Position numbers and translations under genes: made by a program. This document shows, in pieces, positions 1-64,000 of a stretch of 64,000 bases of DNA (positions within the stretch are counted from its first letter, which is position 1; each line of letters begins with the position of its first letter). This stretch comes from Somniosus microcephalus. Taxonomy: Eukaryota. The notes below the pieces were generated by a model that was not told the DNA's origin, did no database searches, and saw only the letters and a list, made by a program, of their open reading frames with translations. Location: positions 42,718,001 through 42,782,000 of the forward strand of contig CM126220.1 of assembly GCA_052327205.1 (NCBI GenBank), in the 5' to 3' direction.

Positions 1-112
1 AGCGCTCCACTTCCTTCCTGGAGAGCAAAACCAAATTTTTTTAAAGTTGAGAAACATAAGAATTTTCTCAACCTTTAGTGCCCCAAACGGGGCTATAATG
101 AATTTCTCCCCC
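1..112. mobile_element. Right end of a GC-rich PIF/Harbinger-type MITE (truncated by window edge)
   Basis: Ends in AATTTCTCCCCC, the same terminus as the MITE at 35328-36086; shares GCTCCACTTCCT and CCCCAAACGGGG with the right part of the MITE ending at 53959. Confidence 0.6.
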
Positions 113-580
113 TTGAACTTTATACCAATCACATTATTACACAATAAAGGTTATTTTAATCCTGAAATTTGAAACTCATCCCATTTCATTTCATCCAAAT
201 TCACACTGTTAGAAATGAGGGGCCTGCTTCCAATTGAGAGCAGTCAGATCATTTCATTCCCGGATCACACCGACATGGGAGAGTATTATGGTTGGATTTG
301 GATAAACCTTTCCAAATGTGAAACAATTGTGTGTTACTTGTAAGTATAAAATATATGAAGGAACTATTTAATACCATAACATGATCTGAAAGCAGAACTA
401 TTGTTCTAGGTTGTAATACAGATTATAGGATTCATGCAGATTGATGCAAGGTTCTCACATCTATGAATACAGTGTAGGTTTGAACTGTTTAAACCGAAAC
501 ATTATCAGGAAATAAAATATTAAATACATATGTCACTGGAGCTGATGATGGTCCTCTTCCCTTCCTATTTTAAGTGCATA

Positions 581-1047
581 GAAAGAAAGACTTGCATTTA
601 CATAGCGCCTTTCATGACTACTGGACGGCTCAAAGCGCTTTACAGCCAATGAAGTACTTTATGAAGTGTAGTCACTGTTGTAATGTGGGAAACACGGCAG
701 CCAATTTGCGCACAGCAAGGTCCCACAAACAGCAATGTGATAATGACCAGATAATCTGTTTTTGTTCTGTTGATTGAGGGATAAATATTGGCCAGGACAC
801 CGGGGATAACCCCCCTGCTCTTCTTCTAAATATTGACATTGAATCCTTCACGTCCACTTGAGAGAGCAGGCGGGGCCTGGGTTTAACATCTCATCCGAAA
901 GACGGCACCTCCGACAGTGCAGCACTCCCTCAGCATTGCACTGGAGTGTCAGCCTAGCTTTATGTGCTCAATTCCCTGGAGTGGGACTTGAACCCACAAC
1001 CTCCTGACTCAGAGGCGAGAGTGCTACCAACTGAGCCACAGCTGACA
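581..1047 (-). mobile_element. tRNA-derived Deu-domain SINE (SacSINE1/AmnSINE-like), near full length
   Basis: On the minus strand: tRNA-like head with GGTTCAAGTCC box B, central GGTGCCGTCTTTCGGATGAGA.GTTAAACC Deu-like core, L2-like tail ending in TCTTTCTTTC; four other similar copies in the window. Confidence 0.8.
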
Positions 1048-1051
1048 AATA

Positions 1052-1841
1052 GGGCTGGATTTTCTCAATGGAGAGGAGTTGGAGGCGGGACTGCTGCTTG
1101 TTTGGTCAATGTCCTGACTCCATCATCTTCTGGCCAACCAGCATGATTTTCCCCTGATTGACCCTGCGGACTCAGCAGGCCAATTAGGGAGAAAGTCACT
1201 GACAGAGCACGTCAATGTCTGACATGCTATCTGTCAAGACTCCTTGAAGGAAGAAATGTCAGCGTTTGACAGCTCTGTGAACTGTCAAACACTGACATTC
1301 TCTATAGTTTGATGAGTCCTTGTGTTCAGGACTCATCAAACCTTTCAACTTTGTAGATTTCAGATGGCTGTTGGGTCAGAGGATCCAACAGCCAGTCTGT
1401 GAAATCAACAAGGAAGATGTTGGGTCTCCCGATCCAAGGTGGATAAAGGCTGTAGGCTGAAAACAAGGTAAGTGAACATTTTTTAACACTCGCCTTCCAT
1501 ACTTACCACTCCACACTTGCACCCATCACTTCACCTCAACATCTTACTTTCAGCTGCCTCCGACCTCCGCAGACCTCCTTCACATCTCCTCCAATCCGGC
1601 GGGGTTCTCCGAGGTCGGGAAGCCTTCAGCTGAGAAGGTAAAATGGCACTAATCCCTTTTAGGATTTAATCCCTTTCCCGGCTCCAGGAGATGGGACCTG
1701 AAGCAGCACATCTTCCCGCCTCCTGGCAAAAGGGCACGGAGGTGGAATGGGGGTGGGATTGCCATCCGCCCCCACTTTCTGCTACTTTACCGGCAGTCCC
1801 GCCTCCATGCCCACCTCCTTGGGGCTGAGAAAATCCAGCCC
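1052..1841 (+). mobile_element. Non-autonomous PIF/Harbinger-type element (MITE A) with internal hairpin cassette
   Basis: Perfect 16-bp terminal inverted repeats (TIRs) GGGCTGGATTTTCTCA / TGAGAAAATCCAGCCC; flanks ATA / TTA (imperfect 3-bp TSD); homologous in opposite orientation to the MITE at 15765-21838. Confidence 0.85.
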
Positions 1842-2276
1842 TTAAGTACAACTGAGATGTGTGAGCACCCGAAAGCCTCAATGCTGGAGTGCTGGACTCT
1901 CAGCTGCGACTCATCGAGTTTGAATCCTAGTCTGGATGAACACACACATAAATCACACTAGGGCTTATTCGAGTGAAAGCCTCGCCAGTCTCAGACAGGT
2001 CATCTGGGAGACAGTGACCCCTTTATTTTGCTCTGCTCCAGGCAGATTGATCATGGGGCCACCACTGACAATGTCCATGGAGATGACTGTGAGCTAAACA
2101 GCACTGCCAAAGAAAAGAAAACTAGAAAGTATAAAAATAAGATTGAACAGCCCCAGCATATCCTCTCCTCGCTGACCCTCCTGCCACGACAAGATTAATA
2201 GGCCATTTTACAGAATCCAGTTAGTCGGCATACAAAACTTTTTTGTGCGCATTTGTAACAATCAGAGAAAAACACA

Positions 2277-2783
2277 GGGGTAGATTTTCAACTTACCGCC
2301 AGAGCATAAAACTGGCGACGCAGATGGTTTGTCCGATATAGAAAGCGCTCGATTTTCATTTACATTGCTAGCGATAGATAAAGAAAGACTTGCATTTATA
2401 TAGCGCCTTTCACAACCTCAGGATGTCCCAAAGCGCTTTACAACCAATGAAGTACTTTTGAAGTGTAGTCACTGTTGTAATGAAGGAAACGTGGCAGCCA
2501 ATTTGTGCACAGCAAGCTCCCACAAACAGCAATGTGAAAATGACCAGATAATCTGTTTTAGTGATGTTGCTCGAGAGAGAGAAATATTGACCAGGACAGC
2601 GGGGAGAATGCCCCTGCTCTTTTTCTAAATAGTGCCGCGGGATCTTTTACGTCCACCTGAGAGGGAAGACAGGGCCTCGGTTTAACGTCTCATCCGAAAG
2701 ATACGAAACTCAGGCGGTTTCTCAATGGGGGGCTAAACCACAGCGCGAGTTTTATGCCTGGGCAACAAGTTGAAAATCAACAC
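2277..2783. mobile_element. Fold-back MITE split at its centre by a SINE insertion
   Basis: GGGGTAGATTTTCAACTT..GCATAAAACT on the left pairs with AGTTTTATGC..AAGTTGAAAATCAACACC on the right; the Deu-SINE at 2378-2700 lies between the arms. Confidence 0.65.
2378..2700 (-). mobile_element. Deu-domain SINE, 5'-truncated
   Basis: Matches the 581-900 part of the first copy and lacks the tRNA head. Confidence 0.8.
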
Positions 2784-3081
2784 CACAAGCTCAGATTTCG
2801 TCTTGCCCATTGTAGATGTTTGAAGTCCAGGGAGATCCCCCCACCACCCCCCCCCCCCCCCGCACACACTGCAGATATCTAAACAAACTCGCTTTTTATA
2901 TTTTACTCATCAAGCTCTTTCTTTTGTGTTTTCCCATCTTCAGCTCACGATGATCTTGTTCTTCATACTTCAAACCATCTCCCCACAGCCAACAGTGATC
3001 TTTCTACCAAGAGCAAACACCTTCTTTTCCCTGGGATGCAGTTTCTCAAAAGCCAAGTCGTTCCAGGCTGCCAACCTATTA

Positions 3082-3414
3082 CAGGAAACTTTCGTTTAAC
3101 CGGAGGTTAAATGTCCGGAAAGCTCTATCCACCGGCAAAATTTAGGAGTCGGTTCAGATAAGTTTTTTTACTTCTCGTTGCTTTTTTCCCCCAGTCGTAG
3201 CTCTGCAAGGTCTAGCTGAAGCTGTTGCTTAGCTACAGAGACGCTTGCAAGCTACGCCGACTGTTTTGAAGCTGTTGCTAAGCAACAGGGTTTGTTGCTT
3301 CACACGGAGCTCAGAAGCTCCGTATGTTTTAACATTAGCGCTGGTTTCTCCGGCAGTTTTGATGGAACGGCAACAGCTCGGTCCAGTCAGTGCCGGATAC
3401 CAGAAAGTTTCCTG
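3082..3414. mobile_element. Tc1/mariner-type MITE
   Basis: TIRs CAGGAAACTTTC / GAAAGTTTCCTG flanked by TA on both sides (3080-3081 and 3415-3416). Confidence 0.75.
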
Positions 3415-5974
3415 TAGTTGGAATTTGAAGCTGCTGAGTTTTATCATATGAAACAAACTTTACTTTGGTAAATCCATGATAAATATCCAGATTTTAAAAC
3501 AATCCCGAACATCAGAGTTAACTCTTGCCATCATAGTAATGAAAATCTGATTCCCACAAAAGCATGATGACACAAATAAATCAGACAATATTTTAAGTAT
3601 AATGTACTGTTAAAGGGATTTTTTTTTAAGTGCTCGAAGGGAAAGAAAGCTTTAAAATAGTACTGTGACTAAGATGGGAATTCCAACTGTCTTTCAGTGT
3701 TAGATATTCCACAATGATACTGTTTCTGTCTTAACACTAAATGTGTGAATGAAAAATATATAATAATCACTATAACAAAACTGGTAGCGATCACAACTTT
3801 TTTTTTTAAAAAGAGTATACAGCACAGAAACAGGCCATTCAACCCAACTAGTCTGTGCTGGTGTTTAGACTCCACACGAGTCTCGTGAAACAGGTTTCAG
3901 TAAAGCAATATTGCGCAGCACTATCAACTCCAGGGATCTGCTAAACCCACTCGCTGCTCACGAGTTGTCCCTTACGGGGCGGAAGAAAACATAAGTATAG
4001 AAGCAGAGTGCGGCATCGCAGACCTCCAATGCAGGGCACCACTAGACGTGGGGTGAAGGTGCCATGTCCACTCCACTGAGTTCCTGATCTGAGCTGTGTC
4101 ACTCTGGGGAGACAATGGTGAAAAGTATGAGGGTGAAACATCACTTTTGGGCCTTCGTTGTCTCTTAGCAACGAGCTAGAGAACAATTTCGGTCGAAGGC
4201 AACTGGAGTCAGGAATTAAGTTGCCCTCATCACCACAGTAGATGGCAAAACCAAAAATGAGAATAGAAGCTAAAAACTTGCAGGGGAAAGACTATGGGTT
4301 AGATTTTTAATTTGCTGCCTAGGGGTAAAAGCTGATGTTGTGGATCGGCTGCCAGTTATAGAAACTGCCTGATTATTAATCCAAATCAAAGGAAATGAAA
4401 ATTGGGTGGTTTCTATAACAGCCAGTTGATCCGCAACACCAGGACAGCAAGTTGAAATTCTACCCCTATATTGAGATATACTTCTTTTCACTATGAAATG
4501 CTGCTCGTGCTGGTAACTGCAACCAGACCATTCAGTGCTTTGAAGGCTTGTAAAAAGCAGCAGGCACACGTTTGCTTTCTGAAACATGTCAGATTTTAGG
4601 CGGAACGCTGACCTCAGCTCTTTTACCCATACTGACTTCTTCAGATGGACTAATATTTAGACAGGAATTTCTAGTTCTGAGCACTTCCAAAGAGCAGGAG
4701 CTTCCTGTTGTCCACACCTTCTTCACTTCTGCCTGGCTATTTCTAGTACTAAGTGCTTTTGAGAGACTTTGTTCAACACAATATGTAAGTATTTTTTTAA
4801 ATTACCAAAAAAACATTTTTCCCAATTAATGGGCATTTTGTTCTCCAAGAAAACATGGTGCCAAGAGATAACATTGTGCGATACTATCATATGAACGTTT
4901 AATGCAGTTGTATAAATTTTTAATGGGTTACCTTCTCCACTAAAATAGCATCCACACAATAATATTGTTTAATGCAATTTTCAGGCTTGAATGCTTAATC
5001 TAATCTTCCAGTCTGTTGATATCATACTGAGCAACATAATGATTACGTTACCGCATAATGAACTTGGTACATGTGAGCTAATGCCTATCTTTTTTCAAAT
5101 ATGCAGTAGTGCACATCATTTGTGACAAACAGAAAAGCTATGAAATAAAATTTGACATAAAAACAAAAATGCCAGCAATGAGCACCAAATCAATCATTGT
5201 CTAAAGGTGATGGGTTAACGTTTGGGCCAGAGACTCTCCACCAGGGGTCAAGGAGACTGAGCCAATGCGCTGGAGAGAGGTTGACGGAATCTGTTTAACA
5301 ATGCAGAGCATACTGCAGGAAAGGCAGAGAGAGCCCTGGTGAGAGGAGCCCATCATTCTCCTTCAGATGCTGACTTGGTTACTGTGCAGTTCCAGCATCT
5401 TCTGTTTTAACTGGATTATTTTGGTATCATTTAACAGAGACTGCACCAGCATCAAAACTCATTTCACCTCTATTTATTTGTCCTCTCATCTCCTGCGCTT
5501 TCCAGTGAGCTGAGCTGAATTGTCACAAACAGTTCGTCAATCATCCTAATTGTTACAGTTGTATACATTACTGTTCTCTACGGCAGATGCTGTGCTTGTT
5601 CACTGCATTTAAAATCCATTACATATTTAATAAGCATTTATCAAGGCTGGCAGCCCACAGGTTCAGTTCCTAAACCTGGTTTCTTAAATCAAGTGAAGCT
5701 GAAGTATTAAATTCATTCATCAACAAATGGCATTGAATAAATCAACGCACTGTTGCCAACGACCATTTGTTCAACTCAAAAAGCTGCATTAAAATGGGAG
5801 AAAATTCTACTGGTCACTTTGGTATTCCTTGTTTGTTGTGGTGCTTCTCCCACAATCCTAAATCTTCAAAAGAAATATTGAAAAAACACAATAGAGTGGA
5901 TTCTAAATTTCAAGTACACTTCAAGTAGTGTTCGATCTAACAACATGACAGTATGATTTCTCAACAGCAGGGAG

Positions 5975-6770
5975 GAGGGCTGTGGAGGAGATCACTGGCC
6001 AGGGAGGACATGGGGGGAGGGGGTGGTGGGAGGGGGAGATCACAGGCTGGGGACATGGGGGGAGGGGGTGATCGCTGGCTGGGGACATGGGGGGAGGGGA
6101 TGGGGAGAGGAGGAGATCACAGGTCAGAGAGGACATGGGGGGAGGGGGTGGTGGGAGGGGGAGATCGCTGGCTGGGGACATGGGGGGAGGGGGTGGGGAG
6201 AGGAGGAGATCACAGGCCGGAGAGGACATGGGGGGAGGGGGTGGTGGGAGGGGGAGATCACAGGCTGGGGACATGGGGGGAGGGGGGTGGTGGGAGGGGG
6301 AGATCGCTGACCCGAGAGGACATGGGGGGAGGGGGAGATCGCTGGCTGGGGAGGACATGAGGGGAGGGGGTGGGGAGAGGAGGAGATCACAGGCTGGGGA
6401 GGACATGGGGGGAGGGGGTGGTGGGAGGGGGAGATCGCTGGCTGGGGAGAGATCGCTGGCCGGAGAGGACATGGGGGTAGATCGCTGGCCGGAGAGGACA
6501 TGGGGGGAGGGGGTGGTGGGAGGGGGAGATCACAAGCCGGAGAGGACATGGGGGGAGGGGGCAATTGCTTGCTGTGGACATGGGGGGAGGGGGAGATCGC
6601 TGGCCGGAGATGACATGGGGGGGAGGGGGAGATCACTGGCTGGGACATGGGGGGAGTGGGTGGTGGGAGGAGGAGATCGCAGGCCAGTGAGGGCATGGGG
6701 GGAGGGGGTGAGCACAGGCCGGGGAGGACATGGGATCACGGGTGGGGAGATGGGGGGGTCCGATCGCTGG
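5975..6770 (+). repeat. G-rich minisatellite built from GGAGATC(A/G)C..GG...AGGACATGGGGGGAGGGGGTGGTGGGAGG units
   Basis: Roughly 25-50-bp variant units visible directly; strong purine/G strand bias; all overlapping ORFs are low complexity. Confidence 0.9.
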
Positions 6771-7135
6771 CGAGGTTTAACAAGGTAGCTTGGTGGGCCA
6801 AAGGGAATGCACCCCTGCTCCTCCTGGCCCACAAGCAGTGCTGGAAAGATACTTACCTGTGCCACCCAGCAATCCTCACCTCCCTTCAGCTGCCAGGTTT
6901 CCCAAGGTGAAACACAAGTAAAATCTTAGGTACGCAGCCTCATTAAAATATTTAAATGAGGGACCTGAGAGCGGGTTGTTTTCCCGCGCGCCCCCACCGC
7001 CGCGTCCCGTCCCGCCTCCGTTAAAACCGAACATGGGCGGGTTCTACGCAGGTTCGGCTTGGGTTTGAAATTTTTTGCATTTTAACTTCCCACCCGACCC
7101 AAACCCACCCATTTATGGGGGTTAAAATTAACCCC
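6770..7135. mobile_element. Right arm of a Harbinger-type non-autonomous element
   Basis: CpG-rich subterminal region ending GGGGGTTAAAATTAACCCC, complementary in style to the GGGGATGATTTTAACCC terminus at 62967; left TIR not found. Confidence 0.55.
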
Positions 7136-7139
7136 TACA

Positions 7140-7340
7140 TTCCAAGTCGACGACCTTTCCTCAGAACTGGTCGACATTAGAGATTAGCAAGCCAACAGCG
7201 TCCAGTTCCAATGGAAGGTCATTGACCTGCAATGTTAACTCTGCTACTCTCTTCACAGATGCTGCCTGACCGGCTGAGTGCTTTCCATAAACTTTCGGTT
7301 TTTTATTTCAACTGTAGCATCCAGAGTATTTTGCTTTTGT
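7140..7340. mobile_element. Penelope-like element pseudo-LTR remnants in inverted arrangement
   Basis: Degenerate hammerhead-like cores on both strands (minus: CCAGTTCTGAGGAAAGGTCG; plus: GAAGGTCATTGACCTG..TGTTAACTCTG), followed by ACAGATGCTGCCTGACC.GCTGAG as in the other copies. Confidence 0.6.
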
Positions 7341-7366
7341 TTTCATTTTAATTTTTCTGGAACTGA

Positions 7367-7831
7367 TAAAGAAAGACTTGCATTTCTATAGCGCCTTTCA
7401 CAATCACCAGACGTCTCAAAGCGCTTTACAGCCAATGAAGTACTTTTGGAGGGTACTCACTGTTGTAATGTGGGAAACGCGGCAGCCAATTTGCGCACAG
7501 CAAGCTCCCACGAACAGCAATGTGATAATGGCCAGATGATCTGTTTTTATTCTGTTGATTGAGGGATAAATATTGGCCAGGACACTGGGGATAATTCCCC
7601 TACTCTGCTTCAAAACAGTACCATGGGATCTTTTACATCCACCTGAGAGAGCAGACGGGACCTCGGTTTAACGTCTCATCCAAAAGACGGCACCTCTGAC
7701 AGTGCAGCACTCCCTCAGCACTGCACTGAAGTATCATTCTAGCTTTATGTGCTCAAGTCCCTGGAGTGGGACCTGAACCCACAACTTTCTGACTCAGAGG
7801 CGAGAGTGCTACTCACTGAGCCACAGCTGAC
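7367..7831 (-). mobile_element. Deu-domain SINE, near full length
   Basis: Colinear with 581-1047. Confidence 0.8.
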
Positions 7832-9559
7832 ATGGCTAATAATATGAATAATTTTGGTGCAAGTGAAAAGGAAACAGTATTGACGCCATTTTGCCTCGAG
7901 CAGATAACTTCCTGTTTGAACATAGGCTGATCACCCGTCCAGTTTTGGACTAGACAAAACACTTGAAAACAAAACACCAAAAGTCTGTTTTCTTAATAAA
8001 GTTCAGTCAATTTTTCCACTTACTTCAGTGTTTTATGATGTGGAGCCATTAGTTATTCAGGTTTTCAATTAATCGTCATTAGTAGCTTAAGAAAATATTA
8101 GATCCCAAGCCATGATCTCATCTCCTGTCCTGCCTCTTACTATCCCTGTCCAATATTTGGACCAAGCAAGAGGTGGGAACTCTACCTGAAAGAGTAAACG
8201 GTAACATGATTAACGACATGAGGCTTTATCCAGCACTGAAGACCTGTAATCAATTACCACACACTAATCAATGGTGCTGTACAAAAACCTCTCAAGTTTT
8301 ATTCCGATGGGATTAAGAGGGTTGCACCTGGAATTTCCCGGGGGTTCTTCCGACCTTCTGCTCCGCAGAAACCCCAGGGAAACTATGCAAACAACCATTC
8401 TACACCACTTCTCTGGGGTTACCACCGATCCTTCACCAAAGTGCCGCAGATCAGGGAACTCCAATAGAAATTCTACCTGGTACTGGTTTAAGGGAAAGTT
8501 TATCTTGCAATTATAATCTAACGGACATATGTAAATTAGCATAATTAATTGACGTGCTTCTTCGACATTTTTGAAAATCTTCACTTTTCGTCTTTGAATC
8601 CAAAGTCCTTATGTATAAACACTTGTTGCAGAGTGGAGGTTGATCCTCCATATTCATATTTACAATGAGCCTCGCGTGGCTGCATCACAATGAAAGGTGA
8701 GATACACTGAAACCATGAGATAATTCACTTATCTCCTAGTCGAGGCAAGACAGAGGCCACTGTGACAACAGAAATGGCCCATTGCCACTAATACTACTTA
8801 AGGTTCAGTAGCAAACCCTAAGTGCACAAAAAAGAACTGTTCCTGGTCTAGCAGGGGACAGTACCTGACCCAGTCAGACTGGGTCGTACCTCACAGAATC
8901 CCGATCAAGGGTATATTCTTCCAGTTTGTTAAAAACAGGGTTTGCAGACGTTTCGAGTTAAAGCGAAAATTCTATTTTCTTTTTAATCTAATTTTGCATA
9001 TAGCAATTAGGTCTAATTAGTATAAAGTGTTATCCCGTATGTGATGAAGATTATAGTGTACAAATTTTCTACAGATAGGATTTCTTTGTTCTGAATGATA
9101 ATATAAAGGTTGTTTTATAACTAGCAAACTTAGAACGTACAAATCCATTCTAATTAACATTTGCAGATTAGATTGGATCTGTATCATTCACCAGTATATT
9201 ATCTTTAATAGCCTAACAATTTTATTCAGATTTTTTTTATGCATTACTAATTAAAATAGGTAAAGCTAAAAGCAACGTCACAATGCTCTCATGATTTAAA
9301 TAATTGTAGTTATGTTGAAAGCTCAGAGCTTTTTTTTAAAGTTCCTGACGTAAGAAAACTACTAGGCACTTGGTCTAAGCATTAAACAAAGCTTTAATCA
9401 ACTGTTTTACAACATGGAGGTCTAGTTGTGTCCTTCACTAGTTCCTGTTAAGAATGTCCTGCGGAAGCTGGGCCCGTGCCCGAGTATTTATACTCTCCCT
9501 GGACAGCACCACCCGAGGCCGCTCCGTTGATTCATGTCAGTTCCTTTTTGCATTTTTAT

Positions 9560-9920
9560 TCTTTCCCATTTTCTTCCATCCCCTCGTCTCCTGAAGATGT
9601 TAATTTTTATTCCTGGGATATGGTTCCACGGGCACCAGTTGCCCCACAGTCCCTCGCAGTACCACAGGCGCGCCTCGACACTGAGTTTCAGTGGGTTATC
9701 GAACACAGCGGGCACTACTGAGCCCCCTCCTGTCTTTACCGAACGTCCGCAGGAGCACATTTCCAGCGGCGTTTGCTGCTCAGTGCCTGATGCCCTGTCT
9801 GATTCCTTCCTCGATATTTCAGGAGTGCTCAGGGCCAGCTGTACAACCCCCATTCAGATCAGCACAGTGAACCTGGGACCTTCCAGGTCTGCACGGCTCA
9901 GCTACACACTGGATAAACTG
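9560..9920 (-). mobile_element. Old tRNA-derived SINE-like repeat (related copies near 14000-14300 and 55490-55880)
   Basis: Shared CTCCTGAAG.TG..ATT..TTC...TTCCA.GGGCAC motif with the 14000 copy; tRNA-like GGTCCCAGGTTCA head on the minus strand. Highly diverged. Confidence 0.4.
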
Positions 9921-11112
9921 GTAGTTGTTCAACACAATAAATCTGCTGATGTCAGGTAGTGAAAGCCACGTGTCTGAAGACCAAACTGACGCCATTAAAG
10001 TTTCGCCATCAGATGCAGCTATTTCCAGAATTTATTGCAAAACTGATGGATCAGCATCTAACAATGACAGCACAGAGTTCGCACTGCCACCACAAACAGT
10101 TAAAATATTATTTTCTTCTGTACTGTCAACCTCTAATCTACTAAGCAGTAAAAAATGACATACATAATTAAAAATATCTGGCACAATTAGACTTCAATCA
10201 CAGCTCCACAGGATCAGTATAAGGGCAGCTGTTTTTCATTCTGGCTGAGCAGAATTACTTTCTACACACCTCAATTAGTCCACTTTTATTTATTTATGTT
10301 AATTATTCTCCAGAAATAAAGACCAAGACGTAAGGCAAAGACGGCAGTTCTTAATGTCAGAGAGAACGTTGCCCACAATAAAATATCAGGAGAGCAACGA
10401 CTGTGTTTCGATGACCACCTTGAATTTATCACAGGTTGACTGGGCTTCCTTTTACTGCCTGAAGGCTTCTTCAAACACGGTTGACTACCCACAGATAAGT
10501 GGCAGCTAACTAATGAACTAATTATATGTTCAAATTACAATGCAGGCCTATGATCATTTGCCCAGACTTGTTTTAAAGCAAACAGATAATCTATTTAATA
10601 AGGAGCTCTTCCAATACTTATTAAAAATGCCAGTGCAAAGCTTCCTGTCCCATTTGTTGGTAAATGTACCACACATTTTCAGTGCTGTTCAGGTCACGTC
10701 AAATGTCACAATCAAGTAATATTTAAATAATTCGGTTTATCTAAAGGTATGATTTTTTTTCTTAACAGTTCAACAAAACACATCTGTTCAATCAGAACAC
10801 ACTTGCCAATAACAATTCATAAACAAACTAAGGGAAGAGGGTTTTGGTGATGGAGCAGACTGGGGGATGTAATAAAATGATGGAGAGGAAATGGTTGCAA
10901 TATGACATATATGGATTTGAGCTTTTGATCGAGCACAGTGGCTCACAAAATCTAGACCAAATGACTACAATCAGGGCACCAATCAATAACATTTAAATTG
11001 CTGCCCTTAGCAACTATGCCAGGCTGATCTTGCAGCGCAAACTGCATAGGCCCAATTCCCCGAACAAAATTCAAATAGAAATGCCGGAATACTTTGGCTA
11101 GCCAGTGTTATT

Positions 11113-11868
11113 GGCCCAGAAATTCGTGTCGGGGGCTTCCCACGGGTACAAGCCCCCGACCTACACTTACCTAGCGCGCTGGCAGTTGAAGCCTGGGCCT
11201 GCGTGGATTTCCTGTCTGTGGCCCGGTCCAGCTCCCGGCGCGCTGTGCTTGCGTGATCCAGCGGCGTACTTAGTGCGATGCATCGGCTGGGATCACGTGA
11301 GTACTGGGCAACCAATCGGAGGATGCAAAAGTTCATTCATGAGTTTGACAGTAAGAACTGTCAAACTCATGAAAACTCCGGGCGCCCAAAACAGTACTTA
11401 AACTCGAAATAAATTTTTTTTTAAATCACACTATTTAAATGAACTATTTAAATAACTATTTTAAACAACAATTTAAATTTTTGAAAAAAATAATTTTATA
11501 AAAAATCAGGGCTAAAAATACACTTACCTTACTGTAAAGTCTTTAAAAATAATAAACCTGTGGAAAAAAAATTCTAATTTTAATTAATAGACCACTTACC
11601 TTTTAAAATTAAGTCCTTACGTCTGCTTTTTAAAGTGTAAAAAGTGGAGGCCTTCACACACGGGCAAACCTGGAAAAAAAAAGGAAGTTCAACGCACACG
11701 CGCAGACTCCTGCACGCACGCGTTCGACCTCTGAACCCCTTGGTTCAGAGGATCGGAAATGCCGGTTTCCCGCGCATGCGCTGTGCATGCAGAAAACCAG
11801 CAATTCCATCGGTCCCACGCGTGAGTACACGGTGCTTACTCGCGCGTTGGGACACTAATTTCTGGGCC
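11113..11868. mobile_element. PIF/Harbinger-type MITE C
   Basis: 18-bp TIRs GGCCCAGAAATT(C/A)GTGTC with one mismatch; exact 3-bp TSD ATT (11110-11112, 11869-11871); CpG-rich arms, AT-rich centre, perfect 17-bp hairpin at 11336-11373. Confidence 0.85.
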
Positions 11869-12483
11869 ATTGTTTTCTGCCTCACCTTCAGATTTGTCTT
11901 TCGGACACAATAAAAAGGCCAAAATCACCACGTGATAAAGTTTTTGCACTAGATGCACTTCCAGAATGACCACAAATAGGCTGCTCTTAAAATTCCACCA
12001 CACTCATTGTTGGGATATGTGTGAAGTTTCTAATATGTTTTCTTTCATACTTAGGGAGAAGTTATTGGTGACAAGATATTGGTAAGGGTCTGCAAAATGC
12101 TTTGATACGGTAGTCACCCTTTAAATGACAGAGTTGAATAACATGATTATTAACCCATAAATAGCTGACTTGGTTGCTATATTCATAACTAGTCAGATCT
12201 TGCTCTCTCTTTTAGTGTATTTGCAGGTGGGTCCAAGAGATGTGCACACTCCGTTTTTGGATACCTTTACAATTGAAATAAATGAATTTTAGAACTCAGC
12301 ACCAAGACTGAATGCATAACAGCACTACTTATCTATTGTATATAAAATTCAGTGCATGGGATGTGTGCTTCATTGGAAACTCATTGTAAATACCTGTTAC
12401 TCCGCTAGGTGGTGCTGTGACAGGTATGTTCAGTGTTTAAAGTGTCACGCTGTGTGACACACACTGGTTGTTATTTTACAGTG

Positions 12484-13095
12484 AACATAAGAACATAAGA
12501 AATAGGAGCAGGAGTAGGCCAATCGGCCCCTCGAGCCTGCTCCGCCATTCAATAAGATCATGGCTGATCTGATCCTAACCGCCAATCTACTATCACTGAA
12601 CCATCTCCTGAATCTAACAGAATTAGACACACAAAATAGGAGCAGGATCAGGCTACATGGCCCCTGGGCCCGCTCCGCTACCCACAGGGCCATGACCGAT
12701 CCAAACCTAGACTCATGTCCAAATTCCTGCCCGCTCCCCATAACCCTTTACTTCTAGGAAACTGTCTATTTCTGTTTTAAATTTATGTAATGATGTAGCT
12801 TCTACAGCTTTTTGGGGCAGCATATTCCATGGACCTACCACCCTCTGAGTGAAGTAGTTCCTCCTCATCTCAGTTTTGAAAGAGCAGCCCCTAATTCTAA
12901 GACTATGCCCCCTAGTTCTAGTTTCACCCATCATCGGGAACATCCTCCCCGCATCCACCCGATCCAACCCCTTCACAATCTTATATGTTTCAATAAGATC
13001 GCCTCTCATTCTTCTGAACTCCAATGAGTAGAGTCCCAATCTACTCAACCTCTCCTCATATGTCCATCCCCTCATCCCCGGGATACATCTGACCA
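12484..13095 (-). mobile_element. CR1 LINE 3' fragment with duplicated 3' tail
   Basis: ORF 12713-13096 (YEERLSRLGLYSLEFRRMRGDLIETYKI...FTQRVV) is the CR1 ORF2 C-terminus; (TTCTTATG)n tail at the left end. Confidence 0.9.
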
Positions 13096-13490
13096 TTCGG
13101 TTCCCCTCAATTGATCAAAATGCTTTCTGAAGTTTTTTCATCCACCATTTTTCTCAGTAACTAGAATTTCTAATGTCCAAAACAAGGGTTTGAACAAAAT
13201 AAAACATTTGGAAAAAATACATATTTCACAACAACATGATTACATTTATCCATTGAATTGCCTTTTGTGTTTTTAACGCCTTTATTAAAGTTTTTTCTTG
13301 ACGGTCTCAACTTCTCCCAAAAGCCTGGTCTTGGACTTGAATTCTGTGTGTTGTCCTAGCATGTGCCATGTACCTAATTTCGCAGGATGCATCAGTATAG
13401 CTGCGCTGATGGAATATTGTTCTTTAGAGTCTAGCAACTTCTGCCAGTAGCTTTTCTTCAAATCATTTTGAAAAACAAAGTAACATTTTT

Positions 13491-13973
13491 GGGGGCTAAA
13501 TTTGGTTGATTTGTGCCTCCCGTTAGCACCCTAGGGCGGGGCATTAACAGGGCACAAATCAACTAGCACCTGGAGGCGGAAATTCAGCGGGAGGTTAGCG
13601 GCGGCGCTACGCCGCCGGCAATGACGTCATCGCCGTGCACAATGTCCCACTCGCGACCCGGCTGTAATATTGGGTGGCGCCCCCGACTTACCGTCGGACG
13701 CTATGTCCGCCAGGGTCAGGGGTCCTACCTGCGGCCGGGGCGGAGTTAGTTAAAGGGGAGGTGGCGGGCAGCCATATTTGTTGCTGGCCGCCTGTCAGCA
13801 CCTGCCCCCGAACCCCGTGAAGCCTGATCCCTGGTGGCCCAGCTAATAAGGGGAGGAAGGCCTGCAATACCATGGCGCGACGTGCCACAGCGCCACATAA
13901 CACCGCGGGGCGCTACCTGGGAAAATCGGCCGTGAGGGCGCTAACTTTTTCGGGGCACTAAAATGTTTACCCC
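13491..13973. mobile_element. GC-rich Harbinger-type MITE, internally deleted or degenerate
   Basis: Starts GGGGGCTAAATT; shares ATGACGTCATC, CCGTCGGACGCTATGTC, TAAAGGGGAG and GGAAGGCCTGCAATAC blocks with 35328-36086. Confidence 0.65.
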
Positions 13974-15799
13974 ATAGAGTTTAAATAGGTTTCTAATTAT
14001 TTCTTCTTTTCTCTTGACCGCTCCTGAAGGTGCTGATTTATTCTGCAGCATGATTCCAAGGGCACGGACAGCCCCCTGCTCCTTCATAGGTGAGCCCAGA
14101 GTATTGGCCGGCTATGTGACCATGTGGGAGAGTTAACCATGCTCTCACCCACATACGCATTTTTCAGCAGAGGTCCCTGGACAGGGTCACTGGAGTGAGA
14201 GGCTTTAGCTGGTTTCTTAACCCTCTCAGTGTGCAGACATGGAGGTCAATTGTATTTCCCTACCGAAACCCCCTGACTGAGATCAGTTACCTCAACACAG
14301 ACCTGTAGAATTACTGTAGAACCATGGCTTTTAAAGGGCATTACAAATTGGTGGACCAGTCTGGTGAGCTAGTTAGTAAACCGAGACCATTTTACCGTGT
14401 CAATGTTCACACAAAGCAGTGATCCACTGGGCCACCAAGGCAGCCCTGTGATTATTTAACGACTCACTGCATAATCTCCAGACCATTTTCAATTAACAGG
14501 CTAACCAATCACATTATACAACCAGGCAGCCTTCTGCTCCCACTTATCCATCCCTCTGAGGAGTGAAACCTCATGAAACACTCGCACTGCCTGAAGCATT
14601 AAAATGTCATACTTCCCCAAACTGCCCTTTCGCTTCTGTCTTGAAAAATCCTCTTAACAGAGACGGACAACATGAGTGGATCTCAGGCGAAACCAAAACA
14701 TAGTGCAGCACTGACTCCCAAAGCCAAGATTTCCTATTTAGCTCTGTGACCCAATACAGGAGAATAAATTGTTACGTAGATTTGACATTGTAATTCAGCT
14801 CCTGTTCAAAGCTGAAGTGTCAAACCACATATCTGATTTCTAAACAGCAGGGAAGCTCCAGTTTAAATCATTTTTGGCAGGGCATTTTCTTGTTAGACCA
14901 CATTACCGAACAGCCCCATCAGTCACTGCCCCAAGACGTTGATGGTGAATTTCACCTTGGTGGTCACACACAATGGCCGGCAGTGAATCGGCAGCCCGTT
15001 TTACACTCCATCAACAAATGCATTAACTGATCAATCTCCTTCTTTCTATGGGGATTTTCCAGTAACCAGCACTCCGACAGAATGGTGACAGTTAACATTA
15101 ACTACTGCAAAGCATTAAAATATTCCTGTACATTACGGTTCTCATTAAAAGTAAACAAAAGTCAGTGGTACAAGCAGAACATAGAAAAAAGAAATGTGGA
15201 CTGCAGATTCTGTTCCACTCCTGAATGGGACCTTAATCATGAGGCAAAAAAGCTCGTCCATTCGTGGAATAAATCCTCCACTCAACATTTCCCCAATGAA
15301 CATCCTGTGAGGGGGTTTCTCCGATACTGGTCCCCCGTTACACACAGTTCTTGACGTCAGGATTTATAACAACAAAATACACACGGCACAGGATTTTGGC
15401 TCAACCTTTGATTCGTTCGTTTATTGAACACACACACACACAATTACTTCCCTAGTATAAATCCCTACGATTTATATCAGGCTAACAACCCCAAAATACA
15501 TAAGGGTCATTTGCATCGACACAATATGCCACAGTTAAACCCGTCCGCGATTTGACTGCTACATATAAAGTTACCCAGGCTCAATCACAAAACCCTTATT
15601 GTGATCTGACTGAAACTCTCAAACTTACTCAGACTCGATCATAAAAGCCCCCTCTATGATTTGGCTGAAACATACAATCACCACTCCCGATCGGCTGTCT
15701 CTTGGAGTTGATTGTAGGCCCGAATCTTTCTGTTCGCTGTTCTGCCGTCGGCTTCCCACACACTGGGCTTGATTTTCCAAGCCCCGAGGAGGCGGGTTT

Positions 15800-16034
15800 T
15801 GTGGTGTATGTAACCTGTACCACCTTAAGAGACTACCTTAAGAGATGGACTACTTTCTCATGGCTACTGTATATTGTAGTACCGGTGGTGACCACACCGG
15901 TCTATAAACTCTGTGTAGTAATTTGCTAAGCAGTTCAGCCCTGACCTTCGATTAGCAAAGACCTGTTTAAGTTATTCTTGTTGTCTGTGTCCAGTGATTT
16001 AGAATAAGCATATCTGGGACACTCAGACTCAACA
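15800..16034 (+). repeat. 5' LTR of Mag-like Gypsy
   Basis: TGTGGTG...TCAACA; TATAAA at 15903-15908; five substitutions versus the 3' LTR by manual comparison. Confidence 0.95.
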
Positions 16035-16035
16035 G

Positions 16036-16045
16036 TGGCGACGAG
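16036..16045 (+). promoter_or_regulatory. Primer-binding site, probably tRNA-Ser(GCU)
   Basis: TGGCGACGAG one base after the LTR, complementary to the ...CTCGTCGCCA 3' end of vertebrate tRNA-Ser(GCU). Confidence 0.8.
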
Positions 16046-16765
16046 TCCGATCTTACCCTGCGGCAGTTTTGCATCCAAGGCAGCTTCGTCCTCAGAACGG
16101 GCGTCGAGAAGAGGCATCCGCCATCATCATCCTGCTGAGCACCGCATCGCACGGGAGGCATCGAGAACCCGGGTTGAAATTACTGACCACGAAGTCCTCC
16201 ATCAGCGACAGGCAGTGATCATCCTTCTACCACGGTGGTGGGTAAGCCGATCTAGCGACACGGGCAGAAAGTCGGCCGCGTTGTCAGTGGAGAAGGGGAG
16301 GGAAACCGGAGGAAAAAGGGCTGAGAACTCGACCGCAGCCGGTGAAAAGGGCCGGGCTGCAATCGGGGCCGAGAGGCGCAGCGACAAGGGCAGCGTTAAT
16401 GCCACGAGAACCGCGGAGAACTCGACCGTAGCCGGTGTAAAGGGCCGGGCTGCAATCGGGGCTGAGAGGCGCAGCAACGAGGGAAGCGTTAATGCCCACG
16501 AGAACCGCGGGGGAGCAAAAGCAGCGTCGGGGAAATTAAGAACCGCTGGGAGGCGAGAACGGCAACAGCGCGGTCATCGCCATTGTAGCCAGCGGGGGAA
16601 GAAGACAAGCGCGGGAAGCTGCCATTGTAGTCAGCGGGGGGAAGAAGACAAGCGCGGGAAAAGCCGCCAAGCGCGGGAAGCCGCCATTTTAGTAGGCGGG
16701 GGAAGAAGACAAGCGCGGGAAGCCGCCATTTTGGAAAAATAAAATATTTAAAGAAACTCTCAAGG

Positions 16766-19700
16766 ATGCCTAAACACGGTAACATCACTGCTTTTGATAG
16801 CGATGTTGAAGATTGGGCCACGTATGTAGAACGCATTGAAGTTTATTGTACAGCAAATGAGGTACCAGATGATAAGAAAGCACTAACCTTATTAAACTCA
16901 ATGGGTGCGAAGACGTACGGGTTATTGAGGCACCTTGTAACACCAGATAAACCGGCGGATCAGACTTTCGCGAATATTGTTACTATCCTGCAAGAACATT
17001 TAAACCCCACGCCGCTGCTGATAGCGGAACGATTTAAATTTTACAGAAGAACGCAGCTGAAAGAGGAAAGCAACGCTGAATTCTTAATTGAACTGCGCAA
17101 GCTATCAAAGTACTGTCAGTTTGGTACAGGACTAGCAGATGCTCTGAGAGATAAATTCGTGTGTGGATTATTAAAAGAAGGAACACAAAAGCGACTGCTA
17201 GAGGAAAAGGACCTTACGCTTGATAAAGCTGTCACCATTGCAGCATCGCACGAGGCCGCAGCAAGAGGCACCGCGGAAATGCAGCTAAGGTCATCGGAAC
17301 TCAGCACCAATCAAATGGCATTGGGTGCAGTAAAGTGTTATCATTGCAGAAGGACAACGCATGATCAGAACCAGTGCTGGTTCAAAAATCAGGAATGCAG
17401 AAAATGTGGCAAGCTCGGTCACATAGCTAAAGTATGCCGGTCAGGAAAGAAGACCAGCAACAAAAAGTCACCGCAGGAAAAGTGCAAAAAGGTACACAAG
17501 GTGACAGAACAGTTCGGATGAACAGAAGACGGATTCAGACTCCAGCAGTAAGGAACTGGGTTGTCTAAGAATACATAATGTGGGTAACACAGCAGACCAC
17601 CAAACTATCTGGGTCACACTTCAGATAGCAGGAGTCCAAGTGAAGATGGAATTGGACACTGGATCGGCATTGACGGTCATGAATAAGCAAGATTACAAAA
17701 GGTTATTTCCACACATTCCCCTAAGGGATACGGAGATTGTATTGAAAACATACACGGGGCAAAGAGTATGCCCCATTGGAAAGATAAAGGTAAAGGTGGT
17801 CCACAAGGGTAAAGAAAGCCGAGGAATGGACTTATATGTGTTACCTGAGGGAGGTCCACCACTACTGGGACGGGAATGGATCAGGAGAATAAACATGGAC
17901 TGGCATTCCTTAAAAGCACTAACTGTAGATTCCGGTAAAAAGGACGATGTCAAACCTAAACGACTGTCCAGAATATTGGACGATGCTAAAGAGGTGTTCC
18001 AGCAGGGACTGGGAACACTGAAAGGAATTACGGCAAACATCAAGGTTGAAGAACATGCAAACCCGAAATTTTTCAAAGCTAGGCCGGTACCTTATACGAT
18101 ACGACCTGCTGTGGAAGCTGAGCTGGAAGGACTAGAACGTTCCGGAGTACTGTCAAAGGTGGACTGGAGTGAATGGGCCACGCCCATTGTTCCCGTCATG
18201 AAGCGTTCATCGAGTAACAAGCCGGGGGAACCGGGGAAGGTTCGCATCTGTGGCGGTTTCAAGATCACTGTTAATCCGGTGCTTCACACGGTGCAATATC
18301 CGCTTCCACGGATTGAGGATATCTTCGCTTCGTTGTCTGGCGGGAAACACTTCACCAAGATAGACCTGGCGCAGGCGTACGTACAGATGGAAGTTGATGA
18401 AGTGTCACGCCAGTATCTCACGATCAACACGCATAAGGGCTTATATCGGTATAATAGACTGGTTTTTGGAGTGGCATCGGCTCCAGCGATTTGGCAAAGG
18501 GCCATGGAGCAGGTATTACAGGGAATTCCAGGCACACAATGCTACCTGGACGACATTCTGATTACAGGAGATGATGATGAGGAACACCTTGCAAATTTGG
18601 AACAGGTGCTCACCAGATTGAAAGAATATGGACTTCGAGTTAATCGCCAGAAATGTGAGTTCTTTCAGAAGCAAATCTCGTAATGTGGTCACGTCATTGA
18701 CCAGGAGGGGCTTCACAAGTCACCTGACAAGATCGAAGCTGTTGTGAAGGCTCCCGCTCCGGAAAATGTATCCCAGTTGAGGTCGTTCCTAGGGTTGATT
18801 AACTATTACCATAATTTTCTGCCAAATTTATCCACGGTGCTACACCCGCTGAACGCTCTTTTGCAGAAGGGAGTGCCATGGAAGTGGAGCGAGGACTGTA
18901 AGTGGGCCTTTCACAAAAGCAAGGCATTGATCACCTCTAAGGAAGTGTTGGCTCACTTTAACCCAACGCTGCCTATTCGTTTAGCTTGTGATGCTTCTCC
19001 ATATGGTATTGGGGCAGTGCTCTCACATAAGTTGCCAAATGGCTTGGAAAGACCAGTCGCATTCGCATCCAGATCATTGACCTCCGCTGAGCGCAACTAT
19101 GCTCAGATAGATAGGGAGGCTCTCAGCCTTGTGTGGGGAGTAAAAAAATTTAATCATTACCTGCAAGGGCAAAAGTTTACGCTGCTGACCGACCACCAGC
19201 CGTTGGTTTCCATTTTTAACCCTAAGAAGGGTGTTTCGGTGATGACAGCGCAGAGGCTCTAGAGATGGTCCCTTTTCCTAGGGGCACATCAATATCAGAT
19301 CGAATTCAAAGGTACAAAGCAACATGGTAATGCTGATGGGCTGTCGCGCCTGCCACTACCTACAGCGGAAGAGGCACCGACAGTTGACCCTGTTGTGTTA
19401 TTTCACTCGACCATCATCGAATGTTTACCAGTCACCAATGCAAGTATTGAGAGAGAAACCAGGAATGACCCGACACTGTCTCGGGTCTACGAATTGACAG
19501 TGAAGGGATGGCCAGCTCATGGTGAACCACTGTTACCGGCATTCTCAGCCAGACGAGAACAGCTGTCCGTCTGTCAAGGAACATTGATGTATGGAACAAG
19601 GGTGATTATTCCTCCTAAATTAAGGGAGAGAGTTCTAAAGGAATTGCATGAAGGTCATCTGGGGGGAGTCAAGATGAAAAGCCTTGCTAGGGCTTATGTG

Positions 19701-20717
19701 TGGTGGCCAGGTATCGACCAACAAATAGAGGATCTGACTAAAAGCTGCTCAGGGTGCCAAAAAGTCCAAAATGCACCTCCAATTGCACCGCTGCATCCAT
19801 GGGAATGGCCGTCAACCCCATGGCAACGTGTACATATTGACTTCGCAGGTCCATTCATGGACTCCATGTTTTTAATTGCGATAGACGCACATTCTAAATG
19901 GCCAGAAGTGATTAAGATGGTGACCACTACCTCGGAAAAGACGATCGCAGTTCTAAGAACGATATTCGCAAGAAATGGATTGCCAGAACAAATATGTTCA
20001 GACAACGGACCGCAGTTCGTGTCAGAAGAATTCCAGAAATTCATGAAGAAGAATGGGGTGAAACATTATACCTCTGCCCTATATCATCCGGCTACAAATG
20101 GGTTGGCCGAGAGATTTGTACAAACGTTCAAAAAGGCGATAAAGGCCATGAGCGAAGACCAGATTCCACTACAACACAAGGTGGACAATTTCCTAATGGC
20201 ATATCGAAACGCCACTCATGCAGTGACAAATCAAAGCCCTGCCATGATGTTCTATAACAGGAGGTTGCGGTCCAGGTTGGACTTGTTAAAATCAAATGTG
20301 CGGAGGGAAGTCGAAAACAAACAGTTCCAGCATATAAATAACAAGACCACTCGGAGTTTCGAAATAGGACAACCAGTGTTAGCCCGGGACTATAAGAATG
20401 AGAAATGGCAATCTGGAACAATTCGTGCCAGACAAGGACCCCTGATGTACACGGTAGATATTGGTGAAAACGTAATACGACGTCATGCTGACCAACTTGT
20501 AGAATCGAGAACAAGGGTCGAACCCATGACTACGACAGAGACACCAGTGGAAGAAGTTAGTGAACCTGAAGCATCTACCTCAGACGCCAATGTATCTGAT
20601 GATGTCCAATCCATAAGAGATCAACTAGATGAGTCACCCCAGCAACGAGAATCAGAGACCCCTGAAAGGCGTTATCCAACTCGGATCAGGAGGCCTCCTC
20701 AGAGACTGAATCTTTGA
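16766..20717 (+). pseudogene. Gypsy gag-pol polyprotein, disrupted
   Basis: Gag with two Zn knuckles (CYHC..H....C, CRKCGKLGHIAKVC), protease LDTGSA, RT YLDD, RNase H CDASPYG, integrase HHCC and HIDFAG/SDNG/LAER. Frame change near 17510-17521; in-frame stops TAA 18681-18683 and TAG 19260-19262; RICGDFK motif reads RICGGFK. Confidence 0.95.
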
Positions 20718-20800
20718 ACAGTTTTGCATGAAGTTGTATATATGTTATCCATGTTATGTTTAAATTGGGATGTACACTGTTAAGCTAAAAAGGGAGGAAT

Positions 20801-21035
20801 TGTGGTGTATGTAACCTGTACCACCTTAAGAGACTACCTTAAGAGATGGACTACTTTCTCTTGGCTACTGTATATTGTAGTACTGGTGGTGACCACACCA
20901 GTATATAAACTCTGTGTAGTAATTTGCTAAGCAGTTCAGCCCTGACCTTCGATTAGTAAAGACCTGTTTAAGTTATTCTTGTTGTCTGTGTCCAGTGATT
21001 TAGAATAAGCATATCTGGGACACTCAGACTCAACA
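20801..21035 (+). repeat. 3' LTR of Mag-like Gypsy
   Basis: Direct repeat of 15800-16034, preceded by the polypurine tract. Confidence 0.95.
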
Positions 21036-22924
21036 GGTTTGGAGGCAGGAGTGGTGGGAAAATTGCAGAATCGGGGGGCAGGAACCCATCCCGCCTCCGT
21101 GCCAATGTCCCAGGAGGCGGGTACCCGACCTGTGCTGGGAGCCGCCTCCCCAAGGTGGGAAGAGGATTAGTGCCAATTAACAGCCTATTAACAGGTAGTT
21201 AACAGGCAGTTTTTTGCCTAATCCCTATTTTTAGCCCTGAAGTGTGGGCTGTCGGACGGCTCCGAACCACGCCAAGTTAGCGAGGTGGACCGTTGGTCTG
21301 CAGGGGTTGGAGGGGTCGAGATGTCTGGTGTGCAGGTGAGTGATGGGTGCATGTGTGGCGAGGTAAGTGTGTGAGGTAAGTGTAAAGTGTTTTAATAAGT
21401 TTTACTTACCTTTACTTTCTCCTGCAGGCTTCCTTCCTTCAGTTCTCGGGAGTCCCTCAGTTCACCGGCACAGAAAGCAGAATGGCCGCTGAACTGTCAA
21501 AAGCTGCAGCCTCTGCTTTCTGGTCTGGAGAGCTCTCTAACTGAGTCTGAGTAGAAGGACTCAAGTTAGAAGACAGATTGTCAGTGTTTGACAGCCTCAC
21601 AGAGCTGTCAAACGCTGATTTTTCATCTGTCAAAAGCTCGTGACAGATGAAATGTCAATCGCTGACGTCACCAGTAACCAGGTGTCCCTTAATTGGCCAG
21701 CTGAGCCCACTGGGCGGGCTTAACAGGGTCAATCAAGGGAAAATAGCGTGGGTTGGCCACAAGTCGATGGAGGCGGGACTACAACCCAAAAAGTGGGAGT
21801 CCCGCCTCCAAAAGCTCCCCATTGACAAAATCCAGCCCACTGTCTTCGAAGTGATCTTACTTTAAACCAAAACCAACTTTCAGTATTTCCTGGCCCCCTC
21901 TGAGCATGTGAGGCCATGTCAAAATGTGTGAATTGTTCCTGGTATTGTCCATTGATTTGAGATATCTTTTTGACAATGCAACCCTCCCAAAGTGACTGCA
22001 TATGCTAGGTTGTTGGTTTCTGTTAGCATTCGTATTCAAAAGGTTCGAGGCCCGGCCCATTGTCTAGGCCTGCACTGAAACTGGTTATTCGGGGGCCATG
22101 GTCTAAGGTGGACAATGTAACCCCTTAAGGTACATGAATATACAAATGTCCTTGTATCTTCCCTAGACAGAAAACCTTCGTATGGCAATTCGGCAGCAAT
22201 GTCTGAATTAACCCTTTATTGCCCAGCTCTTTTTGCGGGCTGTGCCCTTCTGGGTTTTAATATTTCATAGTCCAATATTTTTACCGTTGGGGGGAGGAAT
22301 TTATCCTACAATCCTCTACCTACATGTCAAGCTTCTGCTACTTCTGTGCAATTGACTTGTTCAGCATTTGTGAGCTGAACACGTACCTCGATGCAGGGTG
22401 CAGCAAATTGTAGTGAAGTGGATAGTGTGACTTTCTATGGCAGTTGAATTCTGAATTGAAACTACTGTTTGATAAGATGGCAACTAATTCTGCACACAGA
22501 CTAATCCATGGAACTGATCTGGCTCTTTATACTAATTAGCAACGAGCTGAAGGATTATAGCATGTTTATTTGATTCAGTGATCTCAAAAGGCATTCCTCT
22601 ACCAGTCTGCAAGAACCAGGAAATGACAGCATGACATTTTGAAATCCAGACACTGCGACCTCCATCTGTAAATCCATCACTTCACTGAGCTTTGCACTGC
22701 AGCAAGACAGCCAAGAGTCAGGTAGTAGAATCACCGTATTAAATAACCAGTTGGAACCATGTCTTTTAAAGGTTGTTAATAGACTGGCTGTATTTTAGTG
22801 ACTTTTAGTGAGTTGGAAGAGATAATGTTCCCAGCAATTTTATGTGCACCACTGGAGAAGGACACGTTTTGATTTCATATGTCCTTGAATTGGATGTTTT
22901 TTTAAACAATAAATAACAGGAAAT

Positions 22925-23385
22925 AACAACAGAAAATGCAGGAAAAAACTCAGCAGGTCAGGCAACATCCGTGGAGAGAAATTTGAGTTGACGTTTCGGG
23001 TCGAAACCCTTTTTCAAAACTGGAAAGGAAATAAAATAGATCGAAGGCAGGGCTGCGATCGAACAAAAGAAGTAAAAGAGACATTAAAAGGTATTCAAAA
23101 CCAGACGAGATGGTAATAGGCCAGTCGAGACAAAAGACAGCTGAGATTAGGTGTGAAGTGCATTGGCAGGATAAGAGACAGCTGCCAGGTGGGAGAGAGA
23201 AAAAAAAGGAAAGGGGCGGGGAGAAGGAGGACCCAAAACAAAGGGGTGGAAAAATATATAAGTAAAAAAGTAATAGGGGCCGAGGTTATGATCTGAAATT
23301 GTTGAACTCGATATCGAGTCCGGAAGGCTGCAAAGTGCCTAATTGGAAGATGAGGTGCTGTTCCTCGAGTTTGCTGTTCCTCGAG
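22925..23385 (-). mobile_element. Penelope-like retroelement 3' fragment
   Basis: Minus-strand peptide KLEEQHLIFQLGTLQPSGLDIEFNNFRS* (GIY-YIG endonuclease C-terminus), then a pyrimidine-rich stretch and a pseudo-LTR with degenerate hammerhead core ...GGGTTTCGACCCGAAACGTC. Confidence 0.75.
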
Positions 23386-24019
23386 TTTACGTTGCTATCG
23401 TAATTGTAAAATAGACCCAAGCATGAAATGTAGAACTTGCCATAAATACAAAATGTTACAGTCTTTGAATAAACAGCACTGATTTGGGATTTTGCATTAT
23501 AAAGGATACAATGGCCTCCATTATTAAGCACGACTAATCGATTGCAAATCAGTTTGACATACGTCTTCCAAAATAGGCAGTACATAAATTGGGAATGAAT
23601 GTGACCATTTTATGAAAGTTTAATCTAATCAAATGTAAAACAAGATCAACTTAATTTGAAACTGTTCCTAAATACTGATCTCTTGTGCCATTTTCAATAT
23701 CAACTTGAACTGTTGATATTTTGAACCAACTTCGTTGTTTAGTATATATAACAATAAGAAAATTGGAAAATGCTGGAAATGCTCAGCAGGTCAGGCAGCA
23801 TCTGTGTAGAGAGAAACAGAGTTAACGTTTCAGGTCGGTGCTGCCTAGCCAGCATCGGCAGTATTTTGCTTTTGTATTAGTTGTTTAGCGTTCAGTTACT
23901 TTCGCAGTGTCAACCAGGTACTTGCCCATTCGAATTTGACATTTGCTTTCATCAAGTTTACCCCAAGGCTATTTCAATAAATTTTAAAAATTATTATAAA
24001 GCATATGAGCGACGCAAAA

Positions 24020-26076
24020 GAAAAGACAGCCATCCGTGGCTAAATAAAGTAATAAAGGATAGTATCCGACTGGAAACAAGGGCATATAAAGTAGCCAAAT
24101 CTAGTGGGAGGATAGAAGATTGGGAAGCATTTAAAAGCCAGCAAAGAATAACTAAAAGATTAATTAAGAAAGGGAAGATAGATTGTGAAAGTAAACCAGC
24201 AAAAAATATAAAAACAGATAGCAAAAGTTTCTACAGTTATATAAAAAGAAAAAGGTGGCTAAAGTGAATGTTGGTCCCTTAGAGGACGAGACCGGGAAAT
24301 TAGTGGTGGGGAACATGGAGTTGGCAGAAACGCTGAACAAATATTTTGTATCAGTCTTTACAGTAGAGGACACTAAAAATATCCCAACACTGGACAAACA
24401 GGGGGCTATAGTGGGGGAGGAGCTAAACACAATTAAAATCACTAAGGAGATGGTACTCGGTAAGATAATGGGACTTAAGGCGGATAAATCCCCTGGACCT
24501 GATGGCTTACATCCTAGGGTCCCGAGAGAAGTAGCGGTAGGGATTGCGGATGCATTGGTGGTAATTTTCCAAAACTCCCTGGATTCAGGAAAGGTCCCAG
24601 CAGATTGGAAAACTGCTAATGTAACGCCCTTATTTAAAAAGGGAGGTAGACAAAAGGCTGGAAACTATAGACCAGTTAGCCTAACATCTGTGGTTGGTAA
24701 AATGTTGGAGTCCATTATTAAGGAAGCAGTAACAGGACATTTGGATAAGCATCATTTAATCGGACAGAGTCAGCATGGTTTTATGAAGGGGAAGTCATGT
24801 TTGACAAATTTGCTCGAATTCTTTGAGGATGTAACAAACAGGGTGGATAAAGGGGAACCAGTGGATGTGGTGTATTTGGACTTCCAAAAGGCATTTGACA
24901 AGGTGCCACACAAAAGATTACTGCACAAGATAAAAAATCATGGGATTGGGGGTAATATACTGGAGGTGGAAGATTGGCTATCTAACAGAAAACAGAGAGT
25001 TGGGATAAATGGTTCATTCTCGGGTTGGCAATCAGTGACTAGTGGTGTTCCGCAGAGGTCAGTGCTGGGACCCCAACTCTTTACAATCTATATTAACGAT
25101 TTGGAGGAGGGGACCAAGTGCAACGTATCCAAGTTTGCCGACGATACAAAGATGGGAGGGAAAGCAGTGAGTGAGGAGGACATAAAAAACCTGCAAAAGG
25201 ACATAGACAGGCTAAGTGAGTGGGCAGAAATTTGGCAGATGGAATATAATGTTGGAAAGTGTGAGGTTATACACTTTGGCAGAAAAAATCAAAGAGCAAG
25301 TTATTATCTAAATGGAGAGAAACTGCAAAGTGCTACAGTACAAAGGGATCTGGGGGTCCTGGTGCATGAAACACAGAAGGTTAGTATGCAGGTACAGCAG
25401 GTGATCAGGAAGGCCAATGGAATCTTGGCTTTTACTGCAAAGGGGATGGAGTATAAAAGCAGGGAAGTCTTGCTGCAGTTATACAGGGTACTGGTGAGGC
25501 CACACCTGGAATATTGCATACAGTTTTGGTTTCCATATGTAAGAAAAGATATACTTGCTCTCGAGGCAGTTCAGAGAAGGTTCACTCAGTTGATTCCAGA
25601 GGTGAGGGGGTTGACTTATGAGGAAAGGTTGAGTAGGTTGGGCCTCTACTCATTGGAATTCAGAAGAATGAGAGGCGATCTTATCGAAACATATAAGATT
25701 GTGAGGGGGCTTGATCGGGTGGATGCAGGGAGGATGTTTCCACTGATGGGTGAGACTAGAACTAGGGGGCATAATCTTAGAATAAGGGGCTGCCTTTTCA
25801 AAACAGAGGTGAGGAGAAACTTCTTCACACAGAGGGTAGTAAATCTATGGAATTTGCTACCTCAGAGAGCTGTGGAAGCTGCGACATTAAATAAATTTAA
25901 AACGGAGATAGACAGTTTCCTAGCTGATAATGGAATTAGGGGTTACGGGGAGCGGGCAGGGAAGTGGACGTGAGTCTAGGTTCGGATCAGCCATGATCCT
26001 ATTGAATGGCGGAGCAGGCCCGAGGGGCCGTATGGCCTACTCCTGCTCCTACTTCTTATGTTCTTATGTTCTTATG
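24020..26076 (+). mobile_element. CR1 LINE, 5'-truncated (about 2 kb)
   Basis: RT ORF followed by a 3' UTR and (TTCTTATG)3 tail; no endonuclease domain or ORF1. Confidence 0.95.
24255..25973 (+). pseudogene. CR1 ORF2 reverse transcriptase domain (open for 572 aa, N-terminally truncated)
   Basis: KSPGPDG, NYRPVSLTS, QHGF, YLDFQKAFDKV, GVPQRSVLGP (usually QGS), FADD motifs; frameshifted upstream part in ORF 23881-24267. Confidence 0.9.
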
Positions 26077-27743
26077 AGCTCATGTTCTGAGTTGGCTTAA
26101 ATTCACACTGTGCATGCCCAATTTGCAGGCTAGCCTGCACCTGCAGCACCAAAGGGCTGGTCTGGCCCAATTTTCAGAGGGAAGCTGACCATAGGCAAGC
26201 AAAAAGCTTGCCCAGAGAGCCTGACCTGCAACACACCTGGTGGGGATCGGAAAATCTAGCCCGACAGCAGTTTTTAAAGGGCTGCAGCTAGCTAGTCAAG
26301 GCCAAGTTGAGACGGGGGAGGGGGGGGGGCCCAGAAAAATTGATTAATTGACCACAATGCCACAGAGGAGACGTGTTGGCAATAGTGTTTGCTTTCTTGC
26401 AATCCCTTGCATCCAGCTGTACATGGAGGTGGGGGGGGGGGATGTTTGATGGTATCAGGAGGAAGCTGCATGCTCCTTGCTGTTGCACACGTTTCCTGCG
26501 GGGTCCATCAAACAGGACACAAGCTTAAGGTGGGAATGCCCACATCATCTGGGAGGTACCATTTCCAGCACTGTACACAACTGATTTGTTTTTGAACACA
26601 CACTTTCATTGTGCCAAACCTAGTGGCACACTTTGCAGCTGGGGGCAATGGACGTGGTGCACTAAACAGCTGTTCGTGCTTTCAGCTCAAGACTCTCCTC
26701 TGGTGTTAGAGAGTTTCTCAGCGGAGTCGGCAGCTATGGAATGCCCGAGCGGCCTAAGAGCCATTCCTTTCACCTCATGTTTCTTCTCCTTATAGAGGAT
26801 GCAGCCACTGTGGACTGCTGCTTACTGATGAATTAATGACTGCTTGCTGGATAACAGTCGTTAACATGCATTAGTAACAGTTTTGTGGTCAGATATGACC
26901 TGAACATTAATTGTCTCAACCCCTTGCTCTTTATGAAGGCCAGCAGGTTAATCCTGGCAGCAAGGGCCCTCAAAAAATGCACCCTTTCATGTGAGCTGGG
27001 TTTGCCCAAGTCAACTAGATATATAAATGAGGTCAGAGGGGAGTTTCCAAGTAACTGGCTCAGGCATCCTGCGGGGAAATGGACAATGAAGTAATAGAAT
27101 ACCTAACTAGCAAAGGATGTTCATTGATATGCTAACAGTAATTATTATGCTAACATATGCCCATACATCAACAGACTGAGTCTGCAAAACTGCATTCACA
27201 ACCCTTATAGGTAAGGATTTCCTGCACTTTAAATCACCATAATTGAGACCATGTTTATGTCAAATGGTGTGAACTATTTGCAACGAACTCCCACCTGAGC
27301 AAAGACACATGTAAACAAACTGGCCTGATCTAGGCAAACAGAGATAAATCAACATGGGTGGCATTCCACATTACTTCACGTTAAACAAAATTGAATATTA
27401 GCATTCTGCATGTCACAGGGAATATTCATGGGAAGTGACTTTTCCGTCTAATTAATTCAGGGCAGCTTCACCACTCACACAGTAAATATTTGTGAACTTT
27501 CAGAATTTGCAAAGATGTTTTTCTTTGGCACAATGATTAAATAATGCTGCGCAGGCAATTCTCTTCTCTCTCCAGCATTAAGTTCTCCTTTAATTTCCAA
27601 ATGGTTACAAAAGAAATTATAATTATCTCGATACTGTAATGAGCCTCATAACTTTTTGCTGTGTCAGAGCTTGGTCAAATGATCACAGCCAGCAATGGGG
27701 GAAAGTGACTGCAAAAGAAACTCAATAAACACAGTGCTCCATC

Positions 27744-29300
27744 ACATAGAATTTTACAGCACAGACACAGGCCATTTGGCCCAACAGGTCTATGCCGGTG
27801 GTTGTGCTCCACATGTAGGATTCGCAAAATCCAGAAAATACAGTCTAGATTGGTAAAACCCCTGAAATGGCCACATTGTGAGAACACAAGATGGAGGTGG
27901 CAGTTCTCATGGCTCAGTTCAAAAGGACACACCAGCAGTATCTTACAGCAGCCTGAGTCATCACCGATTAGAAGATTCCAGAACTTACTGCTATTGATAT
28001 GATAATATGGTTACAGCAGTAACGAACTCGTAAACAAAAGTATTTGCACCTGGAGGTGCGCTAATTGCTAGCAAAACGCAAACCCATCTCTGAAATCGCT
28101 GAGCACAGAAAAAAAAAACATTATCTGTACCAAACTCAGAGGGACACAGGACAGATCCCATCAGTTTCATTTACAAGACATTAAAATAAAGTACTTGCTT
28201 TTGTCAAAGCAGCCTGCCCATTACCTTGACAAAAGAAAACCCCTGATTTGGCGCCGAGATAAGGGCAAGGAAACAGTATAACTGTTGAGGGAAAATCGAC
28301 AGCAAGACATTCATTCAGTGAGCTTCAGACAGATCCATCACAGATTCACACAGACACGAGGTCAAGGACAGAGCGAGGAGGACCCACAAGATTGTGCAGG
28401 AGAGCAGATTCAGAAGTTCAGTCCAGATCCAAGACCATCAGGAGTTTGAAGGCCGAGTGGAGAGGAGACGGTTCGAGGAGTTCGGAGGACTTTTAAGATT
28501 GTGCAGGAGAGAGATTCAGCCAGACTCAGACAGATCCACAAGATTCACCAGAAGCAGTGAAGTCCAAGTCCAGATACCATCAGGAGTTCGAAGACCGTGC
28601 GGAAGAGGAGACGGCTCGAGGAGTTCGGAGGACTTCCAAGTTTGTGCAGGAGAGTGGGTCCAGGAGCCGGTCCCATAAGGAAGATTGGAGATCCCGGACG
28701 TAACAAGGAGTACCAAGGTCCAGGAGGGTTTTAAAATTCTGGTGAGCATAAAGGCCCAACTCTACCTAACTGACATAGTTGAGGTATATTTTAGCAACGG
28801 GAGGGTTTGTAACATTAAGGGTTTTGTAATTCAGGAGTGTGATTTATCCCTCGATGTGTCCGTGCGCTTTTCCCACCCCCGTTTTAGTATACCGCTGATT
28901 AAGAATTGTTGTATGATTTAAGATAGTCAAAGTTATTCCTTGTGTGTTAAATTTTAGTTCCCATTGGGAGACGTGCTAATGATTTTTGTCTAAATTGATT
29001 CTTGCATTCTCTGTGTTTATTCTCCTTGAAAATAAAGATATTTCTGATTTAAAACTCACCTTGTCTCACCTGATCCATTTGTCTTCCGAGTCACAAGTTG
29101 GGCCACACATCAAGGTTGTCTGGCAATAAGCCCAGTGTCTAGAACCGGTGAGGGGGGAGCGCTTCGGAACCGCTCACGAGCAGTGCGAAATCAAAACCGA
29201 TCTAGCACACCATAAGCTCGTTAAAACGACCCCTTACACACATGAGCCTCCTCCCACCATACTTCCTCTCACCCTATCAACATATCCTTCCAATTACCCA
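27744..29300 (-). mobile_element. Short CR1-type 3' tail interrupted by the solo LTR at 27814-29238
   Basis: ACAGGCCATTTGGCCCAAC...GCTCCACA resumes as CACATGAGCCTCCTCC..CTATCA after the LTR, matching the uninterrupted tail at 58860-58970. Confidence 0.65.
27814..29238 (+). mobile_element. Long solo LTR (1425 bp; ERV-like or Gypsy)
   Basis: TGTAGG...CCTTACA termini; exact 4-bp TSD CACA (27810-27813, 29239-29242); TATAA 28277, internal tandem repeats 28387-28654, AATAAA 29031-29036. Confidence 0.85.
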
Positions 29301-30530
29301 ATGGGAATGGTGAATTCAAAATATTTCTGTGCTGATAATAAAACATACACCCTGCTCTTCAGTGCCTGAATCAAAGCCTGTATTGTAATGGGGACTTCAA
29401 TGTTACAGCATACAAATTAGCAATTTGTAAGCAACATATTAGATATACTGCACCGCACTGCAATGCAACACTAGAAAATCTTACTGGGTTTAGAGTTTGC
29501 CCCGTGGATTGAATCGGAGGTGTAATGCATTTTTAATCAAAATTCCATTCTGAGTCGATAGGATCCTGCAGAATATTCTAATAGATACCTTAGTAAAGAA
29601 GTCATTATAATTTGCAATAAGTAATTTATTGCTGGCATGAACCAACACTCAATCACTGCAACGTCGTAAAATATAAATGTTTTCTTTTGAAATTTTATTC
29701 CAAAAATCTAGCATTTAAACTCCAATGGATATAGCTGAGAAAATGTTACGTCCCAATTGGAATTCAGGAATAGAAATAGTACAAAGCTGTGTGCTAACCA
29801 GGGGATGAGAGATGATGGATTGATGTCTGTAGGCCTAGACAATCTGAGCTTCATCCTGGGTTTCAATTAGTTCAAAAGCACCATTTGCTCAGTTCCACTG
29901 AGGCCTGTCAGAGGCTTCACAGTGGGTTCCTTGGCTGTCCAATGATTCATGTTCCACTGCAACTGTCCAACAGATTTGATAGCTGTAGTCACACACTAGT
30001 TCCACGAGGGAACCCAACTCATGACTCCTACTGACAAGTTAGTTCACAGAAGGCAGGGCTCCAACCCAAGATTCAAGAGTGATGTGAAATAGGAATAGAT
30101 TCAAAATCAGAACCCCCTCCAAATGCCTTAAAGGAGACCATGAGGCACCAATACATGCAGGAAATTACCACTATCATTAGCATAGTGGAATCCAAAAATA
30201 CACTTAGAATGACACCATTTTAAAAATCAGATTAAGCCCATGCCCTGTGCCTCAGGCGTGCATTTGATATACTCAAACAGGGAGACTATTGTATTTTGTC
30301 TAAGCTAGCTGATATCCCATGGTGCCACTCATGGACAAAAATAAAAACACAATTTATTTTGCTGCCTCTCTGCTTCTCTTCCACTCTCTAGTTCTTTCAG
30401 TTTCCCTCTAACCACTTTTCTGTATATCTTCCACTCTTTTGTATGTGCTTATCAACTTATTTTAGAGGTCACTTCCTTCACCATTAAATGCACATACTGT
30501 ACACATTTGCTTCCTGATTAGTGGAGAAAT

Positions 30531-30750
30531 TGGCCCTGAACTTGTGGTCGGAGGCTTCCCGCGGGGAAATGCCTCCGATCCGCAAATAAAATGCCCGTGT
30601 ACGTGGGGCCTCGGGATCCAGAGACTCGTGGCCCTGGGGCCTCTCCGGATGCCCGCGGGCAAAGGCCCACGTATCTCAGGGGCGCAGGCGGTTCGCGAGC
30701 GCCCCTGGGATCACGTGGGCCGACCCAACCAATGACAGAAGGGAATCCCC
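30531..30750. mobile_element. Left arm of a MITE related to MITE C
   Basis: GGCTTCCC.CGGG and GGGATCACGTG...AACCAAT blocks shared with 11134-11316; ends abruptly at the L2 tail. Confidence 0.55.
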
Positions 30751-31140
30751 AACAACAACTTGATTTATATGATGCCTTTAATGTAGTAAAACTTCCCAAG
30801 GCGCTTCACAGGAGCGTTATCAAACAAAATTTGATACCGAGCCACACAAGGAGATATTAGGACAGATGACTGAAAGCTTGGACAAAGAGGTAAGTTTTAA
30901 GCAACGTCTTAAAGGAGAGAGAGAGAGAGAGAGAGAGAGAGGTAGAGAGGCAGAAAGGTTTAGGGAGAAAATTCCAGCGTTTAGGGCATAGGCAGCTGAA
31001 AGCATGGCTACCAATGGTAGAGTGATTAAAATAAGGGATGCGCAAGAGGCCAGAATTGGAGGAGCGCAGAAATCTCAGAGGGTTTTAGGGCTGGAGGAGG
31101 TTACAGAGATAGGGAGGGCGAGGCCAAGAAGGGATTTGAA

Positions 31141-31462
31141 AGCACGGTGGCATAGTGGTTAGCACTGTTGCCTCACAGCGCCAGGGACCTGGGTTCGAAT
31201 CCGGCCTCGGGTGACTGTCTGTGTGGAGTTTGCACATTCTCCCCGTGTTTGCGTGGGTTTTCTCCGGGTGCTCCGGTTTCCTCCCACAGTCCAAAGATGT
31301 GCGGGTTAGGTTGATTGGCTATGATAAATTGACCCTTAGTGTTAGGGGGATTAAATACGTGGGGTTACAGGAATCAGGTGGGATATGTGTCGGTGCAGAC
31401 TCGATGGGCCGAAATGGCCTCTATCTGCACTGTGGGGTTTCTGTGATTCTGTGATTTCTGTG
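31141..31462 (+). mobile_element. tRNA-derived V-SINE (HE1-like shark SINE)
   Basis: Box A TGGCATAGTGG, box B GGTTCGAATCC, V-domain CTGTGTGGAGTTTGCACATTCTCCCCGTG...CTCCGGTTTCCTCCCACAGTCCAAAGA, CR1-like tail with (ATTCTGTG)-like repeats. Confidence 0.85.
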
Positions 31463-31751
31463 AAAATTTTAAAATACAGTAGTGGCATTGCCGGACCGGG
31501 ACCAATGTAGGTCAGCGAGCACAGGGGTGATAAGTGAACGGGACTTGGTGCGAGTTAGGATTCTGGCAGCAGAGTTTTGGATGAGCTCAAGTTTATGGAG
31601 GCAATAAGATGGGAGGCTGGTCAGGAGAGCGTTGGAATAGTCAAGTCTCGAGGTATCAAAGACATGGATGAGGGTTTCAACAGCAGATGAGCTGAGGTGG
31701 GGCGCAGTTGGGCAAGGTTACGGAGTGGAAATAGGCGCAGATATGTGGTCA

Positions 31752-32350
31752 TAACATAAGACGTAGGAGCAGGAGTAGGTCATTTAGCCCCTCGAGCCTG
31801 CTCCGCCATTCAATAAGATCATGGCTGATCTGATCTTGGCCTCAACTCTACTTCCCTGCCCGCTCCCTTACCTTTCAAAAATCTGTCTCTCTCCACCTTT
31901 AATATATTCAATGACCCAGCCTCCACAGCTCTCTGGGGTAGAGAATTCCAAAGGTTCACGACCCTCTGAGAGAAGAAATTCCTCCTCATTTCTGTTTTAA
32001 ATGGGTGCCCCCTTATTCTGAAATTATGCCCCCTAGTTCTAGATTCCCCCACGAGGGGAAACATCCTCTCTGCATCTACCCTGTCAAGCCCCTTCAGAAT
32101 CTTATATGTTTCAATAAGATCCCCTCTCATTCTTCTAAACTCCAATGAGTATAGGCCCAACCTGCTCAGCCTTTCTTCACAAGACAACCCCTTCATCTCC
32201 AGAATGAACCTCGTGAACCTTCTCTGAACTGCCTCCAATGCAAGTATATCCTTCCTTAAATAAGGAGACCAAAACTGTACGCAGTAGTCCAGGTGTGGTC
32301 TCACCAATGCCCTGTACAGTTATAACAGGACTTCCCTACTTTTATACTCA
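31752..32350 (-). mobile_element. CR1 LINE 3' fragment
   Basis: ORF 31819-32307 VRPHLDYCVQFWSPYLRKDILALEAVQRRF... plus CR1 tail. Confidence 0.9.
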
Positions 32351-32910
32351 TCTCAGGGTCAATTATGACACCAAGGTTGCGAATGGTTTGGTTCAGCCTC
32401 AGACAGTTGCCATACATCACTTTCAGGATGGGTCTGCACAGCAGCATTATAGATATAGTTCATGCTGTACTTGAGGTTTCCTTTTTATTATTTGACTAAA
32501 TGTTTACAATTCACTAATTCAATTGAAGATCCGATTGAATTGCACCCATTATATACACTCTTTATTCAATGAAAGTTTAATCATTTTTGGCTGTACAAAA
32601 AAAAATTATTGGCATTTGAACCTAAACATAGTTTAATGGCATTTTGACATTTAGACAAAATCCATACAGGTTACTCTAGTTAAAAGCAAGTCACTTAAGA
32701 GCAATTTGTTCTATGTACGAATGCTTCAATCAACTAACAATGGAATTGAGTGGGTTGTGTTCGGTAAATGGATTCAGGTGAAAGAGAAGTGCAAGCAACT
32801 GGAGCAAAAGAAACAAAAAATGTTTAGAATTTGAAGTGAAAATGTGAGGTACAGTACTTGCTTCTGCCTCTGTACTTGCTTAAAAACTGTTTATTCGCCA
32901 ACTTCGTCTC

Positions 32911-32945
32911 GTTCTGACGAAAGGTCACTGACCTGAAACGTCAAC
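32911..32945 (+). ncRNA. Minimal type I hammerhead ribozyme motif in a Penelope-like pseudo-LTR fragment
   Basis: GTT-CTGACGA-AAGGTCACTGACCT-GAAAC-GTC-AAC: intact CUGANGA and GAAA boxes, stem II AGGTC/GACCT, palindromic ACGT stem III, GUC triplet, short stem I GTT/AAC. Confidence 0.55.
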
Positions 32946-33155
32946 TTGGCTGCTGCCTGACCTGCTGAGTATTTCCAGCACTTTCTGTTTTTATTATGAG
33001 AGGTACACACTTCACAAAAAAAAACTCATTTAAACTGTCTGACTCTGATGAAAAATTTAAATGAATGCAAAAATATACGGAAGAATATTAAAAAATACGG
33101 ACACAACTTTTATGGGTCTGCTTTAGAAAAAGCATTCAGATGGCTAATTAGACAT

Positions 33156-33978
33156 GGGGGCCTAGAAATTCGATGGCCCTTCGCCTGTTTTACAGGCGTA
33201 GATAGGGCACAACAGGGTCCTTTACGGCGGGCGGCACCCCACACACATTAAGCACTGGAAGTGTGCCATCCACCATACTGGTATAGGCATCAAAAGAGGC
33301 ATGCAGGGCTCACACCTGAAACAGGCATTCGGGACTTTACATATGCAAATAAAGGGCCCAATAACCATTTGAGGCCCCCTTTGCCAAATTGGTTTGCCCT
33401 GAATGCTGCGTTCATAAAACATGGTCTACATATGGCCTAACCAGCGGTCCTTAAAGGACAACTAAGTTTTGTAAAATATAGAGTCGGGAGTACCATTGCT
33501 GGCTCCCACTCGGCCCCCTCCTGATTGCACCCCTCCCTTTCCCGATCGCTACCTCCCTCCCCTCGTGTCATTGCCGCTCGCCCGCACGACCCCCTCCTGA
33601 TCACTCCCTTCCCCCTCCCGATTGTTCCCCCCTCTCCCAGCTCCTACCGGAGGGTTGCTTCCTGCGACGCAGCAGCCCAAAATTGAAATCCTCTTTGCCG
33701 GCAGTCTGCCTGGGGATGCCCAGCAGGTATCCGGGGCTCCCGGTCTCATGTAAATGAGGCCCAAGGCCTACCTGTTCCATCCGGTGCAGGGATCGATCCC
33801 TGCCACCAGTTTCTATACCATAAGCTTTGAAACTCCTCCAGCGTAGCGGCACGGGAATCTGGGGGCGGAATCTGGGGCGAGGCCCAGTTAGGCGAGTTAC
33901 GCCAGGTCTCCGTTCTGATTTTTTGTTCGTCGACAAGACCGCCTAAATTGTGGTTTGGCACTTCTTACACAGGCCCCT
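33156..33978. mobile_element. GC-rich Harbinger-type non-autonomous element (right end uncertain)
   Basis: Starts GGGGGCCTAGAAATT, like the TIRs at 11113 and 58573; CpG-rich body in AT-rich flanks. Confidence 0.5.
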
Positions 33979-34739
33979 CTTCCATGCAGAGGTCACAGAA
34001 AGACCCAAGAGTGTAAAACTGAGATAGTAAGATTATAGATGGAAATACACAAGAATGTAAAAGAAACAGGCCAGGAACACATGGCATTCACCCAGGAGCA
34101 GAGCCATTACACTGAATCTGACATCCACATAATGATTGAATACATTCATTCAGCCTCAGTCCAATTGCTGGTGCTGCAGACAGATATTTATAGCACATCA
34201 ACTACCCTCAAATTTAGCACTTACTCAACAATTTCACTCGGGCATAAGTGTAGACTGGGAAGGTCCACTAATGCAGATTGAAAACATGGCCTATTGTCCA
34301 ACCATTTTAGGGGCATGCGACCTCTCTCATATCCAACTGGAAAGTACTTAACAGATTTCCTTGCTTTGTCAATTAACTCCATTTGCTGAATGAAGACAAT
34401 TTAAAAAAAATTAAGAGTTGTTTACATAAACACAAACTTGTTGTCTGCTGCCTGCCTCGTTTATGTTCCTGGTTTTCTTATATATCTAGGGACGAAATTT
34501 CAATTTAATGAACAACAGGCAAATGCTTGTGTTTTGACTAATTAATGACCCACTAATGAACCTTCACAGCTTTGGATTTCAGAGAATATGATTTTATTAG
34601 TGGATCATTAATTACAGAGAAATACAGGCATTCTCCAGTCATTCATCAAATGAAGAATTATTGCCCTCCTCCCTCCCGCAACCCTGTTACCTGACGTCAG
34701 TGGAAAAGACAATCGGGCAAAGTGTCAATCTCATTCTCA

Positions 34740-34850
34740 CACGGACTGCAGCTGTTCAAGAAGGTGGCTCACCACCACCTTCTCAAGGGCAATTAGGGAT
34801 GGGCAATAAATGCTGGCCTTGCCAACGTCGCATAAAAACGAATTTAAAAA
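34740..34850 (+). mobile_element. Short LINE 3' end of the same family as 41685-42410
   Basis: GGACTGCAGC.GTTCAAGAAGG.GGCTCACCACCACCTTCTCAAGGGCAATTAGGGATGGGCAATAAATGCTG is the reverse complement of 41730-41805. Confidence 0.75.
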
Positions 34851-35327
34851 AAGATTACAGATATCTCAGGCTAAATATTACATGTCGATATGTTTGAAGT
34901 TCTTTTAGTCATTATATTTACTGAAATAATACTTTAAACTCATCTTCAGAACTTAACTAGATTGCTGTGCGAACATGGAGTGCAGTACTTTTCATGATTT
35001 GTCTCAACTTAGTACACGCAGTGAAGAGTAGATGATAAGATTCCTAATGACATTCCTGGGAGACATTATGTGACAAATACTTAAGAGCCAAGGTTGGTGA
35101 AAATGAAATTATGGCCTATCAATGTGCTTGTAATAATAGAGGCAACTGTTAATAAAGGAGCTGATCACACACTTTCAATTCACTCTCTGATGCCAAATCA
35201 ATTTCCAACTCATTTACGAATAGAACTTGGATACTTCTGATTGAATTACAATACAGTACTTGCCTGTAGAAGTACTCATGCCCAAGAAGTCATTGGAGGA
35301 AAAGATGTTCAATTTTTAAAAAACCAT

Positions 35328-36086
35328 GGGGGAGAAATTCGTTTGGTTGCGCCACCCATTAGCACCTTAAGAGGGCGCTAAGTGGGTCGCAAGCCAATTA
35401 GCGCCCGGGCGCAGCACTGCCCACGCCTCCCGCTAAATTCCGTGGGACGTTAATGGTGGTGCTAACCGTTAGCGCTGCGCCGCTGCGATGACGTCATCAG
35501 TGTGCGCAGCGCCCTGGCCGCGATATTCGGCGGCGTCCCCTGATTTACCGCCGGACGCTATGTCTGACGGGTTAAGGGGGGCCTACCTGCGGCCGGGGAG
35601 GCGCAAATTAAAGGCGAGGTGCGGGGCGGCCATTTTTGTTGTTGGCCGCCTGCCAGCACCTGCCTGCGCTCCCGTTCCCGGCCTCCTGAACCCCGCCCCC
35701 CCCCCCCCCCCGTGGAGTGCCGGCTGCGCTCCAAGAGCCCGGCACTTCTCTTCGGTGCCGGGCTCTTTTGCCTGCACTCCCGATCCTCGGGGGCCAGCTG
35801 GGCCCCAGATCGCGCTGCACAAGGCCCCTCCGCTTTAAGAAGGGGAAGAAGGCCTGCAATACCGCAGCGCAACGTGCCGCAGCATGTGACGCTGCAGCAC
35901 GTTGCGCCATGATATTCACTCGCAGCACCCAAAGAGGGATGCAGGGCGCCTCCAGTAGCGCCGCGCTTCCCTTTGGGGCGCAACCACTCAATTTCCGGTG
36001 CGGGGGCGCAAATGTTTCTGGGGCGCTACTTTTAGCGACCTGGCGAGGCTGGCGCCCCCAACAGGGCTGTACTCAATTTCTCCCCC
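35328..36086. mobile_element. GC/CpG-rich PIF/Harbinger-type MITE
   Basis: Perfect 12-bp TIRs GGGGGAGAAATT / AATTTCTCCCCC; many subterminal TAGCGC/GCGCTA motifs; TSD ambiguous. Confidence 0.8.
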
Positions 36087-36479
36087 ATATTCCTTATTGA
36101 GTTTCGCAGAGGGCAAACAGTGTGTGACAATTAATAATGCAAAATAGTGTACAAAATCCATAAGTGACAGGGGCCGTAGTTCACGTCACTGTGGAGTGTT
36201 GTCCCATTTCCACGCAAAACTTGAAAATAAAAATCAACAATGGTTGCCTGATTTGAACCCGATTTGCGGGGTGCAAATTCTTCGGCGCCCACTTTCAAGC
36301 GCGAAACAAGCGATGTGGCTGCAATGCACGCCCAAACCAGGAGCCCCGAGGCTGGTCCAGAATTAGATCAACTAAATATTCCGGGCGAGTTACTGGCCTC
36401 CACGGGCAGCTCTCACTTCTGCAGCAATGAATTTCAGGTTGTTGCCTTGCTAGTGGCGGCCACAGGTAAGAGCCTGGGG

Positions 36480-38130
36480 CGGGGGGAGATGGGGAGTACA
36501 GCAGGAGGGGGGGGGAGGAGGAGGGGGAGGAAAGAGAGGGGGAGGAAAGAGAGGGGGGGAGGAGGGAGGGGGGGAAGGAGGGAGAGGGGGAGGACAGTGG
36601 GAGGAGGAGGGGGGAGGGAGAGGGGGAGGAGGGAGGGAGAGGGGGAGGAGGGAGGGGGAGGAGGATGACAGCGGGAGAGGACAGCGGGAAGAGGGAGGGG
36701 GGTGGACAGCGGGGGGAGGAGGACAGCGGGAAGGGGGGAGGACGACAGCGGGAAGGAGAGGAGGACAGCCGGGGGGGAGGAGGACAGCGGGAGGGGGGAG
36801 GAGGACAGCGGGAGGGGCAGGAGGACAGCAGGAGGGGGGAGGAGGACAGCGGGAGGGGGGAGGAGGGAGGGGGAGGAGGACAGCGGGAGGGGGAGGAGGA
36901 CAGCGGGAGAGGGAGGAGGACAGCGGGAGGGGGAGGAGGACAGCGGGAGGGGGGAGGAGGACAGCGGGAGGGGGGAGGAGGACAGCGGGAGGGGGAGGAG
37001 GACAGCGGGAGGGGGAGGAGGACAGCGGGAGGGGGAGGAGGACAGCGGGAGGGGGGAGGAGGACGAGGGAGGGGGAGGAGGACGAGGGAGGGGGAGGAGG
37101 ACAGCGGGAGGGGGGAGGAGGACAGCGGGAGGGGGGAGGAGGACAGCGGGAGGGGGAGGAGGACAGCGGGAGGGGGAGGAGGACAGCGGGAGGGGGAGGA
37201 GGACAGCGGGAGGGGGAGGAGGACAGCGGGAGGGGGAGGAGGACAGCGGGAGGGGGAGGAGGACAGCGGGAGGGGGAGGAGGACAGCGGGAGGGGGAGGA
37301 GGACAGCGGGAGGGGGAGGAGGACAGCGGGAGGGGGAAGAGGACAGCGGGAGGGGGGAGGAGGACAGCGGGAGGGGGGAGGAGGACAGCGGGAGGGGGAG
37401 GAGGACAGCGGGAGGGGGAGGAGGACAGCGGGAGGGGGAGGAGGACAGCGGGAGGGGGAGGAGGACAGCGGGAGGGGGAGGAGGACAGCAGGAGGGGGGA
37501 GGAGGACAGCGGGAGGGGGAGGAGGGAGGGGGAGGAGGACAGCGGGAGGGGGAGGAGGACAGCGGGAGGGGGAGGAGGACAGCGGGAGGGGGAGGAGGAC
37601 AGCGGGAGGGGGAGGAGGACAGCGGGAGGGGGAGGAGGACAGCGGGAGGGGGGAGGAGGACAGCGGGAGGGGGAGGAGGACAGCGGGAGGGGGGAGGAGG
37701 ACAGCGGGAGGGGGAGGAGGACAGCGGGAGGGGGAGGGGGAGGAGGGAGGGGGAGGAGGACAGCGGGAGGGGGAGGAGGACAGCGGGAGGGGGGAGGAGG
37801 ACAGCGGGAGGGGGGAGGAGGATAGCGGGAGGGGGGAGGAGGACAGCGGGAGGGGGGAGGAGGACAGCGGGAGGGGGAGGAGGACAGCGGGAGGGGGAGG
37901 AGGACAGCGGGGGGGAGGAGGACAGCGGAGGGGAGGAGGACAGCGGGGGGGGAGGAGGACAGTGGGGGGGGGAGGAGGACAGCGGGGGGGGGAGGAGGAC
38001 AGCGGGGGGGGAGGAGGACAGCAGGAGGGAGGACAGCGGGAGGGGGAGGAGGAGGAGGACAGCGGGGGGGGAGGACAGCGGGAGGGGGAGGAGGAGGACA
38101 GCGGGATGGGAGGAGTGGGGGTGGCGACAG
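36480..38130 (+). repeat. About 1.6-kb G-rich tandem array, unit GGAGGAGGACAGCGGGAGGG(G) (20-21 bp)
   Basis: Dozens of near-identical units, most homogeneous at about 37130-37490, grading into pure (G/A) tracts at both edges. Confidence 0.95.
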
Positions 38131-39249
38131 CGGGAGGGAAGACTGGTTGCGACTGACAGTGGCTACCAGAAACGCCGTGGAGCCAGAAGGAGCACTTTTT
38201 AAAAAATGTACTTTTAATTGGTAGTCGTTGCTTAGGTCGCAAGCGTCTGTTGAAGAAGGGTAAGCCCGATACCGACTCTGCTCATCATAGACCAATCCCC
38301 TCATTTACATATACATATATATATATAATGGACGCATATATGTAGACACAAATATACACCTATATTTGCAGATAATGGGAAAAGATAGAAACAGACTTGC
38401 CCATGCTGTTCCGATAGTCAAATAGCCTGCAGATACTCACTGACTTGGCCTATGGTTGAAGAACAGCCACTCGGGCGAGGTACCAACATTATGCCAGCAG
38501 TGATGGATCCATACAACAGTGAGAGACACGATCTTGAGGGGATGAAAACTGGTGGGGGGAGGAGGAGGGAGAACCTCTCCAAACTACAGGGAAAACTTGT
38601 CAACAATTACCCATTTTATAAGGAGTTACTCTGAAACAGTTACTTTACCCGGTTTGAATGACCACAAAATAGTGATTGGTTATCAAGCCCCGGGCAAGTC
38701 CAAATTCCAAATGCAATTTCACCACTTAGATTTATTTTGCTTAGATTGTCTTAGGTAACCTTCAGATCTGAACTTCACACGGGAACATGTTAATCTGAAT
38801 TTCTTCATATATTAACTAAAATATTTGCCACTAATCGAAATAAAATGTGAAGGGAGATGGGTTCGCTGTCGGTATAGCAGCTGAATGCATTGTGCCCCAG
38901 ACTGAGGTTCACACCCCTGCTCCCCTTTACCTGCTGATAGTTCGGTGCTGGCTCCCTATTGCCTAACAGTGAGGCTGTTTCAAACCTGCCAACTTTCCAT
39001 GTTTTACACAGACAGACAAAAGCAGTGATGTTGTGTTCCGTCAAAAACAGAGCTGTGCTAGCCCAAAGCACCATATAAGCTCTGCTCGCTCATTTGACAG
39101 GGCTAGAGGCAGAGGAAAAGCTGGCCTGGGGGACCTTGGCCTGCAGCAAGGGGTGCGTAAAACAGGAACAGCTCTGAAAGGGCTGGACCTTGCCATAAAA
39201 GGAGAAGTTGTAAGCGGTGGCAAAAAAGTGGACAAATTGTTCACAATAG

Positions 39250-39480
39250 CACAGCACGGACATGTTGGCGTCTCTGCTCCTTCTGATGCTGAAGAACTGG
39301 CGATCTGCTGCAGAAGATGCCACAAAGGAAAGTGGTCCAATTTAGGGCTGTAGGTCACCATCCAGGTGCCAGCTGCATGGAGGGAGTCTGCTGCCAAAGT
39401 CAACACAATCATCCAGCTCCTTCATATCTGGCTGCAAGTGAGGAAGAGGTGTGATACTATCCAGAGCAAGGCAAAGGTGG
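39250..39480 (+). pseudogene. Highly degenerate Myb/SANT-like exon (Harbinger accessory gene relic)
   Basis: AAWRESAAKVNTIIQLLHIWLQVRKRCDTIQSKAK followed by a GT aligns by eye to AVWLEVAGQVNYLGLTRRTWLQCRKRFHDLLRTGK|gt of the gene at 49182-49445, including the intron position. Confidence 0.55.
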
Positions 39481-40616
39481 GTTTGCTTCTTACTTTTGCA
39501 CACATCAGAGATATGGTTATTCTGGAGAAGGAGCAGAAGAAAATTGAAGTGGTCTGTTAATTCAGGCCACCTCCGTCTCCTAACAGCCAATTACAGAATG
39601 GTGTCAACAGAACACATGAAGCAGGTCACCTGCATTCTCTTTCAGCAATGGAACAGCAACCTAAACAAGATGAGAAGAAAATAATTGGGGGAAAAAAGAC
39701 ATGGATACTACTCCTTGGTTATTAACATTGTTGCTGAGTTAGTGTCCCACATTTAAAAAAATAAACAGGCAAACATACAAAAGGTCAATTATAGGGCACA
39801 CTTCAAAGCCCAGTGCATGGAGAGAAGGGCTTCAATCACCATTGTTCTGAATTCTGGTGTAGTAAAAAATGATGCAACAAACTTTTTAAAGTATGATTTT
39901 TGTGGCTGGTTCAAATCAGACACAACTTCTTTGATTCAGTGAGTTTCATCTATCAAATCCAAGGCAGGTAGAGGGCGGGATTCCCTGAGGATTGATGCAG
40001 GCTCCTCTACTCTTTAAGCTGTGCAGTAATGACATCCCTCAGGTTTAGAGAGATGAAGAGTGTTCACGTACAGTATGTGGATGACATGATTACACTAAGC
40101 ATCAAAAGCTATTTTGGAAATTTCAGTAGTATTAGCTTCTGAAATAAGAACACTTCCTGACAGCCTTTTTGGGAGCCATCTGTTTCTTCATTGGAAATAA
40201 AAGGTTGTCTCATTTTCATGATGAAAAACAATGATGTACCTTTCAGTATTTAAACACTGGCGCCACGGATATCGTCCATGGCATAAATTATTTAAATTTT
40301 ATTGTTGGTTAGCATTTTTTTAAGGCAATAATTAGTAAACATAAAAGCAATGTTTTTCCACTGAGGCAAATTAAGCCTCATCCAAGTAATTGAGTTTGTT
40401 TGAAATCCTTGACCCAATTCTCAAGAGTCGCACCAGAAAATGTCAGAGGTCAAATGAAATCTTTTGGAAGTCAGCTTTATTTATAATCTTCTGAAGTGTA
40501 TTTGTACAGCTCTGCATCAAAGGATTCATCTCTTAGAGTGGGAGCTCAAAATCTGAAGTAGTGGGAGTGAGCCTGGATTCAGAGAAGTTCTGGATGGCTT
40601 TGATTTTTTTTAAGGG

Positions 40617-40985
40617 CATAAGGAAAAGGAGCAGGAGTAGGCCATACAGCCCCTCGAGCCTGCTCCACCATTCAATAAGATCATGGCTGATCCTCGACCT
40701 CAACTCCACTTTCCAGCCCTATCCCCATATCCCTGGATTCCCCTAGCGTCCAAAAATCTATCGATCTCACTCTTGAACATATTCAATGACTGAGCCTCCA
40801 CAGCCCTCTCGGGTAGAGAATTCCAAAGGTTCAGAACCCTCGGAGTGAAGAAATTTCCCATCATCTCAGTCCTAAATGGCCGACCCCTTATCCTGAGACT
40901 ATGACCCCTGGTTCTGGACTCTCCAGCCAGGGGAAACGGACTCTCAGTATCCAACCTGTCAAGCCCTCTAAGAATTTTATACATT
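40617..40985 (-). mobile_element. CR1 LINE 3' fragment
   Basis: ORF 40700-40984 YKILRGLDRLD...SRTRGHSLRIRG...WNSLP plus CR1 tail. Confidence 0.9.
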
Positions 40986-41684
40986 TTTATGCACTTCTCA
41001 CTTCCTGTTCCTATTGCATGATACTGGGAAATTTAGCGAGTTGTTGGCAAGGTGTTCAACTTTATAACACAATAAAATATTGTTTCAAAAACCTCTATTT
41101 TTCAATTGCTGTGATATTATGAAACTCTTTAAGCCTGAAAATTACACTGTGCTAGTCTGAACAATGAACACATTTAAAACAGTGGACAGGAGAATGTGAT
41201 ACCAAAGTCAATGGGAATGGAAATCAGGAGAGAGATATAATGGGCAGCTGAATCGCGATTGCCCGTTTTACACTACGACTCAAAGTCAAAATTACTCCCA
41301 CTGGGTCCCAGCCCTCAATGCAAATATCCATGAGAAACTGTTTGGAGTAGAACCTGCAGGCACCCCAAACATGGTCCTGCATTTCAAAGAGGGTATGAAG
41401 GTGAGGTGACCCCAAGCCAGGAGAAAGATTGTGGTCAGACTGTCTGTTTCTTCTCTGACTTTCCTCAGCATTCAAGGATGCATGCTGGTAACTTTTTCAC
41501 TTTGAATATTTGGATCGATTCAAACCATTTCAGATTTAGATATGGCAGTAACCTGATACACATACACAAAGGGAGGAAAATCATTCTGTGTTCTGTGTAT
41601 ATACAATGGCGTTCTCCATTCCATTTCAAAAGATTCCCTTTAATGATGAACTGTTAAGATTGACAACAGCAAAGTTAAGTTTTT

Positions 41685-42410
41685 TTTTAATGTATTCGTT
41701 TTTATGGGATGTGGGCATCACTGGCAAGGTCAGCATTTATTGCCCATCCCTAATTGCCCTTGAGAAGGTGGTGGTGAGCCGCCTTCTTGAACCGCTGCAG
41801 TCCGTGTGGTGAAGGTACTGCCACAGTGCTGTTAGGTAGGGAGTTCCAGGATTTTGACCCAGTGACGATGAAGGATCGGCGATATACTTCTAAATCAGGA
41901 TGGTGTGTGACTTGGAGGGGAACTTGGAGGTGGTGGTGTTCCCATGTGCCTGCTGCCCTTGTCCTTCTAGGTGGAAAAGGTCGTGGGTTTGGGAGGTGCT
42001 GTCGAAGAAGCCTTGGCGAGTTGCTGCAGTGCATCTTGTAGATGGTACACACTACAGCCATGGTACGCCAGTGGTGGAGGGAGTGAATGTTTAAGGTGGT
42101 GGATGGGGTTCCAATCAAGCGGGCTGCATTGTCCTGGATGGTGTCGAGCTTCTTGAGTGTTGTTGGAGCTGCACTCATCCAGGCAAGTGGAGAGTATTCC
42201 CTCACACTCCTGACTTGTGCCTTGTAGATGGTGGAAAGGCTTTGGGGAGTCAGGAGGTGAGACACTCGCCACAGAATACCCAGCCTCTGACCTGCTCTTG
42301 TTGCCGCAGTATTTATGTGGCTGGTCCAGTTAAGTTTCTGGTCAATGGTGACCCCCAGGATGTTGATGGTGGAGGATTCAGTGATGGTAATGCCGTTGAA
42401 TGTAAAGGGG
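41685..42410 (-). mobile_element. Non-LTR retrotransposon (CR1/L2 group) RT C-terminal fragment
   Basis: ILGVTIDQKLNWTSHI...IYKAQVRS..EY...AW...LDTIQ..AARLI...WNSLP in ORF 41750-42772; the N-terminal part of that ORF is unrelated flank. Confidence 0.85.
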
Positions 42411-42671
42411 CATTGAATTTTAAGCGCCAACTCTTTAAACTGTGTTTGCAGGAAATTGTTCTTTTCTGTTGTATTTCCACAAGTTTTTACCTTCATTTTC
42501 TGCAGCAGTTGTTGAGATATCTGCCTCATCCCGAGCAATGTTATGAGGAGAGGGATATGTTCCCATCTTCTGATAATGGTGGGGGTATGTGATCTCCCAC
42601 AATCTACCTCTGGTATATGAAATGTGTCTGTGCTGACTGGATGAAGTCTATCTCCACCCAAACTACCAGCC

Positions 42672-42980
42672 TGTGGCGTTGCCACATTGGGGAAACACTG
42701 TGTGTATGTAGATAAACCTGTATAATCCCCTTTTAACTGCTGTATTCCCCTCCCCCCGCAAGACAGTTGCAAGCTGAAAGGAATAAGGCACGTTCAGACT
42801 TGCCTGCTGCTGTTAGAAGGAAAACCAATCAGGTTCCAGCAGGTGACCAATCCGTGAGTCATCACAGGTTCGCGGGCTTCACGAATTCAGTACTGTATTG
42901 TGAGAGTTGGAGTAAAGACCTATTTCTTGTAGCTCGCTGTGTTGCCCATTTCTTTACGCGGGAGACCGTAGTCCCCCACA
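42672..42980 (+). repeat. 5' LTR of CsRn1-like element
   Basis: TGTGG...CCACA; two substitutions versus the 3' LTR by manual comparison. Confidence 0.95.
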
Positions 42981-42981
42981 T

Positions 42982-42993
42982 TGGTGACCCCGA
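42982..42993 (+). promoter_or_regulatory. Primer-binding site for tRNA-Trp
   Basis: TGGTGACCCCGA, complementary to the ...TCGGGGTCACCA 3' end of tRNA-Trp(CCA). Confidence 0.85.
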
Positions 42994-43050
42994 ATGTCGG
43001 CGGCCGAAGCCCCCGACTCACGCAGCCCTACAGAGACCAGCAATGACCCG

Positions 43051-46000
43051 ATGGCAACCAGCAGCAGCCTGATGTTGGCCGGCGCCGCGTCCTTGAAGCT
43101 CCCCACTTTCTGGGAACACCAAGCACCAGCTTGGTTCGCGCACTCGGAGGCCCAATTCACCCTTCGCAGGGTTCAAGACGATGAAGAAAGGTACCTCCAC
43201 GTAGTCTCAGCACTAGCAAGCTCTACCGCCGCCGAAGTTCTCGACCTGCTGGGGAACCCACCACAGACCGGCAAGTACTCAACCATTAAGGGCCGCTTGC
43301 TGCAGGCTTACGGCCTGTCCAAGGAGGCTTCTCTCACTACCAGGCCTCGGCGATTCTACCCCGACCCAGTTGATGAGCCGGATGCTTGCGCTCCTGGGCT
43401 CTGAACCGCAGTGCTTTTTGTTTCGGGCCCTTTTCCTCAGCCTGCTTCCTCAGCAGGTACAGACTGCCCTCGCGGGGTCCCCGATCACGGACTGCATACA
43501 ACTGGCAGCCGCCGCGGACAAAGTTTTCGCCGTCGCCCAACTCGGCTGTGCAGCCGCGAGGCTCCCCGACACCACCGCGGGTGCGCCGCCACGCCAGGCC
43601 GCAGAACTATGCTACTACCACGCGCGTTTCGGCCACAAGGCCCAACGCTGCAGAGCACCCTGCTCTTTTGATCAAACCAAGATGGCCGCCCAGCCCAACG
43701 CACCAGCCCCGCGCCGCCGCCTAGGCCCGCTTGACCGCACCCCCGCCGCCACGATGGCCATCGGCACCGCAGGTAAACTGCTGTACATAACCGACTCTCT
43801 TTCAGGGCGCAGATTCCTTTGCGACACCGGAGCCCAATGCAGCATAATTCCTGCCTCCCAGCTCGACATCCAGGCAGGCAGCAGCGGCCCACCCCTCGTG
43901 GCGGCAAATGGCACAGCCATCCCTACTTTCGGAAAGCGACGGGCCGAGGTTTGTTTCAACGGCCAGCGATTTACGTGGGATTTCGTGACGGCCTCAGTGG
44001 CACATCCTTTGCTGGGCGCCGATTTTCTTTGCGCCCACGGACTCCTGGTCGACGTCCGCGACAGGCGCCTGATCGATGCAGCAACTTTCGCTTCACTGGC
44101 CTGCCAGCAGAGCAACAGCCCAGCCCTCGTTGGGTCCTGCTCCGCCCCGGCGCATGACGACTACGCCCGCCTACTCGCAGATTTCCCGAGGCTCACACAA
44201 CCGACCTTCTCAGCCGCGGCAGCCAAGCATGGGGTCGAGCACCACATTGCCACTACGGGACCACCAGTGTTCGCTCGAGCCAGACGCCTGGACCCAGCCA
44301 AGATGGCGGTGGCCAAGGAAGAATTCGCCACGATGGAAAAACTGGGCATCATCCGCCGCTCGAACAGCCCTTGGTCGTCCCCCCTCCATATTGTGCCCAA
44401 GCTGGGCAGTGGCTGGCGCCCCTGCGGCGACTACAGACGGCTCAACGACGCCACCACGCCCGATAGATACCCTATTCCGCACATCCAAGACTTCTCGGCA
44501 CACCTAGCAGGAAAGTCCGTCTTTTCCAAGGTCGACCTGATTCGCGGCTACCATCAGGTCCCCGTCCACCACGCAGACGTCCAGAAGACGGCGGTCATCA
44601 CCCCCTTCGGACTGTTCGAGTTCCTGCGCATGCCCTTCGGGCTTAAGAACGCCGCACAGGCCTTCCAACGGCTCATGGACTCCGTCCTACGGGACCTGAG
44701 CTTCCTGTTCGTCTATCTGGACGATATCCTCGTGGCCAGTACCAGCAAGGCCAAACACATCGCGCATTTGCGCTCCCTTTTCCAGCGCCTCAGCCAACAC
44801 GGGCTAATCGTCAACCCGGCCAAATGCCAGTTCGGAGCAGCCCAAATTGACTTTCTCGGCCACAGAATCTCGCCAAGGGGAGCCATTCCCCTACCTTCCA
44901 AGGTGCAGGCGGTGGCGGACTTTCCCCAGCCCACCTCGGTTAAGGCGCTGCAGGAATTTTTGGGGATGGTCAATTTCTATCATCGGTTCGTGCCCAAGGC
45001 CGCCGCACTCATACGCCCCCTCTACGAAGCCACCAGGGGCAAAACCGGCAAAGAGCAACGCACCTGGTCCAGCGAGATGGCGACAGCCTTCCACCAGACC
45101 AAAAGCGCCTTGGCCAATGCCACACTACTGGCCCACCCCATCCCGGGCGCCAAGACCGCCCTCACCACGGACGCCTCGGATTACGCCGTCGGTGCCGTCC
45201 AACAACAGTGGGTCGAAGGCGCGTGGCAGCCACTGGCATTTTTCAGCCGACAGCTGCGCAAGAACGAGCAGGCTTACAGCACGTTCGACAGAGAGCTCCT
45301 GGCCCTGTTCCTGGCAATCCAGCACTTCCCTTTCCTTCTGGAAGGCCGGCCGTTCACCGCATTCGTGGACCACAAGCCGCTCACTTTCGCCATGGCCAAA
45401 GTAACCGAACCCTGGTCCGCGCGCCAACAGCGTCAACTCAACTTCATCTCGGAGTTCACCACGGACATCCGCCACGTCGCCGGCAAGGATAATTTGGTGG
45501 CCGACTGCCTCTCAAGACCCTCGCTCCACGCAGTGCACCTGGGCGTCGACTACGCCAGCATGGCGAGAGACCAGGCTGCCGACGCGGAGATCCAGGCCCT
45601 CAGGACGTCAACTACCAGTCTCACCCTGGCCGACATCCACTTCCACGCAGCCGGCACAACCCTCCTGTGCGCCGTCTCAGTCCCCTCGCCTAGGCCGGTC
45701 GTTCCATCCGCCTGGCGCAAGCGAGTTTTCGACATTATCCACGGCCTCTCACATCCAGGGATGTGTGCGTCTCAGAAACTTATGTCCGCCAAGTTCGTCT
45801 GGCCTGGACTCCACAAGGATGTGAGAGACTGGACCAACACATGCGTGCCGTGTCAGCGCGCTAAGGTCCAGCAGGCGCCATTGGAGTGTTTCTCGGTGCC
45901 CGAGAGGCGTTTCGACCACGTCCACGTCGCTCTGGTAGGCCCCTTGCCGCCGTTGCACGGTTTTACACACCTGCTCATGATCGTCGACCGCACCACCAGA

Positions 46001-47021
46001 TGGCCCGAGGTGGTTCCCCTCGCCTCCACCACCACGACCGACGTCGCGCGAGCATTCGTCTCAACATGGGTGGCCCGGTTCGGCGTGCTAACCGACATAT
46101 CCTCGGACAGAGGCCCCCAGTTCACCTCCCACTTGTGGAATGCCAACATCGCCGGCCTCGGCACCAAGTTGCACAGGACAACAGCCTACCACCCGCAGGC
46201 CAACGGGCTCTGCGAGCGCTTTCATCGTTCTTTGAAAGCCTCTCTCCGCGCCAGCCTGGTCGACACCAGCTGGATCGACAAACTACCCTGGGTTCTCCTG
46301 GGATTGCGTACCGTGCCCAAAGAGGACCTCCGCGCCTCTGCGGCTGAGATGGTCTACGGCCAACCGCTCAGAGTACCAGGCGACTTCCTCCCCGACAACG
46401 GAGCCATGGTCGGCCGCCAGACAGCTTTCCCTGCACCAGGACGCGGCCCAGCAATTCTGTCCAGTGCCCACTTCGCAACACGGCCCGCAGCCGTCCTACG
46501 TGCCTCGAGACTTACGACATGCGGAGTTCGTCTTCATGCGCCGGGACGCGCACAGAGGCCCGCTGCAGGCACCATACACCGGCCCCTTCCCAGTATTGGA
46601 GACGGGGGACAAAGCTTTTCTTATCGATGTCGGCGGGAAGCTGGACCTTATTTCAGTAGACCGCCTCAAACCGGCGCACCTGGACCTTAGCTTCCCGTTT
46701 CAGCCGGCTCTTCCCCCATGGCGGGGCAGACCTCCCGCGTTGGCGGCGGCCCCACAAGAGGCCCAAGACACGCCAGAACCTTACTTTCCGGCCGCCGCCC
46801 CACCTTCGCCGGCAGCCCGTCCAGCCAGCCCACCGGCAGACCAGCCGCCAGACCAGCCGACGAACCAACCGGCCGACCTCCCAGACAGCCCTCCTCACAC
46901 GCCAGATGGCTACTACAGCCGCTTGGTCAAACCTCCGCAGAGACTGACTTTTACAGTTAACGAGGATTCTGGGGGGGCATATGTGGCGTTGCCACATTGG
47001 GGAAACACTGTGTGTATGTAG
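43051..47021 (+). pseudogene. CsRn1-like gag-pol polyprotein with two frameshifts
   Basis: LKLPTFW...AWF..EAQF Gag start, protease CDTGA, RT RPCGDYR/YLDD, RNase H TDASD, integrase H..SH...CVPC, SDRG, CER, and a GPF/Y module (PYTGPF). Frameshifts near 43325 and 46396; first integrase catalytic Asp reads Ala (HVHVALVGP). Confidence 0.93.
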
Positions 47022-47290
47022 ATAAACCTGTATAATCCCCTTTTAACTGCTGTATTCCCCTGCCCCCGCAAGACAGTTGCAAGCTGAGAGGAATAAGGCA
47101 CGTTCAGACTTGCCTGCTGCTGTTAGAAGGAAAACCAATCAGGTTCCAGCAGGTGACCAATCCGTGAGTCATCACAGGTTCGCGGGCTTCACGAATTCAG
47201 TACTGTATTGTGAGAGTTGGAGTAAAGACCTATTTCTTGTAGCTCGCTGTGTTGCCCATTTCTTTACGCGGGAGACCGTAGTCCCCCACA
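46982..47290 (+). repeat. 3' LTR of CsRn1-like element
   Basis: Direct repeat of 42672-42980. Confidence 0.95.
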
Positions 47291-47685
47291 AGCCTTATTT
47301 GAACTTTGGACTCAAGTGATCTGATATTTGGTCCCTTCTAATCCATATGTATCTGAATGTACAACATTCTAACCCTAAAAACATTCACAGTAAACACAGG
47401 GTGACCTACATAGCTGTTAAACATGGGACAGTCCGCCCGTGGAAATTAAGGCTGGGATTAAACTGCGGCTGCTTTAAGCAGGTAAATGTATAAACAGGAG
47501 TGTCAGCCATACTGCAAGACAAGCATTGGGGCTTTCTTTTAAAGATCATTAGCATAAAATGTACAGAGTAGTGTCTGTTCATACTGGGGTTTTATTACCA
47601 GCTGTAATTTGACAGCTTGTGGAATGTGAAAGCCAGGCTTCACTACTGCCTTGTAGAGCAGTGGCATGTTTATTTGTACTGAGCC

Positions 47686-47967
47686 CAGGGTTGCCAACTC
47701 AAGTTGGACATATTCATCACATGACCTCCTGACTAACTGCCCCGCCCCCACACCCCCGCCATTGGTCGCCCGACACGTCCATCCTCACTGCGCACCGCCT
47801 TCCTACGCCGATTGGAAAGTGTATAGATTCTTTGTTACATGATTGGATGATTCTTGACCTTCAGTCAAACAGCACTATTCCCCCCACATGTCCAATATTT
47901 TTAAACACGTTAACAAAACTGTTCAAAGAAAATTTGCATTTTCAATCCTGGAGAGTTGGGAACCTTG
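47686..47967. mobile_element. hAT-type MITE
   Basis: TIRs CAGGGTTGCCAACTC / GAGTTGGGAACCTTG; 8-bp TSD ACTGAGCC / ATTGAGCC (one mismatch). Confidence 0.8.
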
Positions 47968-48489
47968 ATTGAGCCTACCCAATATTTTTTAACCAGGTAG
48001 AAATCTGCCCCCGCCCCCCCCCAGTATATTTATAACTTCCCTTCCCAGTCCACCCACATTATTGTAATTGCAGTTGAATGCATTGTTTGCGTGGACAGCT
48101 GCATTTTGCAATTTAGTTGGTAATGTTAAACTAATCAAGGGCCATTAAGAGAAACGAAAAAATTTATCCTTTTGGACACTTCAAAAATCCTTATATAGTC
48201 GATCCCCCGACATGTGGCTGGGCTGATCTCAGCCATGGTGAAATGAGTGTGGTGGGTCCGGGGGTGGGTTAATACTTGGAGATCAAGCATATTCCTCATC
48301 TAAGGGGGTGGGAGACGTGGGGAGGGGGCGGGGGGTGGTGGGCAAGAGTCACCACTGGACCACTCTCACAGACTTCTCACCTCTCTGTGCACAGAGATAT
48401 TAAAGATCGCAGGGAGTGCAGCACACTTAGAATGTAATTTGCATTGAAGAGTATAAGGCATTAAAAGGCAACTGAATTTGGTTTCGATT

Positions 48490-48890
48490 CCTCTTTCTGT
48501 TCCACCTCCCCCTTCTCATCTCCCCCTCCTCACCTCCTTCCCTTCCCCCTGCTCTGTACCCACTCCACCCATCCCTACCCTCACCTTTTCTCCCTCTCCT
48601 CCCCACCTCTTCTATTCCACCAACCCTGTCATCGACACCTCTCTCTTCCCCTCCATCCCCCTCCTTCTCATCACAGTTTCTCTTTCCCTGTCTTCTCCTC
48701 CCTTTCTTTCTCTTCACCCTTCTCTTACCCATCCTCTTCTCTCCATGACCTCCTACCCTTCTCCTTCCACTTTGAGCCATTTTCTTTCCTTTCCACCACC
48801 ATTGATCTCCAACCCCTTCCTCTTCTCCTCTCCACCAACATTTTCCTCCTTTCTCTTCTCCCTCTTCCCCTTCCTCCCTTCCCCCTCTCC
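48490..48890 (+). repeat. Low-complexity polypyrimidine (C/T) tract
   Basis: About 400 bp with very few G on the plus strand; no fixed unit. Confidence 0.8.
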
Positions 48891-48926
48891 GCTAGGATTG
48901 TGACCTAAGGAATTTCCGGATCTATA

Positions 48927-51848
48927 GGGGTCGATTTTAGTTCAGGTGGGGGGAATTGGCAGTTTCCCCGAATTTAGTGATTCCAACACGATTGTAAATG
49001 GGTCTGTGAGATTGATACAAATTTAACACAATTGGCCAATTGATTTCCAGCGTGTGGGAAGCCTTGGCAATTGAGTATTTCCAGTCAGAAAGTCACAGAA
49101 TATGACGTCATCATTGCTGCTGCTCTTAAGGTTCACAGCAAGCCTTGCTTCCTCTGCAGGCTTCCAACCTTCAACATTAAGATGGCACAGGAGCCTGCAG
49201 GAGGAACGGCCAGCGGGAGGGCCAGATCTGCACCCAAGTTTGATGAGGCTTCACTACAGGCATTATTGGATGGTGCTAGGGCCCACAGGGAGGTCCACTT
49301 CCCTTCTTCAGGGAGGAAGAGGCCTCCCAGCCAGACCAAGGCTGTGTGGCTAGAGGTGGCAGGCCAAGTCAACTACTTGGGGCTCACACGAAGAACGTGG
49401 TTGCAGTGCAGGAAAAGATTCCATGACCTTCTTCGCACTGGAAAAGTAAGTACTGTATGATGTTTCCATCACCCTCAATCTGATCCCCATTGCCTTTCCT
49501 CACCAACACTCAGCTTTAGCAATCTCTTCCTGCACATCCCACTAGACACTCACATCCATGCACCCTTATCCATTCCCTCTCTTTCTATGCTCACATTCAC
49601 AGAACTATGCCACCATGCAGCCCTCACACTCCCTCTCACTCTGATGCTTTGAACACAACTGACAACACACAGGGAGGGCCCTTGGTATTGCAACCTCACT
49701 CCATCTTTGTCTCCTTCTAAGTATCTATGCTATGCAATCTCTGCACTCACTCCTTCATTCTCACTCAACCTCCACTTGCCTCCCTCATTGCAGGAAAAGA
49801 GAGCTCACAACAGGAGAGCGCAAGCCAGGACAGGAGGAGGGCCGCCCTCATTAGCCCAGCTCACCTCCTGGGAGGAAGGCGTCCTGGAGATTGCCGGGGC
49901 TGACCGAGATGTGGACGTTGGGGAAGGACAGGCAGGAGCATCCCCGCAAGCTGGTGACAGAATAGTTTTCCATCTCTCTCATTGGCATTGCATGAGTCGC
50001 TGATAATGATTCTGAAGCTACATCATATGGACTTATGATCATCTGCAAAATGCAATGTGCATGTAACCTTGGCATCCCATCTCTAACTTTTTCCTTGACT
50101 CCCCCACAGGACCATCGAGAGCCCCCATCCCCACGGTGCAGGAGGAAGAACCTGAGCAACCAGACTCCTCAGAGGAATCTGCAACCTCTGAGGGCGCAGC
50201 GTCATCAGAAATAAGCGCACCCAGCACCAGCGCAGACACTCACACCTCGGTGGGACCTTCGGGACATAGAGTAGAGTTGTCACCTGGTGTATCACAGCTC
50301 ACAAGTGAGCATCAGCAGATTGTGAAGACAGGGACAGCAGTGGAGAGTCCTCGTCGGAGGGCGCAGGACTCTGCCAGCTCGGCTCAGCTGCATGTCGACC
50401 CTCTGCCTCTGGGTCCATCCGTAAGATCAGAGGTGATGGAACTCCAGGCACAGATGCAGGAATCTCTGGCAGGTTTTGTCTCTAGGGTCGCTGCGAGTGT
50501 GGAGTGAATGGAGGAGTCCATAGTGAACATGAGCAGAGCCTTTGTGGAGTCATTGGCGCATGAACGCATCACCGCGGAAAGGATGGCTACAGTAGAGGAG
50601 AGGATGGCTACAGCCACGGAGGAGCTAAGTCACCAGAGTGTTGAAAACATGGTGAGTGTTCAGAATAGACTGACATCTCTGGAGGAACGATGGTCAGCTA
50701 TTGAACAGAGAAACCAGACCTTCATGGCAGGCCCTCTGAGTAGGACTGCCATTGCAGAAACGGGTCCCCATGGCCCCCCTGATGTGCAGCAAGGTGCTCT
50801 CAAGTCACTTGCAGGCACTGAGGGGGACCTGACCCATTAAGGGAGGTTGGTGGCAGATCGCAAGGAAGTGAGGGCTCCTCTCCAAGCGCTCACACTTCCA
50901 TGCCACTGCAGAGCCCTCGGTCAGAGCCCCGCCGGAGTCCACACCCAACGGAGATAGAGGTCTCAACCGCTGCACAGCCGCAGGAGCAGCAGACTGCTGG
51001 CGAGTCCTCACAGGCTTGCCATCCCAGAGGTCGCCCGCCAAAGGTGTCGAGACAGGAGCAGCAGGAAAGTGAGCAAGGGGCCTCCACATCTGCTGAAGCC
51101 ACAGGGAAACCACTACGTAGGAGCACGCGTAAGAGGAAAATAAAGCACCAATAGTCACAAGGGTAGTCACTTGGGTGAAATGTTGTGTTTGTTTTAAAAA
51201 TGCCATCAGTTGGTTATTGTAAATAAAAGTTCTGATGGCAACTTCTGCAGTTGTGGCGTGTGTCATTTCGCGAATGGGGCTGGAGGTCCTCTAATGCCAA
51301 GAGGGGATGGGAAAAAAAGGCCTCCCATGCTTCTGGTAGGTGCCTCAGTTGAGGAAGCGCTGAGTGAGGGTGGCGAGAGGGGTCTCGCAGGAGGTCACAC
51401 TGGAGATGGGTGTCAGGCTCCAAACTTCCACAGCTGTGGTTATGCCTTCTAAAAGTTCCCCCAGACCTGAGACAACAAAGTCCTGCCACCTACAAATGAT
51501 GACTGATCAAATATCCTCTTTAATGTTGGACCTGCAGCTGATAGTCAGCAAGCCAATAGTGTTCACGCCAGGTTTCACAGGCGTCATCCCCACCAGGCAC
51601 GTTTTACGTGGGAAAAGGGTTAAACAGGCAAGGGCCTGTTAAAATGGGATTATAAAGGCCAATCAGTGCTGTTTAAGGGCCCTAAAGACCCTGTTGCAGG
51701 CGGGACTGATTCAGGTCAATCAGACACACCTAGGTTAAAATGGCGTGGAGGTGGGAACCAGGCGGGGGGGTCGCGACCCCTAGGTTTTGCGATTTTAACC
51801 CCCCGCACGCCTAAAAGCTCGCCTCACGGCCCAATGAAAATCGAGCCC
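48927..51848 (+). mobile_element. Non-autonomous PIF/Harbinger element carrying a Myb/SANT gene but no intact transposase
   Basis: TIRs GGG(G/C)TCGATTTT; exact TSD ATA (48924-48926, 51849-51851); spliced Myb-like gene inside. Confidence 0.88.
49182..51154 (+). pseudogene. Three-exon Myb/SANT-like DNA-binding protein gene (exons 49182-49445, 49794-49953, 50110-51154)
   Basis: APKFDEASLQALL...W.EVA..VN....RTWLQCRKRFHDL, then EKRAHNRR...TGGGPP, a coiled-coil-like middle and C-terminal RRSTRKRK; GT-AG introns with matching phases (0, then 1); in-frame TGA at 50505-50507 and a frameshift before about 50830; AATAAA near 51222. Confidence 0.85.
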
Positions 51849-52772
51849 ATAATGTTTGACTAAAAACTAAACTGAGACATTAAAAGGGTTAAATGGCCAG
51901 ATTAGTCTTTACTTTGGCGAAAAAAATCAAGCTGGCACAGACACAACCAGCATGAAACATCTACAGAGCCAAAGCCTATATTAAATGTGGACAGAGGAGA
52001 TGATAATAGGAAACAGTTGACACAGCTAGTGCGGACAGGAGGTGCGCACAGACACAACATAATTAATATATTATGGATAAATTATGGAGTTTGTGAGATC
52101 AGCTTAATCGATCTTTATTTTTGCGGGTGGCAGCTGGCAATTGGTGCACAATAATAATACTTGTATTTATATAGCACCGTATCACATCAAAGTGTCTCAA
52201 GTGCTTTGCACAAAATGAATTACTTTTGAAGTGCAAAAAAACACTTTTATATATAGCCATTTAGCCCAACACCACAGGTAATGGAGCATCACAGAATAGC
52301 AATTTAGTGAGAGCCTGCAGCACTCACACGCCACCCTTTCCACAAGTACTGCACAGTGAAAATTGCAATCAAGAGTGCTACAGAGCTTGACGTGCATTAC
52401 ACATTCCAAGGTTAACGTATCGCACGTGTGATGCATTGCTAGCCCTCGTATTGAATTGCTGTTGCTGCAGAGGCTGTAGTCTTCTGCTAAAGGTGTGCTA
52501 CTGCATATTTTAGCAGAGTTTTTGTGCACACTGTGCTGACTGCTTTCAGTGCTGGACCAGCCCTGGATTCAGCAGAACAAGACCAGCCAGGGTAGGGAAA
52601 GGGTTGCCTGTGAAATCAGGTGGTGTGCACGGCATATTCTTAGGGCCTGCCGCTGTGCAAGGTAGCAGGTCCACCGTGCAGCTAACTGGGAATTGCAGTA
52701 AAAATGTGCCGAAGGAGGCTCAGATTTAGCATGGAAGCTGCGACAGCTGAGCCACCTCCTTCAGATCACATA

Positions 52773-52990
52773 AAGAAGAACAACTTGCATTTATATAGCG
52801 CCTTTCACACCCTCAGGACATCCCTTGGCACTTTACAGCCAATGAAGTACTTTTGAAGTGTAGTCATTGTTGTAATGTAGGAAACACGGCAGCCATTTTG
52901 CGCACAGCAAGCTCCCACAAACAGCAGTGTGATAATGACCAGATAATCTGTTTTAGTGATGTTGGTTGAGGGATAAATATTGGCCCGGAC
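52773..52990 (-). mobile_element. Deu-domain SINE 3' fragment
   Basis: Matches 581-800. Confidence 0.8.
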
Positions 52991-53215
52991 ATATTAGGCT
53001 GTTTGCTGTCCAAAGTTTTATCAAGGAGTTTACAAATGCTTTAGTCAGTAGGGCCAATGACCTCATCACTTTTGCCACTGGCCAACAGCAGCAACATGAG
53101 CGAGCAACATAATTCTATAGATCTGATGGCGTTCTCATAGTCCAGGGGGTCATTAACTGTACCTATGTTGCTATGCAGGCCATGGTGCTGAACCCTATAT
53201 AAACAAAGGGATTTT

Positions 53216-53959
53216 TGGCAAAATTCGCTTCCTTTGCGCCCGCCGTTAGCGTCTCCAGGGGGCGCTAGCGGGGCGCAAAGGGCTTATCGCCCAGGTGAGG
53301 CTGCTAATAGTGCCTGATGAGAAATTCGGCGGGTCGCTACTGAGGTGCTAGCCGATAGCGCCGTGCCCCCGCCGGTAGCGTCCTGGCCGCTGCGCTGCTG
53401 GCGATGACATCATCGCCGAGCGGAGCGACCCCTTAGCACCCCGCGGCAGAAATTCAGCTGCACCCCGTGAGGCTGCCGCGGATGATGTCAGCGGCAGCCT
53501 CACGGGCCGCACACCGCTGGTGGGGCGGTAATTAAAGGGGCAGTCCGGCTGCGCCCTGTGCCACCATTTTATTATTTTGGCTGACCTCTAGGTTGGCCCC
53601 TCTTGGCGGCCCTTGGCGTGGTCCGTGGCTGCCATCGTGCCGTCCGGCACCGAGCTGCAGCCATGGCATCATGCCGCCCTGGTGGGCTACTGGAGGCCAT
53701 CAAACGACCTACAGAGCGCCACGACCCTCCCCTTTAGGGGAGGGGTACTGAAACGGCCGCATAACACTCCGCGCTACCGCGTTTTGCGCCCCAGACACCG
53801 CCCCGAGAGGAAGTGGTGCGCCTTAGATAGTGCTCCACTTCCTCACCGGGGCGGTAAGCCCAATTTAGCCACCGGGACGGTACTCCCGCGCCAGATGCTA
53901 AATGTCTGGCGCTAACTTGTTTACCGCCCCCAAACGGGGTGTAACCGAATTTTGCCCCC
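53216..53959. mobile_element. GC/CpG-rich Harbinger-type MITE inserted in the transposase fossil
   Basis: GGCAAAATTCG on the left and CGAATTTTGCCCCC on the right; same block structure as 35328-36086. Confidence 0.75.
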
Positions 53960-56770
53960 TGATATCCCCATCGTCCAGCTGTAGCTCACCACCAGCACAG
54001 AATCATGCAAGTTAATATTTGGTTCCCCAGCAGCTTTCATGATGTTTATATCTTAAGGTAATTGTCTGCACTTTCCTTGCTCGAAGGAGAAGGATGGCCC
54101 CTAGTAGACCAAGACTATCATATACAGTCATGCCAATCATTGACAGAAGCAGAGCAAAGATACAACAAACCTCATGCTACCACCAGAATTACAGTCAAAC
54201 ATATTAGGATCTTAAAGTAATGCTTTGGATATTTCAACCAATTGTGGGCACCTCACAGCACAGGGTTCACAGGTTTCACATATAATTGTTTCATGCTGCT
54301 CGCTTCATAACTTCACTCTGCAAAGAAGCCATGTCCAGGTTAACCTGCCTGCTGGCAGAGTAAGAGGCAAGAATGGCACTGAGGAATTCTCTTCAGCAAT
54401 GCAACAAGGAAAGATGGTGTGCCAAGCACCAACTAACGATGCGATGCCCCCTAATGAGCATCACAGTTATACCATTTCTCAAAACTGCCAACCACCAAAC
54501 TAATCAGGGTAACCCACCTTCTCCGACACCAATCAGGCTCAGTTTTTCCAATCAATCTATTGACACCTTAATAGATGGTCTGTTTTATTTTAAGCTAAAT
54601 AGGCAGCAGAATGTGCAAATCAATTTTGGTGCATTTATGCATTCCTGGTACTGCAAGGACTAAGTGTACTTGCCTTCACTGGCAGCCTGCTGGGATTCTG
54701 GTGGCTAGACTTCCCTGGGCCGAGGAAGCCCTGCATGTGGGTCACCCACAGCAACTACACTGCTGACATCGTGCTTTCAGTCACCAGCTCCCACACTTGC
54801 TACATATCTGCCTCTGGAGGGGGCATAACCATCGTCCCTTAAAATGTAATCCTCCGCTCTTTGCAGTGGGGCTTCCAGCACCTGGGCTGTGAACCTGCCT
54901 TTCATAGCAACCCATTCTTTCTGCTCAGTTGACATCTGCCCCTGCCTCGTCAGTACAATTACATCTGTTCAAATGTCTCCTAATCGCATCAGGATTGTTG
55001 CTTCTTCCACTCTAGTGGCTGACCCTGTGTGTGTGCATTTTAGTGCATGTTTTAATCCATGTACTGAAAACAGGAAAATCATCCGTTAAACAGCTTACAG
55101 TACTTTGTAACCATCAAGTGAGCCTCAATAACATGCCAGCAGATTTTTTTAGGCTTGAAAGGATTATTGCTGTAAATTTATCAAGTCATAATAAACCATC
55201 AGCAGAAAATAACAATCGGTATTTTGTGTAACATTTTATTCTCATCACTGTGAAGTATCAGTGGAACTGTCTGAAAATGCCCAACAACACAACTGACATT
55301 CAGTGAGGATATTTTCATTCTCACTTTGATTTCATCTGCATTGACTAATTTACCATCTTTCTGGACAGCCCCGACTCCTATACAACATCTTCTGCGGAGC
55401 AGATCAACTCTGGATGCAATGTGAATTTTCAAAATGATTAAGTGATTGAAAACTTCAGGGCGTTAAAAACACTTTTCTTTCCTGATCTAATTTTTCTCCC
55501 CTTCCTGCTCCTTTCCGCAACAACGAATAGAACGGGTCTAGTTTCATGAGTGGCATTAGTTTTCTGGTACTTCGTTCAAGTGCCATGCCTCATGTGTCGG
55601 CCTGGACTGTGCGAATACTCGGTTGATATTTGACGACACAAATTGAAGACGCAAATTGAACCTTATGCTGTCCTCGTTCAGTAGCCAAACACACCCATTT
55701 CCCTCAAGGGTTATTGGATACTATCAAAAACGTAAACCTGAGCCACCTTTTCCCCTTTTTATGCTGTAGACCATGACGTTAGTTGTGCACTCCATACTGT
55801 TGCCCCAGCAGAGACCAGGCACTGAACCTTGCCCCTTCCTATCAGTGCCATTCCACAAAATGCTTTTATCCACTGAGCTAGGGGGCAGGAGATGTCCATT
55901 TAACCTTTAATCCAGTATTATGGTTAGTCATAGAGGTCAATCTGTTGAATTCAGTTTGCCATGGAGACAGTTAATACTCCGATAAACTGTCTGCCCTTAT
56001 TAAGTTTTCTCTCAAGGTACTGCTACTCTGAGCTTTGCTTGATAATTATTAGTCATGAATTAATTATAGAGTTCCTGCGACTTGCATAAAATTTCAGATG
56101 CATAACCTGTCTTGTTGCTACTAATAATCTCAATCTCAGTGCAATAAAGAACAGCTACCATTAAAGCAAACAGTTTTAATTAATGGAAAGTTTATGTCTT
56201 ATTTTAAACAGAACAGGGGTCCCTTTGCTCACAACAGTAAATATACACAGTGACCAACTAAAAAAAGATCCCAGGGAAATTTCAGATCCCTCATTATATT
56301 GATATGCTTAGCACAGACCAAAGCGCCCACTGAAATTTACTGAGAGACAGAAAGAGGACTGAAAACTGACAGCCTTTTGTCATTTACCATGAATCACTGT
56401 CAAGAGGTACATTAATGACTGCACATGCGACATCAATCCTGGCAGTCATGGCACTCAGTGCTACTTAATCTGTGAAATCTGATACGCAGTTGACAGAAAA
56501 GATGCCGAGAAATTGAAACGCCCAAATAAGCAAGTGTACAAGTAAAGCTCATTCGATTGAAAACTATCACCAATTCCTGTAATCTTAGCATGGGTGAAAT
56601 GTTTTTTTCCTCTAAATATCATTCTGGAAAATCGCAGACTGGGACCTTTTTTTGAATAGTAACTCATAGGCAAAAAGCAGATGGAGAAAGCAGAAATTAA
56701 ATGATTAGCGGTCATGTTAATTTTTTTTTAAAAAGCTTCTTACAGCAAGGGCTGTGCTATACTGAGTCTT

Positions 56771-56851
56771 GACAAAGAGTTTGACTCGAAACGTTGACTC
56801 TATTTTCTCTCCACGGATGTTGCCTGGCCTGCTGAGTTTTTCCAGCATCTT
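56771..56851 (+). mobile_element. 81-bp Penelope-like pseudo-LTR fragment between 19-bp direct repeats
   Basis: CTGTGCTATACTGAGTCTT at 56752-56770 and 56852-56870; the insert matches the pseudo-LTR at 22930-23000 and 58260-58350. Confidence 0.7.
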
Positions 56852-57199
56852 CTGTGCTATACTGAGTCTTTTATTCAGTGTCTCTATTAAACAAAGGATC
56901 AGAAACAATACCAGAAGTTATTGTATGTACAATTGTATAACAGTAAGTGCGTACTCGATTTCTAGCCAGTAAAATGCTTTGAGGAAGTCTGAGAAACAAT
57001 GAGAAATCTAATTTTATTGGGCCTGTTGCTCTCAGAACTCGTGCAATGGTTATAGTATCAACAAAAAAACTACAATTGAAGTTATCCCACCAGAAAGAAA
57101 CAATGGCTTCAAAATGAAGAACCCATTCAGATTGTTGCACTGGTTCCAAAGGCTCAGTCAGAATTCTCCCAAATGCCTTTGCAGAGCTCGGTAAACGGC

Positions 57200-58360
57200 T
57201 TCTTCGGCACTTTACAGCCTTCCGGACTCAACACTGAGATCAACAATTTCAGATCGGAACCTCCGCCCCCGTTTTTTCGGACGGCAGTTGTTGCTGATTC
57301 TGCTATTCCCATTTACACCTTTTATATGTTGATTTCAGTGATTGACAGCTGGTGCCTTCACACCAACAACAGAGGAAGCAAGCGCCCCTTTTAAAGGGCC
57401 ACCACCAATAAATTAAACCGAATTTACATGAAACGTAACAAATCAAATCAGAATTTTGTTTCCAGGAGGGGTGGTGATGCACTCCAGTCTCTGCGGTGCC
57501 CACCGGTCAAGGAAGGCCTCGAGTGTGCCGGCGGACACCGCGTGTTCCATCTCCAGGGCCACCCGGGTGCGAACATAGCCACAGAAGAGAGGCAGGCAGC
57601 CGGGCCGAACGACCCCCTCGACCGCCCGCTGCCTGGACCAGGTAATGGCCACCTTGGCCAGGCCCAGGAGCAGTCCAACGAGGAGCTCCTCCGATCTGCC
57701 CGCTCCCCTCCACACCGGGTGACCGAAGATCAGGAGCGTGGGACTGAAGTGCAACCAGAAGTCGAGGAGCAGTCCCTTCAAAAATTGGAAGAGGGTCTGC
57801 AACCTCTCACACTTCAAATTTTGATGCAGGGGACTGCTCCATGCAGCACCCTCCACGGCACGTCTCCAAATAGAAAAGGGGAGGACTCCCGTGTTGAGAG
57901 CCCTCCACTGGGGACCCCTGCCTCCTCCGGATGGCATGTCCGGACGGAAGACGAGGAAGACAAAGTGGAGTAGGTGCAAGAACAGCCCGTACAGGAAACC
58001 CCTCCGTGCAGAGGGGGAAAGGCACGGAAGGAATCTCCGAGAGATGGCTCACGCTAGGAGATGCCGGCTTGCTATTCTCATTTCTAGCTCCTCTAGCCCC
58101 TTCCTTAGTTTCTTTTCTTGTCCCATTACCATCTCCTTTTGCCTCGCACCATCGTCCCTTTCATCATTTAATCTCTCCTGCCTTCCACCCTATCACAGAC
58201 CTTCTCTTTTATTCTTTCCTCCCCTCCCCAGTTTCCCAGCCTCTGTACTTGCTGTCAATTCTGATGAAAGGCCATCAACCTGAAAAGTTAACTCTGTTTC
58301 TCCCTCTTCAGATGCTGCCTGACCTGCTGAGTATTTCCAGCAATGTTTGTTTTTATTTTA
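57200..58360 (+). mobile_element. Penelope-like 3' fragment with a Tx1-like piece in between
   Basis: GTLQPSGLNTEINNFRS at 57205-57260; pyrimidine-rich UTR and pseudo-LTR with CTGATGA...GAAA at about 58060-58360. Confidence 0.6.
57400..58050 (-). mobile_element. L1/Tx1-like LINE ORF2 C-terminal fragment
   Basis: ORF 57443-57979: CERLQTLF..LK.LLL.FWLHFSPTLLIFG...LLLGLAKVAI..SR...F..RW resembles the region after the zinc finger of Tx1-type ORF2. Confidence 0.65.
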
Positions 58361-58572
58361 GCTTCTTAGATTTGTCTGGAATAGAAAAAGACACTGAATT
58401 AGTCCCAATGTTGCAAAATGTTAGTACTAGCACTGGACACAAACCCAAAGAACAGTCGCTTGGGTCATGCCGCCCCTGCCAGACCACCCAGAAAAAATAC
58501 CAAACAGGAAACTTCAACCTACAGTGTCGACGCCACTAAAGTTACTTCTTTTACCTCAAAACCAAATGCTTT

Positions 58573-58758
58573 GGCCTAGAAATTTGTCTCGGGCTGTGAC
58601 ACAAAGCGGGCAGTATCGGATCAGCCGCCCGTTATACGCAGCGTGTGATATTCAGTTCCACTGAACGCAATAGAACTGACTATCAGGCACTGCGTATAAC
58701 GCGCGGCCAATCCGATACTGCCCGCTTTGTGCCACCGCCCGAGACAAATTTCTAGCCT
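58573..58758. mobile_element. Fold-back (palindromic) MITE
   Basis: CTAGAAATTTGTCTCGGGC..CACAAAGCGGGCAGTATCGGAT..CGTTATACGCAG pairs with CTGCGTATAACG..ATCCGATACTGCCCGCTTTGTG..GCCCGAGACAAATTTCTAG. Confidence 0.85.
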
Positions 58759-58829
58759 TCATATCAGAACAACCCAACTGCCTACAAAATACCAGGCTAC
58801 CAACAACATTAGAGATCTTTCTTACATTC

Positions 58830-61135
58830 TACAAGAACACAAGAAAATACATCGGATATACGGCACAGAAACAGGCCATTCGGCCTAACCAGCCCATGCC
58901 GGTGTTGATGCTCCACTCGAGCCTCCTCCTGTCTTTCCTCATCTAAATCTATCAGCATAACCCTCTATTCCCTTCTCCCTCATATGCTTATCTAGCCTCC
59001 CCTTAAATGCATCTATACTATTCGCTTCAACCACTCCCTGTGGTAGCGAGATCCACATTCTCACCACTCTCTGGGTAAAGAAGTTTCTTCTAAATTCCCT
59101 ATTTGATATCTTGGCAACTACCTTATATTGTTGACCTCTAGTTATGCTCTTCCCCACATGTGGAAACTACTCTATCAAAATCTTTCATAATTTTAAAGAC
59201 CTCTATTAGCTCACCACTCGGCCTTTTTTCAAAGAGGAGAGACCCAGCCTGTTCATCCTTTCCTGATATGTATACCCTCGCATTTCTGGTATCATCCTTG
59301 TAAATCTTCTCTGCACCCTCTCCAGTGCCTCTTTATCCTTTTTATAATATGATGAAAAGAATTGTACGCAGTACTTTAAGTGTGGTCTAATCAAGGTTTG
59401 ATACAGGTTTAGCATAACCTCCCTACTTTTCAATTCTATCGCTCTAGAAATAAACCCTAGTGCTTGGTTTGCTTTTTTTATGGCCTTGCTAACCTGTGTC
59501 ACTACTTTTAGTGATTTGTGTATTTGTACTCCTAGATTCCTTTGTTCCTCTGCCCCACCTAGACTTGCACCCTCCAAGTAATGTGACCTCCCTATTTATC
59601 CTACCAAAATGTAATACCTCACATTTATCTGTGTTGAAATTAATTTGCCAATGATATGCCTATTCTGCAAGTTCATTAATGTCCTCCTGTAATTTGTTGC
59701 AGTCCTCCTCAGTATTGACTATCCCCCCAATTTTTGTGAGAAAACAGTGGCCGCAATTTTGCTGACCTCGGCGGGATCCCAAAACATTAGTACAAAGTCA
59801 CACTCAACCTCATCCTGCTGTGCCTCTCATCATATCCCTATCACGCTGCCTTCCCTACCCTACCCCTGCACATCCTTACTCACACCAACTTACCTTGCAC
59901 CTTCACCCATCCCTCTCTATCTACATTATCACATCCCCATCTCACTAGCCACCCCTCACACTCACCCTCATCCTAGTCCAATCATACCAACTAACACACA
60001 AGGGTAGGCAATTAGGTGTTTTATGTAATGTTCATGTAAAGTTTCTGTTAATGTGGTGTCAAACATTGAAACCTTTATTTTCAACACTATGCATTCTTGG
60101 ACAGATTTGTGTGCACCTTTGGAAGTGACTTCGTGAGTTGCAGTGAATGGTGAGACATAACGGTACCCCCCGCAATGGTGATGAGTGTGAAAGAAATGAC
60201 TTGGGCATTGTAGGGATGCTTTATGGTGTTGGTGTGGGGTGGTGCCAACCTGGTGCATCATATGGCAGCCAGGGTGTACCGCATCAAGTGACGTATATCT
60301 GGCCACAGTAAGGCCATCCCTGGCCTCCTGGGCAGCAATGTGGTCAGGTGCTGATGCCCTGTGTCCTGTGCAGCATCAATTGATTGTGGAGTAGGTTGGT
60401 GGTGTTGTTGTTGGTGTTGCTGGTGTGCCTGTTGCTGCTGGTGTTGGGGCTGATTGTGGTGGGATTCTGAGGACCAAGGTGAGAGAGTATAAAGGGCACC
60501 CATGCTGATGGAATAGATGGCAGGTGAAGTAGAGATGACAGAAGCAATCTGTCAATGGTGAGAGAGGTAATGAGGTCAGACTGGATGGAGACTTGTATAA
60601 AGACTTGCAGCATGGTGAATCTGTTGTGGAAATGCAGTGAGGAAGAGTTTGTGGCTGATGGAAGATATCTCTCAGGTGGGAGCTTTTACTTGAGATTTGA
60701 AGCTGTCAAATCAACAGCTGATTCAATGGCCACTGAACTCCCACCTCAGCTTGACAGACTTGGTCCATGACCAGCATGGACCCCGTGGGCGAGCTATCAA
60801 ATGCAAAAGGTGAGCTGAAATTCATTCTTAAGTGGCTCTAAACAAGCCACTAATGACCTGAATTGGGTCCCCCACCACTGCGTGTCGTGTCTGTTCAGCG
60901 CTGACAGAGCTGACATTGGAAAAGGTGCATGGCAGGTTCACAGTGGGGTTCACGACCCGCTGGTGTAAAAAAAACTTTCCCACCCGACCCGCCACTGATC
61001 GCGCCCGCTGACCCCTGCAAAATCCAGCCCAGTGTTTTTGATTCCAAAGTCTCAATCGTTAATATAAATTGTAAACAACATTGATCCCAGCACTGATCCT
61101 TGTGGAACACCACTTCCCACCTTCTGCCACATTTT
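58830..61135 (-). mobile_element. CR1 LINE fragment split by the Harbinger element at 59749-61030
   Basis: SGVPQGSVLGSMLFTIYIND at 61052-61130 continues after the insertion as LGVQIH...KANQALGFI...RPHLKYCVQF and RNFFTQRVV, then a CR1 tail. Confidence 0.88.
59749..61030 (-). mobile_element. Internally deleted PIF/Harbinger element
   Basis: Imperfect TIRs GGCCGCAATTTTGC / GCAAAATCCAGCCC; exact TSD AGT (59746-59748, 61031-61033); minus-strand Gln-rich N-terminal-like peptide from ATG 60503 joined to AAQEARDGLTVARY, which resembles a transposase C-terminus. Confidence 0.75.
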
Positions 61136-61531
61136 CTGGGGGTATGCAATATTTATTGTAAAGACTAATTGAAGCAGCCAGCCTATACAATGCATAGTCA
61201 CCCTCTGCTTGAAAGTGTATGTGTAGGCTATGGTCTTCTTCCCATCAGATCCAAACCGTGAATCAGCCACAATTTTGTCAGAGAACTGCCTTGTTAGACT
61301 ATGAAAACTTGTAGCACCGACTTGAAGGAATCAGACCCCTAAAAAGTAAGTGGATCCATCAAAAGTATTATCAGAACCGCCCGAGAGGATTGGCAAAAGA
61401 TGGTGTTCATTCGCAAGCAGATAATGTTTACTGGGTCAGTACACTGCCAAATACTTGTAGTGTCTAGTGCATCCTCTGATCTCAAGGCAAATAGATCATG
61501 TTTTGGCACAGTCCAATAGTGCATCAATAAA

Positions 61532-61953
61532 TGAAAGAGAGACTTAGATTTATGTAGCATTTTTCACAACCTTGGGACATAAAAAAGCGCTTTACAACTA
61601 ATTAAATACTTTAAAAGTGTAGTCACTGTCATAACTGCGGCAGTCAATTTGCGCACAGCAAGGTCCCATGAACAGCAATGTAATAATGACCAGACAATCT
61701 GTTTTAATATGATAAATATTGGCCAGGACACCGGGGAGAACTGCCCTACTCGTCTTCAAAATAGTGCCATAGGATCTTTTACATCCACCCAAGAGGGCAG
61801 ACCTTGGTTTAACGTCTCATCCGAAAGGCGGCACCTCTGAAAGTGCAGCCCTCCCTCAATACAGCACTGGAGTGACAGCTGAGTCTCTGGAGTGGGACTA
61901 TGAACTCACAACCTTCTGACTCAGAGGCGAGAGTGCTACCCACTGAGCTGTGG
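61532..61953 (-). mobile_element. Deu-domain SINE with small internal deletions
   Basis: Colinear with 581-1047. Confidence 0.8.
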
Positions 61954-62152
61954 CTTCATTGTATGGTGCTCCGGAGAGGGGAAATGGCACTGTGTTCTCA
62001 CAGAAACTCCTCACATAGTAAGGTTCCAATTGTGGAATTGCTGTCAAGGGGATATAGCAAATGGGAATCAGAAGCTCCTGCATAGTGACGGAGGGCAAAG
62101 TCAACCAGATTTATTTTAACCACTTCCATATAACCTATTTCAGAACGGTACT

Positions 62153-62477
62153 CACACAGAAACCCCACAGTGCAGATAGAGGCCATTTCGGCCCATCGAG
62201 CCTGCACCGACACATATCCCCACCCGATCCCCGTAACCCCTACACCAACACATATGCCACCCTATCCCTGTAACCCCACGTATTTAATCCCCCTAACACC
62301 AAGGGTCAATTTATCATAGCCAATCAACCTAACCCGCACATCTTTGGACTGTGGGAGGAAACCCACGCAAACACGGGGAGAATGTGCAAACTCCACACAG
62401 ACAGTCACCCGAGGCCGGATTCGAACCCGGGTCCCTGGCGCTGTGAGGCAACAGTGCTAACCACTATGCCACCGTAC
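62153..62477 (-). mobile_element. tRNA-derived V-SINE (HE1-like)
   Basis: Reverse complement of 31141-31462, with box A and box B. Confidence 0.85.
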
Positions 62478-62966
62478 CCACCGTACTGGCAGAAGCCTGA
62501 GAGCAAGTCAGCTGCCCACCATCTCAGGCAGGGTATGGGACCTGTCAGCAGGACCTAAAGCCTAAACAAGAACATAAAACAACATTAAAAATATGAATTT
62601 AAAAAAAGGACTTTTTAAATACATTTTCTATCTCAGCGACAGCAGCATTAGCATTAATAATTAATGTACAATTCATAATCATATATGGCAATGACTCTTC
62701 CTTATAATTTAGCCTTTATAGTTTCAACACGCTCATTAAAGGTAGAGTTGAATCTACATTATCTAAACCATGTACAAGGACAATTTAAGATCACTAATGT
62801 TCCCAATGTGTGAGAGGATTTTCACATAATTAAGTGCCTCAATATTCTAGGTTAAATGCTTGAAGACCACTGATCTGTAACTGATGCCTGAGGTTTATCT
62901 CCATGGCACTCAGTTGTCTAAACTAAGCCTATTTTACATCTTCAAATATTTATCCATAGAGATTAC

Positions 62967-63123
62967 GGGGATGATTTTAACCCAATCCATCTGGCAGGAA
63001 GGGGCTCCTGCGCAGTTAGGATCGCCTCCAACAGCTTACCGCCCAGTTCCACTCACTTTTAGGCAGCCGAGGTGCCCGCCTGACGCAGGTGGGTGCCTCA
63101 TTTACCATACCCTGCAAGGTCAG
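62967..63123. mobile_element. Left arm of a Harbinger-type MITE, interrupted by a Gypsy element
   Basis: Starts GGGGATGATTTTAACCC (TIR-like) with an abrupt switch to GC-rich sequence; right arm outside the window. Confidence 0.55.
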
Positions 63124-64000
63124 TGTTGTGTATGTACCTTTAAGAGAATAACTGGTCTCAGACTGCAGTACCGGCAGTGACCACCCCTGTATAAAAGGCG
63201 CTAGTGAGCCTCTGTTTTTTTAGTTTCACTATTGACTTCCACCAGTAAAGACTTATTTTGTTCCACTCCTGCAGTCCGTGTCTCAATTATTCACGGACGT
63301 AATACTGGCGACGAGTAAGAAACGAACTTACCTGCAACTCGGCAGCACCTCAGACGACGTTTTTGAAGGTCGAAGCCAGAAGAAAAAATAGAATCCACAG
63401 AAACTCGAGAAACGGGCGTCGACCGTGGGCAACCGCCCTCCAAATCGTCAGATTGAAAACTTGCAGGAGAGACTGTCAAGAGCCAGGCTTGGTTCCCCAG
63501 TCTGTGGTTTCCCAGCTAATCGGGCTGGTGGCAGGTAGTGCACTGATCCTTCCTGGGCTGTGGCGGGCGAGAGCTCGATCGGGTGGCTCTGTAACAGGGC
63601 CGGGCAGCAAGTCGGGAAGCAAAGAGAGAGAGAGGGTGGAGCACACAGGGCGCGGCCGGTGCTTCGAAGCCGGGCAGCGTTCGGACCTAAGAGGGAGGGA
63701 AGTGCCCCAGAGGGTCCGCTCCACGACGGGAAAATAATTAAAAAAAAAAAATTAAACGCGCAAGAAACCGTGGAAAGCAGCGCTAACAACAGCGGGGAAG
63801 AAGGCAAAGCGCGGGAGGCGCCATTTTAGATTTGCAAGATACCGAAGACTGGCTGTATCACTGCTTTTGATAATACAATAGAGGACTGGACCACGTATGT
63901 GGAAAGAGTCGAGGTATATTTCGAGGCAAACGAAATAGCGGAGGAGAAAAAGGCATCGATATTGCTAAACTTAATGGGCGCTAGAATGTACGGCCTATTG
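63124..64000 (+). mobile_element. 5' part of a second Mag-like Gypsy element (LTR about 63124-63304, PBS 63306-63315, leader, gag start)
   Basis: TGTTGTGTATGTA.CTTTAAGAGA, GTACCGG..GTGACCAC, TATAAAA and AGTAAAGAC are shared with the LTR at 15800; same PBS TGGCGACGAG. Confidence 0.88.
63839..64000 (+). pseudogene. Gypsy gag N-terminus with start codon changed to ATA (runs off window)
   Basis: IPKTGCITAFDNTIEDWTTYVERVEVYFEANEIAEEKKASILLNLMGARMYGLL aligns to MPKHGNITAFDSDVEDWATYVERIEVYCTANEVPDDKKALTLLNSMGAKTYGLL at 16766. Confidence 0.88.

Follow-up and report, generated by a model that had tools for sequence, protein, structure and literature searches.

The hairpin cassette of MITE A, a transposon copy in the 64,000-nucleotide stretch of Somniosus microcephalus DNA analysed here (the window), is probably a DNA-level, regulatory-like palindrome cassette in a MITE of known kind, and not the spliced, structured non-coding RNA proposed by a first-pass annotation. 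On balance, its hairpins are best seen as strand-symmetric DNA inverted repeats inside a high-copy, non-autonomous Harbinger transposon. The explanation that we favour is that H1 and H2 likely form a TALE-type promoter/enhancer module under selection, and that H3 and H4 drift and are likely re-perfected by template switching.

MITE A is a non-coding PIF/Harbinger MITE copy that occupies positions 1052-1841 and belongs to subfamily cluster 7 of a family of about 840 bp (median 833 bp among copies with both ends), relative to which two pieces are missing, one of 14 nt near 1163 and one, at 1660/1661, of about 35 nt from the right-arm palindrome (Table 1). Two exact patterns with no motif in common matched 13,866 and 16,407 places in the 6.45-Gb genome, and controls 0; both counts are lower bounds, and the family thus comprises at least 16,407 copies. 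An exact 3-bp target duplication flanks 24 of the 47 copies with both ends, as compared to a mean of 2.8 and a maximum of 8 under shuffled pairing, and none of these 47 has a 4- or 5-bp duplication. The duplicated triplets are AT-rich and go beyond TWA (ATA 4, TTA 4, TAT 4 and TAA 1 of 24). No reading frame across the cassette is kept open over 14 subfamily majority sequences, and, as similarity to transposases was also lacking, we rejected the cassette as a coding remnant. On the marks tested (TIRs, short length, absence of coding sequence, high copy number, 3-bp TSD and a two-gene partner) the family is a Tourist-like PIF/Harbinger MITE. The first-pass annotation had correctly called the element a Harbinger-type MITE, and had rightly seen no ORF in it. 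It had also placed a GC box and a CCAAT motif correctly, but the former is a subterminal repeat, GGAGGCGGGAC, with three reversed copies in the right arm (at 1715, 1798 and 1810); being common to both ends, it was rejected as a promoter GC box only and is likely the binding site of the Myb protein of the partner described below. Our literature search found no description of this family, which may be catalogued in Dfam or Repbase.

Table 1 Coordinates of the features of MITE A, its target site and the second family copy, in window positions.
Feature	Position	Strand	Remarks
Left target-site copy	1049-1051		ATA
Left TIR	1052-1067	+	16 nt
Subterminal repeat GGAGGCGGGAC	1081-1091	+	"GC box" of the first-pass annotation
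TGATTGAC motif and CCAAT box	1155-1186	+	CCAAT within 1178-1186
H1	1200-1236		TGACAG/CTGTCA pair
H2	1255-1299		18 bp, one C·A mismatch; inverted TTTGACAG pair
H3	1307-1341		Perfect 14 bp; palindrome
H4	1351-1411		Long imperfect palindrome
5' splice-site consensus AAG/GTAAGT	1465-1473	+	GTAAGT 1468-1473
G/GTRAG motifs	1490-1536	-	Two to three in the family; in MITE A only 1501-1507 intact
Acceptor CTTACTTTCAG of the first-pass annotation	1543-1553	+	Subfamilies 6-8
Second C-rich YAG	1565-1572	+	Kept in 99/131 copies examined
Right TIR	1826-1841	-	16 nt
Right target-site copy	1842-1844		TTA, one mismatch
Second family copy	21036-21838	-	Subfamily 1, 62% identical to MITE A; right TIR missing

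The second family copy in the window folds over its cassette with a z of -6.04, and its H3/H4 letters differ from those of MITE A. An LTR-retrotransposon-like insertion at 15790-21036, in which gag/pol-like frames are broken and 246-nt direct repeats with 96% identity stand 5,001 nt apart, adjoins this copy where the right TIR is missing. Elsewhere in the genome, family copies often adjoin or sit inside each other or other Harbinger elements (L032 at C2:25259305-25260941, L116/L117, L017 and L005). MITE A itself starts 6 nt past the end of the first of five copies of a dispersed repeat (584-1045, 2380-2701, 7368-7821, 52775-52991 and 61534-61948), which we take to be SINE-like. Further Harbinger-type elements lie at 2277-2784, with 41-nt imperfect inverted ends, and at 4296-4466, a 171-bp element with TIRs and a 3-bp duplication whose palindrome gives sub-threshold miRNA matches in Rfam. 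The window also contains an inverted repeat at 58576-58755 (88-nt arms, 88% complementary, 4-nt loop) and, at 42672-47281, a young retroelement-like insertion in which direct repeats of at least 300 nt (99% identity, 4,310 nt apart) surround a 1,157-codon open frame (43217-46687).

An autonomous 4.24-kb element has the same TIR as the MITE and carries a DDE_Tnp_4 gene and a Myb_DNA-bind_5 gene, which face each other. The left ~110-150 nt of the MITE (the CCAAT and TGACGTCA region) align at 58-64% to the Myb-gene end of this element and the last ~170 nt at 62-74% to its transposase end; only these outer 110-200 nt align, the interior matching neither end. The transposase and Myb protein of this clade would be the ones that mobilise the MITE in trans. 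A direct parent carrying the hairpin cassette was not found. Two pattern searches combining MITE and Myb motifs returned 4 and 7 matches, all rejected as MITE copies beside or inside other elements; the best 30 of 150 scored Pfam transposase loci were rejected as members of another Harbinger clade without similarity to the MITE; and L092 and L091, which depart from the family sequence after the donor, were rejected as junctions with other repeats. As TTTGACAG and CTGTCAAA are also found in 0/6 autonomous copies, an origin of the interior from the leader of a parent can be argued by analogy only. In another Harbinger clade, both autonomous ends read from sequence as TIR, hairpins, non-coding exon, GTAAGT and AT-rich intron. 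The MITE of this clade in the window (11113-11868; TIR GGCCCAGAAATT), which represents a second MITE lineage, matches the transposase leader of the autonomous members (L255/L256/L064) over its last 252 nt, donor included, at 76-77%. By analogy with such elements, the facing donors of the MITE A family may be what is left of non-coding first exons in a two-gene parent of convergent layout, and may have been retained as U1 sites. The genome abounds in Harbinger transposase (96,622 first-look candidates), and many of the 150 scored candidates have open frames of 385-398 codons; the superfamily is reported absent from the elephant shark in the cited passage of PMC9179366.

To compare subfamilies, 224 profile matches in sampled loci were reduced to 176 unique full cores and grouped into 14 clusters, which are 52-93% identical. 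Constraint on the master lineage was expressed as parsimony changes per column across 12 full-length subfamily sequences, the overall average being 1.0. Values far below this average were obtained for the subterminal repeat (0.09), CCAAT (0), the H1b arms (0.2-0.3), the H2 arms (0.11-0.38, with 2 changes in the 3' arm versus 17.6 expected) and the right-arm palindrome (0.03), those for CCAAT, TTTGACAG and the donor being inflated by collection with patterns that contain these motifs, an effect which the use of two patterns without a common motif limits and does not remove. The H3/H4 arms changed at 1.1-1.4 per column, and the spacer before the donor at 1.9.

Both H1 and H2 are built from TGACAG sites, of which each subfamily has four to six; this hexamer is described as the Prep/Meis HEXA site in the cited part of PMC6023610. 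The inverted pair TTTGACAG-N4-12-CTGTCAAA occurs at 38,800 places in the genome versus 33 for a control. Half of the sampled inverted-pair loci (6/12) belong to the second MITE lineage with its other TIR; there the pair follows CCAAT at a distance of 31-32 nt and survives even where the outer stem is broken. In the copy of this lineage at 11113-11868, a 16-bp palindrome encloses the same TTTGACAG pair, again behind CCAAT, and GTAAGT occurs three times on the minus strand. TALE (Prep/Meis, Pbx) and NF-Y elements of zebrafish embryos, as presented in the cited parts of PMC6023610 and bioRxiv 10.64898/2026.02.16.706105, likewise bring TGACAG sites, the TGATTGAC motif and CCAAT close together, but the decamer of the MITE agrees in 8/10 letters and lies 29 nt from CCAAT instead of 10-12, and the MITE sites are putative. 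For these reasons of fit and distance, a DECA-CCAAT composite element (TGATTGACAG 10-12 nt from CCAAT) was rejected. The paired TGACAG sites of H1 and H2 behind CCAAT are likely a host TALE-type promoter/enhancer module, which TALE and NF-Y proteins would bind and which would be kept by selection on master elements. An older family cluster (L235:505-778 (-), L131 and L273) has a TATA-like CTTAAAG in the H1b loop that was lost in younger subfamilies, and is without the plus-strand donor.

The first-pass annotation had drawn a short intron between AAG/GTAAGT and an acceptor ending at 1553, an 86-nt span, and both motifs are present there. The donor is intact in 146/176 copies and changed once versus 8.8 changes expected (0.11 per column); the oldest cluster, of 2 copies, lacks it. 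The acceptor is found in 47/49 copies of subfamilies 6-8 versus 3/127 elsewhere and, with 14 changes versus 10.8 expected (1.27 per column), evolves at the background rate. RNA reads were taken from two raw RNA-seq runs of one study, X15 and X16, which were chosen by species label, of which 24 and 31 in 100 were used, and which may come from a close relative (the best DNA run shares 0.61 of words). Joints were listed where at least three reads supported them in these two samples. On this basis, the 1,678 and 4,699 reads on the window copy (6,377 in all) did not yield the 1467-1554 joint that the annotation had offered as a check. On a subfamily-11 copy, the 4,916 and 17,041 reads (21,957 in all) yielded six joints, all of them non-GT..AG, and no splicing into the second YAG (1572) was seen. 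Reads instead run through the donor, over which depth peaks on the subfamily-11 copy. With an acceptor confined almost to one clade, changing at the background rate, and no joint in the reads of the two runs, the proposed intron is not supported. Low-rate splicing from the donor into scattered host exons may occur, the loose-end reads having been examined in their largest groups.

Copies of the family are transcribed and their RNA is strand-structured, although the reads are not specific to the MITE A locus, only 30 and 28 of the 1,678 and 4,699 being at least 99% alike to the window copy. In X16, the first-mate minus/plus depth ratio on the subfamily-11 copy is 0.26-0.35 at the left end and 1.05 at H2, rises to 13-17 from H4 over the donor to the minus-strand motifs, falls to 0.55-0.68 just past the second YAG and is 3.7-4.6 at the right end. 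X15 goes in the same direction except at the right end, and more weakly, and reads on the window copy have the same strand pattern as those on the subfamily-11 copy. Given the usual first-mate-antisense chemistry, this pattern suggests that transcription diverges from two places, around H2 and at the right-arm palindrome, in directions that the opposite chemistry would invert; host read-through with orientation-dependent processing may also produce it. Of the reading in the first-pass annotation, transcription of the family with a strand pattern and constraint on the donor are supported, and the splicing is not, the intron joint being absent from the reads of the two runs.

The donor could also be read as part of a single selected unit of promoter, hairpins and donor, in which unspliced, U1-bound RNA from master elements maintains the MITE in an open state or protects it against silencing and thereby allows more mobilisation. 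We consider this unlikely, although several observations speak for it: the donor matches the subterminal repeats in conservation and occurs in duplicate in subfamilies 3-5, the minus-strand motifs, which on the plus strand also read as branch-point-like CTYAC, vary only within GTRAG, and the strong strand bias of the reads covers H3, H4 and the donor and ends near the second CAG. The donor motif, however, could itself be a DNA site. It is moreover absent from the oldest cluster, 12/14 other Harbinger-type elements have no GGTRAGT, the hairpins pair without strand preference, and the reads on the subfamily-11 copy revealed no distinct start or end site.

All four consecutive hairpins read by the first-pass annotation are real: 1190-1420 folds into four stems at -108.3 kcal/mol (z -9.95), and 0/200 shuffles were as stable. 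In 13/14 subfamily majority sequences the cassette folds with a z of -6.0 to -14.3, as compared to -2.3 to +1.0 for a downstream control, the oldest cluster (2 copies) giving -1.7. Pairing therefore outlasts sequence across diverged subfamilies, as the annotation had expected. The way in which it does so differs between stems. The CTGTCA of H1 pairs upstream in the clade of MITE A and downstream, as H1b, in most other subfamilies. The sequence of H3 changes as fast as the background, its arms pairing again in shifted registers, whilst that of H4 changes at or above the background rate, with pairing kept per subfamily. Copies L091 and L161 combine the H3 5' arm of subfamilies 1-5 (TTCTAA) with the 3' arm of subfamilies 6-14 (C(A/C)AA); compared with them, H3 differs in the 5' arm in subfamily 14 and in the 3' arm in subfamilies 1-5, and each is paired in its own register. 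Relative to L091/L161, each H3 clade is thus changed chiefly in one arm, over several neighbouring letters, which pair with the opposite arm. Template-switch mutation makes multi-base changes of one arm that restore pairing in a single step, according to the cited part of PMC8794818, and H3 resembles this; the hairpins treated there are RNA genes under RNA selection, whereas the stems described here are without an RNA-strand signature. From this comparison of living subfamilies, H3 and H4 would likely have drifted and then been re-perfected through template switches that copied one arm onto its partner.

Decay in individual copies was somewhat slower in stems than around them. Private non-CpG changes, counted in the 11 clusters with five or more copies, amounted to 325/23,112 for stems, as compared to 201/12,046 for loops (p 0.058) and 464/25,373 for the downstream sequence (p 0.0002), those in stems giving 88 G·T versus 78 A·C. 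In three subfamilies represented by 83 copies that had been collected purely by similarity, the corresponding figures were 133/11,736 for stems versus 295/20,591 for non-stem sequence (p 0.026 when pooled and 0.12-0.14 within base classes). Double changes in copies, of which 24 gave Watson-Crick pairs versus about 10 expected, were set aside as mostly shared sub-lineage changes or CpG pairs. Overall, the rate of decay of stems in copies is about four fifths that of the background and shows no strand bias; copying repair, sequence context or weak selection could each account for the gap, as could selection for RNA or DNA structure acting in a subset of copies.

This near-background, symmetrical decay, together with the background rate of letter change in H3/H4, fits a reading of the interior as a neutral relic, in which palindromes persist by template-switch repair and hitch-hiking and selection acts on the ends only. 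Hairpins are also common in other Harbinger elements of the sampled DNA, 12/14 of which have at least three stems of at least 9 bp. We nevertheless hold this reading to be improbable, as the non-palindromic CCAAT, donor and CACCCATCACTCACCT are far more conserved than their neighbours, and the same TTTGACAG pair behind CCAAT recurs in the second lineage.

Of the marks of a conserved structured RNA, single-register covariation, a strand signature and an Rfam match at gathering score were all looked for and not found. The minus strand gives the more stable fold in 9/14 subfamilies, and internal stem mismatches in the majority sequences comprise 9 G·T, 8 A·C and 18 others; neither an excess of G·U over A·C nor one consistently more stable strand is thus seen in the 14 subfamilies. 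RNAalifold on 14 real copies gave a covariation term of -0.35, with double changes that keep pairing in one register at 4/33 pairs, and did not recover H3 in one register. This scarcity of column-wise covariation, which runs counter to the annotation's expectation for aligned copies, arises because the register in which H3 and outer H4 pair varies between clades. An Rfam scan of window positions 1-6000 returned nothing at gathering score and, over 1200-1553, no match at E up to 1; four other family copies gave 6 matches, all below gathering score. Nor is either arm of a pre-miRNA-like stem conserved as a mature strand, H3/H4 arms changing at 1.1-1.4 versus the average of 1.0 per column.

The view of the first-pass annotation, a spliced Pol II transcript with conserved structure that would serve as small-RNA precursor cluster, structured leader or RNA cofactor, is therefore very improbable. 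In its favour, 13/14 subfamilies fold strongly despite changing letters, the donor is conserved, family RNA is present and strand-biased, and the inner stem of H4 leans towards G·T (several G·T, few A·C), an observation made after the fact that runs against a purely DNA reading. The conserved RNA structure that it assumes is nevertheless not supported, given the lack of strand preference and G·U excess and the covariation result, and neither is its splicing, given an acceptor all but confined to one clade and reads without a 1467-1554 or any GT..AG joint; the H3/H4 arms are also less conserved than expected of mature small RNAs, and no Rfam family matches at gathering score. Least probable of all is selection of the palindromes as extrudable DNA structure (cruciforms or single-strand hairpins) that aids end pairing or excision, which strand symmetry, pairing kept with changing letters and the abundance of hairpins in related elements would fit, but against which stand the second lineage, which keeps the TTTGACAG core and not stem length, the swapping of partners by H1 between subfamilies, and the fact that cut-and-paste transposition is not known to need extruded DNA structure.

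The reading of H1/H2 as a selected module and of H3/H4 as drifting, repaired palindromes can be set beside known elements. Tourist-like PIF/Harbinger MITEs such as mPing and zebrafish Harbinger3N_DR are, in the cited part of PMC2836001, similarly short and non-coding, with TIRs and a 3-bp TSD, and have ends in common with a two-gene element encoding a DDE transposase and a Myb-like protein. As far as that part goes, the present family differs in an AT-rich target that is not strictly TWA, in that no direct parent was found for its interior, and in the presence of TGACAG palindromes and, on both strands, of splice-donor motifs. A further vertebrate Harbinger MITE, Harbinger-N12A_XT of Xenopus tropicalis, contains palindromic repeats and transcription-factor sites in its interior (such sites being putative in our family), and some of its copies lie in putative enhancers, to follow the cited passages of PMC12676858; it measures 342 bp as opposed to about 840 bp here, and was compared by description and not by sequence. 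The first-pass annotation had assumed that MITE mobility is independent of internal sequence, a premise contradicted for the Harbinger MITE mPing, whose internal regions can tune mobility according to the cited part of PMC9921582.

More tentatively, and with considerable doubt, we suggest that shark-type Harbinger MITE lineages may have come under selection for an internal module absent from their autonomous partners. Behind CCAAT, inverted TGACAG pairs would drive divergent transcription; together with 5' splice sites facing each transcript, they would make the element accessible or protect it against silencing, in the germline or in the early embryo, thus raising mobility.

The family serves as a cautionary case, in that hairpins can persist across subfamilies that are up to 39% different, or 48% in the case of the oldest cluster, without being RNA structure, and it offers a natural series for measuring template-switch repair of palindromes. 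The leads to follow are the internal TGACAG/CCAAT/donor module and the strand-structured RNA. If this module raises mobility or acts as a promoter or enhancer, it bears on why MITEs outrun their parents in vertebrates. The family would then supply TALE-responsive regulatory sites in large numbers to a lineage that has been little studied, and, if the internal-module reading is true, tens of thousands of portable TALE/NF-Y modules would have been spread through this genome.
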